Shown here: positions 1-64,000 of the stretch, piece by piece
How the letters are laid out: each line of letters opens with the position of its first letter
Numbering within the stretch: position 1 is the first letter of the stretch
Assembly: GCA_964544335.1 (NCBI GenBank)
Contig: CAZJAJ010000002.1
Location: forward strand, 78,109 to 142,108
DNA length: 64,000 bases
Direction of reading: 5' to 3'
Source: an uncultured Methanosarcinales archaeon
GTDB lineage: Archaea; Nanobdellota; Nanobdellia; Woesearchaeales; JABIAG01
The notes under the pieces: generated by a model
The model's database searches: none
What the model saw: only the letters and a program-made list of their open reading frames with translations
Told to the model about the DNA's origin: nothing
Position numbers and translations under genes: made by a program

Positions 1-1
1 A

Positions 2-235
2 CCACGAGATGAAAAACTCTTCACCACCGTTCCTTTAGAAAAACTTGGCGACCTTCCTGAAAAAGTAAACATCCAAAAAGGTGTTTCCTTTCAACTCTGC
101 GATCACATGAACAACCAATGCATCGTCACCGTAACTGATGTACAAGATGATGCAATAACACTAGATCTCAATCACCCACTTGCAGGAAAAGACTTAACCT
201 TTGATCTAGAAATTCTCAAAGTGAATAAACAATAG
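2..235 (+). CDS. FKBP-type peptidyl-prolyl cis-trans isomerase, C-terminal part (5' end outside the window)
   Basis: Frame 2 runs open from the window start to the TAG at 233-235. The translation ends ...LNHPLAGKDLTFDLEILKV, the FKBP/SlyD-type C-terminal signature. Confidence 0.6.
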   Translation, partial: PRDEKLFTTVPLEKLGDLPEKVNIQKGVSFQLCDHMNNQCIVTVTDVQDDAITLDLNHPLAGKDLTFDLEILKVNKQ

Positions 236-238
236 AAT

Positions 239-1315
239 CTACATACTCAGCGGAGTAATCCCACTCAATTTCTTTAACTTAACATAATACTGCTTTGCCT
301 TAATTCGAATACTCTCACGCAATTCTTCATCAAAATCAAGCGCATCAACAAGCACGTCAACATCAATTTCTGGAACATCCAAAAAACTACCCTCCAATGC
401 TCGACCAGCACGTTTGCACCCATCAACAAGTTCCTGAGCATACGAAGTGCCTACATCATTAAACACCATAAACCGACTAAAACAATTAGCACCCGCATTA
501 AGATATAATTCAACATCACTCATTCGCTCACGAACCAGTGCAACCTTGATCACAACATTAGGACACGCAATACGAACAGTAGAAATCCACCACGCCATAT
601 ATTGCGGATCAGGTGCAGGAACTGAAGAAAACACCGTATTCTCTTGCGGCTTAAGAAAGCACAACTGAAGAACATCAATTTCATACTCTTTGATCTTTTC
701 AATCACTTCTTGCACATCGCTCTTCTTCTCACCCATGCCAAGAATAATAGTAATAATTTTACGCATCTTTTTTTCTTTAAGCACAGCAAGCATGCGCATT
801 AATGCAGCAAGTGGTTTAGACGGACAAATAAATGCATGCAGTTCCTCATCAAAACTCTCAATGGCACTTCCCATACCCGCAATGTGTGGTACTAAAGAAG
901 TAATTTCTCGTTCAGTATATGGACCAAAATTCATCATAGGTTTTCGCCCAATAACATGAGCAACATCATCCATCAATGAAATAAGTTCAGATGTTTTTTC
1001 AACACGAAGACCACCAGTAAGATATCCAACCTTCCATCCCATGTGCTCACAAATAAGACACTCTGCAAGAATAGATGCCTTTGATCGTGTTGCATCTTTC
1101 TTTAATTTAGGAACCGTACTCAAATAACAATACTTACAATCAGCAATACCACACGTCCAATTGATAAACACAGAACGTTCAAACCACACCTTGCCATCAA
1201 AATGCTCACGGTACACCTTCCCTGCTTTCTCAACAAGCAGAGCTAGTTCCTTCTCATCAACCACATGGGTTGCATTATTTGCCTCAATTGTTGCAAGCAT
1301 ATCACTCATACACAA
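239..1315 (-). CDS. radical SAM enzyme (BioB/ThiH/HydE-like)
   Basis: 358-aa ORF with the CGIADCKYC CxxxCxxC radical-SAM cluster motif near the N-terminus. TIM-barrel-sized protein. Confidence 0.6.
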   Translation of the reverse strand: MCMSDMLATIEANNATHVVDEKELALLVEKAGKVYREHFDGKVWFERSVFINWTCGIADCKYCYLSTVPKLKKDATRSKASILAECLICEHMGWKVGYLTGGLRVEKTSELISLMDDVAHVIGRKPMMNFGPYTEREITSLVPHIAGMGSAIESFDEELHAFICPSKPLAALMRMLAVLKEKKMRKIITIILGMGEKKSDVQEVIEKIKEYEIDVLQLCFLKPQENTVFSSVPAPDPQYMAWWISTVRIACPNVVIKVALVRERMSDVELYLNAGANCFSRFMVFNDVGTSYAQELVDGCKRAGRALEGSFLDVPEIDVDVLVDALDFDEELRESIRIKAKQYYVKLKKLSGITPLSM

Positions 1316-1347
1316 AAGAACACTACAAACTCATTTAAAGCTTTGGA

Positions 1348-2124
1348 CTACAGTGTAAATTCACCCTTATCTTCCACGACAACACCATCTTTAATCATGC
1401 CCTTGAGCACATCATCAAGACGTACATCTTCAATACGTTGCATAAGTCCATCATAGCTCATCTTCTTTTCAGCAAGCAGCAAACGAAGCACCTTCCCCCG
1501 TATCTGCCGAGAACTTCCCTCAAATGTACTCTGCCGTGAAGTAGATTTAATCCCCGTCTTTCGAGCAGTCTTTACCATAGCACCATAATCCATCAGTGCA
1601 TTATACCACTCTCGTGCCTTTCCCTTTGGAACACACGAAAGTGCAATCTCTTCTAGTTCTTTTGCAGAAATATCTTCAGAAAGTCCAAGTTCATGAATCA
1701 GTACTCGTCGTATATTCGTATCAACACACGGAACCTCAAGATTAAATGCAAACGCAAGCACAGCACCTGCTGTATATGGACCAATCCCGGGCAATTTCAA
1801 AAGCTCATCCCGATCAGTTGGAAACGAATCAAGTTCAACCACTCGCTGAGCAAGCTTTTGTAAACGAATAGGCCTACTATTATATCCAAGACCACTCCAA
1901 TATGCAAGTAACTCTGATTTTTCAGCAACAGCAAGATCACCAAAAGTTGGCCACCGTGCAATCCACTTTTCATAATAAGGAATAACCCGATCAACTTGTG
2001 TTTGCTGAAGCATTACTTCAGACACAAGAATACAATACGGGTCAGTCGTTCTTCTCCAGGGAAGATCTCTCTTTTCTCCCGAGTAAAATGATAAAATCTT
2101 CTGTTGAAATGCTGCAACATCCAT
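1348..2124 (-). CDS. HhH-GPD DNA glycosylase (MutY / endonuclease III family)
   Basis: LPWRRTTDPYCILVSEVMLQQTQV ... LPGIGPYTAGAVLAFAF ... VDTNIRRVL is the classic HhH-GPD signature. The tracked ORF (to 2295) has a non-homologous hydrophobic N-extension, so the likely start is the internal ATG at 2124 (MDVAAFQQ...). No C-terminal 4-Cys cluster is seen. Confidence 0.65.
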   Translation of the reverse strand: MDVAAFQQKILSFYSGEKRDLPWRRTTDPYCILVSEVMLQQTQVDRVIPYYEKWIARWPTFGDLAVAEKSELLAYWSGLGYNSRPIRLQKLAQRVVELDSFPTDRDELLKLPGIGPYTAGAVLAFAFNLEVPCVDTNIRRVLIHELGLSEDISAKELEEIALSCVPKGKAREWYNALMDYGAMVKTARKTGIKSTSRQSTFEGSSRQIRGKVLRLLLAEKKMSYDGLMQRIEDVRLDDVLKGMIKDGVVVEDKGEFTL

Positions 2125-2175
2125 ATCATGCCTACAGCCAGATACCTTTATAAAATTATACACAAAGCAAAGAAC

Positions 2176-2787
2176 ATGATTGAGCAATGGATCAAAAAAG
2201 AACACCTGGAAAACAAAGAAGCACTCAAAAGCACATTCCAGAATGCAACACCCTATCCACACATCCAAATTGCAGACTTTCTTATCGAAGAACAATTAGA
2301 ACGTGTATTTGAAGCACTCTTGCAAGAACAATTTATCCAAAAACGATCAGACCTCTTTCAATTCAAACAAACAAATGATCTTGTTTCAACTCAAAACGAA
2401 ACACTAAAAGAATTCTATGAATTCCTCTCATCAAATGAATTTAGCACATTCATGCAAGACATTACTGGACTTGCACTAAAAGAAGGCGCAAACAACGTAG
2501 CAGGAACACTCTATGAAGACACAGACTATCTTTTAATCCATGATGATCAATTAGACCAAAGAAAAATTGCATACTTACTCTACCTCACAGACCTTGACGA
2601 AGAAACCGGCGGATCACTAGAACTCTACGATCAAGAAAACAACACGCCAACAAAAATCGCAAAAAAACTCTATCCACAAACAAACATGTTTACCTTCTTT
2701 GAAGTATCAGAAATATCCTATCACGCAGTAGAAGAAGTCGTTGATGCACAACGTCTTGCAATAGGGGGGTGGCTTCATGGTCAATGA
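2176..2787 (+). CDS. 2OG-Fe(II) oxygenase, Tpa1/OGFOD1-like prolyl hydroxylase N-terminal catalytic domain
   Basis: HxD motif (LLIHDDQLD), RKIAYLLYLTDLDEETGGSLELY and a distal His (SYHAVEE) match the Tpa1/Ofd1/OGFOD1 double-stranded beta-helix. Start chosen at the internal Met (MIEQWIKKEH), which avoids overlap with the divergent glycosylase gene. Confidence 0.55.
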   Translation: MIEQWIKKEHLENKEALKSTFQNATPYPHIQIADFLIEEQLERVFEALLQEQFIQKRSDLFQFKQTNDLVSTQNETLKEFYEFLSSNEFSTFMQDITGLALKEGANNVAGTLYEDTDYLLIHDDQLDQRKIAYLLYLTDLDEETGGSLELYDQENNTPTKIAKKLYPQTNMFTFFEVSEISYHAVEEVVDAQRLAIGGWLHGQ

Positions 2788-3313
2788 ACACTTTAACACC
2801 CCGCAAGTGCTTGAACAAATAAAACGAACACTAGAAAATGAAGGAACCGTGCAACTACAAGATTTCTTAGCACCAGATCTCTACAATCAGCTCATCCAAA
2901 CAATCAAAGAAACAGCACTCGCAGAAGAACAACAGCTACTCACGCACACCTACAAAAAAGGACCCGTTCCCTACATGCCAGAAGTAGAACAATTTCTTCA
3001 ATTCATTGATCTCAAACAAGAATCAGCATCACTTAAAGTATTCACCTGGAAAGACTACATGCTTTTGCATGACAACAACCAAACGCTACCTGAATATGAA
3101 ATCATACTTGACTGTACTGATGCTTGGGATGAAAACGCAGGTGGAGAAATAACCTACACCGATGGTGAAGGTAACAGTGGAACACTTCCTGCAAAAGCAA
3201 ATACCCTCACTATCACCAAAACACAAGGGCTACAGCGGTTTGTACACTACTGTAATCACTACGCAAAAGACAAACAACGAGTACTCATTTTCATATCAGC
3301 TTCTAGCAATTAA
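2777..3313 (+). CDS. Tpa1/OGFOD1-like C-terminal (degenerate DSBH) domain, probably the continuation of the preceding gene
   Basis: 178-aa ORF in a different frame, overlapping the upstream ORF by 11 nt just after a G6 homopolymer (2764-2769). The architecture (catalytic domain then second domain) matches eukaryotic Tpa1/OGFOD1. Confidence 0.45.
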   Translation: MVNEHFNTPQVLEQIKRTLENEGTVQLQDFLAPDLYNQLIQTIKETALAEEQQLLTHTYKKGPVPYMPEVEQFLQFIDLKQESASLKVFTWKDYMLLHDNNQTLPEYEIILDCTDAWDENAGGEITYTDGEGNSGTLPAKANTLTITKTQGLQRFVHYCNHYAKDKQRVLIFISASSN

Positions 3314-3376
3314 TAGTATATGACCTTTTGATAGCAGTAATCTTTTTATAGATCCAATCGACCTATAAATCCCGTT

Positions 3377-5086
3377 ATGACAAAATTCATAGTTGTAGTC
3401 GGCGGAGTTATTAGCGGTGTTGGAAAAGGCGTATCCACAGCATCACTAGGACGAATTCTTCAAGAGTACGGATATTCAGTAACTGCAGTAAAAATAGATC
3501 CGTATTTGAACTTTGACGCAGGAACCATGAGGCCAACAGAGCACGGTGAAGTGTGGGTAACCTCTGATGGTGGAGAAATTGATCAAGACCTTGGTAACTA
3601 CGAACGATTCCTAGGAAAACTTATTCCACGAACACACAACATCACAACAGGTCAAGTATACAATCGAGTAATAGAAAAAGAACGAAAAGGAGAATACCTT
3701 GGAAAAACCGTTCAAATCTTTCCACACATCACTAATGAAGTAAAAGAGAGGATCAAAAAAGCAGCAGAAGGACACGACATCTGTCTTATTGAAGTGGGTG
3801 GAACCATAGGTGACTATGAAAACGTACCATTTCTCTTTGCAGCAAAAGGACTAGAGCGAGAATTTGGAAAAGACAGCGTACTCTATATCATGGTAACCTA
3901 CCTGCTCGTACCACGTCACATGGCTGAAATGAAAACAAAGCCAACACAACAAGCAATTAGAATGCTTGGAGAAAGTGCAGGAATATTCCCTGACTTCATT
4001 TTCTGTAGAGGACCTGCACCACTTGATGACATTAGAAGAGAAAAAATAGAAGTATACGCAAACATTCCATCAGAAAATATCATCTCAGAACCCGACATTG
4101 ATACCATCTATAGAATTCCACTTGATCTTGAAAAAGAAGAAATCGGATTAAAAGTACTCAAATTACTCAAACTTGAACCAAAGAAAGAACCAAAATGGGA
4201 CAATTGGGAAAAACTGGTGAATGCAATCGTTGCACCAAAACAAAAAATCAAAATTGCCATGATTGGAAAATACATCTCAACGGGTGATTTCACACTAGAA
4301 GATTCCTATGTCTCAGTAAATCAAGCACTCATACATGCAGGAGCAAATCTTGACACATCAGTACAAATTGACTGGATTGATGCAGCATCACTCGAAGAAA
4401 ATCCAGCAGCACTCATGCAACTAAAAGACTACCAAGGCGTACTTGTACCTGGTGGTTTTGGAAATTCTGGTGTTGAAGGAAAAATAAAAGCAATCAAATA
4501 CGCAAGAGAAAATGACATCCCATTCCTTGGTCTCTGCTATGGACTACAATTATCACTCATTGAATATGCAAGAAACGTATGTGGTCTCAAAGATGCACAC
4601 ACCACAGAAGTTGATGAACACGCAGAACACAAAGTCATTGACATCTTGCCAAGCCAGCGAGCACTCATGGAAAAAGGAGACTATGGAAACACTATGAGAC
4701 TTGGTGCATACGCAGCAGGACTAGATCCACTCTCAAAAACATACGCACTCTACAAAGAATGCAACCGTCTACAATCTGATCAAAAAGAATTCCTTACACT
4801 AACAGAATCACGAGTAGGAACAACGCCAGTAGAACACGCAGTAGTTGAGCGGCACAGACATCGATTTGAAGTAAGCCCAGTGTACGTAGATAAAATACAG
4901 GCAGCAGGAATGCACTTTCCTGGATTTCACAACAGAGACGATGGAACAAATCTCGTAGAATTCATTGAAATTCCAAATCACCCATTCTTTATGGCAACAC
5001 AAGCACACCCTGAATTCAAATCACGATTAGATGATCCAGCACCACTATTCTATGGATTTGTACGTGCATGTATCAAGAAACTCTAA
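3377..5086 (+). CDS. pyrG: CTP synthase
   Basis: 569 aa. N-terminal synthetase domain (VVGGVISGVGKGVSTASLG) and C-terminal class-I glutamine amidotransferase domain (GLCYGLQ, HPEF). Confidence 0.95.
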   Translation: MTKFIVVVGGVISGVGKGVSTASLGRILQEYGYSVTAVKIDPYLNFDAGTMRPTEHGEVWVTSDGGEIDQDLGNYERFLGKLIPRTHNITTGQVYNRVIEKERKGEYLGKTVQIFPHITNEVKERIKKAAEGHDICLIEVGGTIGDYENVPFLFAAKGLEREFGKDSVLYIMVTYLLVPRHMAEMKTKPTQQAIRMLGESAGIFPDFIFCRGPAPLDDIRREKIEVYANIPSENIISEPDIDTIYRIPLDLEKEEIGLKVLKLLKLEPKKEPKWDNWEKLVNAIVAPKQKIKIAMIGKYISTGDFTLEDSYVSVNQALIHAGANLDTSVQIDWIDAASLEENPAALMQLKDYQGVLVPGGFGNSGVEGKIKAIKYARENDIPFLGLCYGLQLSLIEYARNVCGLKDAHTTEVDEHAEHKVIDILPSQRALMEKGDYGNTMRLGAYAAGLDPLSKTYALYKECNRLQSDQKEFLTLTESRVGTTPVEHAVVERHRHRFEVSPVYVDKIQAAGMHFPGFHNRDDGTNLVEFIEIPNHPFFMATQAHPEFKSRLDDPAPLFYGFVRACIKKL

Positions 5087-5140
5087 CCCTTACGCTAGAG
5101 TACATAAACGTATATAAACCATTTTTTTTCTAGTATAAGA

Positions 5141-6295
5141 ATGAATTATTGTCTGGCATCTCAAGATATTAGAGAACGAATTAAACGTGGAGTGATCGCC
5201 GTAAAAGATGGAAAAAAAGGAAAAATCTCCAAGGAAATAGAAAAAAGAATACAGCCAGCATCTTTTGAACCATCAACAGGGAACTATCTTTGGGAAATTG
5301 ACATGTCCTATGGTACCTTTGGAGCACCAAGTGCAAACAAAACCGTAGAACAAATCATTCAAGCAACACCAAAAAACCGAAGAGTAAAACACAACATCAA
5401 AAACGGATTTGAACTCAAAAGAGGACACACCTATCTCATTCCACTTAACGAAACCATTAAACTCAGAAAAGGAGAAGTCGTAGGATCATCTCCTAAAAGT
5501 AGCACGGGAAGACTCTTTCCAAAGCTTCGATTAATGGCAGATTACAATCCTTGCTTTGATGAAATCCATGCAGTCTACAAAGCAGACACACACATTAACA
5601 TGTGGCTTCTTATTGAACCACAAGCATTTGATCTCATCATCCATCCAAATCTCGTACTCAATCAACTACGATTCTATGTAGGTGATGCCATCATGGCAGA
5701 CGCAGAAGTAAAAGCATTTCATGCAAAATCACCACTCATTCTTGCACGAACGTTTTACGGAGATCTAAAACCCGTAAAAGAACCAATCATTCACGAAGGA
5801 ATTCAACTCCATCTTGATCTCTTGGGTGAACATTCAAACGGCATCGTTGGACTAAGAGCACGAAATGTTGCAACACCAATTGACATGAGCAAGATCGACC
5901 ACTATGACATTGAATCATTTTTTGACATCCTTACACGAACTGAACAACTCGTAGTAAGAAGAGGAGAGTTCTATTTATTTTTCTCAAAAGAAGTACTCTC
6001 AACACCACCACTACTCAACTTTGAACTCAAAGATCACTCTCGTATTGGTCTGCAGGGACCACTGCACTTTGCAGGATTCATTGATAATGGATTCGTAGGT
6101 GATCTTGTGTTTGAAATACGATCAGATGAACTACACGACTTCGTACTCAAAGATGGCATGCCACTCTCAAGACTCACGGTCTACAAAACAAGAACAACAC
6201 CAGACAAACTTTATGGTGGAAAAATCGGTTCTAACTATCAAGGTCAAATAGGTGCAAAAGCAGCAAAATTCTTCAAAAAAATTCAATCTCTGTGA
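5141..6295 (+). CDS. 2'-deoxycytidine 5'-triphosphate deaminase, long DCD-family form (tandem dUTPase-like folds)
   Basis: 384 aa. N-terminal half carries SSPKSSTGRLFPKLRL (like the RSSLGRLGL motif). C-terminal half carries GFIDNGFVGDLVFEIRS (like GWIDPGFRGxITLEL). Both are typical of dCTP deaminase/dUTPase beta-clip folds. Confidence 0.5.
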   Translation: MNYCLASQDIRERIKRGVIAVKDGKKGKISKEIEKRIQPASFEPSTGNYLWEIDMSYGTFGAPSANKTVEQIIQATPKNRRVKHNIKNGFELKRGHTYLIPLNETIKLRKGEVVGSSPKSSTGRLFPKLRLMADYNPCFDEIHAVYKADTHINMWLLIEPQAFDLIIHPNLVLNQLRFYVGDAIMADAEVKAFHAKSPLILARTFYGDLKPVKEPIIHEGIQLHLDLLGEHSNGIVGLRARNVATPIDMSKIDHYDIESFFDILTRTEQLVVRRGEFYLFFSKEVLSTPPLLNFELKDHSRIGLQGPLHFAGFIDNGFVGDLVFEIRSDELHDFVLKDGMPLSRLTVYKTRTTPDKLYGGKIGSNYQGQIGAKAAKFFKKIQSL

Positions 6296-6705
6296 TACGT
6301 TCTATTATTCACAATCATTTCATGTCTATAGATCTGTTCGAGTAAAAATAATCGTGCCATTTCATGTGTGAACGTCATATCAGACAAACTCACAACCAAA
6401 TCTGCCTTCTGTACAACATCCTCACAAAGACCATCACTTGATCCAATCACAAACACAATATCTTTATTCACACCACTAATCTTCTTAGAAAACTGCCTTG
6501 ATGTAAATCGCTTGCCCTTCTCATCAAGTGCAACAAGAAAAGCTCCATCTGCTTTCTCAAGTAACTTCTTCCCTTCTTCCTTAACACTGCTGTCCTTAAT
6601 CTCAACAACATCACACTTGTCAAAATGATTGATCTGTGTCAAAAAATGTTCACAGCCTGTCTTAATCCACTTCTCTTTTACTTTCCCAATTGCAACAATT
6701 CTCAT
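6283..6705 (-). CDS. rlmH: 23S rRNA (pseudouridine-N3)-methyltransferase RlmH (SPOUT family)
   Basis: C-terminal LSDMTFTHEMARLFLLEQIYRHEMIVNNRTYHRD matches the RlmH/YbeA tail. Start set at MRIVAIGK (ATG at 6705). Confidence 0.7.
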   Translation of the reverse strand: MRIVAIGKVKEKWIKTGCEHFLTQINHFDKCDVVEIKDSSVKEEGKKLLEKADGAFLVALDEKGKRFTSRQFSKKISGVNKDIVFVIGSSDGLCEDVVQKADLVVSLSDMTFTHEMARLFLLEQIYRHEMIVNNRTYHRD

Positions 6706-6713
6706 TTTGCTCA

Positions 6714-7580
6714 TCAAAAATGCATAGTGATCACAGGTCCTTTCATGGATGTAACTAATAGCACAATATCAAGGCCATGGTGTCCCACAAGTGAACCCGT
6801 TTTCACTAACTCCTTTCCTTTTTTAAGCAACGTCTCTTTATCTCTTCGCATCTTTGTAACACGATCTTCAGAGAACGTATAATACAAATCATACACTGCT
6901 TGCACATATGCATTCACCTCTTTCATAAACGCAACTTCCTTAGCATTAAGCGCCTGCACATCACCCACAAGATATTTGTATACATCTCCAATCATTTCAA
7001 TATCTCGAACAAGACTATACAAAAATGGAAGCTTATGGCTAGGGTGGTACCCATTTTTATTAAGCACACGCTTGCAAAAATTAGTGAACTTATTTACCGT
7101 ATCTTCAAGCATCTTAAGTTCTTCAATATCAGAATGACTAATGATCTTTTGCTCTACAAGACTCCCCATTTCCTTTAGCAAAATGAATGAACGTCTAAAC
7201 ATCGTATCAAACTCATGTTCAATACCCTTTGCCACATTCTTAATCACAACACGTTGCTTTGTTTGCTCAACAACTTCAAATCCAAGTAAATCTTCCTCTC
7301 GAATAACTTTTGGAACACCATCGTCTGCATACGTAATAGTCACCTCATCAAAACCACGAATGTACAAATCAGCAACATGTCGTTTCGTAAAGGTTTGTCC
7401 CTTCTTGATATCAAGACTCACCTGTGAAGCAACTCGCTTGCCCGTATGAATAACAATACGATCCTCTTTCTCATCAAGCATAACACGATCACCTTTGTGG
7501 ATATCTTGTTTCTCAAGCCATCGCTTTGGTAAACTCACCACAAGTGTACTCTTTGCAAGTTGGATAATATTTCGTTCCAT
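6714..7580 (-). CDS. AbrB/SpoVT-type DNA-binding domain fused to a PhoU-like domain (archaeal phosphate-uptake regulator family)
   Basis: N-terminal swapped-hairpin AbrB-like segment (LVVSLPKRWLEKQDIHKGDRVML) followed by a ~200-aa helical PhoU-like region. This architecture is common in archaea. Confidence 0.55.
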   Translation of the reverse strand: MERNIIQLAKSTLVVSLPKRWLEKQDIHKGDRVMLDEKEDRIVIHTGKRVASQVSLDIKKGQTFTKRHVADLYIRGFDEVTITYADDGVPKVIREEDLLGFEVVEQTKQRVVIKNVAKGIEHEFDTMFRRSFILLKEMGSLVEQKIISHSDIEELKMLEDTVNKFTNFCKRVLNKNGYHPSHKLPFLYSLVRDIEMIGDVYKYLVGDVQALNAKEVAFMKEVNAYVQAVYDLYYTFSEDRVTKMRRDKETLLKKGKELVKTGSLVGHHGLDIVLLVTSMKGPVITMHF

Positions 7581-7673
7581 AATTCACAGAAATCATTGAA
7601 ATATATAAATCTAATGAAATATAAGGTAATTATAAGGATATAAGCAAAAATCTAAATCTACACAAAAAAATAA

Positions 7674-8159
7674 GTGTGTATGAACCACAACAAAGAACTC
7701 ATACTCGTGTCTAACCTGCGTAAAAACTGCAGAGAAACACTAACAAAAATGAGCAAGAGCACAGGAATTCCAGTATCAACATTGTTTGACATGCTGCGTA
7801 AAACAGACAAAATACGAAAACACACCTGCATCCCGTATTTTTCAAGACTAGGATATGGCGTAAAAGCTTTCATCAGCATATCAGTTGATGTAGCAGATAG
7901 AGCAAAACTCAAAGAACATCTTCTCACACACCCCAACCTCAATTCATTATTCAAAATAAACAACGGATATGATTACATGGCAGAAATAATCTGTAAAAGT
8001 CTACATGAACTAGAAATGATTAGTGATGCACTTGATCTTGAATTTACCGTGCAGAAAAAAGCAATTAATTACATCATAGAAGACATAGCCCGAGAAGAAT
8101 TTTTCTCAAATGCTTCCATGTGTCACAAAACACTCATGCATGAACAAAGTGGTGCTTAA
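7674..8159 (+). CDS. lrp: Lrp/AsnC family transcriptional regulator
   Basis: N-terminal HTH (LTKMSKSTGIPVSTLFDMLRK) plus C-terminal RAM/ACT-like domain. 161 aa. Confidence 0.7.
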   Translation: MCMNHNKELILVSNLRKNCRETLTKMSKSTGIPVSTLFDMLRKTDKIRKHTCIPYFSRLGYGVKAFISISVDVADRAKLKEHLLTHPNLNSLFKINNGYDYMAEIICKSLHELEMISDALDLEFTVQKKAINYIIEDIAREEFFSNASMCHKTLMHEQSGA

Positions 8160-8778
8160 TCTCTTTTCTAAAGAGTACAATAGTAAGCAGACCACTAATG
8201 ACAAGACCATACACAAGCACTGCAAGTACATTGCCTGAAAGCGCTTTAGTTCCAAGTGAAATAGCAATCAACATGTACGGAAATTGTGCAATAAGAGAGA
8301 TCAATAAGAAATTAGGTAGCTTAATCTTTGTCATTGCACTTGCAACAATAAACAGAGGGTTAGGAGTAAGTGGCAACACATGCACAATCCAAAGACCCTC
8401 AACAAAATCCTTTTTGATAATCTTTTGAAACCGTTTCAAATCATTCATATGTCGTTCAAGAAGCATAAACTTTCCATGTCCAAAATGTCGAACAGACAAA
8501 AAACCAATACTCATTCCAACAATGGATGAAACCACACCAATAGCAATAGCAGGATACATGCCATACACTGATCCTACAACGATCATAAGCAGGGTAAAAA
8601 TATTGCCTTCCACTACAACTGCAATGGCAAGAATAAGAATTACAAGAATTGTCCAAGCAGGGTTGATATACTGACTCACATACCCAACAATACCGCCGCC
8701 AAAGAGCTTTTCTTGTATTACAAATAAGATATTGAACAAGAAAACAGTACTTAGCACAAGCAACAGGAACTTTTTCAT
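8134..8778 (-). CDS. DedA/SNARE-associated (TVP38/TMEM64) family membrane protein
   Basis: 214 aa with 5-6 predicted TM helices. Glycine-rich re-entrant segments typical of DedA. Confidence 0.5.
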   Translation of the reverse strand: MKKFLLLVLSTVFLFNILFVIQEKLFGGGIVGYVSQYINPAWTILVILILAIAVVVEGNIFTLLMIVVGSVYGMYPAIAIGVVSSIVGMSIGFLSVRHFGHGKFMLLERHMNDLKRFQKIIKKDFVEGLWIVHVLPLTPNPLFIVASAMTKIKLPNFLLISLIAQFPYMLIAISLGTKALSGNVLAVLVYGLVISGLLTIVLFRKEIKHHFVHA

Positions 8779-8814
8779 CCCTCTACATAGATAAAACTGG
8801 TACTTAAACCTTTC

Positions 8815-9588
8815 CTAAAGGACCTTTCGCTTAATTTCAATAGAAACGGCATCACACAGCACCCGTATCTTAAACGGACACAATCGATACTCAAGTTCAT
8901 GCGCGGCGCAATACGCAAGAATCTTCTCTTTTTCCTCTTCAGAAGAAAATCGAACAATCACATTAACCCCATCAACATCCGGTCTAAGAATATCAAAATC
9001 AGCAAGATCTTCAAGTACTTGTGCTCGAATCTCTTTCAAAAACGCAACACGATCAGGAAGCTCTTTCAAACACAACTTCAAATCACGTTTTTTCTCTTTA
9101 TCAAAATCACTCTCAAATGGAATTTGCATATTGGACGCTAACATACCACCATAGCCAAAATTCACCATCTTTGCATTGCCAAAGCTACACACCACAATGT
9201 CCGCATCAGGAATATACTGTCCAATACTTCCACACGTATCTGCAATCACAAGAACGCCCTTATCCTTGAGCATCTCATAATCATACTCTTGAATAAATGC
9301 ATACGCTGCCATATCATGAAATAACAGTACACTCTTTTCTCGTACTTGAGAAAAATCAATCATGCCAAGATCAGTTGCAAGCTCATGCAATTGAAACTTC
9401 TCCTTCTTTCCATATTGTGCATATGTAATCCATCCGCCCTGATCAGGAATACACAAATCAGAATACCCCATCTGCCGTGCCCACTTCAGTGCAAGATGAA
9501 TAGCCTTATTACACCTGGAAGTAAGTAGAACATTCTTCTTTCCAGTAAGATCTTGGAGCATTTCCATAATACAGAACGAAGCAAGCAA
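8815..9588 (-). CDS. PLP-dependent enzyme, DegT/aminotransferase-like fold (short form)
   Basis: CSFGNAKMVNFGYGGML resembles the SFxxxK...GEGG lysine motif of DegT/ArnB-type aminotransferases, preceded by an Asp (VIAD). It is shorter (257 aa) than canonical members. Confidence 0.35.
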   Translation of the reverse strand: MLASFCIMEMLQDLTGKKNVLLTSRCNKAIHLALKWARQMGYSDLCIPDQGGWITYAQYGKKEKFQLHELATDLGMIDFSQVREKSVLLFHDMAAYAFIQEYDYEMLKDKGVLVIADTCGSIGQYIPDADIVVCSFGNAKMVNFGYGGMLASNMQIPFESDFDKEKKRDLKLCLKELPDRVAFLKEIRAQVLEDLADFDILRPDVDGVNVIVRFSSEEEKEKILAYCAAHELEYRLCPFKIRVLCDAVSIEIKRKVL

Positions 9589-9683
9589 TCTTTAAATCAC
9601 TATCGTTTCACTCCCAAAAAGTAGTCGAACATATCACTTTATTACCGACAAAGCTTAAATAGGGTAAAAATGAAAATTCTTTC

Positions 9684-10223
9684 ATGATCATAGGAATAAC
9701 TGGCACAAACGGCTCTGGAAAAGACACCGCCGCAAGTTTCCTAGTAAAGGGAGGATTCTCAAGATACTCCCTCTCAGACATCTTAAGACAAGAATGCGAG
9801 TTTAGAAAACTACCAAAAGACAGAGACACATTAATTCTTCTGGGCAACCAACTACGAAAAGAACACGGGGCGCATGTACTTGCAAAAATGATCCTTGAAC
9901 GCATACAACAAAACGAAGATGATCTTGCAGTAATCGTATCAATAAGAAATGGAAGTGAAGTAAAATTCCTCAAAAACCATCCTGAATTCAAACTCATCGC
10001 AATAGATGCACCAATTGAAGAGCGATACGAACGTGCAAAACAACGAGCAACAGAACAAGACGATATCACCTTCAAAAAATTTCAACAACAAGAAGAAAAA
10101 GAAATGAACGGCGAGGATGAACATACACAACAACTCGCACAGGTGATCAACATGGCAGACGAATTCATCACTAACGATGGTTCAGAAGAAGACTTCTACA
10201 TGAAAATTGCAAAATTAATCTAA
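9684..10223 (+). CDS. P-loop nucleotide kinase (dephospho-CoA-kinase/dNMP-kinase-like, COG0237-type)
   Basis: Walker A IIGITGTNGSGKDT at the N-terminus. 179 aa. Confidence 0.5.
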   Translation: MIIGITGTNGSGKDTAASFLVKGGFSRYSLSDILRQECEFRKLPKDRDTLILLGNQLRKEHGAHVLAKMILERIQQNEDDLAVIVSIRNGSEVKFLKNHPEFKLIAIDAPIEERYERAKQRATEQDDITFKKFQQQEEKEMNGEDEHTQQLAQVINMADEFITNDGSEEDFYMKIAKLI

Positions 10224-10705
10224 ATTTCCTGTTCTCTACTAAAAGGAATCTCAAGTGTTCCCGTTGGCAATTCAACAAATGCAACACCCTCAATTACAAG
10301 AATATTTTTCTCATCGTTTACAAACGTATTGAGTAAATAACTAACGCCCCCTCCAGCAGCACCTTCCCAACTCACTTGAGCATCTGATTCAACCACTTGT
10401 GTTTGCATACCTTTCAATTGAATCTCAGGAAGACCACTCTCTCCAACACTTTTATTATTCACAAAGAACTCAAGTTCAACTCGATCAATCGTAAGTGGAA
10501 CAAGTTCATTAGGATTAAACACAGAAACCGAATACGTCACATTAATGCCTTCAGAAGAAACACTATCGATCATTACACTCCCAAAAGAAACTTCTGGTGG
10601 CTCAACCAGCGATGGAGCAACAACCCACAATCGTGGAACCACAAATACGAGTGCAACGAGTACAACAAGAATTCCAACAAGCACAAGTGTACTACGCATC
10701 GTCAT
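10220..10705 (-). CDS. LEA_2 / WHy (NDR1/HIN1-like) domain protein with N-terminal membrane anchor
   Basis: N-terminal TM helix, then a beta-rich ~120-aa domain (VTYSVSVFNPNELVPLTIDRVELEFFVNNKSVG) typical of LEA14/WHy. Confidence 0.45.
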   Translation of the reverse strand: MTMRSTLVLVGILVVLVALVFVVPRLWVVAPSLVEPPEVSFGSVMIDSVSSEGINVTYSVSVFNPNELVPLTIDRVELEFFVNNKSVGESGLPEIQLKGMQTQVVESDAQVSWEGAAGGGVSYLLNTFVNDEKNILVIEGVAFVELPTGTLEIPFSREQEI

Positions 10706-11660
10706 ACGGTATATTAATACCGTCTCTATTTAAACGTTCTCTATGAAGGTGTAGTTCAAGAGCTTCTCTTTCCTTTCTTTCTTCTTCTATATTATCACGA
10801 AGATAAAAAGCAGGATCTTCAATGTATGTTTTCATTTTACCAAGAGCTTTTTTTTGAATCTGCCGGACTCGCTCTCGTGTTCTACCAATAGTTCTTGAAA
10901 CTTCCTCAAGTGTCTTTGGAATAGTACCATCAAGACCATAGCGCATGCGTAACACTTCTTGTTCTCGTTCATCAAGTAAGAAAAAACATTCATTCATCAC
11001 ATCAATAATATTCTCATCAGAAAGCTGTTCAGAAGGGTTGTCCACATCTGCTGCAACAATCTCTTCTAAACTAAATTCGCTGCCCTGTTCAAGTGGGTCA
11101 TGAAGAGACCGAACAGGTTCAGTAATGGCAGTATCAAGTCGTCTAATGACACCTGGACTAACATCTAAATTCTCATGTTCACCAAGATAGCTAGCCAACA
11201 TTTCATACGAAGGAACCTCTCCATGCTCACGAGTGAGTATTCCTTTAGCACGTTTGATTTTTCGAATCTTATTTGCAGAAGCAACAGGAATTCGAATAAT
11301 TCTACTCTTCTCAAAAATTGCACGTCGCATACCCTGTTTAATCCACCAAGAACCATAAGAAGAAAACTTAGCACCCTTATCAGGATCATATTTCTCAGCA
11401 GCTTTCATAAGACCAATATTTCCTTCAGAAATTAGATCAGGCATAGGAAGACCCATGCCCTTAAAATCATGAGCAATTTTAACCACGAGTCGAAGGTTTC
11501 TCTTAATCAGTTCATCTCTTGCATCAAGATCACCATCACGTGATCTATATCCTAGGATCGTCTCTTCCTCTCTGCTAAGAAGTGGATATTGACCAATATC
11601 TTGCATATATGATCTCATAGCATCATCAGTTGCTTTACCCTTACCCATGAAGAGAAGCAA
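10692..11660 (-). CDS. RNA polymerase sigma-70 family sigma factor (regions 1.2, 2, 3, 4)
   Basis: Region 2 has DLISEGNIGLMKAAEKYDPDKGAKFSSYGSWWIKQGMRRAI (like DLIQEGNIGLMKAVEKFD...YATWWIRQAI). Region 4.2 has TLEEVSRTIGRTRERVRQIQKKALGKMK. The N-terminal RSYMQDIGQYPLLSREEE matches region 1.2. Confidence 0.85.
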   Translation of the reverse strand: MLLFMGKGKATDDAMRSYMQDIGQYPLLSREEETILGYRSRDGDLDARDELIKRNLRLVVKIAHDFKGMGLPMPDLISEGNIGLMKAAEKYDPDKGAKFSSYGSWWIKQGMRRAIFEKSRIIRIPVASANKIRKIKRAKGILTREHGEVPSYEMLASYLGEHENLDVSPGVIRRLDTAITEPVRSLHDPLEQGSEFSLEEIVAADVDNPSEQLSDENIIDVMNECFFLLDEREQEVLRMRYGLDGTIPKTLEEVSRTIGRTRERVRQIQKKALGKMKTYIEDPAFYLRDNIEEERKEREALELHLHRERLNRDGINIPYDDA

Positions 11661-11707
11661 AGTATCTTCTATTTAAAAAGAATAGTGTGAAAAAGCAAAA
11701 GAAAAAA

Positions 11708-11793
11708 TGCGAGGGACGTGATTCGAACACGCGCATCCACTAAGGAACTAGGCCCTCAACCTAGCGCATTTGACCAGACTCTGCCACCCCCGC
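11708..11793 (-). tRNA. tRNA-Leu (anticodon GAG)
   Basis: The reverse complement folds as GCGGGGG / 3-bp D-stem GCA-TGC / anticodon stem CTAGG-CCTAG with loop TTGAGGG / 13-nt variable arm / T-arm GCGTG-TTCGAAT-CACGT / CCCTCGC-A. An A/T-rich TATA-like sequence lies upstream. Confidence 0.85.
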
Positions 11794-11907
11794 AAAGCAC
11801 TTTTAGGGTTAAATAGAGATTTATAAATGTAGTGTTTGGCTCAATCTATCCTCAAACACAACAACCTTTATAAAAAATCAACACAATTTCAACAAAGGTG
11901 ATAACAC

Positions 11908-12327
11908 ATGTCAGTAATTGGAACTAATCTTACAAAAATTAATGTAGAAAGAAACGAACACAATGGAAAACTATCAGTAAAGAATAATCTTAACATCGCA
12001 AACATTACCAAGCTCAACCTAAAACTAGGAAGCACAAAATCAAGCGGTGTACGAATAAAATTCCATTACAATGCAATCTGGGAACCAAAAGCAGCAACCC
12101 TACTCATTGAAGGGGAAGTAATGTACTTGGCAGATGAAAAAACAACCGAAGAAATTCTTGACAACTGGAAGAAGAAAAAACCAATCAAAGCAGAAATCAT
12201 GACTCCAGTAATGAATAGTGCGCTTAGAAAATCAACTATTCAAGCACTCGTTCTATCTCAAGAAATGAACCTGCCAAGCCCAATTAAGTTACCAAGAGTA
12301 ACTGCAAACAAAGACAAAAAGAAATAG
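11908..12327 (+). CDS. hypothetical protein
   Basis: 139-aa ORF preceded by an A/T-rich promoter-like region. No recognisable motif. Confidence 0.35.
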   Translation: MSVIGTNLTKINVERNEHNGKLSVKNNLNIANITKLNLKLGSTKSSGVRIKFHYNAIWEPKAATLLIEGEVMYLADEKTTEEILDNWKKKKPIKAEIMTPVMNSALRKSTIQALVLSQEMNLPSPIKLPRVTANKDKKK

Positions 12328-12434
12328 ATTCTTTTTCTTTTCATATCTTTTTTCTTATTCTCTAATTATTCTCGAAAATTTACCTATCATTCACACCAGT
12401 AATCTTTTTAAAAACAGGTGACCTCACGTCAACC

Positions 12435-14711
12435 ATGGCCAAAGGAGAAGTTTCCCTAAAAGTTGCAGAAGCAATTCAGGACGATGTAAACAAAGGTATC
12501 GTGCGAATAGATACCTCATTCATGAAAGACATCGAAGTAAACCCGGGCGATATTATCGAAATAGAGGGCGAGAGAAAAACCGTTGGCATTGTAGACAGAG
12601 CATACCCAGGTGATCTTGGACTAGACATCATTCGAATGGATGGTCTTATGCGAAGAAACGCAAAAACCGGCCTTGGTGAATCAGTAAAGGTGCGAAAAGC
12701 GCAAGTAAAAGAAGCAAAGAAAATCACCATTGCTCCAGCACGAAAAGGAATTGTTGTAAGAGCATCACCAAACACGTTTAGAAGAGGACTACTTGGACGA
12801 GCAGTAGTAAAAGGTGACATCATTTCTCTTGGCGGCGTAAAACGTCGAAGAGCAACCATGGCAGACAACGAATTCTTTGACAAAGTATTCTCCATGCAAG
12901 AAGATCACTACTCATCATTCTTTGCAGATCTCAAATTCATCGTAGTGTCCTGTGACGTAAAAGGACCTGCAATCATTACAGAAAACACAGAAGTCGTACT
13001 TAATCCAGAATCAGTTGAAGTAAAAGAAGATGAAGTCCCAGATGTATCCTATGAAGACATCGGTGGTCTTGATGTTGAACTCAAAAAAGTTCGTGAAATG
13101 ATTGAGCTTCCACTCAAGCACCCAGAACTCTTTGAACGTCTTGGTATCGAGCCACCAAAAGGTGTACTCATGCACGGACCACCAGGAACAGGTAAGACCC
13201 TACTTGCAAAAGCAGTAGCAAATGAAACCAATGCAAACTTCATCCTCATTAACGGACCAGAAATCATGTCCAAATTCTATGGTGAATCAGAAGCAAACCT
13301 GCGAAAGAAATTCGAAGAAGCAGAAAAAAACGCACCATCCATCATTTTCATTGACGAAATAGATGCCATTGCATCAAAACGTGAAGAAACACAAGGCGAA
13401 GTAGAAAAACGAGTGGTAGCACAAATGCTTGCCCTCATGGATGGCCTCAACAGCAGAGGAAAAGTAGTAGTTATTGCAGCATCAAATATTCCAAACGCAC
13501 TTGATCCAGCACTTCGAAGACCTGGACGATTTGACAGAGAACTTGAAATTGGTGTTCCAGGACAAGAAGCACGACATGAAATTCTTAAAATTCACACACG
13601 AAACATGCCGCTTGAAAATGATGTAGACTTACAAGACATCTCAAGTGTCACACATGGATTTGTAGGTGCAGACATTTCAGCACTTGCAAAAGAAGCAGCA
13701 ATGATTGTCCTTCGAAGAGTCTTCCCAGATATTCAATCAAAAGAAGAAGACGAACCCATCCCAAGAGAAATTCTTGACAAACTCATCATCACCCATGCAG
13801 ATTTCTACGAAGCACTCAAAGTCGTAAGACCAAGTGCAATGAGAGAAGTACTTGTTGAAGTACCAAATATTCCTTGGACAAAAGTTGGTGGACTTGAAGA
13901 AATCAGGCAAGAACTCACCGAAGCAGTAGAGTGGCCACTAAAGAAACCAGAAAGTTTCAAACGACTTGGAATCAAACCACCTCGAGGTGTACTCCTCTAT
14001 GGTCCACCTGGAACAGGTAAAACTCTACTTGCAAAAGCAGTAGCAACAGAAACTCAAGCAAATTTCATTGCTGTAAAAGGACCAGAGCTCCTTAGCAAAT
14101 GGGTAGGTGAATCTGAAAAAGCAGTGCGAGAAGTATTCAAAAAAGCACGCCAAACATCACCAACAATTATCTTCTTTGATGAAATTGATGCAATAGCACC
14201 ACGAAGAGATAGCAATCAAGACTCCAAAGTAACCGAGCGAGTAGTAAACCAACTCCTCACTGAAATGGATGGCCTTGAAGAACTCCATGACGTAATCGTA
14301 ATTGCAGCAACAAACAGACCAGACATCATGGATGGAGCACTCTTAAGACCTGGACGTTTTGATCGAATAGTACTCACTGCAGTACCAAATGAAGAAGCAA
14401 GACAACAAATCTTTAGCGTGCATGCAAAAGATATCCCATTAAAAGATGTAGACCTCAAAGAACTTGCAAAAAAAGCAGAGGGGTATGTTGGAGCAGATAT
14501 CGAAGCAGTATGCAGAGAAGCTGCCATGTTTGCACTACGTGAAAACGAACAAGCAAATGAAGTAACCATGGAACACTTTACCAAAGCACTACAAAAAGTA
14601 CGTCCATCAGTAACCAAAGAAATCGAAGAAATGTATAAAAACATAGAAGGCCAATTTAAAATGGCAAAAGCAAATGAGATGAAAGATCATCTGACAAATT
14701 ACTACGGATAA
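12435..14711 (+). CDS. cdc48: Cdc48/VCP-like AAA+ ATPase (two AAA domains)
   Basis: 758 aa. Cdc48 N-domain, then two Walker A motifs (GPPGTGKT twice), SRH regions and the archaeal CdcA architecture. Confidence 0.95.
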
Positions 14712-15019
14712 TGAAACTATCAACTACAGAAAACATTGGACAATCCTATGAAATACTAGGAGTTGTAGAAGGCAACGTCATACAAACACGTCACATTGGA
14801 AGAGATCTCATGGCAGGTCTCAAAACCATTGTTGGTGGAGAAATTAAATCATACACAGACATGATGACAAAGGCAAGAGACACCGCGCAAGAACGAATGA
14901 TTGAGCAAGCAAAAGAACTTGGTGCAGATGCAATTGTCAACATCAGATTTGCAACAGCAGACATTCTACAAGGAGCAGCAGAAGTACTTGCATACGGGAC
15001 TGCAGTTAAACTAAAATGA
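14711..15019 (+). CDS. YbjQ/UPF0145 family protein
   Basis: 102 aa. GADAIVNIRF...AYGTAVKL is characteristic of the YbjQ_1 heavy-metal-binding family. Confidence 0.6.
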   Translation: MKLSTTENIGQSYEILGVVEGNVIQTRHIGRDLMAGLKTIVGGEIKSYTDMMTKARDTAQERMIEQAKELGADAIVNIRFATADILQGAAEVLAYGTAVKLK

Positions 15020-15741
15020 CCACAGCAAAAGAAATCGTAGAGTTCCTAGATGAACAATTAGAATCAAGATCAATTGAAGATGCATCAAATAATGGACTAC
15101 AGGTAGGAAACCCAAATAAGAACATTGAGAAAATAGGATTTGCTGTTGATGCAACTCTTGACACATTCAAAAAAGCAAAAGAAAAAGGATGTGATATGCT
15201 CATAACACACCACGGAATCAGCTGGGGAGATTCATTAAAACACATCACAGGAAATAACTTTGATCGTATCTCATTCTTAACACAAAATGATCTTGCACTC
15301 GTAGCATATCATCTTCCACTTGACCTCTCAATGAAATACGGGAATAATGCAGTACTTGCACAACATCTTGATCTAAGAAAAGTAAAACCATTCTCATATG
15401 GTATTACAGGCGAGCTAAAAAAAGAACTCACCATAAAACAACTCGGCCTTCTCCTCAACAAAGTGTGCAACACCAACTGTAAAATATTTGCACACGGAAA
15501 AGAAATCATCCGATCACTAGCAATTATTTCAGGTTCAGGATCAAAAATGACGGAGCAAGCATCCCATGTAGCTGATGCATTCATCACGGGCGACCTTGCC
15601 TACGGTATGCAGCACGTTGCAAAGGAAGTGAAAACAAACCTTGTACTTGCAGGACACTATGAAACCGAAACCTTTGGTCTAAGAGCACTCAGCCCTCTAC
15701 TGAAGAAGAAGTTTCCTGTAGATACCCTCTTCATAGAATAA
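15016..15741 (+). CDS. NIF3 family dinuclear-metal-centre protein
   Basis: 241 aa. GFAVDATLDTFKKAKEKGCDMLITHHG and a C-terminal GHYETE are typical of NIF3/YqfO. Confidence 0.65.
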   Translation: MTTAKEIVEFLDEQLESRSIEDASNNGLQVGNPNKNIEKIGFAVDATLDTFKKAKEKGCDMLITHHGISWGDSLKHITGNNFDRISFLTQNDLALVAYHLPLDLSMKYGNNAVLAQHLDLRKVKPFSYGITGELKKELTIKQLGLLLNKVCNTNCKIFAHGKEIIRSLAIISGSGSKMTEQASHVADAFITGDLAYGMQHVAKEVKTNLVLAGHYETETFGLRALSPLLKKKFPVDTLFIE

Positions 15742-15775
15742 AAATGTTTAAAAGCTAAATCTCTTTAATACGATC

Positions 15776-16831
15776 ATGGCATCCATAGAACAACTACTTA
15801 TATTTAACAATCAGTGGGCAAACGCAGCACTTATTTTCTTTACCTTTGTTATCGTAGGGCAAATCTTTCTCTGGATAACAAAGAACATTGTACTACATGC
15901 AACAAGAAAAACAAAAACACAATTAGATGACCTTGTTGTAGAAGCTGCTCAAAAACCACTCTTCTGGATCATCACACTCTTTGGTTTTAAAGTAACCGTC
16001 AACGTTCTAGGATCTGCATTTACATACATAGACATACTCAATAATATTGTAAATACAGCAATCTACATCGTAGTAATTATCCTCATCTCACGTATTTTTA
16101 ATGCAATCATCATGTCATGGGGACAATCATTTGCATCAAAAACAAAATCACAAGCAGATGATACCATCCTACTCTTACTACACAAAGGAATCGCAATCAC
16201 TATTTGGGTACTTGGTTCACTCTACATTCTTAGCACATGGGGTATTCAAATAACACCGCTTCTAGCATCACTTGGTGTTGCAGGTATCGCAATTGCATTT
16301 GCTCTGCAAGAAACACTATCTAACATCTTTGGTGGTATCTCTGTAATCCTTGATAAGAATCTCTATGTGGGCGAAGTCATTGACATTGGTGGAGATGGCA
16401 CTAAAAAAGGAACCGTAATGGACATTGGCATGCGATCAACCAAAATCAAAACCTTCGATAATGAAGAAATGATTGTACCAAACAGCCAAGTAGCAAACTC
16501 AGTACTCATTAATGCAGCAGAACCCTCCAAATCAGTTCGTGTAGTTATTCCATTTGGAGTTGCATATGGATCAGATCCAGACAAAGTAAAGAAACTGGTA
16601 CTTGACGCACTCGTAAAATATATTCCTGACATCATGGAAGACCCAGAACCAAGCGTAAAGTTCCTTGAAATGGCTGACTCTTCACTTAACTTCAAAGCAT
16701 ACTTTTACATCAAAGACTACAAAAAGAAACTAGGGACAATAGATCTTGCAAACACCGTAGTATACAAAATACTCAATAAAAACAAGATCGAGATCCCATT
16801 CCCACAAATGGATGTGCACATAAGGAAATGA
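15776..16831 (+). CDS. mechanosensitive ion channel, MscS family
   Basis: N-terminal TM helices followed by the MscS beta domain (VGEVIDIGGDGTKKGTVMDIGMRSTKIKTFDNEEMIVPNSQ). Confidence 0.75.
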   Translation: MASIEQLLIFNNQWANAALIFFTFVIVGQIFLWITKNIVLHATRKTKTQLDDLVVEAAQKPLFWIITLFGFKVTVNVLGSAFTYIDILNNIVNTAIYIVVIILISRIFNAIIMSWGQSFASKTKSQADDTILLLLHKGIAITIWVLGSLYILSTWGIQITPLLASLGVAGIAIAFALQETLSNIFGGISVILDKNLYVGEVIDIGGDGTKKGTVMDIGMRSTKIKTFDNEEMIVPNSQVANSVLINAAEPSKSVRVVIPFGVAYGSDPDKVKKLVLDALVKYIPDIMEDPEPSVKFLEMADSSLNFKAYFYIKDYKKKLGTIDLANTVVYKILNKNKIEIPFPQMDVHIRK

Positions 16832-17421
16832 ACGACGAAAAGAAAATATCATTAAAACTTTCTTTTGCTATTTTTGTATGTTTAATAGGAATCCCTTATG
16901 CTGCCAGATTATTCATTGAAATTTTAGGGAGGATACACATACCATTCGTAGTGACGGCACTCTTGCCTGTTTTTTTAATATGTTTCATCGTAGTATTAAT
17001 CTCTTTTATTCCTATGACTCTCTTACTCTTGCCGCTTGAAGAAATTAATCCAGGAGTAGACCTTCTAGATACAGCAGGCTATCTGCAGTATGAACCTACT
17101 CTTTTAGGATACATAGTGTATGCCGTAGTAATTTGCCTGGCAATTCTTTTTGGAAATCTCTACGTATGGTATGGTGATAGAGTGGCAGAAAAAATAGGCA
17201 GAATGTCAACTCAATTATTCTCATGCGCATACATAAAAGCATACGCCTTTGCGCTTATTGCAATAGATATACTCTCTTTTCTTGTACTAGTTGCCTTAGA
17301 ACTAATAGGAATTCGTGAAGGCATCTTGGTATCTACTATTACGTGGATTTCTGCAATAGGTTTTTTACTATTGATCCCAACAGGAATACTCTTTCTAATC
17401 AAATATCTAAAAAGAAGATAA
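16828..17421 (+). CDS. polytopic membrane protein, unknown function
   Basis: 197 aa with ~6 hydrophobic helices. A/T-rich local composition. Confidence 0.4.
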   Translation: MNDEKKISLKLSFAIFVCLIGIPYAARLFIEILGRIHIPFVVTALLPVFLICFIVVLISFIPMTLLLLPLEEINPGVDLLDTAGYLQYEPTLLGYIVYAVVICLAILFGNLYVWYGDRVAEKIGRMSTQLFSCAYIKAYAFALIAIDILSFLVLVALELIGIREGILVSTITWISAIGFLLLIPTGILFLIKYLKRR

Positions 17422-17451
17422 TTTATATACAATTTTCATATATCTTCAAGT

Positions 17452-18318
17452 ATGATTAAACAAATTCTATCAAAACACGAAGATCTCTTTGGAAAGAATC
17501 CAGTCTATAAAGAGATAGGGTCTGGTGAAAATCACACTAATTACAAAATTGGAAAATACGTACTTCGTATATCAAGATCCAAATGGGCAGATTTACCAAA
17601 GGAGTTTGAATCTCTTAAGAAACTTCCAAATGGTTTAGGACCAAAGCCCATCTATTTGGGAAAAAATTATCTCATTCTTTCATATGTTGAGGGAAAGCAT
17701 GTATATAGATGGAGAGATAAACACGTAAAACAAGTAGCAAGAGAGTTTAAACGTATCCACAAGAAAAAATATGAATACACGACAGTTCACAAAAGAAAAA
17801 CCAAATGCATAAATATACTTAAGCTATTTCAAGAAGAAGTAAAAGAATACAAATCCTCGCTAAAAGACCCATATGTTAAAATAGCGTATAATTTACTCAA
17901 AAAAAGGAACCAACAAATAAATAACGTATCTGCCTTTTCTCAAGTGCATGGAGATCCAAATATCCCAAATATCTTATTCTCAAAAGAAGGAGCAAAGTTC
18001 ATTGATTTTGAGTGGGCAAAGATTTCGGATCCTGCATCTGATATTGGATCCCTTTACCGTATATATGCAGTATATCCGTGGAATCCAAAATTTACTGATG
18101 AAAAATTAAATTTTTTCCTAAAAGAATACGGAAACACTTCAAGAGAATTTAAAGAAAGAGTATGTACTTGGAACATATTGCACGTATGTCTTGATTACTT
18201 ATTTTTCTCATGGATGATTTCATCAAAACGAGAAATGCCTAAAAATATGTCTAATGAGTATTACGTAAATGGAAAAGAAAAAGCAATGAAAACACTTAAG
18301 CACTTTCAAAACGCTTAG
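17452..18318 (+). CDS. aminoglycoside-phosphotransferase/choline-kinase-like (APH family) kinase
   Basis: [34 protein letters not shown] matches the APH catalytic loop and DxE/DFE motif. Confidence 0.6.
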
Positions 18319-18895
18319 CAACTTCTTCCCAATTTACTACATTCCAAAATGCAGCAATATAATCAGGTCGTTTATTCTGATAGTTCAGATAGTATGCATG
18401 TTCCCACACATCAAGACCTAAAACAGGAATCTTCCCCTCACTAATAGGACTGTCTTGATTTGCAGTACTCATCACAGCAAGCTTTCCATCAGCAACAACA
18501 AGCCATGCCCATCCGGAACCAAATCGTGTTGCAGCAGCCTTCTCAAACGCTTCCTTAAACGCATCAAAGCTACCAAATGATTCAGTAATAGCATCAGCAA
18601 GTTTCCCTTCAGGAGCGCCACCCCCATTTGGACTCATAATGCTCCAAAATAATCTATGGTTGCTATGTCCGCCACCGTTGTTTCTAACAGCAGTTCTAAT
18701 ACCATCAGGAACAGCAGATAAATCTTTCAATAACTCATCAACATCCTTCTCTGCAAGATCGCTTCCCTCTAGTGCAGCATTAAGTTTATTCACATATCCT
18801 GCATGATGTTTATCGTGATGGATCTCCATCGTACGCGCATCAATGTGCGGTTCAAGTGCAGAAAATTCGTATGGTAAATTTGGTAATGTATTCAT
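18296..18895 (-). CDS. sod: Fe/Mn superoxide dismutase
   Basis: 199 aa. [15 protein letters not shown] and DVWEHAYY metal-ligand motifs. Confidence 0.95.
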
Positions 18896-18930
18896 AATAA
18901 TCCCTCCATTATTAAGGTAAAAAGCACCAA

Positions 18931-20001
18931 TTATAAGTCTTTCTGTGCTTGAGGCAATCGTACCGTAAACGTAGTACCTTCATCAACTTCAGACACACAA
19001 TGAATCTCTCCATCATGTGCACAAACAATTTCTCTACAGCTGTACAGCCCAAGACCCGTTCCATTTTCTTTTCCAAAAGTGGCATATGGTTCAAAAATAA
19101 TTGGCAGATGCACAGCTGAAATACCACAGCCCGTATCTTTAACTTCATATACAACACAATCATCTTCATCTATGCAACTAAAGGTGATGAGTCCTGTATG
19201 ATTACCAAAGCTTTCTCTTGCATTTTTCACAAGATTCACAAATACGTCTTCTATTTTTGTTTGGTCAACACAAACTAGTGATTGTGATCGTCCTCTGGTA
19301 AATAAATCAACGCCTTCTTTCCTAAATAAGTTTGTATAACGATCCTTCATCGCATCAACAAAATAATTGGCCCCAATAAATGCTCTCTCATAGGTACGCT
19401 TCCCTCTAAGATCTTCCATAACATTATTAAGTCGTGCAACAGATCGTTCATAGGCATCAATGATTTGTTGCACATCTTCTCTTTGCTCCTCACTAATATT
19501 ATCTTCGAGAAGGAAACGTGCATAATTTCCGACGGGCATAAGTAAATTTCTCATATCATGTAGTGCCCTATCTACATGAAATCGTGTCTGTTGTGCTTCT
19601 TCCAAAAGTTCCATCTGATCACTAATGTCATCAACCCATCCTTGCACTCTATTATCATTTCGAAGAACTCTACTATTAATTCTTCCAACAAACGTAGAAT
19701 CACATCCATAGTGGGCAAATCGTGAAGATACATGTATCTCTCCATTAGAAATAAGCTCATTAAGACACACTTCTCTATGTTGTTTATCTATCCAAAGTTC
19801 TTTTGGAAGCACACTCTCGCGAAGCATTCTTTTTACATCGGCTCGAGCAATTCTAAAACGTTCTTCAGAAGCATAGTGGTCTTTTGGACCAAGAAAATAT
19901 CGCACCAATTGATCATTACACACAACAGGACCACTAAATGGATCAATACCATCATTTATTTCAAAAAATCCAATATTTGCGTGCTCTTCGGTGGAATACA
20001 T
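18931..20001 (-). CDS. sensor histidine kinase (PAS-like N-terminus, HisKA, HATPase_c)
   Basis: H-box region [20 protein letters not shown]-binding G boxes VKDTGCGI...GTGLGLYSC. Confidence 0.8.
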
Positions 20002-20036
20002 GCAAGAAGATAACGCGTATAATTATTTAAAGAGTT

Positions 20037-20327
20037 CTACTCCTCATCAATTCGAGCAAGCGTAACATCAATAGTACTCACACGTACCATCTTGCCCTCA
20101 TCATTCTCAAACTCTTCACTATCAAGGTGCACATCTTTTACTACAACCTTATTCTCAAGAAATCGTTTCTGAGCAACCATGACAACATCCACTGCTCGGT
20201 TAATAAATTTCCCACGTGCACGCACAACAACTTCCTGTGCATCTTTAGTGGTAAACTGCATAACAATTGCAGTAACATAATTCATGAATGGTCTATTGCC
20301 AATAAAAATAGAATTTTCAGAGCTCAT
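20037..20327 (-). CDS. albA: DNA/RNA-binding protein Alba
   Basis: 96 aa. NYVTAIVMQF...ARGKFINRAVDVV...RVSTIDVTL matches the Alba fold consensus. Confidence 0.8.
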   Translation of the reverse strand: MSSENSIFIGNRPFMNYVTAIVMQFTTKDAQEVVVRARGKFINRAVDVVMVAQKRFLENKVVVKDVHLDSEEFENDEGKMVRVSTIDVTLARIDEE

Positions 20328-20512
20328 TGTTTAGCTTTAACAAGCCGAGTAATGTATCCAGTAATCACATTACGCATTTTTTTACTCTCAAATGTAGCAA
20401 CTTCTTGCACAGCTTCTTTGTTCTTACTAAAGTCTTTAGTGAACTTCGTAGGGTGTGCAGCCAAGATTTCTCTTGTCTTTCTCTTGATTAATGCGGTTTT
20501 GATACGTCCCAT
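20324..20512 (-). CDS. rps17e: 30S ribosomal protein S17e (eS17)
   Basis: MGRIKTALIKRKTREIL...SKKMRNVITGYITRLVK closely matches S17e (MGRVRTKTVKKAAR...SKKLRNKIAGYVTHLMK). Confidence 0.85.
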   Translation of the reverse strand: MGRIKTALIKRKTREILAAHPTKFTKDFSKNKEAVQEVATFESKKMRNVITGYITRLVKAKQ

Positions 20513-20554
20513 ACTCCCAAGAAGCCCAAGTTGATTTATAAAGTTAACGCTTAC

Positions 20555-22219
20555 CTACATCTCTTCAGGATGTTCCATGAGCAGCAGTTCCATCGTAATA
20601 CCAAGAATCTGCTTGGTTGCAGTAACCAGTAATACTCGAGATTCAGTTAAATCCTTATCATCACCAATAACTGGGCATGACCTATAGAATACATTAAACG
20701 CACGCGCAACATCAATAGCAAACCGTGCAACAACAGACGGTCTATTACGTTCAATGGCTTCTGCAATAACATCATCAAATGAACCAAGCAACTTCAGTAA
20801 ACCATACTCTGCATCCTCAGTAAGCAGTTCATGTAAAATCTTCTTCTTTGTTTTCTGGGCATCATACTTTCGCAAAATACTACAGCATCGAGCATACGCA
20901 TACTGCACATACGGTCCCGTATCACCTTCAAAATCAAGTACCTGATCCCATGTAAATGTAATGTCATTTGTTCGATCACTAAAGAGATCATTAAACACTA
21001 CAGCACCAATACCTACTTGCCGAGCAACCTCTTTCTTTTTCTTTAGCTTAGGATTCTTATCACTAATGATTTTGTGTACTTTTTCTATTGCCTTATCAAG
21101 AACATCTTCAAAGATAATGATATTCCCTTTTCGAGTAGACATGGACTTATCGGGAAATCGCATCCGTCCAAAAATAATGTGCTCTCCAACCCCATCATAT
21201 TTCTTATCAATTTTCTTAAGTGTTGCAAATACTTGTTCAAAATGTAATTTCTGAGCAACATCAACCACATACAAAATTTTCTTTGGCTTATATAATTTCA
21301 TCCGAGAAATAAAAGCAGCAACATCTCGTGCAGCATACGTACTTGCACCATCGCTTTTTAGAATAATGCATGGTGGCTCTTCCTCACCAAGTGGTGCAAC
21401 AAGAGCGCCATCATCACGTTTAACAATGCGTTTTTTCTTAAGCAGAGCAACTGTCTTCTCTACATCTTTTACTGCAACAGCCTCTCCATCAAAAGAATCA
21501 AACCGAACACCCATCATAGTATAGATACGTTCATAATCAGAAAGTGAAACTTCTCTAAATAATTTCCACAAGGCAACTGATTGCTTATTGCCATCTTCCA
21601 GATCCTTAAACGCATCTCGTGCAAGCTCATGTAGAACAGGATCCTTTTCAGCTTCCTCATGAAATTTCACATAAATTCTATTAAGCTCTTTAACACCTTC
21701 TTTTTTGATTTTTGCAGGACTACTCCACTTCTCAGCAGCAAGAATCAGCTGACCAAAATTTGTTCCCCAATCACCAAGGTAATTAACGCCGGTCGTAGTA
21801 TATCCCGCATAGGTGTAAATCCTATACAAGCTTCCACCAATAACAGTGCTTCGCATATTATGAATGCCCATATGCTTTGCCACATTTGGCTGTGAATAAT
21901 CAATGACGATCTTTCCTTTTCGTTTGAGCCGTCCAAAGTGTTCATCATTGCTAATGGCAGTAAGCACTTGATGAGCAATGACTGCTCTATCCAAAAAGAA
22001 GTTCACATATGGCCCTTTTGCATCAACACTCACCCCTTTAATATCAAGTTCACTAATAAGATCTACAGCAACCTCATGTGGTTTCTTCTGCCGTTTTGCA
22101 GCAAGCTTAAAACACGCAAAGGCATAATCTCCCCACTCTGGGTTTGGAGGTACCTCAAGAACAACTTCGTCTTTGGTAATCTCTCTAAGAGCCTTTACAA
22201 TAGATTTTGAAAAATCCAT
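20555..22219 (-). CDS. argS: arginyl-tRNA synthetase
   Basis: 554 aa. Class-I HIGH-like HMGIHNMRSTVIGGSL, an Add-1-like N-terminus and a DALR-type anticodon-binding C-terminus. Confidence 0.85.
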   Translation of the reverse strand: MDFSKSIVKALREITKDEVVLEVPPNPEWGDYAFACFKLAAKRQKKPHEVAVDLISELDIKGVSVDAKGPYVNFFLDRAVIAHQVLTAISNDEHFGRLKRKGKIVIDYSQPNVAKHMGIHNMRSTVIGGSLYRIYTYAGYTTTGVNYLGDWGTNFGQLILAAEKWSSPAKIKKEGVKELNRIYVKFHEEAEKDPVLHELARDAFKDLEDGNKQSVALWKLFREVSLSDYERIYTMMGVRFDSFDGEAVAVKDVEKTVALLKKKRIVKRDDGALVAPLGEEEPPCIILKSDGASTYAARDVAAFISRMKLYKPKKILYVVDVAQKLHFEQVFATLKKIDKKYDGVGEHIIFGRMRFPDKSMSTRKGNIIIFEDVLDKAIEKVHKIISDKNPKLKKKKEVARQVGIGAVVFNDLFSDRTNDITFTWDQVLDFEGDTGPYVQYAYARCCSILRKYDAQKTKKKILHELLTEDAEYGLLKLLGSFDDVIAEAIERNRPSVVARFAIDVARAFNVFYRSCPVIGDDKDLTESRVLLVTATKQILGITMELLLMEHPEEM

Positions 22220-22290
22220 GAGATCTCACAAGAAAGTGCGTATATAAAGATTGTTACTAAAGCAAAGGGAAAAGAAAGGGAATAAAAAAA

Positions 22291-22482
22291 TTAGTTTTTA
22301 TCGTCATCATCATCAGACGAGTCATCATCATCGTTTTCATCAAATTCCTCAGCATCCTCATAACCATGCATAAATGCCTCTTCTTCTGCGGAGATCTCTC
22401 CCCCATCGATAAATGACTCTCTACCTTCTTCTGAGTAAACGTTTACTTCGCTTTGTTCTGGATTAAATTCTTCTTCTTCCAT
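22291..22482 (-). CDS. small highly acidic protein (uncertain)
   Basis: 63-aa ORF extremely rich in Asp/Glu. Could be real or a compositional artefact. Confidence 0.25.
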   Translation of the reverse strand: MEEEEFNPEQSEVNVYSEEGRESFIDGGEISAEEEAFMHGYEDAEEFDENDDDDSSDDDDDKN

Positions 22483-22582
22483 GATATTCTGCTGCTTTCG
22501 CCCTGTATAAAAGTGTTACTATATAGCAATCCATAACTTCCCAAAAACTTTAAAAACTTAATTTGGTATTAAAGAAATCATC

Positions 22583-22930
22583 ATGGAACTAAAAATGGTT
22601 GTGTTGGTACGAGAAGACCTTAATCTCTCTCCTGGAAAGCTTGCAGCTCAAGTAGCACATGCAGCAGTAGAATGTGCTCTGCACACGGACAGAATGCTCA
22701 TTGCAGATTGGATAAGTCTTGGTGCAAAAAAGGTAGTACTTAAGGTAAAAAATGAGGTAGAACTCAGTAAATACCAAAATGCTGCAAGAAATGCAGGTCT
22801 AAAAACACAAGTCATTGCAGACGCAGGAAGAAATGAAGTTGATGAAGGCACAGAAACCTGTGTTGGAATAGGTCCTGCAGTTTCAGAAAAAATAGATGAC
22901 GTAACAGGCACTCTTGACAAATACGAATAA
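22583..22930 (+). CDS. pth2: peptidyl-tRNA hydrolase, archaeal/eukaryotic type (Pth2)
   Basis: 115 aa. MVVLVREDLNLSPGKLAAQVAHAA...IADAGRNEV matches the PTH2 family. Confidence 0.85.
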   Translation: MELKMVVLVREDLNLSPGKLAAQVAHAAVECALHTDRMLIADWISLGAKKVVLKVKNEVELSKYQNAARNAGLKTQVIADAGRNEVDEGTETCVGIGPAVSEKIDDVTGTLDKYE

Positions 22931-22934
22931 GTAC

Positions 22935-23384
22935 TTATTTCTTTTTCTTAATCAATTTCTCAAACTCTTCTCTAAACTCTTCCACATCTTCAAATCCTTG
23001 ATATACAGATGCATACCTTAGGTAACTGATCTTATCAATTTTCTTAAGATGTTTCATCACAAGACTGCCAATTTTTGTAGAAGGAATCTCAACACTTTTA
23101 CTTCGCTTAAGTTCTCGATCAACCTTGCTCACAATATTATCCATTTGCTCAAGACTAATACGTTTCTCACATGCACGAATAAGACCTTGCTTTAACTTAT
23201 CCTTATCAAATCGCTGCTTTGCACCATTACGTTTAATCACCGTAATATCTACTTGTTCAATACGTTCGTAGGTAGTAAATCGCCTCTCACACTTAAGACA
23301 CTCTCGTCGTCGTCGAATAGCGTCATCACTATCTCGCTTATCTACAACCTTAATTTGTGCATGTGTACAATACGGACATTTCAT
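22935..23384 (-). CDS. nrdR: transcriptional repressor NrdR (zinc ribbon + ATP-cone)
   Basis: MKCPYCTHAQIKVVDKRDSDDAIRRRRECLKCERRFTTYE matches the NrdR zinc ribbon. The rest aligns to the ATP-cone. The tracked ORF extends 11 codons upstream, and the start is set at MKCPYC. Confidence 0.75.
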   Translation of the reverse strand: MKCPYCTHAQIKVVDKRDSDDAIRRRRECLKCERRFTTYERIEQVDITVIKRNGAKQRFDKDKLKQGLIRACEKRISLEQMDNIVSKVDRELKRSKSVEIPSTKIGSLVMKHLKKIDKISYLRYASVYQGFEDVEEFREEFEKLIKKKK

Positions 23385-23517
23385 ACTATATGTTGTGCAA
23401 TGAGCTCCCCCTACCACAACATGTTGTATGTGTATCTATATAAACTTTTAGCTTAAACGATGTGTTATTCTCTACAGATTTAAAAACATTTAAATATCTT
23501 TTATACCAAAAAAATGT

Positions 23518-25370
23518 ATGAGCTTTTTCTCTCTACCAAAAATATTACTAATGGTCATATTGCTTAGTAGTTTGGTAGTTGCAGGAGTAACCTTTACTGG
23601 TGGGCCTGGACTTAATGCAACATACGTATCACCAACACCAGCAAATGCAACAGAATCAACAACTCGCTATTTTGAAGTAAACGTCTCACTTGACAATAAT
23701 AACCTCAATCAAGTGTTCTATGATTGGAACGGTACAAACTACACTATATACAATTCATCACTCATACTGATGCTCAACTTTGATAACACATCGGTTGAAG
23801 ATGTGTCATTGCTTGCAAATAATGTTACAGAATCAACCACAGCACTAATAACACAAGGAAAATACAAACAAGCAAGAGGTTTTAACGGAGGAAATAGTTT
23901 CATTCGTGTTCATATGCACAAGCATTCAACTTTGAAACAGGTGCATTTACCATTGCAGCATGGATTCTCACAAACTCTACAGGCATCCAAACTATTTTCA
24001 GTACCGATCAAGCAGGAACATCACAAGATATTAAATTCTTTATTCCAAACACAGATATTCTCTCTTGTCATCTCAATGATGTAGGAATACGAACTGATAA
24101 CGCACTCAATACCTCTGAGTTTAACTATGTGGTTTGTACGCGTAATGCAGGAGGAACATTGAGTATGTATGTAAATGGACAACTCATTAATTCAACAACA
24201 AGAGCAGTTAACGTTTCAAATAGTACCGATATATTCATTGGGATGAATAACATTACATTTGCAAATCGATACTTTAGCGGAGTAATAGATGAACTTCGAG
24301 TATGGAATGCAAGTCTATCTCATGAAGAAATTCAACAACAATATCTCTCTAATCTCAATAAACTCAATAGCACACAGTGGTACTTCTACGCAAACCAAAC
24401 ACGTAATGCAACAGATACACTCACCAATGGAACATACACGTTTAATGTATACACACAAAACCAAAACACCAGTTATGCATCCACAGGTGATAGAATCTAT
24501 GTAGTAGATGGTGCAGATCCAAATGTAACACTCAATTTACCGCTTGGAAATTATTCAAATACTACAGCAAATCCTGCAACTGTTGTGTTTAATTGTTCTG
24601 CAACAGATAACAACACGCTTACAAATATTACACTATACATAACTGCAAGTGACAATACATCATTTGCAGCAGACCAAACAGCAACAGTAAACGGATCAAA
24701 TGCATCAGCACAATGGAATAAGTCAGTAAGTAATGGAGACTACACCTGGAATTGCCTTGCAACTGACACTGCAGGAAACTCTGCATTCGCATCAGCAAAT
24801 AGATCCTTCTCAGTAGATTACACCGCACCTGCAGAAGAAACTACGACCACCACTACAACCACTACAAGTGGTAGAAATTCAGATTCATCACGGCGTGTGA
24901 GAACAGATACCATTACCAATTACCTAACAGATGGAGTATCTCAATTCACCTTAATTGAAGACAACAGTGTAATCTTTACCACTGATGGAACTGAGCACAA
25001 AATTACTGCAACAGAAACAAACACAGATGAAGCAACGGTGGTAGTGAATGGAAAATCATACACCATGGAAGAAGAAACTACCATTGACTTTGGAGCATTC
25101 ACACTCAGTGCAGTAGATCTAAGAACAGCATCTGTTGTCCTTATTGTTCAACTACCACAAGAAGATGATGTGGAAGAGATTATGGAAGAAACCGATGACA
25201 TGGAAGATGATGAATCTGACATGGATGGTGACATCGACACAGAAACAATAGAAGATGAACAACAAGATGAAGAAGGTTCATCCCTTGCATCAAAAGCACT
25301 TGCAACACTCGTACTCCTTGGTGGCATCTGGTATCTCTACAGTGAAGCAATCATACGATTTCTCATTTAA
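23518..25370 (+). pseudogene. large secreted, surface-anchored concanavalin-A-like (LamG) lectin/glucanase-domain protein, apparently frameshifted
   Basis: Signal peptide at 23518. The LamG consensus (GAFTIAAWIL...NAGGTLSMYVNGQLI...GVIDELRVWN) continues in the frame of the 24129 ORF without a Met, so the reading frame shifts near 23900-23925. Also has many N-glycosylation sequons, a poly-Thr linker, an acidic tract and a C-terminal TM anchor. Confidence 0.5.
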
Positions 25371-25382
25371 TTCTTGAAAAAA

Positions 25383-25457
25383 ATGGGCTCTACGGGATTC
25401 GAACCCGCGGCCTAAAGGTTAAGAGCCTTTCGCTCTGACCAGACTGAGCTAAGAGCC
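25383..25457 (-). tRNA. tRNA-Lys (anticodon CTT)
   Basis: The reverse complement folds as GGGCTCT / GCTC-AGTCTGGTC-AGAGC / AAAGG-CTCTTAA-CCTTT / AGGCC / GCGGG-TTCGAAT-CCCGT / AGAGCCC-A. Canonical 75-nt cloverleaf. Confidence 0.85.
25445..25457. repeat. direct repeat copy 1 (tRNA-Lys 5' end), duplicated at 25525-25537
   Basis: gagctaagagccc at 25445-25457 versus gtgctaagagccc at 25525-25537. The two copies flank a ~65-nt two-hairpin element. Confidence 0.6.
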
Positions 25458-25524
25458 CATCACTCATGGGCTTGAGCAAAGCGAAACCCATTTCGATATG
25501 AAGTGACGAAACAGTTCGACTGTG
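25458..25524. mobile_element. ~65-nt two-hairpin insertion-like element (copy at tRNA-Lys), homologous to the element after srp54
   Basis: Hairpin ATGGGC...AGCAAAGCG...CCCAT, then TTTCG, then hairpin ACAGTTCGACTGT. It shares AGCAAAGCG, TTTCG and ACAGT(T)CGA(A)ACTGT with 44317-44385. It is flanked by direct repeats of the tRNA 5' end. Confidence 0.4.
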
Positions 25525-25600
25525 CTAAGAGCCCGCTCAATGTAAACAGGGTGGGAAGATGTGTTTTAAAAATGTATTTTTTTAGAATATTCATCTAACT

Positions 25601-26347
25601 TTACTCTTCCAAAATAGCAGGAACTTCAATATAACAATCACCATGTCTATCTACAATGCCTGAAGCATACTCATCTGATCGTTTTCTAATAACTCGTCTA
25701 TCCTCGCCGAGCATACGTGGAACAACAAACCCAAACATTACATAATTAAGAAGCGTAGTGCTCATATCAAGGCCCTCTCTTGCATGCATAAGTGTATCAC
25801 GAGCCGATGAATATCTCACCCCACACCGATATAATAAATCTCTACTAAACCCCTTCACTCCTTGTTCTCTATAAGAATACAACTCATTAATATGAGACAA
25901 CCTATGAAACAAATTACCGCTCCCTGAAGGTTCTGTACTCATCATAATCAAAAAAGGATCAGCTAAACAATATGGTTCACTTTGCATAACACTCTCAAAC
26001 CGCTCTCGTTCATCTGGAAAATGCATTACAGCAAGAGTATTCATAAAATCAAATAACACCACACTCGTATAGAAATCCTTTCGAAGGTGTTCTTTATCTT
26101 TATTTTGACAAGAAAGTTCATACGTAAACGAACGTATCTTCTCACTAATTTTCTGTTCTGCAAGAGCAGGTAAAGAAAAATCAATTTCCTCATGCAGTGC
26201 ATGCACATATCGTGCAAGTGACCAGTACGGGATGCAGGTACACTCTTGCCTAAGTCCCAAATGAAGATCCAGTGATAGGTTTTGCCTTCCCATGCAGACT
26301 GTAAGCACATCTAGAATTAAAATGTTATGAATAAAACAGACAGACAC
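25601..26347 (-). CDS. hypothetical protein
   Basis: 248-aa ORF with no recognisable motif. The start is possibly further downstream (MGRQNLS). Confidence 0.35.
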   Translation of the reverse strand: MSVCFIHNILILDVLTVCMGRQNLSLDLHLGLRQECTCIPYWSLARYVHALHEEIDFSLPALAEQKISEKIRSFTYELSCQNKDKEHLRKDFYTSVVLFDFMNTLAVMHFPDERERFESVMQSEPYCLADPFLIMMSTEPSGSGNLFHRLSHINELYSYREQGVKGFSRDLLYRCGVRYSSARDTLMHAREGLDMSTTLLNYVMFGFVVPRMLGEDRRVIRKRSDEYASGIVDRHGDCYIEVPAILEE

Positions 26348-26380
26348 ATCTTTATAAACACTCTTCGATTCCTAGCCTAA

Positions 26381-26815
26381 ATGAGCATATTTACACCAAT
26401 CCCACTCCCAACACAGTGGACAACAAGAGGCGTTGCACGAGCACTGACTGACTTTTCCAATAACTACTCTTCGCTCTCTGCAAAAATGGGTAACTATCAA
26501 CTAACCTATGTACCAAACGTTGACATGGAAGCAGAGTATGATATTGGAATCATTGGCAGTTGGTTTACACAGGAAAGAGGATTCACAAAAGAAGTACTTG
26601 CAGATCTGCTCTACATCCGTAATCAAACAGATCACATTTCTATTAGAAAAATGCAGGGAACAAACGTATGTACAGTAACACTTGGTATTGATGAAGCAAG
26701 AGTAGAATTAGACTCGCTACACCAATCTCCTGCAACACAGCCAGTAATTCAATCTGCAAGAAAAGCATTTGGAAAAATAGTTCCAGCATTAGAGCAACTT
26801 GCAAAAGCAAACTAA
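26381..26815 (+). CDS. hypothetical protein
   Basis: 144-aa ORF, no motif. Confidence 0.35.
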   Translation: MSIFTPIPLPTQWTTRGVARALTDFSNNYSSLSAKMGNYQLTYVPNVDMEAEYDIGIIGSWFTQERGFTKEVLADLLYIRNQTDHISIRKMQGTNVCTVTLGIDEARVELDSLHQSPATQPVIQSARKAFGKIVPALEQLAKAN

Positions 26816-26818
26816 TTC

Positions 26819-27280
26819 TTAACGTCTAATTTTTCCAGAATGAATCAAAACTGATTTCACAACCTGAATGCCTTCATCAAGTGAAGTAACTCTATAGGCT
26901 GCAATTTCTCTAATCATGGCATGATCGTGGAAGTTACCTGATTCTTCCATGCACATGACAACTGGTTTTCTATAGGTGTCAGCCCAACCAAATTCAACAC
27001 AAGTACCAACAGATACTCTCTTAGCACCTAGAAAATTAACAAGCATAACATCACAGCCCTCTACATCAAAACGATCCCGCGTTGTAATGGCTTTATCAGT
27101 TGCCATAACATGATTCTGATCCCCTTCAATGACTTTACCTTCAAGAAATTCTTTTGCACGCATAGGAGAAACACCAATAATTCCATCTTTTCCAAGTTCC
27201 TGAGTTGCATACTCCCTCCAAGAAGTACAACCATCATAATGAAGTCCTTCAATGGGTCCTGCAAGATACACTGATGCCAT
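26819..27280 (-). CDS. nucleoside 2-deoxyribosyltransferase-like (Rossmann-like) protein
   Basis: The N-terminal MASVYLAGPI and overall size/pattern are typical of the nucleoside 2-deoxyribosyltransferase family. Confidence 0.4.
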   Translation of the reverse strand: MASVYLAGPIEGLHYDGCTSWREYATQELGKDGIIGVSPMRAKEFLEGKVIEGDQNHVMATDKAITTRDRFDVEGCDVMLVNFLGAKRVSVGTCVEFGWADTYRKPVVMCMEESGNFHDHAMIREIAAYRVTSLDEGIQVVKSVLIHSGKIRR

Positions 27281-27400
27281 GAAATTACGATCAAAAAATC
27301 TATTTTAAAGATTTATCTACTGTAACACCTTATCAGTCCATGCGTAGAAACATTTAAATACTCTTTTCCCGAAAAATAGAACATAAAAAGAGGTGACACT

Positions 27401-27928
27401 ATGTCTGATGATTACGAACTTATTCCACTTGACGAAGTGGAGAAATTAAAAGCTGAAATCGCAGCACTCAAACAAGGAAAAAAATCTTCTCCAGCATCCC
27501 TTGCAGGAACTCTTGACAGACTTGCAAATGCACTTGAAAAACTATTCAAAATCTTTGAAGTGGCAGCAACTGACATGGAGCAAGATAAGCTGCACGAAAA
27601 AACCTTTGAAGAAAAAATTCAACCACTCATGGACAAAATACGATCCATGGAACAACAAAATAAAGATCTTGCAGAAGGCATTCTTGCAATGGCAGACATT
27701 GTAAAAGGCATAGATAGAAAACTCGCAGTACGAGATACGCGAAGAATGTCCTCTCAAACAATGCCACCTAAATCTCCGCTTGATGTAGGAAGACCAATGT
27801 CACCTCCACCAATGCAGCAACCTTCAAGTCCTAGCATGCCACCGCCTAGTCTACCACCGGCAAGCGCAATGCCACCACCGCCTCCAATGCCGGAGGAAAA
27901 AGAAGGACTATTTAGCAGATTCAAATGA
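27401..27928 (+). CDS. coiled-coil protein with proline-rich C-terminal tail
   Basis: N-terminal heptad-rich region, then PPPMQQPSSPSMPPPSLPPASAMPPPPPMPEE. Its stop overlaps the start of the next ORF. Confidence 0.45.
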   Translation: MSDDYELIPLDEVEKLKAEIAALKQGKKSSPASLAGTLDRLANALEKLFKIFEVAATDMEQDKLHEKTFEEKIQPLMDKIRSMEQQNKDLAEGILAMADIVKGIDRKLAVRDTRRMSSQTMPPKSPLDVGRPMSPPPMQQPSSPSMPPPSLPPASAMPPPPPMPEEKEGLFSRFK

Positions 27929-28365
27929 CTTCCCCAGGAGTAAGAAAAGCAAGAGTAGTTCTTCGAAGCCTAGGAAGAATTAACAAACGCTACAAAGAAC
28001 AGCAAAAAGCACGGGCATCACTACAGAAACTTCTCGATGCCGTAAATGAACGACCAACTGCTGCAAATTTAGTAAGACTCAACAAAGCAGTAGAAGATGC
28101 AATCAAAAAAGAAAAGGCCATAGCAGGATCAACACTTAGTGAATCAACAAAAGTGATACAACTGCGAAAAGCACTTGCAACACTCTCAGAAAACTATACG
28201 CGCCTACAAGAACAACTAGAAAACAATACTCCTAAAACAACGCTCACTAAAGCACAGCGTAAAAAAGAACTCAAAAAACGTCTTCTACTCCTTGAGAAAT
28301 CACTTGGAAATTCTAACAATAAAAAAATAAGAGAAAAAATTGCTTCCCTAAAGAAGCAAATTTAA
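27925..28365 (+). CDS. basic coiled-coil protein
   Basis: 146 aa, Lys/Arg-rich with heptad periodicity. Translationally coupled to the preceding ORF (ATGA overlap). Confidence 0.4.
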   Translation: MTSPGVRKARVVLRSLGRINKRYKEQQKARASLQKLLDAVNERPTAANLVRLNKAVEDAIKKEKAIAGSTLSESTKVIQLRKALATLSENYTRLQEQLENNTPKTTLTKAQRKKELKKRLLLLEKSLGNSNNKKIREKIASLKKQI

Positions 28366-28368
28366 TCC

Positions 28369-28530
28369 TTACAAATCTTTAGCCATAACAGTTGCTCTTT
28401 TGTTTGCTTTAGCTCTTGCTTCAGCATCAGCAACAAGTTGTTCAACTTTAGCATTAAGTGCTTCTGCAAAATCAGATGCTACATTGCAATCTTTTACAGC
28501 TTCTTTAATTTTAGCTTTTACTACTAACAT
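28369..28530 (-). CDS. small histone-fold-like protein (DUF1931/Aq_328-like), 53 aa. Absent from the ORF track.
   Basis: The reverse-strand ORF encodes MLVVKAKIKEAVKDCNVASDFAEALNAKVEQLVADAEARAKANKRATVMAKDL*, a single-histone-fold-like pattern (SxDFxxALNxKVxxLxxxAxxRAKANxRxTVxxxDL). Confidence 0.5.
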   Translation of the reverse strand: MLVVKAKIKEAVKDCNVASDFAEALNAKVEQLVADAEARAKANKRATVMAKDL

Positions 28531-28658
28531 AGTTATCACCCCAATTACGCCTTAATTCGAGGGTTTATAAATTTTGCGCAACTATTCTGGCGTTTTAGCC
28601 CGTCTACACCACATTTTCGCCGAAACACTTAAAAAAGGCCACTCCTTTACGTCTATAA

Positions 28659-29006
28659 ATGGCAGCACCACCACCACCACAAGAACCCGTACGATTACGA
28701 CTTCCAAAGAAACGTACACAACCAGATGGAAGAGTAATTGAAGAGACTTTTGGTGTAATTGATCAACGTCTTGGTGCTTCTAGACTAAAAGTGCGATGTC
28801 TTGATGGCAAAACACGAATTTGCAGAATTCCTGGAAGACTAAAAAAAGGTCTATGGGTACGTGAAGGAAATATTGTTATTGTTGAGCCATGGGAATTTGG
28901 CGGAGACGAAAAAGGCGATATCATCTACAAATACAATCCAGGTCAAGCAAAAGCTCTTAAGAAAAAAGGCTATCTGAAAAAAATCGATGACCTTGATGAA
29001 TTCTAG
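28659..29006 (+). CDS. eif1a: translation initiation factor 1A (aIF-1A/eIF-1A)
   Basis: S1-like OB fold: RLGASRLKVRCLDGKTRICRIPGRLKKGLWVREGNIVIVEPWEF...DIIYKYNPGQAKALKKKGYL. Pro-rich N-terminus. Confidence 0.9.
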   Translation: MAAPPPPQEPVRLRLPKKRTQPDGRVIEETFGVIDQRLGASRLKVRCLDGKTRICRIPGRLKKGLWVREGNIVIVEPWEFGGDEKGDIIYKYNPGQAKALKKKGYLKKIDDLDEF

Positions 29007-29051
29007 AATCACTCAATAATATTTATATAGCATGCAGTCCATCCAAACACC

Positions 29052-29336
29052 ATGCAAGTTGACCAAGAACTCACTAAAAAACTCGCACATATCTCGCGTT
29101 TAGAGCTCACTGAAGCAGAAATAGAAGAATTCACAGAATCTCTCAAATCAGTACTTGACGCATTTTCTAAAATACAAGAAGTGGACACAGAAAACACCAA
29201 AATGTCCATGCAACCAGTAGATATGAGAAACATCACAAGAGAAGACACACCACAAGAACCACTTACACCAGAGCAAGCACTCTCACAAACACAGCACAAA
29301 CAAGGTGATTTCTTTAAAGGACCAAAAGTAATATGA
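29052..29336 (+). CDS. gatC: Asp/Glu-tRNA amidotransferase subunit C
   Basis: 94 aa. LAHISRLELTEAEIEEFTESL...VDTENTKMS matches GatC. Confidence 0.8.
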   Translation: MQVDQELTKKLAHISRLELTEAEIEEFTESLKSVLDAFSKIQEVDTENTKMSMQPVDMRNITREDTPQEPLTPEQALSQTQHKQGDFFKGPKVI

Positions 29337-30601
29337 ACGGATTTGCAGTAGAACAAGAACTCAGAGAAACCACAGAAGGTGAACTAGCAGACTTAAAAGT
29401 ATCAGTAAAAGATGGTATCTGTGTAAAAGGCATGCAATCAGCAGCATCCTCTGCAATCCTTAAAGGCCACAAACCTCTCTTTACCGCAACAGCGGTGCAA
29501 CGACTCCTGGACAAAGGTGCAACCGTAATTGGAAAAACCGTGCAAGATGAATTTGGCTTTGGATCATTCTGTCAAAATGTGGGTGAAGGATTTCAAGCAC
29601 CAACAAATCCACATGATGACACAAGAGTAACAGGAGGATCATCAGGTGGCTGTGCAGCAGCAGTAGCACAACTCGGTGACGATCACATCTCCATTGGTGA
29701 ATCAACAGGTGGATCAATCGTGTGTCCAGCAGCATACTGCAAAGTCGTAGGACTCTGTCCAACATACGGAAGAGTATCACGATACGGACTCATTGACTAT
29801 GCAAACTCTATGGACAAAATAGGACCACTTGCAAAATCAGTAAAACAGTGCGCAAAAATACTTTCAATAATTGCCGGCTATGATGAAAACGATCCAACCT
29901 CACTGCAAGCACCAGTAGAAAACTATGAAGAGTACTGTGGCAAAGGCGTAAAAGGACTAAAAGTTGGCATCATAAAAGAATCAAAAGACGTAGACGAAGG
30001 CGTAAAAGAAACCTTTGAAGCAACTATTGCAACACTCAAAGACAAAGGCGCAATAGTAGAAGAAGTATCACTTCCACTCACCTACACATACGGTATTGAA
30101 GCCTACTACATTCTTGCACTCTCAGAAGCATCAACAAACCTCTCAAAATACTGCGGTATCAGATACGGTGCATCAGAACCACTTGAAGGAAACTTTAATG
30201 AATATTTTGCAAAAGTAAGAGGACAACACTTTGGAAAAGAAGTAAAACGACGAATCCTACTTGGAACTTTTGCTCGAATGTCAGGATACAGAGATGCCTA
30301 CTACATGAAAGCACTCAAGGTACGAACAAAAATCATAGAAGAATACAAAGCACTCTTCAAACAATATGATGTACTCATTTCACCAACTATGCCAAATCAC
30401 CCTCCTAAAATAGAAGACATAAACACACTCACTCCATTAGAACAATACATGATGGACGTCCTCACCGTAGGACCAAACATTGCAGGCATGCCGCATATAT
30501 CAGTACCAATGGGAGAAGGACTTCCAAAGGGATGCCTCATCATTGGTGATCATTTACAGGAAGGAAAAATAATTCAGGTGGCTCATGAACTTTACAACTG
30601 A
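29333..30601 (+). CDS. gatA: Asp/Glu-tRNA amidotransferase subunit A (amidase signature enzyme)
   Basis: GGSSGGCAAAVA amidase signature and Ser-cisSer-Lys triad context. Overlaps gatC and gatB. Confidence 0.9.
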   Translation: MNGFAVEQELRETTEGELADLKVSVKDGICVKGMQSAASSAILKGHKPLFTATAVQRLLDKGATVIGKTVQDEFGFGSFCQNVGEGFQAPTNPHDDTRVTGGSSGGCAAAVAQLGDDHISIGESTGGSIVCPAAYCKVVGLCPTYGRVSRYGLIDYANSMDKIGPLAKSVKQCAKILSIIAGYDENDPTSLQAPVENYEEYCGKGVKGLKVGIIKESKDVDEGVKETFEATIATLKDKGAIVEEVSLPLTYTYGIEAYYILALSEASTNLSKYCGIRYGASEPLEGNFNEYFAKVRGQHFGKEVKRRILLGTFARMSGYRDAYYMKALKVRTKIIEEYKALFKQYDVLISPTMPNHPPKIEDINTLTPLEQYMMDVLTVGPNIAGMPHISVPMGEGLPKGCLIIGDHLQEGKIIQVAHELYN

Positions 30602-31976
30602 TGTCGTAATTGGTCTAGAAATTCACATCCAACTAGACACAAAAACAAAACTCTTCTCATCTAGTCCTACGGCTAAAAAGAAAGACACTGCAAACAGTAA
30701 ATGTGATGTCATCAATTTAGGAATGCCTGGATCAAAACCACGACTCAACAAAGAAGCAATTCAAAAAGCACTCAAACTCTGTCTTGCAACTAACTGTGAA
30801 ATCGCAAACGAACTTATCTTTTCAAGAAAATCATACTTTTATCCAGATCTTTCAAAGAATTATCAAATCACACAATATGAACTACCACTTGGACAGAAAG
30901 GATTCATTACGTTAATGTCTGGAAAGAAAGTAAACCTTACCAGAATCCATCTTGAAGAAGATCCAGCATCACTCACGCACCCATCAGGCATGGATGCATC
31001 AAAATTTGTGCTTATCGACTATAACCGATCAGGAAATCCACTATGTGAACTCGTAACAGAACCAGAAATGTACTCCCCACAAGAAGCAAGAGACTTTCTC
31101 AAACAACTGATTGCAATTCTTTCCTATCTCAACATCTTTGACAATCAAAATGGCATTATCAAAGCAGATGCAAACGTTTCCATTAAAGAAAAAAATTACA
31201 CGCGTGTAGAAATCAAAAACATCACGGGCTTTAAAGAACTCGAACGTGCACTGATCTATGAAATAGAACGACAAAAAAACGAAGAAGTAGTAATGGAAAC
31301 ACGTGGGTGGGATGCAGATCAAGGCATCACTCGTTCACTTCGAAAAAAAGAATCCGAAGAAGAATACGGATACATCCTAGACCCAGACATTCCCGTAACC
31401 GACATCACCCAAGACATGAAGGACGCATGCGACATTCCAGAAATGCCCTATGAAAAAGCACTAAGACTTATTGAAGAATACAAACTCACAGAAGAAGATG
31501 CGCACATCATAGCACAAACAGAATCACTTGCACATCTCTTTGAAAAAGCAATTAAAACGGTATCTGCATCAACAGCAGTAACCTGGATGAGACACGAACT
31601 CAACCGAGTGCTCAACTACAACAAAATAGAACTTGACGACATCACACTTGATGAAGAACAAATGCTCGTGCTCATGCAAATGGTTGAAAACAAAGACCTC
31701 ACTGAAAACTCAGCAAAAAAAGTCCTCAACACACTCGTTGTAGAACCAATCAACGTCAAAGAGTACGTAGAACAAGAAGGACTCAAAGCAGTCTCAGATA
31801 CGGGAGCACTAGAGGCATACTGCAAAGAAGCAATAGAAGCAAACCCGCAAGTTGCAGAAGACTACAAATCAGGCAATGAAAAAGCACTCAACTTCCTTGT
31901 AGGACAAGTCATGAGAAAAACAAAAGGAGCAGCATCACCGCCAGAACTCCTTGAAATAATTAAAAAATTAATCTAA
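30585..31976 (+). CDS. gatB: Asp/Glu-tRNA amidotransferase subunit B
   Basis: 463 aa. GatB catalytic cradle and C-terminal YqeY-like tRNA-binding domain. Confidence 0.9.
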   Translation: MNFTTDVVIGLEIHIQLDTKTKLFSSSPTAKKKDTANSKCDVINLGMPGSKPRLNKEAIQKALKLCLATNCEIANELIFSRKSYFYPDLSKNYQITQYELPLGQKGFITLMSGKKVNLTRIHLEEDPASLTHPSGMDASKFVLIDYNRSGNPLCELVTEPEMYSPQEARDFLKQLIAILSYLNIFDNQNGIIKADANVSIKEKNYTRVEIKNITGFKELERALIYEIERQKNEEVVMETRGWDADQGITRSLRKKESEEEYGYILDPDIPVTDITQDMKDACDIPEMPYEKALRLIEEYKLTEEDAHIIAQTESLAHLFEKAIKTVSASTAVTWMRHELNRVLNYNKIELDDITLDEEQMLVLMQMVENKDLTENSAKKVLNTLVVEPINVKEYVEQEGLKAVSDTGALEAYCKEAIEANPQVAEDYKSGNEKALNFLVGQVMRKTKGAASPPELLEIIKKLI

Positions 31977-33202
31977 TTTCCAAGATGCGTCTCAAACACC
32001 TTCTTGGTCATCTCAGCAACACGACCTTCAAACTCATACTTCTTCTCCCCCTCATGAGACTCTTCAGAAAGTGCTTGCATCAAATCAATCATCAATTTCT
32101 TTTCAGCATCTACGTTAATAGAAATACCTTTGTGCATACCTAAATGTTCCTGGACAATACTCTGCTCAATATTCTCAACACTATCTTCCTTCACATGCAC
32201 GGCCTCAAACGATTGTGTCTGGACTGAAGACGTATTTCTCATCACAAAGTACGCACCATGTTCATACAATAACTTAGAAATTTCCTTGAATGCAATATCA
32301 GAAACACGTCCCTGGCCAAGTAAACCTCTCAGACGTAGACAAACAATCTTCCCATCAACATCAGTGGCAAGCAATTCAGTCTTAATTTCTTGCTCAACTT
32401 CTTCAGCACTCTTTCCCTCGCAATCTTTCACATAGGAAAAGACCTGCTTAAGTACAATAGGAATAAATCGCACATTACCGTGATCATAAATATACATCCC
32501 GCCTCCACCAAGCTTCTCAAGTTCAGTAAATGAATTAGGAAACGTAGGCCCAGGATACACAATATGTTCATACCCATCAATGGTACTATCACTCACAATG
32601 TGCACATGTCCTCCAGCATAGTAATTAAAATTACGAGGAAGTAAAGACACAGGACTTGAATCCATATGAAGTAATTCCTTTGGTTTTAATTCTGTAAGCG
32701 CCGTATGAAACATAAAAATCTTAAAGCCTTCTTCATGCTCTAAATGTTCCCGGTGAATATTCTCATAATAGGTTCGCTCAAGCATTCCACGACGACCAAT
32801 CATTCCAGTAATCTTTGCACCTGTTTTTTGATCAACCGTAAATCGAAGTTTTAACTGTCCATCAACAATATCGCCTTTCACCACATCAATGCACAGCTGT
32901 GCCTCTTCGAGTACATGCAGCATTGCTTTTCCAGAAGGACTAAAATCATGAGAGCCCGCAATAATATAACACGCAATTCCTCGCTCTTTCAAACGTCGAA
33001 GTTGACGAACCGTTTCTTTTACTACATCAATACTAGGAAGTGCCGTATTAAACAAATCACCAGCAATACACACAAAATCAACATTCTCATTAAGACAGTG
33101 ATCTATTGCTTTTACAAAAGAAGACGTATTTACTCGTTGCAAACGCTCTTCTCTATATGATCCAAGATGACAATCGGCAATATGAGCAAATTTCATGCCC
33201 AA
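31973..33202 (-). CDS. mre11: DNA double-strand-break repair nuclease Mre11
   Basis: Calcineurin-like phosphoesterase motifs: AHIADCHLG, GDLFN, GSHD. 409 aa. Confidence 0.85.
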   Translation of the reverse strand: MGMKFAHIADCHLGSYREERLQRVNTSSFVKAIDHCLNENVDFVCIAGDLFNTALPSIDVVKETVRQLRRLKERGIACYIIAGSHDFSPSGKAMLHVLEEAQLCIDVVKGDIVDGQLKLRFTVDQKTGAKITGMIGRRGMLERTYYENIHREHLEHEEGFKIFMFHTALTELKPKELLHMDSSPVSLLPRNFNYYAGGHVHIVSDSTIDGYEHIVYPGPTFPNSFTELEKLGGGGMYIYDHGNVRFIPIVLKQVFSYVKDCEGKSAEEVEQEIKTELLATDVDGKIVCLRLRGLLGQGRVSDIAFKEISKLLYEHGAYFVMRNTSSVQTQSFEAVHVKEDSVENIEQSIVQEHLGMHKGISINVDAEKKLMIDLMQALSEESHEGEKKYEFEGRVAEMTKKVFETHLGN

Positions 33203-33300
33203 AAAAGAGTATACGCACTTATAATTGTTTAGCTACTGGAGTAGAATTCGAAAATATTCCGGAAATTCACTAGAACATGTTATAAAATTCTAAAAAAAGA

Positions 33301-33337
33301 AAAGTCCAGGTTGATGGCCTGGTAAGGTTAACCAATC
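33301..33337 (-). repeat. partial duplicate of the 5S-like internal hairpin, followed on the minus strand by a T-tract
   Basis: ccaggttgatggcctggtaaggttaaccaatc closely matches 33461-33496 of the full copy. On the minus strand, ACTTTTCTTTTTTT follows it. Confidence 0.5.
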
Positions 33338-33372
33338 ATGACTAAGAAAATAATTGAAATATATTAATGTTT

Positions 33373-33547
33373 GGGTAGAGCCGTGGTGGCAGAATCTGGT
33401 ATGCGAGAAAATGCTTTACATTTTCGGCACGCAGAAAATTTTCAATTTTCCCGCGTTGCGCCAGGTTGATGCCCTGGTGAGGTTAACCAATCTCTTGTGG
33501 GTTCGAATTCAACCCGTAATTGAACGGAAATCCCGCCCACGGCGCCC
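33373..33547 (-). rRNA. 5S rRNA-like gene, copy A, with a 55-nt internal insertion
   Basis: Minus-sense GGGCGCCGTGG...CCACGGCTCTACCC gives a terminal helix that covaries with copy B (GT/AC versus AA/TT). Internal AUUCGAACCC...GUUAACC resembles the archaeal 5S loop-C region (CAUUUCGAACCCGGAAGUUAAGCC). ...UUCUGCCA precedes the 3' helix strand, as in 5S. The size without the insertion is ~120 nt. A conserved AATATT plus A/T-rich promoter-like region lies upstream. Confidence 0.45.
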
Positions 33548-33564
33548 AATATTTTTTAGAAAAA

Positions 33565-34599
33565 TCAAATCCTTAGCACATCTCTGTACTTTTCAAAAGC
33601 CTTGGTCATCTCTTCGATTTCCTTTTCAGCCTTATCATTTGTCATGTTCTTCGTCTTTTCAAAATAAATGCTCATCCAATTCAGCCAAGCAACCTTAAGA
33701 CCCATCACATTTTGTTTATTGAGTTGTTCATACACACGGAGTGCATAATCATTTGCATTCTCAAGCTCGTTTCGACTCAGCTCGCTCCATGCATCAACAT
33801 CAACAGAAACACGTTTTGGTTTTTTCTTCACGCTTCGACCAAGTTTTTTCACAGTAGGATCCACCTCGCGAATAACATGTGTCTTATAGTAGCGCATAAG
33901 TTGAATAATTGTTTTCATAACCTGATTAAATCGAGGCATGAGTTGTTCTTCGGGCCGTACATAATTCACAGAAGAACCATGTTCCTTAACACCAAGTCGT
34001 GTTTCAGCAACGCTCAGTTCTTCGCAAAGTGCAGTAATCGTAATAAACGCATCAATCCCATGATCATATGGAAAAAAGCTACTGGAAAGTAATTGATTAC
34101 ACGCTCGCATACTCAATCCATATTCACCTGCAAGTGGGTTTCTCACCTTTGATTGAAATAAACTTTTCAAAAGCGGATACACTACATGTGTGCTCAGAAC
34201 TGCATCATTTTTATCACGTTGATAGTGTGGAATAATCACATCATGCTTCTCTTTTAAAATTGGAGTTGCAAGTTTAACAATCACTTCAGGAGTAATGGAT
34301 GCAAAATCACCATCAACAAGCACAACACCTTTTGGTGAAAGCATGCGTGACTTTTCAAGCAAAGTTTTTACTGCACTTCCTTTTCCTTTTTTACCTTTTT
34401 CAGAAATTGATTTCTTCTCACACGTTGTTTTTGTTCCCAAAAAAGTATCTTTGGTAGCATCGGTTGAATATCCATCAACACATAAAATAAGTCCATTTAC
34501 TTTCAATGTAGCAAATGCCTTATCACAAGATTTTGTCACCTTAGCAATAGTCTTTTCGCAATTCTTTGCGCTAATTCCTACAATAATATCATATTCCAT
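33565..34599 (-). CDS. GT-A fold glycosyltransferase (GT2/glucosyl-3-phosphoglycerate-synthase-like)
   Basis: LILCVDGYSTDATKD (DxGSTDxT-like) and VVLVDGDFASITPE (DxD region). Confidence 0.5.
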   Translation of the reverse strand: MEYDIIVGISAKNCEKTIAKVTKSCDKAFATLKVNGLILCVDGYSTDATKDTFLGTKTTCEKKSISEKGKKGKGSAVKTLLEKSRMLSPKGVVLVDGDFASITPEVIVKLATPILKEKHDVIIPHYQRDKNDAVLSTHVVYPLLKSLFQSKVRNPLAGEYGLSMRACNQLLSSSFFPYDHGIDAFITITALCEELSVAETRLGVKEHGSSVNYVRPEEQLMPRFNQVMKTIIQLMRYYKTHVIREVDPTVKKLGRSVKKKPKRVSVDVDAWSELSRNELENANDYALRVYEQLNKQNVMGLKVAWLNWMSIYFEKTKNMTNDKAEKEIEEMTKAFEKYRDVLRI

Positions 34600-34697
34600 T
34601 TGTTGTAATCACGTCCATATTCACTAAAATATGGCCCCACACGTATATTTTACAAATGATGGTGGCTTTAAAAAGATAACCCCTATTCAAGAAAGCA

Positions 34698-36212
34698 CTA
34701 AGAAATCGAAATCCCACTAAAACTCACGTGTTCTTTTTCCTTCTCCTCTATTTTCCTAAACTCATCAAACAAAGGAATCTTCACCGGAACTGCAAATGCA
34801 CTAAAGTTAGATGTAATAATTGCCTCGCCCTTATCTAGCGCAGCAATATTTCTTCCATCCTCAGATAAATCCTGCGCAGCACTCTCAATGATTGCCTGAC
34901 GCTCGGGTGCCATTTCAATACCAAGAATAATTTTAGTATTCATATTAGCAAGTACCTGCCGAGGAATAAGTGAAGGCAACTGCGTAATAGCAACAAGTCC
35001 CACCTGAAACTTTCTTCCCTCGCGTGCAATAGTAGAAAAAATATTTGATCCTTTCTCGAGCACCTCTTTTCCAAGAACTCGAGGAGCTTCTTCAAGAATA
35101 ATACTGATCACAGGTTTATCGCGAAGCGATCCATTCACCTTACATGACTTATAGTGACTAAACACTTCATGTGCAATAAGAGAGCCAACGAGAATTTCAA
35201 TCTTACCCGAACAGGAACTCGTATTGACAATAACCGTCTTTGCTTGCTCAAGTTCATGCAAAATATCTTTAATCGTAGTCTGTCCTGACTGCGCATCAAA
35301 CAACCCACTACAATGCAGCTCGTTATTTACCAATCGAATACCAAGCAATGCACCAAATCGTCGTTTAACTACAAGCAACGTTGCCTCAGCAACCCCTCGA
35401 AGTTCATCAGCAGCTGCGCGAATCGTTTTCTCAATCCATGACGTCCCCCACTTCTTATATGCGAGCATCAAACATTCATACTGCGCAGAACTCCACTGCA
35501 CAACACCATTAAAATGCTCAGGTCTAAGTAAAGACAAATGAATCTTTAGCGATCGTCCACCAACAACACCTTGTGTTGGAGAGTAATACACCACCTTATC
35601 GCGAGCAGGATGTGATGATAACTTATCATAATACTCATCATGTGGATCAAGCACAAGAACACCTGCAAAGTCTTTCGACGTAAGATCCCAGAGCATCACT
35701 GAGGTCAAATTACTTTTACCCTTTCCCGTAGTTGCAGGAATAAGTACGTGATGACTGAGTACCTCTTTACCATTCAAAAACAGTGGGACATCAAGCAACC
35801 GACTCCCTGATCGCAAATTTCCAATAAACAATGGATTCTTAGGTTCTGTAAGAAATTTTAAATCATCTTCTGTAACTTCTCGAACATGTGAAAAAAATCC
35901 AGGAAGTACTTTTGATGCACGTCCCTTCCCACCATCAATACGAAGCACACTTTTAAGTGTTGCAAGTGTATACAATCGAAGCTTTGGATCCATAAAAGAA
36001 AATGATCCCTCATCCTCAAGCTCCATGCCAGAAATGAGTTCTAAATTAATTGAAGAAATCTGACTCCCAAACGACACATCAGTAACCTGTAGCAAAGACT
36101 TACTCTCCTGCTGTTCTGCAATGAGTAATTCACCGATCTCAAAATGAGCACCTGACTTTTGCCGCGCAACAAGATTGCCAAAATTGCCCCCAATAATCTG
36201 TCCCTTAGTCAC
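34698..36212 (-). CDS. herA: HerA-family hexameric DNA helicase/translocase (FtsK/HerA superfamily)
   Basis: 504 aa. N-terminal HAS-barrel-like region, Walker [18 protein letters not shown], and LVLDPHDEY. Confidence 0.75.
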
Positions 36213-36256
36213 ACAGCATCAAGAAAGCAGTGCATTAAAAATATATCTGTAAAGAA

Positions 36257-36610
36257 TTACTGGTATTCTGAAAGAACGTTCATTAATTCAGTCAATCTAT
36301 ACGGCTTTTGGATAAATTGTTCTCTTGGTAATTCTCCATCCATCCACTGAGCAACAGTTTCATATGGTTTCCCACTCATAAGAAAATAATTGATGCCTCT
36401 TTCATGAAGATTTCTTGCAAGTTCAATTCCATTCATATTTGGCATTTCCACATCACTGAGCACTAAATCAGGATTCCCGTGTGTATCAATATGTGCAAGT
36501 GCTTCAACACCATTGGTTGCTGTAAAAGTCGTATGTCCCAATAGAATAACTAACTCTTTTGTTGCATCTAACAAGTCTTTCGTATCATCAACAACAAGTA
36601 TATTTGCCAT
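36257..36610 (-). CDS. stand-alone response-regulator receiver domain (CheY-like)
   Basis: ILVVDDTKD...LVLSDVEMPNMNGIELARNL with conserved Asp residues. Start set at MANILVVDD. The longer tracked ORF has a non-homologous N-extension. Confidence 0.7.
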   Translation of the reverse strand: MANILVVDDTKDLLDATKELVILLGHTTFTATNGVEALAHIDTHGNPDLVLSDVEMPNMNGIELARNLHERGINYFLMSGKPYETVAQWMDGELPREQFIQKPYRLTELMNVLSEYQ

Positions 36611-36701
36611 GAGCTTGGGACTTCTCTGATCTTTATAAAGACTCCTTCTCCACAAGAAATCACCACAACGCTTATAAAACGCCCCTTCCCCTCTTATATC
36701 C

Positions 36702-37796
36702 ATGGCAATAAACAGTACCGAGAGGCATAAGCTAAAGAAATTTATCAAAGAACTAGCTCCGCATAGAGGTCGCCATACAGAACTCGTAACCGTATACGTA
36801 CCAGCAGGCTACGATCTAAACAAAATTACCACGCATCTTGCACAAGAGCAAGGAACAGCAACCAACATCAAATCTACAGCTACTCGAAAAAACGTAATTG
36901 ACGCATTAGAAAAGATGTTGCAACACCTCAAACTCTTCAAACAAACGCCACCAAATGGCCTTGCACTCTTCTCGGGAAACGTTTCAGAACGAGAAGGACA
37001 ATCAGACGTACAAGTATGGAGCTACGAGCCACCAATTCCACTTAATATTCGAATCTATAGGTGTGATAAAGCATTCGTACTAGAACCACTCGAAGAAATG
37101 CTTGACACAGAAGACATCTTTGGTATGATTGTCATGGATCGAAGAGATGCAACCATTGCAATGCTTAAAGGAAAATCCATTATTCCACTTCTCAAAACAC
37201 ATTCAGAAGTTCCAGGCAAGTTTAAAGCAGGTGGGCAGTCCGCTCAACGTTTTGCACGTCTACGTGAAGGCGCTGCAAAAGATCACTACAAGAAAGTGGC
37301 TGAATACGTAAAAGAGCAGTTCTTATTCATGGAAAACCTCAAAGGAATTCTCGTAGGTGGACCAGGTCCAACAAAATACGAATTCGTAGAAGGTAACTAC
37401 ATTACCAATGAAGTAAAACAAAAAATAATTGCAATCAAAGATCTCTCTTATACCGACGACTTTGGTCTACAAGAACTTCTTGAAAAATGTGAAGACGTCC
37501 TTGCAGCAGAAGAAGTAGCAGATGAAAAGAAGATCATGACTAAATTCTTTCAAATGCTTGCAACCGATGATCAAAAAACCGGCTATGGAAAAGCTGATGT
37601 TGAACACAAACTTGCCATGGGCGCAGTAGAAACACTACTCATCTCAGAAAGTCTTGATGATGATCTCATTGAAGAATTTGAAGAAAAAGCAAAAGAAATG
37701 GGAACAGAAGTAAAAATAATCTCAACTGACACTCGTGAAGGCGCACAACTCAAAGACATGGGCGGCGTTGTAGCAATTCTAAGATACGCGGTGTAA
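36702..37796 (+). CDS. prf1: peptide chain release factor aRF1 (eRF1 family)
   Basis: NIKS-like NIKSTATRKNV, and GGQ motif KFKAGGQSAQRFARLRE. 364 aa. Confidence 0.9.
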   Translation: MAINSTERHKLKKFIKELAPHRGRHTELVTVYVPAGYDLNKITTHLAQEQGTATNIKSTATRKNVIDALEKMLQHLKLFKQTPPNGLALFSGNVSEREGQSDVQVWSYEPPIPLNIRIYRCDKAFVLEPLEEMLDTEDIFGMIVMDRRDATIAMLKGKSIIPLLKTHSEVPGKFKAGGQSAQRFARLREGAAKDHYKKVAEYVKEQFLFMENLKGILVGGPGPTKYEFVEGNYITNEVKQKIIAIKDLSYTDDFGLQELLEKCEDVLAAEEVADEKKIMTKFFQMLATDDQKTGYGKADVEHKLAMGAVETLLISESLDDDLIEEFEEKAKEMGTEVKIISTDTREGAQLKDMGGVVAILRYAV

Positions 37797-37803
37797 ACAC
37801 GAA

Positions 37804-38430
37804 TCAATTCTGACCAAAAATAGTTGGATACTCATCACGAACAGAAGTATTTTTCTTATTATCACTTGAATTCTTCTTCTCCTCAAAAGCAATTCTATTG
37901 CTTGAAGAACTACTCTTTTTCTTCTTCTTATCACCAGGACTCTCACCAGTAATATACCCAATAAGCAGCAAGAACACCACAATAAGTAAAATAACGGGAT
38001 TAAAAATAAGATCGATAATAAATCCATAATGTGCTAAATTCACCAGTCCCATGATGTACAAAAATGCAATAATGACACCAATCATCCCAAGTACACCAAA
38101 TATATTCTTGTAATCATAAAACTCTTGAAAATTAAATGCAGCAATCACATAAAACAAGCACATCAAAAATACCATAAGCATACCAAGGAATTGCAAATAC
38201 GTAGTAAGTTGCTCAACACGTGATGCTGATGCAATAAAGAAAAATGCAATACAAAATGACACCATGGCGTTAATATTGTGCCTTGCCTTTCCATTCTTTT
38301 CAACACCAAGAACCTTGGTTTTCTCAAGCATAGCATACACCACAGTGAATACCACAATAAATGGAAGAACAATGTTAAACAGACCCAGTCCCTCAAGGTT
38401 ATTAAGAGACTCTCTAAACACAGATGCCAT
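37804..38430 (-). CDS. membrane protein, unknown function, with Lys-rich cytoplasmic tail
   Basis: 208 aa, 5 predicted TM helices, C-terminal KKKKSSSSSN tail. Confidence 0.4.
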   Translation of the reverse strand: MASVFRESLNNLEGLGLFNIVLPFIVVFTVVYAMLEKTKVLGVEKNGKARHNINAMVSFCIAFFFIASASRVEQLTTYLQFLGMLMVFLMCLFYVIAAFNFQEFYDYKNIFGVLGMIGVIIAFLYIMGLVNLAHYGFIIDLIFNPVILLIVVFLLLIGYITGESPGDKKKKKSSSSSNRIAFEEKKNSSDNKKNTSVRDEYPTIFGQN

Positions 38431-38651
38431 CCATTTCCTCTGTATCGAAGGTATTTAAATATTCGTTTTTAAATAATTCAAATAAGTACTACTCAATAGT
38501 AGTACAAAAAGCAAAGGTTTATATATGAGTTATGCATACCTAAAACTGGAGATAAGGCATCATGCCGATGCCCGGACGTAATCCCCCCACACGCTCGATT
38601 TCTTCCGGGATTCTCCAACCTTATATTCGTATTTTACATACGTACACCTCC

Positions 38652-38671
38652 GTGCGTGCACAAGCACGCAC
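38652..38671. promoter_or_regulatory. perfect 8-bp-arm palindrome GTGCGTGC-ACAA-GCACGCAC ~25 nt upstream of the lipoprotein gene start
   Basis: Seen directly. Additional palindromes GGCATCATGCC (38556-38566) and CCCGGA...TCCGGG (38571-38609) lie upstream. Confidence 0.35.
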
Positions 38672-38695
38672 ACCCTTCCTATATGGATAAAAACC

Positions 38696-39727
38696 ATGAA
38701 ATTCACTCCCACTCTAAAAACCCTGGCACTGTCAGGAATTCTTGCATGTTCTACGCTGAGTTGCAGTAAAAATACAGAGATCACACCCGAAAATGAAGCA
38801 ATAGCAGAAGAATTCATGAGAAGTGAAATCAAAAAAGACACAGACACCTATCTTACAGAATTAGTCAAAGAAAAAATAGAAAAAGAACAATACGTAGAAC
38901 CTAACTTTGATCCAGTACATGAATGGGGCATAGGGGAAGCAAAACGTCATGATAAGACACTCCTACATACTATGAACAAAGTAAACCGATTATGTAGTAA
39001 CTTACCTGGCTATGAACCATTTACCGAACCAGGACTTTTAAGAGCGTGGCTTGTAACGGAGAGCTGGAATGGACTTGAAGAAGTAGTGGCATATCAAGTA
39101 AAAGAAAATGAATACCCTGTTCCTAAAGTTCCACCACCACAAGCATGGCTCAATGACCCAGCACAAATAGCAAACAATGGTGACTTTGCACTCTCAGGAC
39201 TGCAAGTAGGTGGCACAGAAGATGCACAAGGTCTACTCAAATTCTTACCAAAAGATGCATTCGAAGAATTTCAAGGATTAAAGCACACTCCAAGAGGAGA
39301 TGGTAAATGGGACTACACCAACACGACCATAACACCACAGCAATCAATCTACGGAGCACTCCTCTGGCTTGCAGATAAAAAACATGATGAAAACATAGAA
39401 ATCATTCCTCAAGGAAACGAAACCATTATCGCACAACAAGGATTCAACTATTTCAACGAACTCAAAGCACGAGGGCTCATCAATACACATGTTGACAATC
39501 CTTCAGAATATGTTGCAGACATCTTTGCACAATACAATCCAAACATAACAAATCCACAATCAATTCAAATCGGTCAAGAAGTACACCTTCCAGAAAGTGG
39601 AAAATTAACCGTAACCTTAACATCAAAAGGCGATGCAGAAGCACTCCTCAGATACAATGGTGGTGGAGATATTGAGTATCTTGACAAAATAGCATCTAAA
39701 AAACACATACCAACTCTTGATTTCTAA
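38696..39727 (+). CDS. putative secreted lipoprotein
   Basis: Signal peptide with LAC lipobox-like ALSGILACSTLSC. 343 aa. No clear catalytic motif. Confidence 0.45.
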   Translation: MKFTPTLKTLALSGILACSTLSCSKNTEITPENEAIAEEFMRSEIKKDTDTYLTELVKEKIEKEQYVEPNFDPVHEWGIGEAKRHDKTLLHTMNKVNRLCSNLPGYEPFTEPGLLRAWLVTESWNGLEEVVAYQVKENEYPVPKVPPPQAWLNDPAQIANNGDFALSGLQVGGTEDAQGLLKFLPKDAFEEFQGLKHTPRGDGKWDYTNTTITPQQSIYGALLWLADKKHDENIEIIPQGNETIIAQQGFNYFNELKARGLINTHVDNPSEYVADIFAQYNPNITNPQSIQIGQEVHLPESGKLTVTLTSKGDAEALLRYNGGGDIEYLDKIASKKHIPTLDF

Positions 39728-39763
39728 GTAATATTTATAATACCTGCATCCTAGCAACCCTGT

Positions 39764-41680
39764 ATGGTACAAATAACACTTCCAGACGGAACCAAAAAAG
39801 ACTTTGAAAGTCCTCTAACAGGGATGCAAGTAGCACGTGACATCGGTGAAGGCCTTGCTAGGGCAGCACTAGCAATCAAAGTAAACGGTACCACTACTGA
39901 CCTGTGGAGTGAAATTGTAGAAGATGCAAACGTAGAAATTCTTACCTTTAAACAAGATGAAGGAAAACAAGTATTTTGGCACTCCTCTGCTCACCTCATG
40001 GCTATGGCAATGAAAGCAATCTGGCCAGACATTAAATTAACCATCGGTCCTGCAATCGAAGAAGGATTTTATTACGACGTATACAAAAAAGAACCATTCA
40101 AACCAGAAGACCTTGAGCAAATAGAAGCAAAGATGAAAGAATTTGTCAAAAAAGATCTTCCATTTACCAGAGAAACCATTACTTACGAAAAGGCAAAAGA
40201 ACTCTTCAAAGACAACACCTTCAAACTAGAACTCATTGAAGAACATAAAGATGATAGTCTTTCAATCTACAAAAATGAATCAGATTTTCTCGACCTCTGT
40301 AGTGGACCACACATCCCATCTACAGGACGAATCAAAGCATTCAAACTCACCAAAATGTCAAGCGCATACTGGAGAGGAGATGCAGAAAGAGAAGAACTTC
40401 AACGAGTATATGGGGTAAGCTTCCCTGATAAAAAAGAACTACAGGCACATCTTGAAATGCTTGAAGAAAGAAAAAAATACGATCACAGAAAAATTGGAAA
40501 AGATCTAGACCTCTTTGAAGTTGACGAAGACATCGGTCCAGGACTCGTACTCTGGCTTCCAAAAGGAAACAGACTCAAAGAAAATCTAGAAAACTGGGCA
40601 AAAACAACTGAAGAAAAAGAAGGCTACCAACGAGTAACCACGCCAATTATCACAAAAGAAAATTTATTCTTAACATCAGAACACTTGCCGCACTACGCAG
40701 ACAGCATGTTCAAACCCATGGAAGTAGAAGGTGAACCCTACTACATCAAACCCATGAACTGTCCATTCCACCACAAAGTCTTTGCAGCACGAACACGATC
40801 ATACAAAGATCTTCCACTACGTCTTGCAGAATACGGATGGTGTCACAGATACGAACAATCAGGCGCACTCATGGGACTCATGCGAGTACGTGGCATGCAA
40901 ATGAATGACGCACACATCTATTGTACCAAAGAGCAAGCAGTAGATGAATTCGTAAAAGTAATCAAACTGCATGAATACTACTACAAAATACTTGGCATCA
41001 CTGAATACTGGATGGAGCTTGCACTGCGAAACCCAGAAAATGACAAATACCACGGCGATGAAGAAATGTGGAAAGAAGCAGAAGATCTCATGAAACAAGC
41101 AATGGACAAATCAGGTGTAAAATACATTGTTGAAGAAGACGGTGCTGCATTCTACGGTCCAAAAATTGATTTCCAAATTAAATCAGTATCAGGAAGAACC
41201 TTTACTGCATCAACCAATCAAATTGATCTCTTCATGGGTAAAAAGTTCGGTCTAAAATACACGGGCGAAGATGGGAAAGAACACGTCCCAGTAATCATCC
41301 ACCGAGCACCACTAGGAACACATGAACGATTCATCGGATTCCTTCTTGAACACTTCAAAGGACGACTTCCGCTCTGGCTCAATCCAAATCAAGTAACCAT
41401 CCTCCCAATTGCAGACCGATTTGCAGACTACGCACACACCGTCGCAGAATCACTACGAGAAGAAGGCATCGTCGTTGATGTAGATGAACGTCAAGAATCC
41501 ATTAACAAAAAAGTTCGTGACGCACAACTACAACAATACAACTACATTCTTGTAGTGGGCGAAAAGGAAATCGAAGATCAAACCGTCACCGTGCGAACAC
41601 GTGAGGGTGATGTACAAGGCGCAATAAAAACACAAGAGTTCAAAGAGCGCCTAGCATCAGAACTAAAAAATAAAGAATAA
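39764..41680 (+). CDS. thrS: threonyl-tRNA synthetase (bacterial/eukaryotic-type with N-terminal TGS and editing domains)
   Basis: 638 aa. N-terminal TGS domain MVQITLPDG, class-II motifs, zinc-ligand HxxxH/C context, C-terminal anticodon-binding domain. Confidence 0.9.
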   Translation: MVQITLPDGTKKDFESPLTGMQVARDIGEGLARAALAIKVNGTTTDLWSEIVEDANVEILTFKQDEGKQVFWHSSAHLMAMAMKAIWPDIKLTIGPAIEEGFYYDVYKKEPFKPEDLEQIEAKMKEFVKKDLPFTRETITYEKAKELFKDNTFKLELIEEHKDDSLSIYKNESDFLDLCSGPHIPSTGRIKAFKLTKMSSAYWRGDAEREELQRVYGVSFPDKKELQAHLEMLEERKKYDHRKIGKDLDLFEVDEDIGPGLVLWLPKGNRLKENLENWAKTTEEKEGYQRVTTPIITKENLFLTSEHLPHYADSMFKPMEVEGEPYYIKPMNCPFHHKVFAARTRSYKDLPLRLAEYGWCHRYEQSGALMGLMRVRGMQMNDAHIYCTKEQAVDEFVKVIKLHEYYYKILGITEYWMELALRNPENDKYHGDEEMWKEAEDLMKQAMDKSGVKYIVEEDGAAFYGPKIDFQIKSVSGRTFTASTNQIDLFMGKKFGLKYTGEDGKEHVPVIIHRAPLGTHERFIGFLLEHFKGRLPLWLNPNQVTILPIADRFADYAHTVAESLREEGIVVDVDERQESINKKVRDAQLQQYNYILVVGEKEIEDQTVTVRTREGDVQGAIKTQEFKERLASELKNKE

Positions 41681-41681
41681 A

Positions 41682-42284
41682 TTATTTTTTCTTTTCATTA
41701 CTACTATCATGTCCACCACTCACCAACTGAATCACTCTCATGATCAGTTCTACAAGAATAATGAACCCAAGATAGTACAGTGCAGTTGACCACATGCCCG
41801 CAAGCTCAACCACCTTATCAAGATGCAGTTCTAATGTCTGAGCACTCACCAAAAAACTACCAAGAATAGCAAGTGGAAGCATCTTACCAATATCGGTTGC
41901 AAGCTCTTCACTATAGTAAGAAGTAATCCGTGTACTTGCAACAACAGCCATAGACAAAATTAATATCTCTTGAGCACCAAGATTACTTGCAAGTAAAATA
42001 AGCAGTGCAGCATAAAATACAAACCACGTAAATGCAAGACTAGGAAAAAATAACACAAATTCAACAATATAGAGTAAAAAACCAAAGAACGCACCAATCA
42101 CGGGGTGTGAACTCTTATTATACTTATTAAGATCTAAATCAAACACACGATTGTTTGAAATAAAGTGATAAAACTTAAACACAAACACCGCATAGACAAC
42201 CATACCGAGCACATACAAAAATAATGGAAGTACTTCTGGAATAAAATTAGCTACATACGTATTCAAAGAACTCAAATCTACCAT
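41682..42284 (-). CDS. membrane protein, unknown function
   Basis: 200 aa, ~5 TM helices. Confidence 0.4.
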   Translation of the reverse strand: MVDLSSLNTYVANFIPEVLPLFLYVLGMVVYAVFVFKFYHFISNNRVFDLDLNKYNKSSHPVIGAFFGFLLYIVEFVLFFPSLAFTWFVFYAALLILLASNLGAQEILILSMAVVASTRITSYYSEELATDIGKMLPLAILGSFLVSAQTLELHLDKVVELAGMWSTALYYLGFIILVELIMRVIQLVSGGHDSSNEKKK

Positions 42285-42895
42285 TCTATATTCGAGCCAG
42301 GGTCAAGCACATGTACTTCAACCTCTGTCTCTTTTTCCACCTCTTCTTTAAAATGAACTGCATCTTCCTTTTGGCCAACGATTTCTCGATAGTGCATAGG
42401 TATGGCAATTTCTGGATGTAGTGCAACAACAGCACCAACAGCCTCAATTGCATCCATAGTATATGTGCCACCAACAGGAAGCAATGCAATATCAACATCA
42501 TAAATATTCATCTCAGGAATCAAATCTGTATCTCCTGCATGATACACGCGTTTTCCTACATCAAGAATATATCCAACACCAAGTCCCTTTGGATGATTGG
42601 GTTTACCAATATTATATGCCTGGACAACTTCAATCTTAACACCTTTAATTTCAATGCAAGAGCCAGGTTCAACCGCTTCTCCTCCAATTTCTGCCACCAC
42701 ATCTTTAGGGCCTACAATAACGGTCTCATCAACACGCAGTTGTTCTATTTTTTCTTTAGAAAAATGATCATAATGGGAATGGGTAATAAGAATAATATCT
42801 GCTTTTTGTGTATATTCACCAACATATGGATCTATAGCAATAGTCAGATCCCCTTCCAGTATAAAGCTTGCATGCCCAAGCCACGTTAAACGCAT
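42278..42895 (-). CDS. metallo-beta-lactamase-fold hydrolase
   Basis: IILITHSHYDHF (HxHxDH motif), with later HAGD and H residues. Confidence 0.7.
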   Translation of the reverse strand: MRLTWLGHASFILEGDLTIAIDPYVGEYTQKADIILITHSHYDHFSKEKIEQLRVDETVIVGPKDVVAEIGGEAVEPGSCIEIKGVKIEVVQAYNIGKPNHPKGLGVGYILDVGKRVYHAGDTDLIPEMNIYDVDIALLPVGGTYTMDAIEAVGAVVALHPEIAIPMHYREIVGQKEDAVHFKEEVEKETEVEVHVLDPGSNIEW

Positions 42896-42976
42896 ACATT
42901 TTTTACAGTATTTTCGTTTATAAATATTTCTGCAAAAACACCAAATGTTTATAAATAATCATCAGTAAACGACGAT

Positions 42977-44320
42977 ATGGTCTTAGATTCACTAGGAGAG
43001 AAGTTAAAAAACACCCTTGGAAAGATTTCCAAAGCCCTTTTTGTAGATGAAAAACTCCTCGATGAAATTCTACGAGACATCCAGCGAGCACTATTGCAAG
43101 CAGATGTCAACGTACAACTCGTATTCAAACTCACAAAATCCATCAAAGAACGAGCACAAAAAGAAAACATTCCAGGACTAGATAAAAAAGAACATCTCAT
43201 CAAAATAGTCTATGAAGAACTCGTACAATTTCTTGGTGGAGAGAAAAAAGAACCTGAAATTAACAAAAAGCCAACCAAACTCATGCTCGTTGGTCTCTTT
43301 GGTGCAGGAAAAACTACTACTTCTGGTAAAATTGCAAAATACTACACCAAACGTGGAAAAAAAGTTGCACTCGTAGGACTTGATGTATGGCGACCTGCTG
43401 CAATGAAGCAGTTAGAACAAGTAGGTAAAACTATTGGTGTTGATACCTATGTCAATCAAGAAGAAAAAGATCCCATTCAACTCTGGAATAATGTCAAAGA
43501 CCAACTAGGCAACTATGATTTAGTGATCATTGACACCGCAGGACGAGACGCACTCTCAGAAGAACTCATCACAGAAATAGAAGAGGTTACAAAAACCATA
43601 AGTCCTGATGAAAAAATTCTCGTACTGCAAGCAGACATTGGTCAAGCAGCACAAAAGCAAGCAGAACAATTCCACAAATCCTGTGAAGTAACTGGTGTTA
43701 TTATCTCAAAAATGGATGGTTCAGCAAAAGGTGGTGGAGCACTCACTGCATGCGCAGTAACTGGAGCGCCAATCATGTTTATTGGGGTAGGTGAACGTCC
43801 AGATGACTTTGAATCATTTAATCCAAAAGGATTCGTATCACGAATGCTTGGCATGGGAGACCTTGATGCACTGCTAGAAAAAGCAGAACTTGCAATGAAA
43901 GGCATGGACAATGAAGACATGCAAAAGAAACTCATGAAAGGTGACTTTGACCTCAATGATTTGTATGAACAAATGTCTGCCATGAAAAAAATGGGATCAC
44001 TCTCAAAAATAATGGACCTCCTTCCAGGAATGGGCGGAATGAAAATCCCAAAAGATGCACTCAAAGTACAAGATGAAAAACTCACCAAATGGAAATTCAT
44101 CATAGATTCCTGCACACCATTTGAGCGTGCAAATCCAGATCAAATGAGTGGATCACGAGTTGAGCGAATTGCAAAAGGCTCAGGAACCACAGTACAACAA
44201 GTACGAGAACTCCTCAAACAATACAAAATGTCTAAAAAACTCATGAAAACCATGGGCGGCTCTGAAAAGAAAATGCAGAAAATGATGGCAAAAATGCAAG
44301 GTGGCGGACTGCCTAGGTAA
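42977..44320 (+). CDS. srp54: signal recognition particle protein SRP54
   Basis: N domain, G domain (GLFGAGKTTT, DTAGR, ISKMDG) and Met-rich M domain. 447 aa. Confidence 0.95.
   Translation: MVLDSLGEKLKNTLGKISKALFVDEKLLDEILRDIQRALLQADVNVQLVFKLTKSIKERAQKENIPGLDKKEHLIKIVYEELVQFLGGEKKEPEINKKPTKLMLVGLFGAGKTTTSGKIAKYYTKRGKKVALVGLDVWRPAAMKQLEQVGKTIGVDTYVNQEEKDPIQLWNNVKDQLGNYDLVIIDTAGRDALSEELITEIEEVTKTISPDEKILVLQADIGQAAQKQAEQFHKSCEVTGVIISKMDGSAKGGGALTACAVTGAPIMFIGVGERPDDFESFNPKGFVSRMLGMGDLDALLEKAELAMKGMDNEDMQKKLMKGDFDLNDLYEQMSAMKKMGSLSKIMDLLPGMGGMKIPKDALKVQDEKLTKWKFIIDSCTPFERANPDQMSGSRVERIAKGSGTTVQQVRELLKQYKMSKKLMKTMGGSEKKMQKMMAKMQGGGLPR
44300..44316. repeat. direct repeat copy 1 (srp54 3' end), duplicated at 44386-44402
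   Basis: ggtggcggactgcctag is present twice. The second copy would still encode MHGGGLPR-stop in frame. Confidence 0.7.
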
Positions 44321-44385
44321 TGTTCATCAGACTAAGCAAAGCGCATGTCTGATTTCGTAGCCTACAGTCGAAACTGTAGATGCAT
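44317..44385. mobile_element. ~65-nt two-hairpin insertion-like element (copy at srp54), homologous to the element at tRNA-Lys
   Basis: Hairpin ATCAGAC...AGCAAAGCG...GTCTGAT, then TTTCG, then hairpin CTACAGTCGAAACTGTAG. It is flanked by 17-nt direct repeats that duplicate the srp54 3' end. Confidence 0.4.
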
Positions 44386-44434
44386 GGTGGCGGACTGCCT
44401 AGATGATTATTCTAAAAAATAACTCTCAAAATAC

Positions 44435-44914
44435 TTAACCAAAGACTAAACGGCAACACTTTAGGTTATCAATATCATCAAATGCATCATTATCATCATA
44501 AATGCCAACAAGCACATAGTTGTCATTACATTGAGCGCTCCATTCCTCTAATGCACTTTGACTTCCTCCATCATAGATGTTCAGTGCACCTCCACCTTCT
44601 CCAAAATTATGACAGTCAGTATAATCTACACTCACAGAAGAAGATTCAATGCCATTAATTGCCTCCTGCAAAGAAACAAGTTCACCATCAAAAACCACAT
44701 CTATTTCTTCAGAGCTATGGCCAAAAATAGCAGGCTGAGCAGTATTATATGCCCAAACACCAACAGATAAACATAATACTAAGAAAAAGGCACCCATCGT
44801 AAACAACCACTTATTGGTAAAATGAAGCTCAATCTTTACTGACATGGGAATATGTTCTATTTCACATATAAAAATGTATCCAACCACTAAATATATAAAC
44901 ATCCAACGACCCAA
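44435..44914 (-). CDS. membrane-anchored extracellular protein, unknown function
   Basis: 159 aa. One N-terminal TM helix, then a Cys-containing acidic domain. Confidence 0.35.
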   Translation of the reverse strand: MGRWMFIYLVVGYIFICEIEHIPMSVKIELHFTNKWLFTMGAFFLVLCLSVGVWAYNTAQPAIFGHSSEEIDVVFDGELVSLQEAINGIESSSVSVDYTDCHNFGEGGGALNIYDGGSQSALEEWSAQCNDNYVLVGIYDDNDAFDDIDNLKCCRLVFG

Positions 44915-44922
44915 TTCTTCAT

Positions 44923-46200
44923 ATGTTAGACCTTAAATTCGTAAGAGACAATGCAGACGTAGTAAGAAAAGATCTAGAAAAACGAAAGGACACAGAAAAA
45001 CTCGCTTGGGTTGATGACATCCTTGAAAATGACCAAAGATACAGAGAAAAACTACAAGAGTCTCAAGATCTAAGAGCAGAACGAAATGTTGTTTCAAAAG
45101 CAATCAACGACAAAAAGAAAGCAGGGGAAAATGCAGATGCCGACATGGCACGAGCAAAAGAAATCCCGCAAGAATTAAACAAAATAGAAACAGAAATCGA
45201 AGGCATTCTAGAAGGCATCCAAAAGAAACTCATGCGTTTACCCAACATCATGCATGAATCAGTACCGTATGGTGAATCAAATGAAGATAACGTTCCAGTT
45301 GAACACTTTGGTAAAAAACCAGAATTTGGATTCAAACCAAAAGATCACGAAGAACTTATGCGAAAAAATAATCTTGTTGATTTAGAACGTGCTGCTAAAA
45401 TAACTGGCAGTAGATTTTACTTTCTCAAAGGAGATCTTGCACTACTGCAAGTTGCTCTTGAAAAATACGCAATTGATTTCATGACAGAAAGAGGATATGA
45501 ATTAACCATCCCTCCAGAGATGATGAACAGAAAAGCATACGAGGGAGTAACAGATCTTGATGATTTTGAAAATGTCATGTACAATGTGCAACCTGATGAA
45601 TTCTACATGATAGCAACATCAGAACATCCACTTACTGCAATGTTCATGAATGAAATTATTGATGAAACAGAACTTCCAATCAAAATGGCTGGATTTAGTC
45701 ATAATTTCAGAAGAGAAGTAGGCTCACATGACAAATCAGACAAGGGCATTTGGCGTGTACATCAATTTAACAAAGTAGAACAAGTAATCATCTGTAAACC
45801 AGAAGACTCGTGGGAACTTCACGAAGAACTTATCAGAAATGCAGAAGACTTTTTCACATCACTTGGTGTTCATTTTAGAAAAGTAAATATCTGCACAGGT
45901 GATCTTGGTATTGTTGCAGCAAAAAAATACGATCTAGAAGCATGGATTCCATCAGCAGAAAAATACAAAGAAATCGTATCCTGCTCAAATTGTACCGCAT
46001 ATCAAGCAACACGATTAAAAATGCGATACAGAACACCTGAAGGAAACATTCCAGTACACACACTCAATTCAACATGTGTTGCAATCTCAAGAGCACTTGT
46101 GGTCATAATGGAACAATTCCAAACGTCAGAAGGTGGAATAACCATCCCAGAAGTACTACGTCCATACATGAATGGCAAGAGAATCATAGGTCACATCTAA
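44923..46200 (+). CDS. serS: seryl-tRNA synthetase
   Basis: 425 aa. N-terminal coiled-coil arm, then class-II motifs (FRREVGSHDKSDKGIWRVHQFNKVE, GGITIPEVLRPYM). Confidence 0.9.
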   Translation: MLDLKFVRDNADVVRKDLEKRKDTEKLAWVDDILENDQRYREKLQESQDLRAERNVVSKAINDKKKAGENADADMARAKEIPQELNKIETEIEGILEGIQKKLMRLPNIMHESVPYGESNEDNVPVEHFGKKPEFGFKPKDHEELMRKNNLVDLERAAKITGSRFYFLKGDLALLQVALEKYAIDFMTERGYELTIPPEMMNRKAYEGVTDLDDFENVMYNVQPDEFYMIATSEHPLTAMFMNEIIDETELPIKMAGFSHNFRREVGSHDKSDKGIWRVHQFNKVEQVIICKPEDSWELHEELIRNAEDFFTSLGVHFRKVNICTGDLGIVAAKKYDLEAWIPSAEKYKEIVSCSNCTAYQATRLKMRYRTPEGNIPVHTLNSTCVAISRALVVIMEQFQTSEGGITIPEVLRPYMNGKRIIGHI

Positions 46201-46233
46201 ACATTTAAATAGTTCTTTTTCTCTTTCTCTTTT

Positions 46234-46494
46234 ATGAAAATAAACTGGCTTGCATACACACTCATTGGTCTTGCAGTAATTATCACATCATCAATCATTG
46301 ATGGCATGCAATTCTTTATCATCATAGGCGCAGTATTCTTATTCATGGGACTCGTACGGTTCATGACACGTCCAACCTACGATCCAAAACGAGAACCTAA
46401 AACAGACGCAGATTACGTTCGCTGTCTAAAATGCCACGCGTGGAATTATCCAAACGCAAAAGTATGCCATTACTGTAAGAAGCGGATGCATTAA
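46234..46494 (+). CDS. small membrane protein with C-terminal zinc ribbon
   Basis: Two TM helices, then CLKCHAWNYPNAKVCHYCKK (CxxC...CxxC). Confidence 0.45.
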   Translation: MKINWLAYTLIGLAVIITSSIIDGMQFFIIIGAVFLFMGLVRFMTRPTYDPKREPKTDADYVRCLKCHAWNYPNAKVCHYCKKRMH

Positions 46495-46986
46495 TTCTTA
46501 AGATAGTTTTTAGAAGAACCAGGACCAACACGTGTTTCTATTTGTGCAATATCATCAAGTATTGGATGGTGTCTTGGAGTATATGGTGTATCAGGACGAA
46601 CACCAAATTCATGCTCAATAATGATTCGTGCATCTTCTGCAAGGGTAACAGAATCAAGAAATCGTTCTTCTCCTTCATTATGAAATAATGTCATACTATG
46701 AGAAACACATGTGCATTTAAAATTATTTTCCTTCAGTAAGAATATCTGAGATATCTGGAAACAACTCATCATAATTTTCTCTTGTAGGAATAATCCCTTC
46801 TGCAGCATATTGTTTTCGAAATTCATTTAGTGTTGCAAAATGATGGGTATCTTCAAATGGGGATGATACTTCAAAATCATATCTCCTATACCAATATTTG
46901 GGAAAGGCACCTGGATCAGGACAGGTACCCATATCAAAAACACCCCATCCTTGCGGACTCCACAGCAGCCAAAGAGATCGTTCCAT
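46491..46986 (-). CDS. hypothetical protein(s): two overlapping ORFs in different frames (46723-46986 and 46491-46826), possibly one frameshifted gene
   Basis: The first ORF starts in a TGATG overlap with the DRG stop codon, which implies translational coupling and a real gene. The second frame continues with plausible sequence (HSMTLFHNEGEERFLD...). Confidence 0.3.
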
Positions 46987-48095
46987 CAGAGCAAATGCAC
47001 CTCAACAATATCCTTATCTTTTACTTCCTTATCAAGACCATAGGACTGGCCAGGAAACTTAGAACTTCCCCACACCTTTGCCGTCTTAAATCGTTTCACA
47101 AAAGTTCTGTGCAATTTATTACACACATCACGAATAGTAGCACCTCTTTGAAGCACTAAAGGCTCACCCATATCAGCATCCTTTCCCTGCTCTTTCGTAT
47201 AAATCCGAACTAGCCCAAGCTTCTTAAAAATACCTTCTTGCAATTCAACAAGATTCTCTTTCTCATTTGCACTAATACAAATATCACCATTAAGTTGTTT
47301 TCGAACCGCTTCTGCTTTCTTAGGATCAATATCTGCTTTGTTAATCACAACAAGTGATGGAATATACACCCTATTGCCCGCAATCACATCAATTAAATCA
47401 TCATCAGTAATATCTTGTCGAACAACAATCTGACAATTCTGCCATCCCATTTGGCGAAGCATGTCCTTAATGAGTTCATCATTAAGATGTGTCTGTTTAC
47501 ACGTACAGGTTAAATCAATACCGCCCATCCCTGTTCTCTTCAGCTTTACATCAGGTGGGCGTACATTGAGTCGAAGACCAGCATCCCACGCTTCCTTCAT
47601 CAAGTACTCATAATGCTGTGGTTTTTGAAAATCAATCACCATCACAATAAGTTCAGCAGCACGAATAGCCGCAAGTACTTCTTTACCTCTACCAGAACCC
47701 GATGCGGCACCTTCAATAATCCCTGGAACATCAAATAACTGAATCTTAGCACCACCATACTCAAGCAGACCGGGAATAACATCAAGAGTCGTAAAATCAT
47801 ATGCGCCAACTTTGGAATCGGCCTTGGTCAGTGCATTAAGCAGCGTACTCTTACCCACAGAAGGAAACCCGAGCATAGCAACCGTAGCATCCCCATTTTT
47901 CTTAATAGAATACCCAGAAGTAATTCCTGAGCCTTTTTTCTTTTGCTCTGCACGTTGCTTAAGTTCAGCAATTTTTGCCTTTACAAGACCAATGTGGTGC
48001 TGCGTACGCTTGTTATATTTTGTACGAGACAGCTCATCTTCAAGTTCCTTAATCTTACCAGCATAGTCTGACTTCTGGCTCTCATATCCTCGCAT
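46986..48095 (-). CDS. drg: developmentally regulated GTP-binding protein (DRG, Obg family) with C-terminal TGS domain
   Basis: G1 GFPSVGKSTLL, G3 DVPGIIEGA, NKAD, and C-terminal TGS. 369 aa. Confidence 0.85.
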   Translation of the reverse strand: MRGYESQKSDYAGKIKELEDELSRTKYNKRTQHHIGLVKAKIAELKQRAEQKKKGSGITSGYSIKKNGDATVAMLGFPSVGKSTLLNALTKADSKVGAYDFTTLDVIPGLLEYGGAKIQLFDVPGIIEGAASGSGRGKEVLAAIRAAELIVMVIDFQKPQHYEYLMKEAWDAGLRLNVRPPDVKLKRTGMGGIDLTCTCKQTHLNDELIKDMLRQMGWQNCQIVVRQDITDDDLIDVIAGNRVYIPSLVVINKADIDPKKAEAVRKQLNGDICISANEKENLVELQEGIFKKLGLVRIYTKEQGKDADMGEPLVLQRGATIRDVCNKLHRTFVKRFKTAKVWGSSKFPGQSYGLDKEVKDKDIVEVHLL

Positions 48096-48182
48096 ACCCT
48101 CTCTTTTCTCTCAATAATTTATAAAGATTCCTTGTAAGAACACCCTACAATACATTTAAATAGTATACAACCACAAAAAACC

Positions 48183-49340
48183 ATGGTAAAAAAGAGGATT
48201 ACCGTTGGGGGATGGTATCAACGAACAACACTACACCTCTCTGAAATCTATGAATTTTTATCAAAAGGAATCTCTTATGAACCACTTGACAAGAAAAAGC
48301 TCAACGCATTCTACAAAAAACTAGAGATTAGAAGCGTAGAACGAAAATTTGGTGAATTAGAACACATCAAAGCCATCACTAATACTGGAATTGAAATTAC
48401 CTATTATGAAGATGGCCTCTATCTTATAGAAAGTACAAAAGAAAATGTAGAAGAACAACTCATCACCTATTTTGAAAAAACATTCAAACCTGCAATTGCC
48501 TATCTCTTCTCACTTGGAGCTCCAACACCAAAAATTCTTGCAAGTATAAAAGATAAACATCCAGTGGTCATCTCACAAATTGCAAAAAATCCCAAAACCT
48601 TCAAAATTCAAAAATCATATGGAAAAGTCTACTCCTCATATCACACAACAAATATCTCCGTATACAAAACAAGCAAGCACATCTTCATCATTGCAAAACC
48701 ATCGGCAAAACAATCACTAGAACGCATAGTGGGCATCCAAATCTTCTTTAGAGAATTCAAAGATCAACTACGAAAATATCTACACATCCATCGTGTCGTG
48801 TGGGAAGAAATTAAACACATCAGCGAACGAGATGACATAAAAGGTAATGAACTTGATACCTTCAGAGCAAACCTTGAGAGTTACAAAAAAACCATTCACT
48901 TTATCAGCGAACGTATGGCGCAAATGGAGCCCTACGCAAAAACAAGAGAACAACTTGCGGGAACACTCAACGTACAAACACATCTTGTTGAATTATTCCA
49001 TTATCGATTCGAAGACCTCTTTGACACTCTACAATATGTCCAGAAAGTATGGAACATGACCGTTGATTATGTTGAAGGCGCAATACAACTCATTGCAGGA
49101 ATACAAGCAAGTTCTACAGGTAAAAGCATACGCTCTATACAAGTGCTCGCAAGCATTGGTGTCGTAGCAGGATTTATGCGTTATCTTGGAACAGAAGAAG
49201 TTGGTGGAATAACGCAAACAGGAATACTCTACCTTGCAGGACTCATTTTCATCGCATACCTCATTAACATTTCAATCAAAAATTACTACAAAAATAAAAA
49301 TTATTCAATTAGGTTTGTTCCATTCAAAAAGTTTGAATAA
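48183..49340 (+). CDS. hypothetical protein with C-terminal TM helices (possibly CorA-like, no GMN motif)
   Basis: 385 aa. Large soluble N-terminal domain, two C-terminal TM helices. Confidence 0.3.
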   Translation: MVKKRITVGGWYQRTTLHLSEIYEFLSKGISYEPLDKKKLNAFYKKLEIRSVERKFGELEHIKAITNTGIEITYYEDGLYLIESTKENVEEQLITYFEKTFKPAIAYLFSLGAPTPKILASIKDKHPVVISQIAKNPKTFKIQKSYGKVYSSYHTTNISVYKTSKHIFIIAKPSAKQSLERIVGIQIFFREFKDQLRKYLHIHRVVWEEIKHISERDDIKGNELDTFRANLESYKKTIHFISERMAQMEPYAKTREQLAGTLNVQTHLVELFHYRFEDLFDTLQYVQKVWNMTVDYVEGAIQLIAGIQASSTGKSIRSIQVLASIGVVAGFMRYLGTEEVGGITQTGILYLAGLIFIAYLINISIKNYYKNKNYSIRFVPFKKFE

Positions 49341-49371
49341 CCTTTAAAATACCTCCAATATAAACACACAA

Positions 49372-49932
49372 ATGGTACTCATAGATACGCTACGAAGTAT
49401 AACGTCCTTTACAGCACCTATTCAATCACTATTCAATAAATTTGTAGTGGGATTTATCATTTTCCTCATTGGTCTTATCATCTCAAGACTGGTTGGAAAA
49501 CTGGTCACTCAAATTCTCCATGAAATAGAACTCAGATCTATTGTAAAAAAAGCAACACGTATAGACAAACCTCTTGATGAACGTGTAGGAAAAATTGTAT
49601 TCTATATCCTTGCACTGATCAGTGCAGTAATAGCACTTGACTATGCGGGCCTTAGATCACCAGTGCTTTACATCGTAAGTGGTGGAATTACCCTTATCAT
49701 TGTAGTTACCATCATCCTTACACTAAAAGATTTCACACCAAATGTAATTGCAACATTTCTCATACACAAAAGAAAACTCTTCAAAGTAGGTGACACTATT
49801 ACTGTAGCATCAATGCAAGGAAAAGTAAAAGAAATTGGTTTGCAAAGCACTGCATTAGAAAATGGAACAGATACCGTCTATATTCCAAATGCAACTATTC
49901 TCAAAAAAAGAATTACGGTTAAAAAATCATAG
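49372..49932 (+). CDS. small MscS-family mechanosensitive channel
   Basis: VGDTITVASMQGKVKEIGLQSTALENGTDTVYIPNATIL matches the MscS beta-domain consensus. 3 N-terminal TM helices. Confidence 0.65.
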   Translation: MVLIDTLRSITSFTAPIQSLFNKFVVGFIIFLIGLIISRLVGKLVTQILHEIELRSIVKKATRIDKPLDERVGKIVFYILALISAVIALDYAGLRSPVLYIVSGGITLIIVVTIILTLKDFTPNVIATFLIHKRKLFKVGDTITVASMQGKVKEIGLQSTALENGTDTVYIPNATILKKRITVKKS

Positions 49933-50169
49933 TTGCTCAACAAGTGCAACAATGTCCCAAATTTGTGTTCTCATATATGAATCAAGATAATCATTATTTG
50001 CAAGAGTATCAAGTTCTACCATACATTTATCTTTCTTTAAAGAAACGTCCCCATCGCTCTTAAGCACGGCAATAACACCTTCAAGGCAAGACTTTACTGC
50101 TTTAGAAACACTGTCCTCCTCCTCAAGGATTGCCTCAATGGAAGCAATGATAAATGCAACATCACTCAT
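49927..50169 (-). CDS. UPF0147-like small archaeal protein
   Basis: 80 aa. Pattern IEAILEEEDSVSKAVKSC...AVL resembles UPF0147. Sits in the conserved L37ae–prefoldin neighbourhood. Confidence 0.4.
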   Translation of the reverse strand: MSDVAFIIASIEAILEEEDSVSKAVKSCLEGVIAVLKSDGDVSLKKDKCMVELDTLANNDYLDSYMRTQIWDIVALVEQL

Positions 50170-50479
50170 CTTTTGTTTGCTCCATAAGTTCTTCTTGCAA
50201 AGAAGTCATATTACTACGAAGCTTTTCTTCTTGTGATGATAATGTTTCAATACGTTTTGTAAGAAGTACGTGTTTCTCTTCAAGTTCTTTTAACAAATCG
50301 TCTTTGCTCACTTTCACAAGCACATTACCAATGATCTTAAAACTCTCTTCAGTTTTTTTTAATTCAGAAACAGCATTTTGTGTCTCTTTAAGTTCACCTT
50401 CATACTGCTGTTTTTGCATAGAAAATTGTTGTAAATGTTGCTCCATCATTTGGAGTTGTTGTAATTGTTCTTTACTCAT
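50162..50479 (-). CDS. pfdB: prefoldin beta subunit
   Basis: 105 aa. Two coiled-coil arms flanking a beta-hairpin (KIIGNVLVKVSKDD). Confidence 0.8.
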   Translation of the reverse strand: MSKEQLQQLQMMEQHLQQFSMQKQQYEGELKETQNAVSELKKTEESFKIIGNVLVKVSKDDLLKELEEKHVLLTKRIETLSSQEEKLRSNMTSLQEELMEQTKDE

Positions 50480-50682
50480 TTGCTTTTTTCAAACACGCTA
50501 AGAAGTTGTGTGATGCTATTCATGGAAGCTCTAAAGGCAGTAGCATCATTTGCACAAACTTCAAATGTTGTTGTATCCTTATCTGTTGTAACACTAATAG
50601 TTGATCGATCGTTATTCTTAAGATCAGGTTCAATGCAAGGTCCTGCATGAGGATCTTTCACAACGATCGTTGCAGTAATCAT
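50476..50682 (-). CDS. pcc1: KEOPS complex subunit Pcc1
   Basis: 68 aa. ...VCANDATAFRASMNSITQLLSVFE matches the Pcc1 C-terminal helix consensus. Confidence 0.65.
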   Translation of the reverse strand: MITATIVVKDPHAGPCIEPDLKNNDRSTISVTTDKDTTTFEVCANDATAFRASMNSITQLLSVFEKSK

Positions 50683-50816
50683 ATTGCCTTAATTTTAGTA
50701 GGTTGTGATCGTGGTTTGTATACCATCTTTGAACCACAGTATGGGCATCGAACTTTCTTTCTTAAGAATTCTTCTCCAACTTTTTTAGCACAATCAAAGC
50801 ATTTGTAATGTACCAT
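50679..50816 (-). CDS. rpoP: DNA-directed RNA polymerase subunit P (Rpo12/RpoP, ABC10alpha homologue), 45 aa. Absent from the ORF track.
   Basis: MVHYKCFDCAKKVGEEFLRKKVRCPYCGSKMVYKPRSQPTKIKAI has the CxxC...CxxC zinc-ribbon. Its start overlaps the L37ae stop (TAATG). Its stop overlaps the Pcc1 start (ATGA). Confidence 0.75.
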   Translation of the reverse strand: MVHYKCFDCAKKVGEEFLRKKVRCPYCGSKMVYKPRSQPTKIKAI

Positions 50817-51049
50817 TATTGTGCCTCCTTATGTTTGAAGCCATTACCAATGGTGTATGCTTTACCGGTGAATTTTTTATCACACTTGCTACATTCCCAT
50901 ATACCTGCTGCAACACGTTTAACACCGTCATATCTACAGTGTGGACACTGTTGCTTTGCATTCTTTAGTAAAAGAATCTTACTTAGGTTCTGTCGTACTT
51001 TTCTACCGTACCTAGGACCCAGTCCTCGAGTATTTTTCCTCTTAATCAT
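50816..51049 (-). CDS. rpl37ae: 50S ribosomal protein L37ae (eL43)
   Basis: KRKNTRGLGPRYGRKVRQ...CPHCRYDGVKRVAAGIWECSKCDKKFTGKAYT is the zinc-ribbon L37ae signature. Confidence 0.95.
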   Translation of the reverse strand: MIKRKNTRGLGPRYGRKVRQNLSKILLLKNAKQQCPHCRYDGVKRVAAGIWECSKCDKKFTGKAYTIGNGFKHKEAQ

Positions 51050-51338
51050 TTATGCTGCCTCCATGAATATGATGGGACCGCCCAGACTTTCGAGATAGCT
51101 TTACTATCATTCGAACTGGGGTCCCCTGGTCTTTTGAATAAAAGCGTAATATCTTTTATTTCCCAAACCAGAGAGGATAACCAAGCTACCCCACGGCCCC
51201 ATGCCGTAGGCTTCAGGAAAGATAGTCGCTTTTTAAAGGTTACTAAAGCTACAGAGAATAAAACAGTTAAGAAAAAGAAGTGATTGGTCCGTCACACGCT
51301 CTGGGTTGGGGGGATAGAAACGGTCTGACGGACACAAT

Positions 51339-51749
51339 CTACTCATGAAAGTTACTTTTTGGCGGGGCCCTAAATTCCTTAATCCACTTAAGGCCGATGC
51401 GAGTCATTTCTTTGTTGAAATCTTCGCTGAGTTTGTATGTTTTTTTGTACATATCGTAGCTGATGAGTCCCATGCTACGACACGGTGTGAGTATCCTATC
51501 GTAAAATTGGCGTTTGTTATAGGATATTTTGATTTTTTTTCCTCGGTATTTGGGGGTAGGGATGGATACGATGAGATTCCCATCTTGCAGGGAATTGGCA
51601 AACAAAGACATCTCCGTCTTGCCGATCTCGCCGTTGTTAGCTTTGATGTGATCGATGAGTAGCCGAGCTACTATCGCTTGCTGCTCTGTTGCAAAGAGCA
51701 ATTCATACATGTCCTCAGGCAAATTGTACCTGTCGAACAACATCACCAT
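51339..51749 (-). CDS. hypothetical protein (possible winged-helix)
   Basis: 136-aa ORF, no motif recognised. Confidence 0.35.
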   Translation of the reverse strand: MVMLFDRYNLPEDMYELLFATEQQAIVARLLIDHIKANNGEIGKTEMSLFANSLQDGNLIVSIPTPKYRGKKIKISYNKRQFYDRILTPCRSMGLISYDMYKKTYKLSEDFNKEMTRIGLKWIKEFRAPPKSNFHE

Positions 51750-51874
51750 GTAATGTGTGGTAAAGCACTCAAGTATATAAATGTTTCGCTTAGTGTGGAA
51801 ATTTCAACACTAGTTTCCACATGAAATGAAGGAGTATAGTAATTACACCATTAATGTCCAAACCTGTTTGTCGT

Positions 51875-53719
51875 CTATAAACGACCAAAGAACTCTCTAA
51901 TGCGCACAGAATAGTCAAGTGCAACCTCTGGCTGAGAAATCACTTTTCGATAATTTTCCCACAAATATCGCTTATCAAGGTATACAATAACACCTTTATC
52001 CGTTTCAGATCGGATACATCGTCCAGCATTCTGCATTACCGTCGACAACGCAGGCATCACATACCCATAATCCCACCCTTTCCGATACTTACGATCATAA
52101 TAATTAATCACAGACTGTGTTTCAAGATCAGGTTTTCCAAGAGGAAGTCCCACTACTACAACACACTTGAGTAAATCGCCCGGTAAATCAACACCTTCAC
52201 CAAAACTTCCTGTTGCAACGCCCATGAGCACAGCTCCAGAATCTTTGTAAGCCTTAAAATTCTCAAGGAGTTCTTGTTTTTGCTCCTTACTCATCCCCGG
52301 AACTTCTGTAAACACCGTCTTCTCACAATCCGCACTCACATACGGGTATACGCTATCTCTTACCGCATAGGATGGAAAGAACACAGCCGTATTCCCAGGA
52401 ACGGCATGAGCAATATCTACAATAATAGATGCCATTTCCTTAAACATTGCAGGCGATCGTTCTGCATATTTTGTAGTGGTCTTTGGAACAACAAGACTCA
52501 TCCTATTCTCAGCAGGAAACGGGGATGGAAATTCAATTTGCCGACCTTTAATACCAAGTAAATCAGCAAACATGTTCACCGGACTAAGTGTGCCGCTCAT
52601 CACAATGGATGCATACGCCTCATCAAACACAGGTCCTGTAAGAATGGATGGATCAAGACAATTGTGATTAAGTTCAATTCGCTCCCCACGACCACCAACC
52701 ACGTGCCGCATAATATTCACAAATCCTTCCTTCTCGTTATAGATCTTCAAAAAATGTGCAATACTTCCAAGAAAACTCCTCTTCTTTAATTCACGAGTGC
52801 GATCTGCAGCATTTTCAAACTCTTCAATCATCTCATCTTTCTTGTGAAAAACAATCTCTCCTTTCTTCACAATCTTTTCTTCTTCAAGGCCAATACACTC
52901 AAGTAACTGTTCTTGCAGTTCATCAAGATAGGGAATCACATCATCATCCTCAAGTTCTTCAGCTTCTTTTCGTGCCTGCTTAATCAAATACGTACTCAGT
53001 GTAGAACTCAGCAGTTCTCGAATACGTCCAGGTAAATTGTGTGCTTCATCAACAATCACAATACACTTATCCAACTCTCGCTCAGTTTTCTGAAAAAAAG
53101 AATCCATCACAGACGGATTGAATATATAATAATAATCAGCAACAATCACTTTTGCCTTATTTGCAAGCATAAGAGACATCTCATACGGACACATCTCATA
53201 CTCATCACACGTACTAATCACTTCTTCAACTGCAAGTGGACTTCTCATCTGCAATTGAAACAATGCATCCTTTGCCTTTACTGTTGGCTCCAAACTTTTC
53301 TTTCTACAATTGGTATAATACTCACACGTCCCTTCCTCTCGAACCTTCTTACAATACTCACTAAATTCCCCTGAAGAAAGTAAATCAACACCGCCCTGAA
53401 GACACATATGTTTCTTTCCAATCATATCAACAACAGGAATCGTAAGACCAAACTGCTCCTTAATGGCCTTAAGGGTATCAATAGCAATCACGTGTTGTGT
53501 ATGTCGTGACGTAAGAAAAAAAACGGTAAGATCTTCTTCTTGTGCTTTCTTAAGTGCAGGACCAATAGACGCAATAGTTTTCCCAAGACCCGTTGGTGCA
53601 TGCACAATAAGACTAGATTTATCATTTACTGCTCGTTGCACTGCACTAATCAGATCATGCTGTACATTCCGAATCTCTGCAAACGGAAAAAGAACATCTT
53701 TCTTATCCATGTTATACAC
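51875..53719 (-). CDS. xpd: XPD/Rad3-family 5'-3' DNA helicase with FeS domain
   Basis: Walker A APTGLGKT, DEAH box IVIVDEAHNL, 4-Cys FeS cluster (C...C..C...C in KHMCLQ...EYCKK...TCEYYTNC). 614 aa. Confidence 0.85.
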   Translation of the reverse strand: MYNMDKKDVLFPFAEIRNVQHDLISAVQRAVNDKSSLIVHAPTGLGKTIASIGPALKKAQEEDLTVFFLTSRHTQHVIAIDTLKAIKEQFGLTIPVVDMIGKKHMCLQGGVDLLSSGEFSEYCKKVREEGTCEYYTNCRKKSLEPTVKAKDALFQLQMRSPLAVEEVISTCDEYEMCPYEMSLMLANKAKVIVADYYYIFNPSVMDSFFQKTERELDKCIVIVDEAHNLPGRIRELLSSTLSTYLIKQARKEAEELEDDDVIPYLDELQEQLLECIGLEEEKIVKKGEIVFHKKDEMIEEFENAADRTRELKKRSFLGSIAHFLKIYNEKEGFVNIMRHVVGGRGERIELNHNCLDPSILTGPVFDEAYASIVMSGTLSPVNMFADLLGIKGRQIEFPSPFPAENRMSLVVPKTTTKYAERSPAMFKEMASIIVDIAHAVPGNTAVFFPSYAVRDSVYPYVSADCEKTVFTEVPGMSKEQKQELLENFKAYKDSGAVLMGVATGSFGEGVDLPGDLLKCVVVVGLPLGKPDLETQSVINYYDRKYRKGWDYGYVMPALSTVMQNAGRCIRSETDKGVIVYLDKRYLWENYRKVISQPEVALDYSVRIREFFGRL

Positions 53720-53745
53720 CCATCTAGATCGTTAATAAAGATTAT

Positions 53746-53905
53746 GGGAAATTTTGCGTAGGATTTTCAACACTCATAAATGTACCATTCCAAACATTCT
53801 CAATTTTAGTTATTGAAAATCTCGTGAACGAGATTTGCATGGGAGATGATGAAGAACCTGCACTTGAGTGCGAGATTTTCAATTCAAAAATTTGCGTATG
53901 GGTGC
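53746..53905. promoter_or_regulatory. cluster of three related motif copies upstream of xpd
   Basis: Copy 1 is gggaaATTTTGCGTAGGATTTTCAA (53746-53770). Copy 2 is TTGAAAATCTCG-tgaa-CGAGATTTGCATGGG, with a perfect 8-bp palindrome (53812-53843). Copy 3 is CGAGATTTTCAAttcaaAAATTTGCGTATGGG (53871-53902). Confidence 0.4.
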
Positions 53906-53982
53906 AAAAAGCGTTAATGCATCGTCCTTCAGGTCGGTGATAGCTTTGAGTAGCAAATTTTTGTTATGTAAACCCGCTCGGA

Positions 53983-54384
53983 TTATTTCCGAATCATATC
54001 ATACACATACGACGCGAGCGTAATCCCAAACACTGAAGCAAGAATGCTCCAAACCGTAAGCATTACAGGAATTGCAAAAAAGAACTGCATAAGGAGCACT
54101 GGCAATGAAAATATAATACTCACCACAAGACCAATAGCAATAGCACTCTCCTGAAGATGTCTATTGAGCTCCACAATAAAGAACGTAAGCATGACCATCA
54201 CTAAAAAGAACACATAATTTGAAGCACCATTGGTTGCAACAAAGCTTCCAAGTGATTCATATGCGCCCTGAAGAATATACTCATGCACAATAATATTTGT
54301 CCCAAGCATAATCACAAATGCAGCAATAACTGCCACAACGCTTGTCCAAATACCCTGCCAATTGATGTTTCGCTTAATACGCAT
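53983..54384 (-). CDS. small membrane protein, unknown function
   Basis: 133 aa, 4 TM helices. Confidence 0.4.
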   Translation of the reverse strand: MRIKRNINWQGIWTSVVAVIAAFVIMLGTNIIVHEYILQGAYESLGSFVATNGASNYVFFLVMVMLTFFIVELNRHLQESAIAIGLVVSIIFSLPVLLMQFFFAIPVMLTVWSILASVFGITLASYVYDMIRK

Positions 54385-54442
54385 ACAAGAATAAATCCAA
54401 AAGGAGTATTTAAACTTTTATCTTATTTTAAGAAAGAATATT

Positions 54443-54564
54443 GGGCGCCAAGGGCGGGACTTTCGCGTCTTGGGGCTCGACATTCGAACCCGCATGAGAC
54501 TGCGTTAGCCTCACCAGGGCATCAACCTGGCGCATAACCAGATTCTGCCACCTTGGCTCTACCC
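54443..54564 (+). rRNA. 5S rRNA-like gene, copy B (122 nt)
   Basis: Terminal helix GGGCGCCAAGG / CCTTGGC-TCTA-CCC. Internal GACAUUCGAACCCGCAUGAGACUGCGUUAGCC resembles the archaeal 5S loop-C/helix-III region. Hairpin CCAGG-GCAUCAA-CCUGG, then ...UUCUGCCA before the 3' helix strand (E. coli AACUGCCAGGCAU). Conserved AATATT plus an A/T-rich region immediately upstream. Confidence 0.5.
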
Positions 54565-54596
54565 AAATGTTTATATATGTAAGAAACAATGCATGT

Positions 54597-54645
54597 ATAC
54601 TGCGTTAGTCTCTCCAGGCCATCAACCTGGTTTTTCTTTTCATCT
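54597..54645 (+). repeat. partial duplicate of the 5S-like internal segment ending in a T-tract (terminator-like)
   Basis: ctgcgttagtctctccaggccatcaacctgg matches 54501-54531, and is followed by TTTTTCTTTTC. Confidence 0.5.
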
Positions 54646-54742
54646 ATTCTTCATAAATGATTCTCAGAATATTTCGGAAATTTTACGAAGAAATAGATAC
54701 AATTTTATACCTAATGCCCCACAAATTACTTGAGGTGATATC

Positions 54743-55144
54743 ATGTCAATAATAGCAATACTTGTTGCATCAATTGCATCAATGATAATTGGAATGTTCT
54801 GGTACTCACAAGCTGGCTTTGGTAAAAGTTGGATGAAAGAAACTGGAATGACCAAAAAGAAAATGAAAAAAATGGCAATAAGTCCTGTGCAAGCAATGAC
54901 GCTTGGGTTTCTTGCAACCGTATTAACAGCATACATTCTAGCAAAAGTCCTATTTATGACACCACTAACTGGTACCATGGGAGGACTACAGCTTGGATTT
55001 TGGATCTGGCTTGGTTTTGTTGCAACAACACAACTAGGTGTAGTACTTTGGGAAGGAAAAACAGTAAAACTCTTTACCATAAACACCTTCTACAGTTTAG
55101 TAAATCTACTCGTCATTGGTGCAATCATAGGCGCAATGGCATAG
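54743..55144 (+). CDS. small membrane protein, unknown function
   Basis: 133 aa, 4 TM helices. Confidence 0.4.
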   Translation: MSIIAILVASIASMIIGMFWYSQAGFGKSWMKETGMTKKKMKKMAISPVQAMTLGFLATVLTAYILAKVLFMTPLTGTMGGLQLGFWIWLGFVATTQLGVVLWEGKTVKLFTINTFYSLVNLLVIGAIIGAMA

Positions 55145-55249
55145 TTTTTTTTTCTTATTTTTCTTTCTTTATAATGTTCCAATATGTATATCCGTAACCC
55201 TTATAAATACACCACAACTCTCTAAAGTATATAATACAGACTATATGTA

Positions 55250-55543
55250 TTGCAGGGGGGATTAACAGTGAAACAAGAACAAAGTAACATTTTCAACATT
55301 CTATTCAGAGAAAAACCAGCAATGATGCTCGTTGAACTCATGAACGCAAAAGGTGAACTCTACGCATCATCACTTGCAAAAAAAATCGATTGCACATATT
55401 CACACGTAGTAAAAGTACTACAAGAAATGGAAAAAGCAGGTCTGATCAATTTTGACAAACAAGGAAGATTAAAACTCCTTACATTAACAAAAACAGGATC
55501 AGATGTGGCAATGAACATCGAAAAAATCCGAAGCATGCTATAA
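55250..55543 (+). CDS. winged-helix transcriptional regulator (MarR/ArsR/TrmB-like)
   Basis: 97 aa. HTH SSLAKKIDCTYSHVVKVLQEMEKAGLI, followed by a wing. Confidence 0.55.
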   Translation: MQGGLTVKQEQSNIFNILFREKPAMMLVELMNAKGELYASSLAKKIDCTYSHVVKVLQEMEKAGLINFDKQGRLKLLTLTKTGSDVAMNIEKIRSML

Positions 55544-55567
55544 GCATGTCTCTTTCTTTTTTACTAC

Positions 55568-56329
55568 TTATTCTTTAAGTCCTCTGCCAATTTTAAGCAA
55601 GTACACATTTACACAAAAGAACACAACCGTAAATACGCTCAGTACGCTAAGACCAACCCATACAGGTATTTCTGAAAAACCAAGAAACCCATGTCTAAAT
55701 CCAGATACCATGTACACAATAGGATTAAGCAAAGACACCTTCTGCCAAAATGCAGGCAGAAGATCAATGGAGTAAAACACTCCACCAAGATACGTCAGTG
55801 GTGTAAGTACGAAGGTTGGAACAATGGTGACATCATCAAACTTCTTTGCAAAAATACCATTTGTAAATCCTGCAAGTGAAAACATCACAGATGTTAAGAT
55901 AGCAAATGCAAATACAATAAGTATGTTACTCAAAATAAGTTTGGTAAACAATAAACTCACAATAGTTACAATAACACCAACAAGCAGTCCACGTGAAACA
56001 CCACCAAGCGCAAAACCAAGAAGTACTTGCCAATACGGCATAGGACTCACTAATAATTCTTCAATATTATTCTGAAACTTAGCACCAAAGAAACTACTGG
56101 ACACATTAGAGTATGAATTTGTTATAATGGCCATCATTACAAGACCAGGAACAATAAATGCGATATAGGAAACACCATGCAGATCATCAATCTGTGACCC
56201 AATAAACGTACCAAAGATCAAAAAGTACAATGACATCGTAATGGCAGGAGGAAGCAGCGTCTGCGACCAAATGCGCAAGAAACGTTGAATCTCTTTTCTC
56301 ACTAGTGTGTACAATCCTATAACATTCAT
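55568..56329 (-). CDS. ABC-2 type transporter permease
   Basis: 253 aa, 6 TM helices. Translationally coupled to the upstream ATPase. Confidence 0.7.
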   Translation of the reverse strand: MNVIGLYTLVRKEIQRFLRIWSQTLLPPAITMSLYFLIFGTFIGSQIDDLHGVSYIAFIVPGLVMMAIITNSYSNVSSSFFGAKFQNNIEELLVSPMPYWQVLLGFALGGVSRGLLVGVIVTIVSLLFTKLILSNILIVFAFAILTSVMFSLAGFTNGIFAKKFDDVTIVPTFVLTPLTYLGGVFYSIDLLPAFWQKVSLLNPIVYMVSGFRHGFLGFSEIPVWVGLSVLSVFTVVFFCVNVYLLKIGRGLKE

Positions 56330-57222
56330 TTGGTCAACCTCACAAAAATTTCTTCAAGTCTATTATTCTTTGGTCCAATACTCAGCACAGTCACCTTTTG
56401 TTTCTTGAGTTCTTCAATAAGCTTCGTAACCGTATACCCTTTCTGCAAATTAACTTCAATTCGTCCATCAGCATATGTGGCAGAGCACTTGAGTTTTGCA
56501 GGATCTACATCTCCTTCAACATCAACAACATAGGTTTCTTCATCAAGTTTAGAGAGGAGTTCTTTCTTAGGCAAGTTCACCAGAATCTTTCCCTTATCAA
56601 TAATAGCAATATTATTACAAAGTAACTCTGCCTCTTCAAGATAGTGTGTAGTAAGTAAAATAGTAACGCCTTTTTTGTTAAGCTTTGTTAAAAAATCCCA
56701 CATTCCTCGTCGAAGTTCAACATCAACACCTGCAGTGGGCTCATCTAAAATCAAAATCTCAGGTTCATGAATAAGTGCTCGTGCAATCATAAGACGTCGC
56801 TTCATACCACCTGAAAGACTTCGTGAAACAGCATTTCTCTTCTCCCACAAACTCAGTTCTTTAAGGACTTTTTCAGCTCGCTCCAAAGCAACAGATCTTG
56901 GAACGCCATAATATCCTGCTTGCTGCACGACAATATCAATCACCTTCTCAAAAATATTAAAGTTAAACTCCTGTGGAACAATTCCCAGCTTACTCTTTGC
57001 AAGTTCTGTCTCAAGATCAGTATCATGACCCATTACAGTAATACGCCCACTCGTCTTAGTCACCAATTGTGTGAGCGCTCCAATAGTCGTACTCTTACCT
57101 GCACCATTAGGACCAAGCAAAGCAAAAAAGTCACCTTTCTTAATCGTAAGATCAATACCTTTGAGTGCTTCAACACCACCACGGTACACTTTCTTTAGCT
57201 GAGAAATCTCAATGGCATTCAT
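56326..57222 (-). CDS. ABC transporter ATP-binding protein
   Basis: Walker A GPNGAGKST, signature LSGGMKRR, Walker B ILILDEPT. Confidence 0.9.
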   Translation of the reverse strand: MNAIEISQLKKVYRGGVEALKGIDLTIKKGDFFALLGPNGAGKSTTIGALTQLVTKTSGRITVMGHDTDLETELAKSKLGIVPQEFNFNIFEKVIDIVVQQAGYYGVPRSVALERAEKVLKELSLWEKRNAVSRSLSGGMKRRLMIARALIHEPEILILDEPTAGVDVELRRGMWDFLTKLNKKGVTILLTTHYLEEAELLCNNIAIIDKGKILVNLPKKELLSKLDEETYVVDVEGDVDPAKLKCSATYADGRIEVNLQKGYTVTKLIEELKKQKVTVLSIGPKNNRLEEIFVRLTK

Positions 57223-57297
57223 ACGCTTTCAAAAATAATCGTTCATTAAAAAGGTTATGTTTAGAAGAAAAATAAAGTAAAAGAAAAAAGAATTGAT

Positions 57298-57753
57298 CTA
57301 TTCGATCAATAGTGCAATTCTTGATGGATCATATTTCCAATCTTGCGGAAGTCTTCCAGTCGTCCGGTAGTATTTTACCAGTCTCTTGGACTTACTTCGT
57401 GTCAAAATAAGACCTCGTTTTGCACCTTCATCTTTGTGATTCTTTTCAAGGTGATTTCTAAGGAAAATTTCCTTCTTTAGTAAAGCCATTAAGTCTTCTG
57501 GAATTTCAGGAAGTAACTCCTTTTCCTTAAGCACTTCAGTAATGGTTTTTCCAAGTACCGTTTTAATATCTGGAATACCGTAGTGGTCTCGAAGTTCAAG
57601 ACCAATCTGAGAAGCGCCTTTACCTTCTTTTGCAAATTTTACAATAAGAAGTTCAATTTCTTTTGGCTTATATTTCATCCAACTTTCTACTTTCATATCA
57701 AGGGGTTTGTAGCTTCGCGCTTTACCCTTGGTTCCTGTATGCATTCTACCCAT
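57298..57753 (-). CDS. rps15: 30S ribosomal protein S15 (uS15; S13e-type)
   Basis: MGRMHTGTKGKARSYKP N-terminus and C-terminal S15 helical domain. 151 aa. Confidence 0.9.
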   Translation of the reverse strand: MGRMHTGTKGKARSYKPLDMKVESWMKYKPKEIELLIVKFAKEGKGASQIGLELRDHYGIPDIKTVLGKTITEVLKEKELLPEIPEDLMALLKKEIFLRNHLEKNHKDEGAKRGLILTRSKSKRLVKYYRTTGRLPQDWKYDPSRIALLIE

Positions 57754-57884
57754 TTTTGTGTATGATTCAATCGAAGAATAAGTCTATGTGCTCATCCTCC
57801 AGCGTATGTAAGCCATAACCGACATACCTATCGAATACACTACAGAACCCAATATGTGTTTATAAAGCTTTCTTAGAAATCACA

Positions 57885-57930
57885 AGAAGAAAAAAAATAA
57901 AACAAAAAAACCTAAGGATTAAAACTTAGG
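57885..57930 (-). terminator. hairpin (CCTAAG-TTTTAATC-CTTAGG) overlapping the HU stop codon, then a long T-tract
   Basis: Seen directly in minus-strand sense immediately after hup. The same hairpin is also followed by a T-run on the plus strand, so it may be bidirectional. Confidence 0.5.
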
Positions 57931-58179
57931 GTTTTTGGATGCTTTGAACTTCAGAACCTTCTTGGAAGGAATCTTAAGCTTAGCGCCTGTTTGTGGGTTA
58001 ACACCCATTCTAGCTTTGGTCTTAACAATTTTGAATGTACCAAATCCAACAAGACCAACATCGCCTTTCTTAACGCCTTTCATGATACCGCTCAGTACTG
58101 CGGTAAGTGCTCGTTCTGCATCTGCCTTACTACTGCCAGTTTCACCAGCAACAAATTCTACTAATTCTGCTTTATTCAT
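57919..58179 (-). CDS. hup: bacterial-type DNA-binding protein HU
   Basis: MNKAELVEFVAGETGSSKADAERALTAVLSGIMKGVKKGDVGLVGFGTFKIVKTKARMGVNPQTGAKLKIPSKKVLKFKAS is the canonical HU/IHF fold signature (GFGxF, R-x-G-R-NPxTG). The tracked ORF has a spurious N-extension. Confidence 0.85.
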   Translation of the reverse strand: MNKAELVEFVAGETGSSKADAERALTAVLSGIMKGVKKGDVGLVGFGTFKIVKTKARMGVNPQTGAKLKIPSKKVLKFKASKNPKF

Positions 58180-58284
58180 TTTGATCATATACCCCCGATA
58201 ACTCGTACTTTTCTCGTCGAACAACTCATATATAAATGTAGTGGTTAAGAATTTAGAAAACCCTGATGCAGTCAAGCAAGAAAC

Positions 58285-59037
58285 CTATTTCTCAAATTGT
58301 TTTCTGCCCTGATCTCGCTTCCCTGATTGCCACTCTTTGAGCACCGCTCGTGCAGCACGTTCTGTATCAACCTCGCCGCCTTTAATCAGATAGTGCTTTT
58401 GTCGTCCAACTGCTTCAAGAAACTCTTCAAAATCATCAAGCTCAATCCCATAGTGTTTTGCAACTTCATCACCATGTTCTTCAAGCAAATAAAACACTGC
58501 CGCTTCTGGATCTTTAATCTGCTCTGCACTCTTTGCACCAATCATTGCGTGCATATGATCATCTTTCTCTTTATACGGAATTACACCAGGAGAGTCAAGA
58601 ATCAAAAATTTCTTTGCTCGCACATGCTGCGTTCCTCTGGTATGACCTGCAACAGCAGAGGTAGAAGCTGAGCCTTTTCCCTTAAGCGCATTTGCAAGAC
58701 TACTCTTTCCCACATTAGGATATCCAAGCAGTCCCACTCGTGGAACATCATATTCAAGTTGAGAAGCAAGCGTATAAATTCGCTCTTTTAACATCTTAAT
58801 ACCATGATACTCTGTTGAGGAAACAAAAATAGCATACTTGAGTTTCTTTCGTTGCATTTCAAGGAATTCTTGATCAGACAAGTCACATTTATTGAGTGCA
58901 TAAATAAGAGGCTTGCCGCTCTTCTTTACCTTATCCTCAACTTCCTTATTTCGTGTCTCATCAATATGCCGAGCATCAAGCACCATCACAAGAATGTCTG
59001 CATCTTTAATGACCTTATTTACTGCTTTCCAAAACAT
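58285..59037 (-). CDS. circularly permuted ribosome-biogenesis GTPase (YlqF/RbgA–Nug1/Lsg1 family)
   Basis: G4 NKCD precedes G1 GYPNVGKSS and G3 DSPG. This is a permuted G-domain. Confidence 0.75.
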   Translation of the reverse strand: MFWKAVNKVIKDADILVMVLDARHIDETRNKEVEDKVKKSGKPLIYALNKCDLSDQEFLEMQRKKLKYAIFVSSTEYHGIKMLKERIYTLASQLEYDVPRVGLLGYPNVGKSSLANALKGKGSASTSAVAGHTRGTQHVRAKKFLILDSPGVIPYKEKDDHMHAMIGAKSAEQIKDPEAAVFYLLEEHGDEVAKHYGIELDDFEEFLEAVGRQKHYLIKGGEVDTERAARAVLKEWQSGKRDQGRKQFEK

Positions 59038-59117
59038 ATCACAAAAGAATCCTCTTGACTATAAAAGACTTAGCATCTATCGTTACATATATATAGCAGT
59101 AATTCAACAAAACACTT

Positions 59118-60821
59118 GTGGCTGAAAGTGAATTCATTACCTTAAGCATTGTTGTCATGTTAGCTGTGGGGATTTCAGGGCTTGTTTCTCTACTCAAGCA
59201 ACCAGCAATCATAGGCTATATCATAACAGGAATAGTTGCAGGACCACTGCTCCTTGACATTACCAGCCACAGTACAGCCTTTGAAACATTCGCATCTCTT
59301 GGTGTAACCATTCTACTATTCATGGTAGGTTTACATCTTAATCCAAAAGCAGTAAAAGAACTAGGCACCGTATCCTTACTTGCAGGTCTTGGACAAGTGC
59401 TCTTCACATTCATTGGCGGATATCTCATTGCTCTTACCATAGGATTTACAAATATTCAATCCATTTACATTGCAGTAGCACTTACGTTCTCAAGTACCAT
59501 TGTTATTCTAAAATTACTCGCAGACAAAAAAGACACCGATTCACTCTATGGTAGAATTACAATTGGTATTCTTATCATTCAAGACCTTGTTGCTATGCTT
59601 GGTCTCATGCTTGTATCCTCACTAGGATCAGAAGGTGGACTTGGAACACTTTTCACACAAGTAGTCCTACAAGGATTTGGTATGCTTGTCGTGCTTTACT
59701 TTGTAGGGAGATACGCACTTCCAAAAATTATTGATTTTATTGCAAAATCACAAGAATACTTACTTTTATTCTCAATCGGATGGTGTATCTTTATTGCAAC
59801 TATCTTTTACTATCTGAATTTTTCCATTGAAATTGGTGCACTGCTTGCAGGGGTAACATTATCCGTTTCACCCTATCGACACGAAATTAGTTCAAAAATG
59901 AGAGTACTTCGAGACTTCTTTATCTTACTCTTCTTTGTCATGTTAGGGAGTCAAATTACCTTTGATGCCCTTGCAACACAACTTGTCCCAATCATCGTAT
60001 TCTCTCTCTTTGTACTTATTGGAAACCCAATCATTGTAATGATTGTCATGGGTATGCTTGGCTACACCAAACGAACATCCTTCAAAACAGGAATGGCACT
60101 CGCACAAATCAGTGAGTTCTCACTCATCCTAGTAGGTATTGGTGTAACCGTTGGCCAAGTTGATGTGAATACACTCTCATTTGTAACCATGGTTGGAATA
60201 ATTACTATCGCCATTTCATCCTACATGATTGACTACACCAACAAACTCTATGATCTACTCAGTCCTTACATGTCTATCTTTGAAAAGAAACGAATCAAGG
60301 AAAAGAAAGTAAGAAAAAAACATAAAGATGCAAACATCATCGTCTTTGGCTGTCACAGAATTGGAACCAGCCTTGTTGATGGACTTGATCGAGCGGGAAA
60401 AAACTTCCTTGTAGTTGACTACGATCCTGAACGAATTGCAGAACTTACCCAAGAAGGAGTCAACTGTCTATTTGGTGATGCAGAAGATGCAGAGTTTATC
60501 AAAGACCTCACCACAAACAAAACACGAATGATCGTCTCATCAATTCCAGAAAAAGAAGTCAACGAAATTATTATCAAAGCAGCATTATCAAAAAATAAAA
60601 AAGTGATTGTGCTCTGCCTAGCACATAGTATTTCAGAAGCAATTGAACTCTATGATCTTGGTGCATCCTATGTCATTCTACCGCACTTCCTTGGTGGAGA
60701 TCACGCATCAACCATCCTTGATTCCTTTGGATTTAACGCAAAGAAATACCAAAAGAAGAAAGACCTACACATCAAGGATCTACACAAAAGAAGAAGCAAG
60801 GGACACGATATCAACAATTAA
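59118..60821 (+). CDS. monovalent cation:proton antiporter (CPA2/KefB-like) with C-terminal TrkA-N (RCK) domain
   Basis: ~12 TM Na+/H+-exchanger domain, then Rossmann IIVFGCHRIGTSL (GxGxxG). Confidence 0.8.
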   Translation: MAESEFITLSIVVMLAVGISGLVSLLKQPAIIGYIITGIVAGPLLLDITSHSTAFETFASLGVTILLFMVGLHLNPKAVKELGTVSLLAGLGQVLFTFIGGYLIALTIGFTNIQSIYIAVALTFSSTIVILKLLADKKDTDSLYGRITIGILIIQDLVAMLGLMLVSSLGSEGGLGTLFTQVVLQGFGMLVVLYFVGRYALPKIIDFIAKSQEYLLLFSIGWCIFIATIFYYLNFSIEIGALLAGVTLSVSPYRHEISSKMRVLRDFFILLFFVMLGSQITFDALATQLVPIIVFSLFVLIGNPIIVMIVMGMLGYTKRTSFKTGMALAQISEFSLILVGIGVTVGQVDVNTLSFVTMVGIITIAISSYMIDYTNKLYDLLSPYMSIFEKKRIKEKKVRKKHKDANIIVFGCHRIGTSLVDGLDRAGKNFLVVDYDPERIAELTQEGVNCLFGDAEDAEFIKDLTTNKTRMIVSSIPEKEVNEIIIKAALSKNKKVIVLCLAHSISEAIELYDLGASYVILPHFLGGDHASTILDSFGFNAKKYQKKKDLHIKDLHKRRSKGHDINN

Positions 60822-60869
60822 TCACCAAAAGTCCTAAAACGTTTTAAATCAATTAATTCTTACCATCTC

Positions 60870-61601
60870 ATGAAAAAAGGTGATAGAAAAACACTCTTTG
60901 GTACCTTTATATTAGTATTCTTTATCTTATTGCTCTACAACTCAATGGTGGGTTCTCAATGGGGCTTTGATAGCATCATGTCCATTATTGTCCTTGTGAT
61001 TTTCTATTACCTTGATGACTATCTTGATATCACCTATGCAGAGTTCATCGTAGGAATTATAGCACTCACTCTGCACAACCTTGGATCATTTGATTTCTAT
61101 GCATTTCAAATGGGATTCATCTATTATGATAACATTGTGCACATGGTATCCTCTCTTGCACTGGGCATGGGATTCTTTAGAGTATTCTACACCCGGTTCC
61201 ACATCGAAAACAGAGAACAACTCATTGCACTATTCTTAATGTCAATAGGTCTTGTTTCTTTACTGGGTATAGGCATAGAAACCACTGAATACGCAGGTCA
61301 TGTGTTCCTCGGAGAAGGTGATGGAATCTTCTTCACGGGAGTTGGGGACGCAAACAAACTTGGCGATCCACTCGAACAATACAAAGATGCACTTGAAGAT
61401 CTCATGTGGAACTTCTTTGGAGCACTCATTGGTGCAACCATAACACTACTTAGACTTGATACTTCTTCAGAAGGGAGGAAGTCAAAGCACCCAGAGCGAT
61501 TACCACCCAAAACACGAGATCAGAAATTAACCCCATACCTAAAAGAATTAAGTTCACAACCAGCAAAACAACCACAAAGATCGAAAGTACTTTCTTCATA
61601 A
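60870..61601 (+). CDS. membrane protein, unknown function
   Basis: 243 aa, ~6 TM helices, basic C-terminal tail. Confidence 0.4.
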   Translation: MKKGDRKTLFGTFILVFFILLLYNSMVGSQWGFDSIMSIIVLVIFYYLDDYLDITYAEFIVGIIALTLHNLGSFDFYAFQMGFIYYDNIVHMVSSLALGMGFFRVFYTRFHIENREQLIALFLMSIGLVSLLGIGIETTEYAGHVFLGEGDGIFFTGVGDANKLGDPLEQYKDALEDLMWNFFGALIGATITLLRLDTSSEGRKSKHPERLPPKTRDQKLTPYLKELSSQPAKQPQRSKVLSS

Positions 61602-62327
61602 GGGAAGCGCCTCATCATTCTTTTTTAATGCAAACGTGTGTTCACCACTAATGCTTATGCCTGCATATCTTCCTTGCTCTAAACAACGAGTGTATGTTCT
61701 ACAAGAAACATCTTTTACTGTTGCAATGATCTGATCATGTGGTGCAAAACGTGTAAGTCTATGCAAACCATGTCTACTCAAAAAAAGACCTATCTTCTCA
61801 AGTAATTGTTTACTTTGTGATTGTTGATCAAGGTATCTCATGTGGCAATTAAGTGTGCTTCCTTTTCCAACAAAAAGATGTTCCCTATTATTATACAAAT
61901 AGTGGGTATCAAAGAGTTCTTTTTCTACAACCAACGCATCGCCATCTCGAAGTGCACCAAATTCAATCTGTGGATACTCTTCAGCAAGCTCTAGCATAGT
62001 TGCAAGATCAAACAAATCGCTTCTTGCTCGAAGCATTTTCATATGAAGTCCCGTTTTATCACTTCTTCTTCCCACTTGCATAGATACAAATCCTTCAAGA
62101 AAATACTCACCCATATCAAACGTTCTATAATATGTTGCCTCTGCATGATTGCAGCGAGGACAAGAATTATCACTAAAATGACCCATCTCATCACATAAAA
62201 ATCGAAGACCCTTATACTGATGCGCACTACTCACCTCTTTATCTGAAAAACCATGAATCAATCCAAGAAGTTCATCTCTATAGAAGTTTCCAGTATCATA
62301 TCGCCTAGTAGGCAGCGTAGTGCTCAT
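61596..62327 (-). CDS. hypothetical Cys/His-rich protein
   Basis: 243 aa. CDEMGHFSDNSCPRCNH cluster. No family recognised. Confidence 0.35.
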   Translation of the reverse strand: MSTTLPTRRYDTGNFYRDELLGLIHGFSDKEVSSAHQYKGLRFLCDEMGHFSDNSCPRCNHAEATYYRTFDMGEYFLEGFVSMQVGRRSDKTGLHMKMLRARSDLFDLATMLELAEEYPQIEFGALRDGDALVVEKELFDTHYLYNNREHLFVGKGSTLNCHMRYLDQQSQSKQLLEKIGLFLSRHGLHRLTRFAPHDQIIATVKDVSCRTYTRCLEQGRYAGISISGEHTFALKKNDEALPL

Positions 62328-62369
62328 AGAAGAAGCTAACGTAGTGAAATATAAAAATCTGTTGTATGA

Positions 62370-63332
62370 TTACAGAAGATCTCTAATAGAAGCATCACAT
62401 CGATAGGTAGCATCAACAACTGCAGGAATATCCTCAAACCGCTCTACATTCCCGGGCGTTACCCACACAGGAATCCCTTTAAGTGCAACTTCGCGAATAG
62501 TATCCCATCCACAATCGTCATATTCTCTAAATCGTCTTCGAACACCCTGAGGATCATCATCTTTTCGATGTGTAAGTGGTTCTTCACATGTTCTGCAAAG
62601 ACCTTGTGGGATTCCCTCTTGAGTAAATCCAACACCAAGTGGTTGTCGCTCTATTTCAGTTGCACGTGCATTATAATCAAGATTACATGGTTTGCATTGC
62701 ATTCGGCCAACAGTTCGATTAAAAATATCATTAGGGTCAGCATGCACCAGCAACATTCCCTCAACAGGATGCCCAATATGTTTGAGGTAGTCAAATACAG
62801 GTTCAACTTGATCAGGTGATCGAAGCCACCCATCTCCAACGTACCCCATATGACCTGCACAAGGATGAATAGCACTCGTAAGGTGATACATCAGTGTATT
62901 GACAGGTGCATATAGTTTTAATTCACTATACAAGACAGCATTTCTGTCCTCTTTGTGTAATCTAAATGATTCTCCAAATGTTCTTTGAGAATACTCTTCA
63001 AGAAATGCTTCAACTGCATCTTCATTTGCAAGAAGATTTTTCAGAGTATCTTGATTTTCATCTTGATGCGCATGAATAAAATGATTAAGTACTTTTCGCG
63101 TATTCCCATTCAGTCTTTCACCAATACCTCTAAACAAAGCACCACTCTCTTTCCAAAGAAGATTTTGTCTCTTTGCAGTAACTTTAGCTCGTGCTTTTTT
63201 ACCACTGCCAGAATAACCCGTTACAATAATGCTCTTATTCTCAGGAAGCGTAGAAAGATCTGTATCATTAAAGACAATTCCTTCAAGTTGAGGATGTACA
63301 TCTTTTCCATGAATTTCATGAATATTGCTCAT
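62370..63332 (-). CDS. hypothetical P-loop NTPase with C-terminal Cys-rich (zinc-ribbon-like) region
   Basis: Walker-A-like IIVTGYSGSGKK. Later CKPC...CRTC pairs. 320 aa. Confidence 0.35.
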   Translation of the reverse strand: MSNIHEIHGKDVHPQLEGIVFNDTDLSTLPENKSIIVTGYSGSGKKARAKVTAKRQNLLWKESGALFRGIGERLNGNTRKVLNHFIHAHQDENQDTLKNLLANEDAVEAFLEEYSQRTFGESFRLHKEDRNAVLYSELKLYAPVNTLMYHLTSAIHPCAGHMGYVGDGWLRSPDQVEPVFDYLKHIGHPVEGMLLVHADPNDIFNRTVGRMQCKPCNLDYNARATEIERQPLGVGFTQEGIPQGLCRTCEEPLTHRKDDDPQGVRRRFREYDDCGWDTIREVALKGIPVWVTPGNVERFEDIPAVVDATYRCDASIRDLL

Positions 63333-63363
63333 TGTAATAGTGACTTATCGACCATTTAAAAAG

Positions 63364-63990
63364 CTATGTGGTACTATCAGGTCGCTTTCCATATCGGTGA
63401 TATCTATGTCTATAGGAAATATTGAATAACCCATACTCTGCAATTGCCTGCATGATATTATCTCGCTTAAACACAATATTGGTGTGGTGGGTATCTCTTT
63501 TTTTGCTGTAATAGTATCCAATATTCTCATCAGCACTAAGACCAATTGCCGGGTACACGCAGTCAAATAAATCTACAATCTCTTCTGCAAAATGAAGCGC
63601 AACATCCTTGTTTTTATTTCCATTCAGGTGCATTCGAAATTTGATACCTCTTGCTCTGTGCATCTTTGCAGTCATCATAATAGTAAGGTAATCAATTAAT
63701 ACCTTATTGGCAACCTTTTTCTCATCTTTGTAAACTGATTTTCTTTTTTCTTTGAGAAACTGAATGTAGGGTGGAAGCTGTGGGACAAGCGTAACTTTTC
63801 GATCAGGTTCTTCTTTTGTTCCTTCTCCTTGCTGCACACCAAGCAAAGACATCACTCTGCCATACGCTGAATTTGGAGCATACTGAATTGAACCTCTGCT
63901 CCCTTTTCTAAACGTAATACCAAGTCGTCTTTCACTAAATCTGAGTTGTTCTACAGGAACATTCTGTAAGTGCCCTACATAATTATGCAA
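63364..63990 (-). CDS. hypothetical protein
   Basis: 208-aa ORF whose start lies 10 nt from the window edge. No motif recognised. Confidence 0.3.
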   Translation of the reverse strand: MHNYVGHLQNVPVEQLRFSERRLGITFRKGSRGSIQYAPNSAYGRVMSLLGVQQGEGTKEEPDRKVTLVPQLPPYIQFLKEKRKSVYKDEKKVANKVLIDYLTIMMTAKMHRARGIKFRMHLNGNKNKDVALHFAEEIVDLFDCVYPAIGLSADENIGYYYSKKRDTHHTNIVFKRDNIMQAIAEYGLFNISYRHRYHRYGKRPDSTT

Positions 63991-64000
63991 ATTACCACTC

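Follow-up and report, generated by a model that had tools for sequence, protein, structure and literature searches.

Archaeal RNA polymerase (RNAP) initiates transcription with TBP, TFB and TFE, and we know of no use that it makes of a sigma factor. What, then, is a bacterial-type sigma-70 gene doing among archaeal genes? The question is raised by a locus within a 64-kb stretch of Woesearchaeota DNA (in the following "the window", i.e., the whole stretch that was analysed), for which a preliminary description had reported a 322-aa open reading frame (ORF) with sigma-70 regions 1.2, 2, 3 and 4. Here, we ask whether this gene is genuine, whether it belongs to the archaeal chromosome, where it comes from and which role it may have. 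The features of the locus are collected in Table 1.

Table 1. Features of the sigma-70 locus with window coordinates, strand and the basis of each assignment.
Feature	Position	Strand	Basis
Variable segment (P-loop kinase, LEA_2, sigma, tRNA-Leu)	9569..11907	.	tblastx vs. L089 and L086
P-loop (d)NMP-kinase-like gene	9684..10223	+	Pfam AAA_17/AAA_18
LEA_2-domain protein, N-terminal transmembrane anchor	10220..10705	-	Pfam LEA_2, 35.4 bits
Sigma-70 family gene	10692..11648	-	318 aa from ATG at 11648
C-terminal tail, ~40 aa	10695..10814	-	Alignment, AlphaFold2 model, TATA position
Archaeal TATA motif of LEA_2 gene, CGTTTAAATAGA	10725..10736	-	Score 10.0, top 0.031% of window 12-mers
Sigma4 domain, region 4.2 helix-turn-helix (aa 225-273), with TLEEVSRTIGRTRERVRQIQKKAL	10830..10976	-	Pfam Sigma70_r4, 51.8 bits (cut-off 24.1)
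Sigma3 domain and region 3.2 (aa 127-208)	11025..11270	-	Pfam r3, weak
Sigma2 domain, regions 2.1-2.4 (aa 47-116)	11301..11510	-	Pfam Sigma70_r2, 62.1 bits (cut-off 24)
Region 1.2 (aa 9-40)	11529..11624	-	Pfam Sigma70_r1_2, 38.7 bits (cut-off 22)
Archaeal TATA-box motif of sigma gene, TCTTTTTAAATA	11670..11681	-	Weight matrix
Native tRNA-Leu(GAG)	11707..11794	-	ARAGORN, Rfam

The ORF exists as described: the maximal reading frame (10692..11660 on the reverse strand) encodes 322 aa from a TTG at 11660. Its true start is likely the ATG at 11648, given the position of the TATA motif upstream and a database protein (P0001) that is identical to the resulting 318-aa product. An HMM search, as suggested in the preliminary description, places Sigma70_r2, Sigma70_r4 and Sigma70_r1_2 above their cut-offs, while Sigma70_r3 stays below (19.5 bits vs. 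25.3). The same stretch aligns with sigma3 of SigA and forms three helices in the AlphaFold2 model (pLDDT >90). The alignment with solved chains of SigA and RpoS covers the full protein (E ~1e-50), the model reaches pLDDT >90 in sigma2, sigma3 and sigma4, and the best fold matches of this model are all sigma subunits of RNAP holoenzymes. An unrelated helix-turn-helix family is ruled out by the full-length alignment and the sigma fold. That is, the window encodes an intact, genuine bacterial-type sigma-70 family gene in a Woesearchaeota chromosome.

With regard to NCBIfam, the superfamily model TIGR02937 is the only one passed. The best match, TIGR02394 (rpoS_proteo), scores 247.7 bits and does not reach its equivalog cut-off of 378.7, and every score against the RpoD/SigA models is under the respective cut-off. 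The protein lacks region 1.1, which canonical group 1 factors have, and begins directly at region 1.2; many of its nearest bacterial relatives (274-295 aa) likewise have no region 1.1.

The functional motifs are all present, i.e., region 2.2 (DLISEGNIGL), the aromatic residues of -10 recognition (Y, WW, Q) and the -35 motif RERVRQ. The sigma2 domain carries DLISEGNIGLMKAAEKYD and FSSYGSWWIKQGMRRAI; the former as well as FSSYGSWWIKQ align with SigA, and the domain is modelled with pLDDT >95. In sigma4, the R-E-R-x-R-Q motif is found within TRERVRQIQ, which aligns with TRERIRQIE of SigA. Residues that differ from E. coli agree with the consensus of its bacterial subfamily. The sigma3/region 3.2 part holds a 6-aa insertion in the alignment (SYLGEH), and residues 180-208 are modelled with pLDDT <50. 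The C-terminal tail has no counterpart in the bacterial relatives and is predicted as a single long helix; the DNA encoding it also holds the promoter motif of the adjoining LEA_2 gene.

Is this gene part of the archaeal chromosome? Archaeal markers are located on both sides, namely aIF-1A, aRF1, Rpo12 (weak match), Pcc1, L37ae, S17e and Alba, which confirms all neighbours named in the preliminary description; CDC48, an archaeal-type S15 and DRG are further archaeal neighbours. The best named matches of CDC48 are all from Ca. Woesearchaeota. Archaeal genes flank the sigma gene within 1 kb on either side (tRNA-Leu 47 nt off, CDC48 790 nt off). At 10.2-11.7 kb, GC, GC3, codon adaptation and the tetranucleotide profile continue without a break, and the comparison of codon usage with the flanking archaeal genes, also proposed before, finds the sigma gene indistinguishable from the host (codon adaptation z = 0.02, GC z = -0.02). 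Furthermore, a contig from a separate Logan assembly equals window positions 10556-11883 at 100% identity, such that both the tRNA-Leu/sigma and the sigma/LEA_2 junctions are the same in the second assembly. The chimerism considered in the preliminary description is thus unlikely. A bacterial-type rpoB or rpoC is not found within the 64-kb window, where the largest ORF has 758 aa. A sigma-70 regulon in the window was rejected, since canonical sigma-70 -35/-10 pairs are depleted rather than enriched there (36 found vs. 54 ± 7.7 expected).

The sigma gene is located in a variable segment of 2.3 kb, and the blocks on either side of this segment are syntenic with related Woesearchaeota. In one relative (L089), synteny is observed on both sides, and the place of the segment is taken by an unrelated 193-aa ORF and a tRNA-Leu in opposite orientation. 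In the related Woesearchaeota contigs examined, the syntenic position lacks the sigma gene, and no sigma gene occurs in their 20-kb loci; the CDC48 proteins of relatives without sigma at the syntenic site are 90% and 78% identical. Based on these absences, the gene looks dispensable and lineage-specific. Upstream of the sigma gene, at a distance of 47-58 nt, the segment holds the native tRNA-Leu(GAG) gene with a separate TATA-like box (~11820-11827) and a T-rich 3' tract; this tRNA gene is orthologous to the intron-containing tRNA-Leu of L089. At the other end, the P-loop kinase gene is convergent with the LEA_2 gene; in PADLOC, its match is to the kinase portion of the 'dCTPase' model, and the ORF that L089 has in this place is not homologous to it. 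An integrative element with att repeats was considered and rejected, i.e., the flanks of the segment within the window do not convincingly repeat the tRNA-Leu 3' end, and no integrase is found nearby.

Archaeal TATA motifs were scored with a weight matrix trained on the other 58 genes of the window. The motif of the sigma gene is centred 27.5 nt upstream of the ATG, compared to a median position of -26.5 in the other genes, and its score of 9.9 is within the top 0.034% of the window's 12-mers. A TATA motif at about -27 from the ATG suggests that the sigma mRNA is leaderless. Downstream, the LEA_2 gene overlaps the sigma stop by 14 nt, as had been noted correctly. The co-transcription read from this overlap is not required, since the LEA_2 gene has a TATA motif of its own (centred at -25.5) within the 3' end of the sigma coding sequence. 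The LEA_2 protein has ~4 residues before its transmembrane helix and LEA_2 as its sole domain, i.e., no anti-sigma domain, and none of the bacterial relatives examined has a LEA_2 neighbour beside its sigma gene. A role as anti-sigma factor or obligate operon partner is rejected on these grounds (no cytoplasmic domain, own TATA motif, bacterial homologues without LEA_2 neighbour). Because metagenome and viral contigs yielded no close LEA_2 relative, a conserved sigma/LEA_2 cassette cannot be demonstrated.

Where does the gene come from? No orthologue at 60% identity or more is found among 5.8 billion proteins. The best non-self match (59% identity) is from a bacterial context with RecR, and the other close matches are from bacterial contexts, too. 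A neighbour-joining tree nests the window sigma in a bacterial clade of short SigA-type factors (100/100 bootstraps), with a long terminal branch (0.358 vs. a median of 0.091). Its GC content is 38.8% compared to 42-59% in the relatives, and its GC3 of 23% is lower than that of every sampled bacterial relative (38-70%). Together, phylogeny and synteny support the horizontal transfer that was among the initial suggestions: a Woesearchaeota archaeon apparently gained the sigma gene from bacteria. A viral origin was rejected, as viral contigs gave only 38-41% matches. A scan of genome contigs yielded mostly distant bacterial matches.

For common descent among archaea, the comparison comprises one other example, i.e., a second Woesearchaeota sigma (L074) that is 39% identical to the window sigma, also orphan and also adjoining tRNA genes. 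The two are grouped in 0/100 bootstraps and have different bacterial nearest relatives each, with an ancestry that is PVC/FCB-like for the window gene and CPR/Firmicutes-like for L074. In the tree, they are accordingly independent acquisitions and not one archaeal family; a single vertically inherited Woesearchaeota sigma family is unsupported by both available examples. Acquisition by two Woesearchaeota, each beside tRNA genes, suggests a recurring process.

Sequence conservation differs between the domains. The identity to the bacterial consensus is 81% in sigma2, equal to that of the bacterial sister protein, and 76% in sigma4 (sister: 78%). In a relative-rate test with small counts and the consensus as stand-in for the ancestor, the lineage-specific changes of window protein and sister are 3 vs. 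3 in sigma2 and 5 vs. 4 in sigma4, while sigma3 and region 3.2 show 24 vs. 9 (p = 0.014). That is, this most diverged part of the window protein changed ~2.7 times faster than in the sister. The excess amounts to ~0.165 changes per site, from which neutral drift would predict ~20 extra changes in sigma2 and sigma4; 1 is seen. Where conserved sites did change, the replacements are conservative (mean BLOSUM62 of +0.94 vs. -1.31 expected for random replacement). A mere relic of such a transfer, as initially suggested, is unlikely, since sigma2 and sigma4 show no excess change. For experimenters, the contrast between conserved sigma2/sigma4 and the less conserved sigma3/region 3.2 points to the relevant surfaces.

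Which explanation covers these observations best? We give about an even chance to a horizontally acquired gene that was domesticated and is retained for a function dependent on sigma2 and sigma4, with a mechanism as follows. A short SigA-type sigma without region 1.1, of the kind known from PVC/FCB-like bacteria, would have been taken up by a Woesearchaeota archaeon, in whose chromosome it is located at a flexible, tRNA-Leu-adjacent spot. Judging from the motif, it would be expressed as a leaderless mRNA from the organism's own archaeal TATA box, and its host-like composition would be due to amelioration. Within the archaeal lineage, we infer purifying selection that kept sigma2 (binding of the RNAP clamp helices, -10 recognition) and sigma4 (the -35 helix-turn-helix), with sigma3 and region 3.2 being relaxed. 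The most likely role would be an accessory DNA-binding and/or RNAP-binding regulator inside the archaeal cell and not a canonical initiation factor; the partner in the cell would be DNA, RNAP or both. An intact sigma with host-type promoter motif and selective conservation would mean that a bacterial initiation factor is reused in an archaeon, or used against or with bacteria.

Set against a domesticated acquisition are the orphan status, the absence from the relatives' syntenic sites and the missing enrichment of canonical promoters. If the transfer was recent, most of the purifying selection along the long branch could also have taken place earlier, in an unsampled bacterial donor of low GC; the apparent amelioration would then be coincidental, and the insertion site could already have contained the TATA box. 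As a rival reading, the gene would be a neutral passenger, i.e., recently transferred from such a bacterium, without a role in the archaeon and with decay not yet begun. This we consider rather unlikely. It would account for an orphan that is missing from close relatives (the CDC48 comparison above) and placed at a variable, tRNA-adjacent location, and an equally orphan L074 sigma of other bacterial ancestry fits frequent, short-lived acquisitions; that archaeal RNAP has no known use for a sigma is established knowledge. What a passenger does not explain is an intact ORF with the codon usage of the host and a GC3 under every sampled relative, a host-type TATA motif at the correct distance and, with regard to sigma2 and sigma4, the single extra change where neutral drift predicts about 20.

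Beside domestication as an accessory regulator, the sigma might be an effector, i.e., delivered into a bacterial host or prey, where it would redirect the bacterial core RNAP as phage-encoded sigma factors do. The only known use of the conserved surfaces (region 2.2, -10 residues, sigma4) is with bacterial core RNAP and promoters. Since ECF sigmas work with sigma2 and sigma4 alone, which is established knowledge, a relaxed sigma3 does not preclude activity. That two Woesearchaeota have sigmas of different bacterial origin is the pattern that host matching would give, and some small-genome Woesearchaeota have been suggested to be episymbionts of bacteria (Castelle et al., PMC8204110). Against delivery, the protein sequence has neither a signal peptide nor a recognisable export tag, no secretion or delivery system adjoins the gene, and protein transfer from DPANN archaea to bacteria is not known. 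We regard delivery into bacteria as decidedly improbable.

A use inside the cell would be conceivable via the clamp coiled-coil of Rpo1, to which TFE and Spt5 bind and which corresponds by homology to the beta-prime clamp helices. The sigma could dock there as a modulator or as an alternative factor for initiation. All cellular RNAPs share a conserved clamp coiled-coil (established knowledge), region 2.2 as the respective binding surface is fully conserved in the window sigma, the promoter motif of the sigma gene is archaeal-type, and the contig also encodes Rpo12. However, such docking has no known precedent, the promoters of the window are TATA-type with sigma-70 -35/-10 pairs depleted, the docking site of sigma4 (the beta flap-tip helix) is without established archaeal equivalent, and the gene looks dispensable in close relatives, which renders this option highly doubtful. 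That the sigma is in use in one of these two ways and not idle cargo, i.e., reprogramming the RNAP of a bacterial partner or docking on the archaeal RNAP clamp as a new transcription factor, is improbable in our view. If it were true either way, independent sigma acquisitions from different bacterial phyla would reflect selection and not chance.

An assembly or binning artefact that joined a bacterial fragment to an archaeal contig has a negligible probability: chimeras can occur in metagenome assemblies, and the nearest homologues of the sigma come from bacteria, but chimera and misbinning are effectively refuted by the uniform composition, codon usage and tetranucleotide profile, the nearby archaeal flanks and the junctions repeated in the second assembly, in addition to a GC content under that of the relatives and the host-type promoter motif.

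Finally, we compared the window sigma with known systems. The closest are short SigA/RpoD-type factors of PVC/FCB-like bacteria (named matches: Victivallales, Lentisphaeria, Rhodothermales; 48-59% identity), which share the arrangement of regions 1.2-2-3-4 without region 1.1 as well as the signatures DLISEGNIGLM, WWIKQ.MRRA and RTRERVRQIQ. In contrast to these factors, the window sigma shows the 6-aa insertion, a fast sigma3/region 3.2, the 40-aa tail, an archaeal-type promoter motif and low GC. The best matches in NCBIfam and PDB come from RpoS and other group 2 sigmas, which are similarly long and also without region 1.1; yet the window sigma is far under the equivalog cut-offs, and its tree neighbours are SigA-like and not proteobacterial RpoS. 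With MzaA of the MZA anti-phage system (~700 aa), only the sigma2-sigma4 portion is shared, i.e., model positions 475-703 match with 210 bits (cut-off 800) while the long N-terminal part is missing, and no MZA partner genes are found near the window sigma. MZA or another defence system was rejected, as only the generic sigma portion is matched (NCBIfam, PADLOC).

Phage sigma factors and the nuclear SIG genes, which serve the bacterial-type polymerase of plastids, are cases of a sigma encoded apart from the polymerase that uses it. They resemble the window sigma by functional analogy, i.e., as a sigma gene in a genome whose own RNAP needs none. For them, however, a bacterial-type core polymerase is the known target, while no such target is known for the window sigma in the cell or a partner.

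Sigma-70 genes in DPANN archaea have already been published as prevalent in Woesearchaeota with unknown function (Castelle et al. 2021, PMC8204110; family fam00359), such that the occurrence itself is not new. The window gene resembles this set in that it encodes a bacterial sigma-70, lacks an anti-sigma partner and is placed on a verified Woesearchaeota contig; it is not monophyletic with L074, the single other Woesearchaeota sigma examined. What is added here to the question of an archaeal sigma role is a defined protein, a promoter motif and an insertion site.

The minus-strand ORF that the preliminary description had read as a sigma-70 factor in archaeal surroundings is indeed a gene of the sigma-70 family, and its ancestry is bacterial. 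Its Pfam matches to Sigma70_r2 (62.1 bits), Sigma70_r4 (51.8) and Sigma70_r1_2 (38.7) exceed the curated cut-offs, while Sigma70_r3 is matched weakly (19.5 bits vs. cut-off 25.3). NCBIfam ranks RpoS and RpoD/SigA models on top; none of these reaches its equivalog cut-off, and the only model passed is that of the sigma-70 superfamily. Solved SigA and RpoS chains align to residues 5-273 (E ~1e-50). From 49 homologues, AlphaFold2 gave a model whose top fold matches in the PDB are, without exception, sigma subunits within RNAP holoenzymes. In this model, pLDDT is >90 in sigma2, sigma3 and sigma4, confidence is low in the region 3.2 segment (residues 180-208), and the C-terminal tail (40 residues) forms a single long helix; the tail has no counterpart in the aligned bacterial relatives. 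The start codon is likely the ATG at 11648, since the resulting 318 aa correspond to an identical database protein (P0001) and fit the promoter geometry. Region 1.1 is absent, and all checkable sigma determinants are in place, i.e., region 2.2 (DLISEGNIGLMKA), the -10 residues (FSSY..WWIKQ) and the -35 motif (TRERVRQ). Departures from E. coli and B. subtilis follow the bacterial subfamily consensus, e.g., QGMRRA in region 2.4 and VASANK in region 3.0.

Features of the window and of two further Woesearchaeota contigs (L089, L074)
Feature	Coordinates	Strand	Remark
sigma-70 family ORF	10692-11660	-	
LEA_2	10220-10705	-	
tRNA-Leu	11707-11794	-	
P-loop kinase	9684-10223	+	
dCTP deaminase, DCD-type	5141-6295	+	384 aa, two domains
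ORF, 139 aa	11908-12327	+	conserved-looking; no Pfam match
CDC48	12435-14711		gene start 790 nt from sigma gene
histidine kinase	18931-20001	-	bacterial-type; no adjacent receiver
Alba	20037-20327		
S17e	20324-20512		
NrdR repressor	22935-23417	-	bacterial-type
ORF, 56 aa	28369-28539	-	conserved-looking; no Pfam match
eIF-1A	28659-29006		
aRF1	36702-37796		
Pcc1	50476-50682		
Rpo12	50679-50816		weak match
L37ae	50816-51049		
HU (Bac_DNA_binding)	57919-58275	-	bacterial-type
strong TATA-like boxes (examples)	12400-12410, 22245-22255, 42896-42976		
syntenic block	6957-9568		L089 5861-8561
syntenic block	11908-15016		L089 9554-12645
L089 tRNA-Leu(GAG) with downstream repeat of its 3' end	9253-9467		
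L074 sigma gene	9914-10780	+	
L074 tRNA genes	9729-9824, 10808-10929	-	intron-containing
L074 HEPN/nucleotidyltransferase-like pair	8844-9649		

The earlier idea of a horizontal transfer is supported by phylogeny and synteny. A neighbour-joining tree (80 sequences, 272 columns) places the protein inside a bacterial clade in 100/100 bootstraps, with a terminal branch of 0.358 vs. a median of 0.091. Its sister is P0002, the best non-self match among 5.8 billion proteins (only 59% identity), whose gene adjoins recR on a 59%-GC contig. Five further close matches, whose contigs we read, all have bacterial context (e.g., porins, MurD, LysM, Por_Secre_tail, LacI, a large Ser/Thr kinase), and named matches come from Victivallales, Lentisphaeria and Rhodothermales. 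The GC3 of the sigma gene (23%) is at host level and lower than in all sampled relatives (38%-70%). We compared one other Woesearchaeota sigma, that of L074. It shows 39% identity to the window protein, is an orphan too (best non-self match 39-46%; named relatives in CPR bacteria and Enterocloster) and never groups with the window protein in the bootstrapped neighbour-joining tree. On these two examples, the Woesearchaeota sigmas appear to be independent acquisitions and not a single archaeal family.

The gene occupies a variable, tRNA-adjacent site of the Woesearchaeota chromosome. Synteny with L089, whose CDC48 is 78% identical to that of the window, holds to the left and right of the sigma segment, and the 2.3 kb between the blocks differ. 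That is, the window holds the P-loop kinase, LEA_2, sigma and tRNA-Leu genes, L089 an unrelated 193-aa ORF and, in opposite orientation, an orthologous tRNA-Leu with an intron of ~47 nt (found by Rfam, missed by ARAGORN). A 15-nt direct repeat of the latter's own 3' end (ttcccgtctcccgca), ~80 nt downstream, looks like an integration scar. Neither att-like repeats nor an integrase were found in the window. Contigs of the nearest relatives, with a CDC48 of 90% identity, become syntenic only from CDC48 onwards and carry no sigma gene within 10 kb. The 139-aa ORF between tRNA-Leu and CDC48 has an orthologue in L089. PADLOC's 'dCTPase' defence model matches the P-loop kinase through its kinase portion (E = 7e-23); the dCTP deaminase lies 3.4 kb from the P-loop kinase. 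The L074 sigma gene sits between two tRNA genes, with the HEPN/nucleotidyltransferase-like pair just upstream; both archaeal sigma genes (2/2) adjoin tRNA genes.

A promoter weight matrix, for which the other 58 window genes served as training set, recovered a TATA-like motif, TCTTTAWAWA. Its centre precedes start codons by a median of 26.5 nt, a position that would imply mostly leaderless mRNAs; strong boxes precede most window genes. Divergent gene pairs have short common intergenic regions with mirrored boxes, and the L074 sigma gene has a TCTTTTAAATA box ~25 nt upstream of its ATG. Besides its host-like composition, the window's sigma gene carries this host-type motif 27.5 nt upstream of its start codon (score 9.9, among the top 0.034% of window 12-mers) and is probably expressed. 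A separate match, centred 25.5 nt upstream of the LEA_2 start (score 10.0), falls within the final 45 nt of the sigma ORF, i.e., in the DNA encoding the C-terminal tail. Of the earlier reading of this gene pair, the 14-nt overlap stands, and given LEA_2's own motif it does not require co-transcription.

In the main rival explanation, the gene came recently from an unsampled donor of low GC and is carried as a neutral passenger, in line with its being an orphan that is absent from relatives. The promoter motif speaks against this, as does the domain-specific conservation, which we assessed by a relative-rate comparison with P0002 (ancestor proxy: consensus of 118 bacterial homologues). The window protein shows 42 lineage-specific changes vs. 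23 for P0002 (p = 0.025), an excess confined to sigma3 and region 3.2 (24 vs. 9, p = 0.014); counts are 3 vs. 3 in sigma2 and 5 vs. 4 in sigma4. Respective identities to the consensus (window protein, P0002) are 0.81 and 0.81 for sigma2, 0.76 and 0.78 for sigma4, and 0.37 and 0.52 for sigma3; most of the conservation lies in sigma2 and sigma4. Window-specific changes at columns at least 90% conserved are conservative (mean BLOSUM62 +0.94 vs. -1.31 expected for random replacement). If the sigma3/3.2 excess (~0.165 changes per site) were neutral drift, the counts would predict ~20 extra changes in the 119 sigma2 and sigma4 sites, where 1 is seen. We infer that the gene is under selection in the archaeon and that the protein needs sigma2 and sigma4 for its function.

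Because of the archaeal-type promoter motif and the lack of an export signal, we favour an intracellular accessory factor that would bind DNA and/or RNAP. The same genome encodes HU and NrdR, two bacterial-type DNA-binding proteins. Less probable and more novel alternatives are a factor that would dock on the archaeal RNAP clamp and an effector that would hijack the RNAP of a bacterial partner; these two readings are why the locus keeps some interest. A conventional sigma regulon seems unlikely, since canonical sigma-70 -35/-10 pairs are depleted in window 1-20000 (36 vs. 54 +/- 7.7 expected from dinucleotide-preserving shuffles).

All archaeal neighbours named in the preliminary description were recovered, and S15 (archaeal/eukaryotic-type), DRG, SRP54, XPD and HerA are further window genes. 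The nearest named relatives of CDC48 are all Candidatus Woesearchaeota. NrdR and the histidine kinase are kept in the closest relative's syntenic contigs, and the 56-aa ORF, which is lysine/alanine-rich, adjoins aIF-1A. A chimeric contig is very unlikely, since GC is flat across the window (~0.38), the sigma gene is host-like in codon adaptation to the other 59 genes (z = 0.02), GC (z = -0.02) and GC3 (z = -1.3), all 2-kb tetranucleotide windows over 8.5-13.5 kb lie within 1 sd of the mean, and 10556-11883 (tRNA-Leu, sigma gene, start of LEA_2) is recovered at 100% identity in a Logan contig of run SRR15635857.

Sigma-70 genes of DPANN genomes have already been reported as "particularly prevalent in Woesearchaeota" (Castelle et al. 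2021, PMC8204110). That study excluded misbinning, detected no anti-sigma factors, left the function open and suggested a possible episymbiosis with bacteria for some Woesearchaeota of small genome size (PMC8204110). Full-text literature searches found no other papers addressing DPANN sigma-70 genes. The initial interpretation is partly supported, with a novelty below that assumed, the phenomenon having been published in 2021. Its most fitting place is within the sigma-70 family, as a further DPANN case; to the known phenomenon it adds, as testable points, an independent acquisition, insertion next to a tRNA gene, a promoter motif of the archaeal leaderless type, and constraint on sigma2 and sigma4 only.

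Follow-up and report, generated by a model that had tools for sequence, protein, structure and literature searches.

Upstream of the tRNA-Lys(CTT) gene in the 64,000-nucleotide stretch of DNA analyzed here (the window), two hairpins are followed by what looks like a second copy of the tRNA 5′ end, which raises the question of whether a DNA element has inserted at the boundary of this gene and, if so, what kind of element it is. The original prediction placed the tRNA on the minus strand at 25383-25457. ARAGORN and Rfam (RF00005, 73.8 bits) retain the strand and move the intact gene to 25384-25458, where it aligns with the tRNA-Lys(CTT) genes of relatives. Its first 17 nt, GGGCTCTTAGCTCAGTC (25458-25442, minus strand; tRNA positions 1-17), are repeated 76 nt upstream as GGGCTCTTAGCACAGTC (25534-25518, minus strand), an orphan copy that has no counterpart in relatives. 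The duplication of the tRNA 5′ end, first given as 11-17 nt, can be refined to 17 nt; 11 nt of it are exact, and the single mismatch, T12 to A, falls at position 6 when counting starts from hairpin 2. Two matches to the tRNA 5′ end were obtained in none of 100 shuffles of the window. The left junction of the insert falls precisely between positions -1 and +1 of the tRNA.

The sequence on the far side of the orphan copy (25535-25600, minus strand) aligns with the promoter found directly 5′ of tRNA-Lys in a sister species (contigs L063 and L068) and represents the original tRNA-Lys promoter region. Within it, the TATA-like TTTTAAAA (25570-25563, minus strand) is separated by about 30 nt from the orphan copy downstream of it and by about 105 nt from the start of the actual tRNA; the alignment agrees with the earlier suggestion that the box is positioned for the upstream copy. 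No TATA-like box at the right distance was seen inside the insert. Together, the duplication and the element have shifted the promoter 76 nt away from the tRNA. An assembly artifact is unlikely, because the identical arrangement is present in a separate Logan assembly of run SRR15635848 (L015), possibly built from the same reads. We conclude that the upstream 5′ copy and the two-hairpin insert are confirmed as real.

The 59 nt between the two tRNA copies (25459-25517) match the covariance model of an element family with 59.4 bits (E = 4e-14). Read on the plus strand, they begin with a left extension, ATCACTC (25459-25465), a part that varies in length and sequence among family members, followed by hairpin 1 (25466-25491; stem ATGGG/CCCAT, loop CTTGAGCAAAGCGAAA, apical GC-AAA-GC), which matches the covariance model, and the spacer TTCGATAT (25492-25499; TTCG conserved, TAGC in other copies). 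Hairpin 2, GAAGTGA-CGAA-ACAGTTC (25500-25517), is degenerate, with five of seven pairs, and its last base is the end of the element. Two hairpins had been predicted correctly, but the second had been drawn as ACAGTTCGACTGT (25511-25523), six bases of which are taken from the duplicated tRNA segment; that hairpin is discarded in favor of the family homologue at 25500-25517.

A second copy in the window, on the plus strand, has entered the 3′ end of srp54 (42977-44320). Here, a 63-nt insert (44317-44379; covariance model match, DNA fold z = -3.1) follows the gene-attached ATGCAAGGTGGCGGACTGCCTAG (44294-44316), and the same 23 nt are repeated behind it as an orphan srp54 3′ end (44380-44402) with one mismatch, the last 17 nt being exact. 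The original last-codon base and TGA stop (44403-44406) come next. The insert consists of a left extension, GTAATGTTC, and a core (44326-44379) that scores 79.5 bits against the family model. Both srp54 3′ ends, attached and orphan, encode ...GGGLPR-stop, and the present stop codon, TAA, is supplied by the left extension. The tRNA and srp54 inserts both carry the conserved TTTCG and a second 7-bp hairpin with loop CGAA, and their hairpin 1 stems are wholly different (ATGGG/CCCAT in the tRNA insert and ATCAGAC/GTCTGAT in the srp54 insert) around the conserved loop AGCAAAGCG. The covariance model matches both inserts and the stems covary, in agreement with the prediction that they belong to one family. 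Beyond these two copies, the model found nothing above 7 bits in the 64-kb window; a BLAST match at 41012-41035 falls within a long ORF and is attributed to chance.

The family covariance model, built from six sequences, also matches contigs L051/L054, L063, L064, L068 and L069 and, more weakly, L082 and L084. This small, non-coding, dispersed element of about 55-70 nt thus occupies six independent loci in five lineages, with ~10 copies in ~0.6 Mb of Woesearchaeota DNA. The loci are the tRNA-Lys 5′ end in the window (25442-25534; duplication 17 nt), the srp54 3′ end in the window (44294-44402; 23 nt), the tRNA-Lys 3′ end in L063/L068 (27 nt), the 3′ end of a NOL1/NOP2/Sun methylase gene in L051/L054, on a contig of 27% GC (about 36 nt), the eRF1 3′ end in L084 (2809-2952; 36 nt, 94% identical) and an srp54 3′ end in L082 (11304-11504; 72 nt, 85% identical), where hairpin 1 is poorly preserved. 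All six share one layout: intact gene end, variable left extension, hairpin 1, spacer, hairpin 2 and orphan gene end. The orphan starts right after the last base of hairpin 2 in the five loci with a well-formed hairpin 2, and 2-4 nt later in L084; the left junctions lie at the gene terminus or up to 37 nt past it. The window srp54 and L063 tRNA-Lys copies have 25 of 25 nt in common across spacer and hairpin 2. Joint folding and covariation analysis of the copies, proposed with the original prediction, found that 93.6% of cells pair across the six sequences and that both-sided changes occur in 5 of 16 pairs, in both stems; the covariation score of the observed alignment was reached by none of 500 shuffles. 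The hairpin 1 stem of the tRNA copy covaries with ATCAGAC/GTCTGAT, ATACG/CGTAT and ATATGAC/GTCATAT. An element acting at the DNA level is favored because orientation relative to the host gene varies (antisense to the window tRNA-Lys; sense to srp54, the L063 tRNA, eRF1 and the methylase gene), because the three copies of a syntenic chromosome region run in the same chromosomal direction, and because the apical hairpin 1 loop reads AAA or TTT depending on the copy, an inversion of the small palindrome.

When 185,579 species genomes, the window's own genome not among them, were scanned with a strict motif, there were four matches, all bacterial and about the number expected by chance. A relaxed scan of metagenome contigs gave 43 matches, the real ones being only L051/L054; the relaxed motif was itself too narrow, and copies with AGCTTTGCG or CTCG were missed. 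Viral contigs held nothing real for the element motif or a putative attP, and three viral matches to the 18-nt hairpin 2 palindrome were rejected, hairpin 1 being missing from each. Elements were not found in more distant GatA and SRP54 neighborhoods (L062, L073-L078), where a 16-bit covariance match within the GatA coding sequence (L073 6713-6765, also L074 and L075) is probably spurious.

Relatives of the window allow the insertion to be compared with empty sites. Source-named homologues of SRP54 and GatA are labelled Woesearchaeota or Nanoarchaeota, and the contigs derive from marine metagenomes. The sister species (L063/L068) has an SRP54 85% identical to that of the window and is collinear with it over tens of kilobases. 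At its tRNA-Lys(CTT) gene (L063 5381-5471), which contains a 15-nt intron, the promoter is immediately 5′ and a second 5′ copy is absent, and its srp54 is followed by just 21 nt before the next gene, an empty site. In the outgroup L073, the promoter likewise lies directly upstream of tRNA-Lys(CTT) (3879-3953), and the element is absent at both ends of the gene. The recommended search for empty sites was therefore successful at srp54 (sister species) and at the tRNA 5′ end (sister species and L073). An upstream 5′ copy in relatives that lack the hairpin insert, which would speak against insertion, was seen in neither of these two. Because the relatives without the insert are also without the upstream 5′ copy, and because the promoter aligns, the insertion reading stands; these sequence comparisons support the original proposal that an element inserted and duplicated the tRNA 5′ end. 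As separate observations, the tRNA-Lys(CTT) gene with its promoter is inverted in the window relative to both L063 and L073, the sister intron follows the anticodon and is absent from the window and L073, and in the window extra surface-protein genes (23518-25370) lie between NrdR and the tRNA.

The sister species carries the element at the other end of the same gene. Its tRNA-Lys 3′ end (L063 5459-5853) is occupied by four tandem 94-nt units with 97% identity, in each of which the element is joined to a repeat of the final 27 nt of tRNA plus trailer. Contig L068, from another sample of the sister species, has two units there (2455-2660), and contigs L064 (1-170) and L069 (1-70) end inside the tandem array. 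The window is without a 3′ array at tRNA-Lys, and the sites are reciprocally empty: srp54 and the tRNA 5′ end in the sister species, the tRNA 3′ end in the window. One internal array repeat in L068/L064 reads GTAGAGCCCA, as does the window's tRNA, the local form being GTAGGGCCCA. The tRNA 5′ end, read as its reverse complement AAGAGCCCAT, is similar to the tRNA 3′ end, GTAGAGCCCAT, where the element sits in the sister species, and this likeness may explain the choice of a 5′ end.

What the sequences show is that the element inserts with duplication, has spread to gene ends unrelated to one another, leaves sites reciprocally empty and varies in the number of its tandem copies. To account for these features, we propose, with about even confidence, that the insert is a small non-autonomous mobile DNA that was moved in trans and integrated through staggered cuts at the tRNA 5′ boundary, duplicating the first 17 bp of the gene. 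The two-hairpin element would have entered exactly at the tRNA-Lys(CTT) 5′ boundary, leaving one 17-bp copy on the intact tRNA and the other as an orphan beside the old promoter. As the element is non-coding, we infer that a trans-acting enzyme encoded elsewhere moves it. This enzyme would join the element to widely staggered target cuts, and once the single-stranded gaps were filled, the target would be duplicated over a long stretch whose length differs from locus to locus (17-72 bp). In compact genomes, a gene would stay intact only when the duplication spans its terminus, and we propose that surviving copies lie at gene ends because other insertions would break the gene. Reuse or expansion of a site would give rise to tandem arrays.

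Some observations sit less easily with staggered cuts. The duplication measures 23 nt at the window srp54 and 27 nt in L063 even though the two copies are closely related, and an enzyme of fixed geometry would not be expected to vary duplication length between close copies. The left end is inconstant in length and sequence, and terminal inverted repeats are absent: the left ends ATCACTC..., GTAATGTTC... and TTCTTAATATTTC... do not match the reverse complement of the right ends, which are formed by the hairpin 2 3′ arm. No transposase, integrase, Cas1 or recombinase was found among the 30 window ORFs scanned against Pfam, several of which had no match of any kind. Copies are also few, ~10 in the ~0.6 Mb of Woesearchaeota DNA, and the strict genome scan did not rise above chance.

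The leading alternative, possible but less probable than the proposal above, is a miniature integrative element in which the hairpin core together with a gene-end copy integrates by a site-specific or homologous crossover within the shared segment, in the manner of larger integrative elements at tRNA genes. On this reading the repeats on either side would be attL and attR, not products of fill-in, and the hairpins would bind a trans-acting recombinase. Orphan and attached copies differ at position 6 after hairpin 2 in four loci (25518-25525; 44380-44387; L051 2156-2164; L063 5545-5552), with positions 3 and 8 differing as well in two of the four, and a short mismatched stretch beside hairpin 2 is followed by an exact core of 11, 17 or 19 nt. 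Differences in coding targets are compatible with function: the two L051 ends read EGFFIAKLVKE-stop and EGYFIAKITKN-stop, where three changes are synonymous and the conserved part has F replaced by Y; the L084 copies show a synonymous GCG/GCT change and A to T in the last residue; and those of L082 show stop-to-stop and synonymous changes. Clustered differences with synonymous or conservative coding changes fit att-like or homology-based integration better than staggered cuts. The same reading gains from repeat lengths that vary from 17 to 72 nt, from the orientation rule kept in 6 of 6 loci, from the targeting of srp54 in two species (the sampling covers srp54 and GatA neighborhoods only), from the tandem arrays and from the non-local internal repeat in L068/L064. 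In the window, each of the two changes is A to T and gives rise to a small palindrome (ACAGT-TCG-ACTGT; ATGCAT).

Against a crossover, a double-stranded circle of 75-130 bp would be very small for recombinase synapsis, and closely related cores occur at unrelated targets, so that a fresh homology segment would be required at every change of target. The orphan in the window copies the 5′ region of the tRNA (D arm) and not a 3′-end att, and this duplication is therefore taken to have arisen locally. No integrase was present among the ORFs scanned, and neither the motif nor a putative attP was found in any viral contig searched. The L082 copies have diverged by ~11% where they are coding and by ~24% in the duplicated flank (manual count), a ratio of about 1:2 that fits local duplication followed by neutral decay. 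Staggered cuts with gap filling explain new targets easily and accommodate this ratio; as the window orphan is clearly a local copy and near-identical cores stand at unrelated targets, we rank this mechanism slightly above att-like or homology-based integration.

For the tRNA itself, the insertion would have consequences at the level of the transcript. Transcription would still start from the old promoter, with a predicted primary 5′ end some 6 nt upstream of 25534 and the mature end at 25458. The tRNA would acquire a leader of about 82 nt that includes the orphan copy along with the element in antisense and is removed by 5′ processing; the ~80-nt leader and the need for RNase P envisaged in the original prediction would follow. 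The predicted minimum-energy fold of such a pre-tRNA (25384-25540, minus strand, 157 nt) has z = -2.7. In this predicted fold, the orphan GGGCUCU pairs with the 3′ strand of the acceptor, and the true tRNA 5′ end is held by the insert in a 7-bp hairpin, AGCCCAU/AUGGGCU, an arrangement that could compete with correct tRNA maturation.

The pairing of the orphan GGGCUCU with the acceptor strand would also suit a functional RNA: a leader with a role in regulating or processing tRNA-Lys, a gene for a small RNA, or a bulge-helix-bulge intron whose excision joins the 5′ copy to the tRNA body. Non-canonical pre-tRNA introns can, according to one report, be cut by archaeal splicing endonucleases of the (alpha-beta)2 and epsilon2 types (PMC5829648). 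We nevertheless consider a functional RNA improbable. The element is antisense to the window tRNA-Lys and sense elsewhere, leaving no one RNA common to all copies, no Rfam family matches it even at E up to 10, and relatives do without the insert. A bulge-helix-bulge (two 3-nt bulges separated by a 4-bp helix at the exon-intron borders of the transcribed strand) is absent from the predicted fold and by inspection, and none can be drawn, the sole self-complementary 4-mer of the repeat (GGCU, with wobble pairs) having no flanking helix. Readings of the element as a hammerhead, C/D-box or tRNA-like RNA failed by inspection and against Rfam. Least credible of all is a decayed tandem tRNA duplication with a degenerate tRNA pseudogene as its upstream unit: the 76-nt spacing is close to one tRNA length and the upstream unit starts with GGGCT and contains AAGCCCAT, which resembles a tRNA 3′ end, but this reading is contradicted because the insert belongs to the element family, its 59 nt being homologous to srp54, eRF1 and methylase inserts unrelated to tRNAs, and neither ARAGORN nor Rfam detects a tRNA-like signal in the upstream unit, only the true tRNA scoring.

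Comparison with known systems sets the element apart from each of them. MITEs are similarly small, non-coding, present in several copies, presumably moved in trans and flanked by direct repeats of the target, but they are defined by terminal inverted repeats and short target duplications of fixed length, whereas the element has neither (17-72 nt). Short palindrome elements of the REP/BIME type and those derived from IS200/IS605 (HUH transposases) insert beside a fixed tetra- or pentanucleotide with no target duplication. They share with the element short intergenic hairpins just after genes and a possible strand-specific orientation; here, duplications are present, and the six left junctions (ending in GAGCCC, CCTAG, AAGAG, TTATT, GAAAA and CTTAAA) have no common motif. 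Integrative elements that replace gene ends include tRNA-targeting islands and, in E. coli, e14 and phage 21 at icd. Like the element, they show a duplicated gene end, an orphan beyond the insert, differences that are often silent, and tandem accretion at tRNA genes. The direct repeats found here, with exact cores of 11-19 nt and mismatches beside hairpin 2, are compatible with att sites or with decayed duplications. However, such integrative elements span kilobases and encode an integrase, while here the whole insert is ~60 nt and one lies at a tRNA 5′ end; no tyrosine integrase was found inside or beside the element, the neighbors including no Pfam integrase.

Casposons, which are several kilobases long and encode Cas1 and a family B polymerase, come closest in outcome. 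They have terminal inverted repeats and a DNA polymerase gene, target the 3′ ends of tRNA and aEF-2 genes, form tandem arrays that share the duplication, and generate target duplications of 14 bp, up to 35 bp in a distant member (PMC4779613). The resemblance to the element, in outcome only, lies in the long target duplication, the tRNA and protein-gene 3′-end targets and the tandem arrays. In contrast to casposons, the element has neither coding capacity nor inverted termini in its ~60 nt, close copies differ in the length of their duplication, and no Cas1 occurs among the 30 window ORFs scanned. The element thus fails the defining tests of MITEs, casposons, IS200/IS605-type elements, integrase islands, bulge-helix-bulge introns and tRNA pseudogenes. 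A literature search returned nothing resembling it in DPANN archaea, and the two-hairpin family is apparently undescribed; it is possibly new among small non-autonomous mobile elements, as is, possibly, its mechanism of integration. More tentatively, it could represent a new class of archaeal mobile DNA that is defined by hairpins, lacks terminal inverted repeats and on integration always copies a variable stretch of the adjacent gene terminus, the copy beginning directly at the 3′ end of hairpin 2, by means of an enzyme not yet linked to transposition in DPANN archaea. Candidates would be an integrase of the casposase type that works on a minimal substrate, or copying by a polymerase primed from a hairpin.

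The ORF beside tRNA-Lys (25601-26347, minus strand) was considered as a recombinase and rejected, as it belongs to no Pfam family. It has five matches, itself included, among 1.8 billion representative proteins, and its single-sequence structure model is unusable (pLDDT 37). The corresponding ORF of the sister species (L063 5849-6466, minus strand) is 44% identical and has an in-frame stop, compared with ~85% identity for SRP54 and GatA. On these sequence grounds, the ORF appears to be a fast-evolving, lineage-specific neighbor of the tRNA-Lys/element locus in both species. Elsewhere in the window (60822-63344), three consecutive ORFs of 259, 257 and 324 aa are without a Pfam match.

DPANN archaea have tiny, gene-dense genomes, and to our knowledge few mobile elements have been described in them. 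The two-hairpin family shows how mobile DNA can persist in such genomes: it is located at gene termini and leaves an intact copy of the gene. Its precise right boundary, long variable duplications and tandem arrays turn the chemistry of integration into a tractable question, for which casposon and CRISPR-spacer integration are the closest functional parallel. Element arrays may break assemblies, as contigs L064 and L069 end inside one. For annotation, the inserts yield orphan fragments of gene ends, new stop codons, as at srp54, and displaced promoters, as at tRNA-Lys.

Follow-up and report, generated by a model that had tools for sequence, protein, structure and literature searches.

REP elements have, to our knowledge, been described almost only in bacteria. 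They are defined as short imperfect palindromes, one end of which carries a conserved tag (GTAG or CGTC), and GTAG-tagged REP hairpins abut or overlap the ends of open reading frames (PMC3733652). In a KEGG KO screen of 256 Nanobdellota proteomes, the REP-associated Y1 transposase (RAYT, K07491) is reported as the only transposase KO with strict hits (bioRxiv 10.64898/2026.05.13.725050, preprint). The inserts considered here, which we call E and which occur at two loci of a 64-kb stretch of DNA (the window, at its full length), resemble REP and REPIN elements (RAYT, Y1 HUH) and the IS200/IS605-derived PATEs in being tiny, non-coding and defined by hairpins, in having no terminal inverted repeats and in keeping their structure while their stems vary. 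Like REPs, they lie just outside ORF ends or touch them, and in three of four copies the second of their two hairpins has GTAG at its foot (CTAC...GTAG). Nonetheless, the differences are substantial: REP and IS200/IS605 elements insert without target duplication, whereas E is flanked by repeats of 17-72 nt in four of four copies; the GTAG tag is unpaired in REPs but lies inside the stem in E; REP copies can number from tens to hundreds in a genome, whereas E is seen about once per 30 kb of carrier sequence; and no RAYT gene was seen next to any E copy or, indeed, anywhere within the window or roughly 150 kb of relatives.

Several other systems should be considered as well. Known archaeal MITEs measure about 80 bp and more, E being shorter, and the IS1634/IS1549 group (IS4 family) includes transposases that make long, variable duplications. 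MITEs of this group are, like E, short non-autonomous insertions between target direct repeats of variable and sometimes considerable length; E, however, lacks terminal inverted repeats (the two ends show no complementarity in any of E_A to E_D), no IS elements, related or otherwise, were found in the window or the fetched loci, and the polarity of E is fixed relative to the gene. A MITE derived from a DDE transposase would carry IS-matching terminal inverted repeats and make duplications of a fixed length, and both are lacking here. tRNA-targeting integrases, ICESt1/CIME at the fda 3' end and casposons at tRNA or EF-2 3' ends regenerate the gene that they enter. They share with E the targeting of conserved gene ends, an imperfect direct repeat that reaches the gene boundary and a gene that stays intact, but they span kilobases and rely on an integrase or Cas1, of their own or from elsewhere, whereas E measures 57-72 bp with no recombinase in sight. 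Casposons, moreover, carry terminal inverted repeats and make a fixed duplication of 14-15 bp, which E, with no such termini, repeats of 17-72 nt and no Cas1 found in the window or fetched loci, does not match. BHB introns, including 'transposed' tRNA introns, are also small hairpin inserts at tRNA and conserved genes in archaea with non-canonical introns, and the window holds two tRNAs with such introns. Unlike these, E lies outside the mature gene, has direct repeats at its flanks and shows no BHB motif (two 3-nt bulges with a 4-bp helix between them, at the intron boundaries) in folds of either strand with flanks; as the tRNA-Lys and srp54 frames are also contiguous unspliced, intron splicing was rejected.

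The two inserts of the window are found after srp54 (E_A) and at the 5' end of tRNA-Lys (E_B), each between two copies of the adjoining gene end (Table 1). The sequence-only reading of this DNA had described a second gene end reading MHGGGLPR-stop in frame, which is indeed present in R2_A. It had also given the target duplication at srp54 as 17 nt; the repeat there measures 28 nt, with 25 of 28 positions identical between R1_A and R2_A, and the 17-nt repeat is that of the tRNA-Lys locus (16/17 identical), where a 17-mer with up to three mismatches is expected only 0.03 times in the window. The region beyond R2_A is the ancestral downstream flank and looks, by eye, alignable with the intergenic region of a relative. 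Both loci are base-for-base the same in a Logan assembly from a different sequencing run and are therefore no assembly artefact.

Table 1. Coordinates of the features at the two loci, numbered along the window.
Feature	Position	Strand	Remarks
srp54 gene	42977..44320	+	intact ORF, 447 aa, end MQGGGLPR-TAA; SRP54 Pfam domains, 100%/85% homologues
R1_A	44294..44321	.	proximal copy of 28-nt direct repeat: last 27 nt of srp54 plus 1 nt
E_A	44322..44379	+	58-nt insert separating R1_A from R2_A
E_A hairpin 1	44326-44332 with 44347-44353		ATCAGAC/GTCTGAT
E_A hairpin 1 loop motif	44335-44343		AGCAAAGCG
E_A hairpin 2	44362-44367 with 44374-44379		CTACAG/CTGTAG, loop TCGAAA
R2_A	44380..44407	.	distal, displaced copy of srp54 3' end; encodes MHGGGLPR-TGA
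20-mer TAGATGATTATTCTAAAAAA	44400..44419	+	overlaps end of R2_A; only other occurrence in window at 25578-25597, minus strand
tRNA-Lys(CTT) gene	25383..25458	-	intact; ARAGORN 25383-25459; Rfam tRNA 25384-25458, 73.8 bits
R1_B	25442..25458	.	proximal repeat: tRNA-Lys positions 1-17 (read on + strand), ending exactly at tRNA position +1
E_B	25459..25517	+	59-nt insert at tRNA-Lys 5' end
E_B hairpin 1	25466-25470 with 25487-25491		
E_B hairpin 1 loop	25475-25483		AGCAAAGCG
ATTTCG in E_B	25490-25495		
E_B hairpin 2	25500-25505 with 25512-25517		GAAGTG/CAGTTC, loop ACGAAA
R2_B	25518..25534	.	displaced copy of tRNA-Lys positions 1-17
Second 20-mer occurrence TAGATGAATATTCTAAAAAA	25578..25597	-	43 nt beyond R2_B, between R2_B and stop codon of ORF 25601-26347

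The surroundings of the tRNA-Lys copy were considered in the same manner. A TATA-like sequence, TTTTTAAAA, is located about 30 nt past R2_B, which is upstream in the tRNA-Lys orientation, and the ORF that follows (25601-26347) is an orphan, its sole homologue being itself; gatB synteny in this neighbourhood is broken in relatives. An integrated island at tRNA-Lys was rejected, as there is no further repeat copy, no compositional shift and no viral or integrase gene. The repeat spacing of 76 nt equals the length of the tRNA, yet the in-register identity of the remainder is 24% (random), which rejects a degenerate tandem tRNA-Lys pseudogene. The two loci also share the 20-mer TAGATGATTATTCTAAAAAA, found twice in the window where 0.10 matches are expected, in surroundings of 37 nt at 81% identity (E = 5e-4). 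An inversion between the loci was rejected, as the srp54 gene order is unchanged in three relatives.

The kinship of the two inserts had been claimed from a common motif and from stems that change on both sides. Within the window, the motif AGCAAAGCG has exactly two occurrences, one per insert and each in the hairpin 1 loop, as described, and ATTTCG is found in the linker of E_A as well as in E_B. Taken on its own, the similarity between E_A and E_B is weak (p about 0.01), its semi-global score being equalled by 65 of 5000 dinucleotide shuffles and by 203 of 25434 random 59-mers of the window. The homology of the inserts is nonetheless supported: although the pairwise similarity is marginal, the covariance model built from both retrieved a third copy elsewhere. 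Covariation of the stems was likewise borne out. In a two-sequence MAFFT alignment, 92% of the cells pair and five pairs are changed on both sides, while in a control with the partners slid by one or two columns no two-sided change remained (at +3, one did). When a third sequence is added, compensatory changes are seen at 8 of the 13 stem pairs, a number reached by 0 of 500 shuffles, although this alignment was fitted to the model. One detail did not stand, as the ACAGT/ACTGT hairpin proposed for the tRNA copy borrows bases from the repeat; the best partner in register is GAAGTG/CAGTTC around ACGAAA.

Two further copies came from covariance models, the first built from E_A and E_B and the second from three copies. 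Model 1 led to a third copy, E_C, in another Woesearchaeota genome (L221/L223), where a 72-nt insert adjoins the eRF1 stop codon on its downstream side and 36 nt repeating the 3' end of eRF1 come after it. With model 2, hairpin 2 of a fourth copy, E_D, was retrieved at the srp54 3' end of a further Woesearchaeota genome (L226/L227); here the insert measures 57 nt and the flanking repeat 72 nt. As the flanking gene-end repeats are outside the covariance models, they independently corroborate each match. E_A and E_B score 79 and 75 bits, respectively, and model searches of the window and of the fetched loci of relatives yielded no additional copies. A simple sequence probe for E would be CTACAGNCGAAACTGTAG, the best being the 18-mer of hairpin 2. 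Motif scans, which in GTDB genomes and JGI metagenomes relied on other probes and also covered IMG/VR, gave nothing beyond chance matches that fall inside coding sequences.

All four copies, which represent three genomes and three kinds of gene end (srp54, eRF1 and tRNA-Lys, all essential genes), present one architecture: the gene end, E, and a copy of the gene end. Insert lengths in A, B, C and D are 58, 59, 72 and 57 nt, and the repeats measure 28, 17, 36 and 72 nt. The intact gene lies on the hairpin-1 side in 4/4 copies, and E is sense to srp54 and eRF1 and antisense to tRNA-Lys. In three of the four, the end of the repeat coincides exactly with the gene boundary (stop +1 in A and C, tRNA +1 in B), and in E_D it extends 34 nt past the stop codon (L226); the identity block reaches the gene end and rebuilds the gene. 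A repeat that runs past the gene boundary into E was considered and rejected, as no similarity was found, and none was found between the left part of E and the flank beyond the relic copy. By eye, the junctions show no microhomology. Differences between repeat copies keep the frame and the stop codon (AGG/AGA, TAA/TGA, GCG/GCT), and the relic copies differ mostly by G-to-A changes. Within each locus the repeat copies are still 85-94% identical, and the events are therefore fairly recent; the E copies, in contrast, are only about 55% identical to one another and are thus not recent copies of one master.

The two hairpins present different patterns of conservation. In hairpin 2, the loop follows the pattern (T/A)CGAAA, and the stem is CTAC...GTAG in all copies but E_B (CTACAG-NCGAAA-CTGTAG in A and D, CTAC...GTAG in C, GAAGTG...CAGTTC in B). 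GTAG is paired, and the hairpin is identical at 17 of 18 positions between E_A and E_D, while the SRP54 proteins of their hosts are only 65% identical. Hairpin 1 is a variable stem that begins with AT; its halves are unrelated between the two srp54 copies, while the tRNA-Lys and eRF1 copies have GGGCTTGA...GAAACCCA in common. The idea that hairpin 1 of E_B is a snap-back copy of the tRNA 5' end is weakened by the recurrence of its GGGCTT...AACCC stem at eRF1 of another genome. Folding clearly superior to that of shuffled sequence is limited to E_A (as RNA and as DNA) and E_D (as RNA, on both strands), with z values for E_A of -2.6 as RNA and -3.5 as DNA (the latter matched by 0 of 200 shuffles), whereas E_B is no more stable than its shuffles (-0.4 and -1.0). 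By eye, ATTTCG and CGAAAC could pair, and would do so better, with a G-U pair, on the minus strand.

Empty sites speak to the direction and the number of the events. In the closest relative (L001, SRP54 85% identical) and in two more distant ones, the srp54 stop codon leads into the flank with no insert and no repeat, which agrees with the proposed insertion with duplication. Empty srp54 sites are found in L001, L220 and L221; for eRF1, gene tables and model searches show empty sites in the window, L001, L220 and L226. Both srp54 carriers thus have sisters without the insert, at SRP54 identities of 85% (window and L001) and 81% (L221 and L226), and the junctions of E_A and E_D differ on the left (stop +1 versus stop +34) as well as on the right (about 10 nt apart in srp54 coordinates). 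Taken together, this makes two gains more parsimonious than one gain and three losses, and indicates that the inserts were gained independently. A single ancient srp54 insertion that descended vertically, was lost repeatedly by recombination between its flanking repeats and kept hairpin 2 under strong selection would explain why the same gene end is occupied in two distant lineages with a nearly identical hairpin 2, and precise loss is easy between direct repeats. We consider it quite improbable, as no fewer than three separate losses (L001, L220, L221) would be required, as the hairpin-1 halves are unrelated and both junctions differ, and as the srp54 repeats are 85-89% identical while the insert-free sister lineages share only 81-85% of the SRP54 protein; the eRF1 and tRNA-Lys copies, moreover, would still need movement.

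We favor, with a probability of about one half, the reading in which E is a low-copy, lineage-restricted family of 57-72 bp REP-like hairpin insertions in Woesearchaeota, the integration of which duplicates the end of the target gene. The family would be non-autonomous, because it is too short to encode its own enzyme, and its hairpins are probably recognized by a trans-acting enzyme on single-stranded or extruded DNA, for which the Y1/HUH transposases that act on REP and IS200/IS605 ends may, by analogy, serve as a model. Insertion is accompanied by the 17-72 bp target duplication, and the copies that persist in such gene-dense genomes may be those whose duplicated stretch reaches the gene end; the rebuilt gene would then lie next to hairpin 1, with its former end left to decay as a relic next to hairpin 2. 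Against this reading it should be noted that only four copies are known and that a repeat that varies from 17 to 72 nt is atypical of most transposases. No transposase, integrase or Y1 gene was found in the window or the fetched loci (Pfam, PHROGs).

The repeat length is unlike the fixed-length duplication of a classical transposase, and neither the exact stop at the gene boundary (3/4) nor the constant side of the intact gene (4/4) is predicted by a symmetric staggered-cut model. Two other readings take this polarity as their starting point, and each of them is possible but unlikely. One would make E a new, structure-recognized, polar and one-ended integration, in which the hairpin-1 end is attached at a conserved gene's boundary and the opposite, hairpin-2, end a variable 17-72 nt inside that gene, the gene end being rebuilt in the reaction, possibly by a Y1/HUH or other single-stranded DNA enzyme at the replication fork; E would then represent a new class of selfish element that homes to gene termini in DPANN archaea, distinct from REPs, MITEs and att scars. 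The other is site-specific or homology-anchored integration, in which E arrived with a copy of the gene end attached to it (attP-like, or by homology-facilitated illegitimate recombination with the DNA of a close relative), so that the repeats are a pair of the attL/attR type and E is what remains of an integrative element, or a miniature satellite of one. The boundary stop and the rebuilding of the gene always on the same side of E are a classic pattern for elements that restore the tRNA gene or the gene 3' end they enter, a variation of 17-72 nt is normal for att identity blocks, an orphan gene adjoins the tRNA-Lys copy, and the copy differences preserve frame and stop codon. This synonymous bias is not significant, however (at least three of five silent by chance about 0.1, a rough hand estimate), and the mostly G-to-A changes of the relics fit local decay in an AT-rich genome. 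Integration of this type is further opposed by the content of the inserts, as only 57-72 non-coding nt lie between the repeats, with no integrase-encoding element or remnant, and no integrase in the window or any fetched locus. Such a length is far too small to be, or to circularize as, a double-stranded integrative element, and equal size and layout at four sites would need four identical internal deletions. The tRNA, moreover, is entered at its 5' end, which integrases rarely use, and the L226 repeat passes the stop codon.

Readings that do without mobility fare worse. Conserved loops on covarying stems, the possible ATTTCG-CGAAAC pairing and the position of E directly 3' of stop codons in three cases could reflect a functional structured RNA under selection, i.e., a 3'-UTR stabilizer or terminator after srp54 and eRF1, or a leader element of tRNA-Lys, next to which the repeats would be incidental. 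This we regard as improbable, since E is antisense to tRNA-Lys although sense to the other two genes, is missing at the orthologous sites in close relatives, carries neither an oligo-T terminator nor a promoter of its own, and is, in three copies out of four as DNA and in two as RNA, not clearly above shuffled stability. In Rfam, only two tRNAs pass the gathering threshold and nothing relevant appears for either locus at E up to 10, and a cis-acting RNA role would leave the gene-end duplications unexplained. Very improbable, and the least likely of the readings weighed here, is that the inserts are by-products of local replication or repair (flap ligation, snap-back synthesis or template switching) that produced duplications with palindromic filler, their likeness being partly coincidental. 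The variable duplication length and the palindromic inserts would suit such an origin, as would the 20-mer of the srp54 locus in the tRNA-Lys flank, the likeness of E_A positions 6-22 to the tRNA-Lys 5' region (14/17, p = 0.003 uncorrected) and the existence of partial gene-fragment copies without hairpins (ThrRS in L223). Against it stand the near identity of hairpin 2 in two genomes 65% apart, a hairpin 1 common to copies at different genes of different genomes, the constant insert length (57-59 nt in 3/4), the lack of junction microhomology and a left part of E that is unlike the flank beyond the relic copy.

Several more specific identities were considered and rejected. C/D-box, H/ACA, k-turn and hammerhead RNAs do not fit, as UGAUGA and GAAA-like strings are found in E_A only and in the wrong order, with no Rfam match. 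The ends of integron attC sites (the '59-base element') would be expected to pair, but those of E do not, and RYYYAAC/GTTRRRY boxes are absent. For the VR/TR pair of a diversity-generating retroelement, the 12 differences are of mixed types, with A in the in-gene copy in three; no reverse transcriptase was found, and the targets are SRP54, eRF1 and a tRNA. Ectopic integration of CRISPR spacers is contradicted by a duplication of 17-72 nt, which is not ruler-defined, and by inserts that are related to each other. Micro-ORFs from the ATG of hairpin 1 encode peptides that are not conserved.

In DPANN archaea, whose genomes are tiny and densely packed with genes, mobile DNA is very poorly known. 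Since standard MITE and IS finders look for terminal inverted repeats and for duplications that are short and of fixed length, inserts of this type would escape them. With no terminal inverted repeats, a long and variable duplication and a fixed gene polarity, E fits no described insertion mechanism. For annotation, it should be considered that relic gene ends can mislead gene callers, and that tRNA-Lys probably has an unusually long leader, of roughly 85 nt, if the TATA-like box upstream is its promoter. The direct repeats turn E sites into hotspots for precise deletion. If the favored reading is true, an element of 57-72 bp at the ends of SRP54, eRF1 and tRNA genes, which leaves these genes intact, would be among the smallest mobile units known, and the enzyme, if found, would represent a new structure-guided DNA insertion activity.

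At two loci in the window, a short two-hairpin insert lies between the end of a gene and a repeated copy of that end (the relic copy). At srp54, where the proximal repeat copy consists of the gene's final 27 nt plus one base, the insert (E_A) forms hairpin 1 with the stem ATCAGAC/GTCTGAT and AGCAAAGCG within the loop, and hairpin 2 with the stem CTACAG/CTGTAG and the loop TCGAAA, and it folds better than shuffled sequence (z of -2.6 as RNA and -3.5 as DNA). At tRNA-Lys, a 59-nt insert (E_B) is enclosed by a 17-nt repeat, of which 0.03 such matches are expected in the window; the folding of E_B was no better than that of shuffles, whether as RNA or as DNA. Both loci are real, as they are identical in Logan assemblies from another sequencing run.

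Several observations concern their surroundings. Positions 6-22 of E_A resemble the 5' region of tRNA-Lys (14/17). The 20-mer TAGATGAWTATTCTAAAAAA is found beside each locus (upstream of the gene at tRNA-Lys), in opposite orientation relative to the insert, and nowhere else in the 64 kb (0.1 expected with at most three mismatches). The similarity spans 37 nt (81% identity); judged by eye against a relative, the 20-mer appears at srp54 to be the ancestral junction of stop codon and flank. The ORF adjoining the tRNA-Lys element had no match in Pfam or PHROGs, and its sole match among 5.8 billion protein clusters was itself.

Coordinates of the features in the window
Feature	Position	Strand	Remarks
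srp54	42977-44320	+	ORF
srp54 direct repeat	44294-44321 and 44380-44407		25/28 identical
E_A	44322-44379		58 nt, between the srp54 repeat copies; two perfect hairpins
tRNA-Lys(CTT)	25383-25458	-
tRNA-Lys repeat	25442-25458 and 25518-25534		first 17 nt of the tRNA; 16/17 identical
TAGATGAWTATTCTAAAAAA	44400-44419 and 25578-25597	+ and -	20-mer
ORF beside tRNA-Lys element	25601-26347	-	248 aa
Sigma70-domain ORF	10692-11660	-	322 aa
Odd tRNA genes	33377-33548 and 54447-54557	+ and -	missed by ARAGORN and Rfam
Copies upstream of the odd tRNAs	33306-33337 and 54599-54630		32 nt; own anticodon arm and half of variable arm
Weak covariance-model match	54644-54698	+

The two inserts share, in the same order and at near-equal offsets, TCAT, a stem, AGCAAAGCG (found in the window only inside E_A and E_B), the return stem, ATTTCG, 11 nt and CGAAAC. 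Their best local match is a 9-mer alone (p about 0.02), and their semi-global score was equalled in 1.3% of dinucleotide shuffles and 0.8% of random 59-mers from the window. When the structure derived from E_A was placed on the in-register alignment, 92% of cells paired, with both sides changed in five pairs and one side only in none; in controls with slid partners, there were no double changes at 1-2 columns or at -3, and one at +3. The homology of the two inserts proposed by the sequence-only reading is thus supported by the in-register pairing and by the further copies described below, while the two-copy similarity is weaker than had been assumed.

The search that we regard as decisive used a covariance model (a structure-aware profile of the insert, without the flanking repeats) built from E_A and E_B. 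In the window, this model matched nothing else. It did match positions 2844-2914 of L221, a contig from Woesearchaeota with an SRP54 66% identical to that of the window; the score was 18.6 bits, with an E-value of 0.064 when 152 kb were searched and of 0.0067 for the locus. This copy (E_C) starts at the base directly after the eRF1 stop codon, and behind it the eRF1 3' end is repeated over 36 nt (34/36 identical) together with its stop codon, so that the layout of the window loci recurs at another gene in another genome. Hairpin 1 of E_C (GGGCTTGA...GAAACCCA) is like that of E_B, and hairpin 2 (CTAC...ACGAAAAC...GTAG) like that of E_A. A three-copy model then matched hairpin 2 of a fourth copy (E_D), downstream of srp54 on L226/L227 (SRP54 65% identical). 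E_D measures 57 nt and forms two hairpins (RNA z of -3.2); the second, CTACAGACGAAACTGTAG, is 17/18 identical to that of E_A. The 72-nt repeat that encloses E_D (85% identical) comprises the srp54 3' end and 34 nt of flank. As short-range direct repeats of this type are rare in the searched sequences, the repeats beside both matches provide independent confirmation. The three-sequence alignment shows compensatory changes in 8/13 pairs, a level reached by 0/500 shuffles, although this result leans toward the model as the alignment was fitted to it. Together with the five in-register double changes, it upholds the covariation noted from the sequence alone.

Scanning IMG/VR, GTDB genomes and JGI metagenomes for motifs yielded chance matches within coding sequences only. 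The scans also revealed a tandem array of units like TTTCGTGAGCRAAGCGAACCA in several Paludibacteraceae MAGs (L142, L144, L148, L154), which appears unrelated to the archaeal element.

The window also contains two odd tRNA genes, which form inverted repeats 21 kb apart. Both belong to class II (long variable arm) and have G73, the Ile anticodon GAU within the anticodon loop TTGATGC, and a non-canonical insert of about 20 nt in the T-loop, which in the second gene includes a BHB-like TTCG/CGAA helix; the first has a further such insert, of 54 nt, between D-arm and anticodon stem. After manual splicing, ARAGORN reads both as 91-nt tRNA-Ile(gat). It is very unusual for a class II tRNA to combine an Ile anticodon with a discriminator base of the Ser type. 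The upstream arm copies lie about 35 nt from each tRNA 5' end, with the loop TTGATGG in both. A weak model match (8.8-10.8 bits, E-value 2.7-4.5) lies 13 nt from the copy upstream of the second gene, within a stretch (TTCG..AAAAT..TTCCG..AAAT) conserved upstream of both odd tRNAs, and is probably not a member of the family.

The window is part of a 284,727-bp NCBI contig of a Woesearchaeota-type DPANN archaeon (best SRP54 homologues labelled Woesearchaeota or Nanoarchaeota) and encodes SRP54, eRF1, eIF-1A, CDC48, ThrRS, SerRS and GatB. The ORF adjoining tRNA-Leu, with bacterial Sigma70 region 1.2, 2 and 4 domains (E-values of 4e-17 and 6e-14), may be a bacterial gene gained by this archaeon; the rest of the contig is archaeal. 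Insertion with target duplication, as originally proposed, is supported by the srp54 3' ends of the relatives L001 (85%), L220 (68%) and L221 (66%), which contain neither insert nor repeat; eRF1 likewise has an empty 3' end in the window, L001, L220 and L226. SRP54 identity is 85% between the window and L001, 81% between L221 and L226, and about 66% between these two groups; each srp54 carrier therefore has an insert-free sister. E_A and E_D differ in both junctions and in hairpin 1, and two independent gains at srp54 are more parsimonious than one gain and three losses. The insertion events are fairly recent, since the two copies of each flanking repeat retain 85-94% identity. Identity among the inserts is only about 55%, so they do not derive from a single recent master. 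On L223, which also carries E_C, an internal ThrRS segment (20808-20832) is copied at 20914-20938, 30 nt past the ThrRS stop codon (25 nt, 24/25), without any hairpin-bearing insert; such partial copies of gene fragments close to gene ends may be more widespread in these genomes.

The four copies follow common rules. The insert measures 57-59 nt in three of them; repeat lengths are 17, 28, 36 or 72 nt, and three of the four repeats end at stop +1 or tRNA +1. The right end is defined, with hairpin 2 touching the relic copy or lying 4 nt away, and 0-7 variable nt precede hairpin 1. As the hairpin-1 side carries the intact gene in all four, the element is sense to srp54 and eRF1 and antisense to tRNA-Lys; E_A and E_B lie on the same DNA strand. 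No microhomology was seen by eye at the junctions, and the left part of the element shows no similarity to the flank past the relic copy. If a compact genome tolerates an insertion only when its duplication rebuilds the gene, copies would be seen at gene ends. Such survival bias can explain the gene-end location; it accounts for neither the exact boundary nor the polarity. The gene-boundary rule and fixed polarity better fit the main rival, an att-type or one-ended mechanism, than symmetric staggered cuts.

As to the nature of the element, an Rfam RNA family (no match), a BHB intron (no motif formed) and a DGR (substitution pattern not DGR-like) were rejected. It lacks terminal inverted repeats, and neither the window nor the neighbour genes of any copy encode an integrase, transposase, Cas1 or reverse transcriptase. 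We take it to be small, non-autonomous, hairpin-defined mobile DNA, with REP/REPIN and IS200/IS605-type elements as its nearest known relatives. The Y1/HUH enzymes of those systems act on single-stranded DNA, in which they recognise hairpins. REPs with a GTAG tag are known to abut ORF ends (PMC3733652). In a survey of 256 Nanobdellota proteomes, the KEGG KO screen is reported to have given strict hits for no transposase KO other than the REP-associated Y1 transposase (bioRxiv 10.64898/2026.05.13.725050). REP and IS200 elements are, however, defined by the absence of target duplication, from which our element departs, and it does not fit the definitions of MITEs, casposons or integrative elements either. 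The sequence-only reading was thus essentially right and the finding is real: on the basis of four copies, this is a new family, outside every described class.
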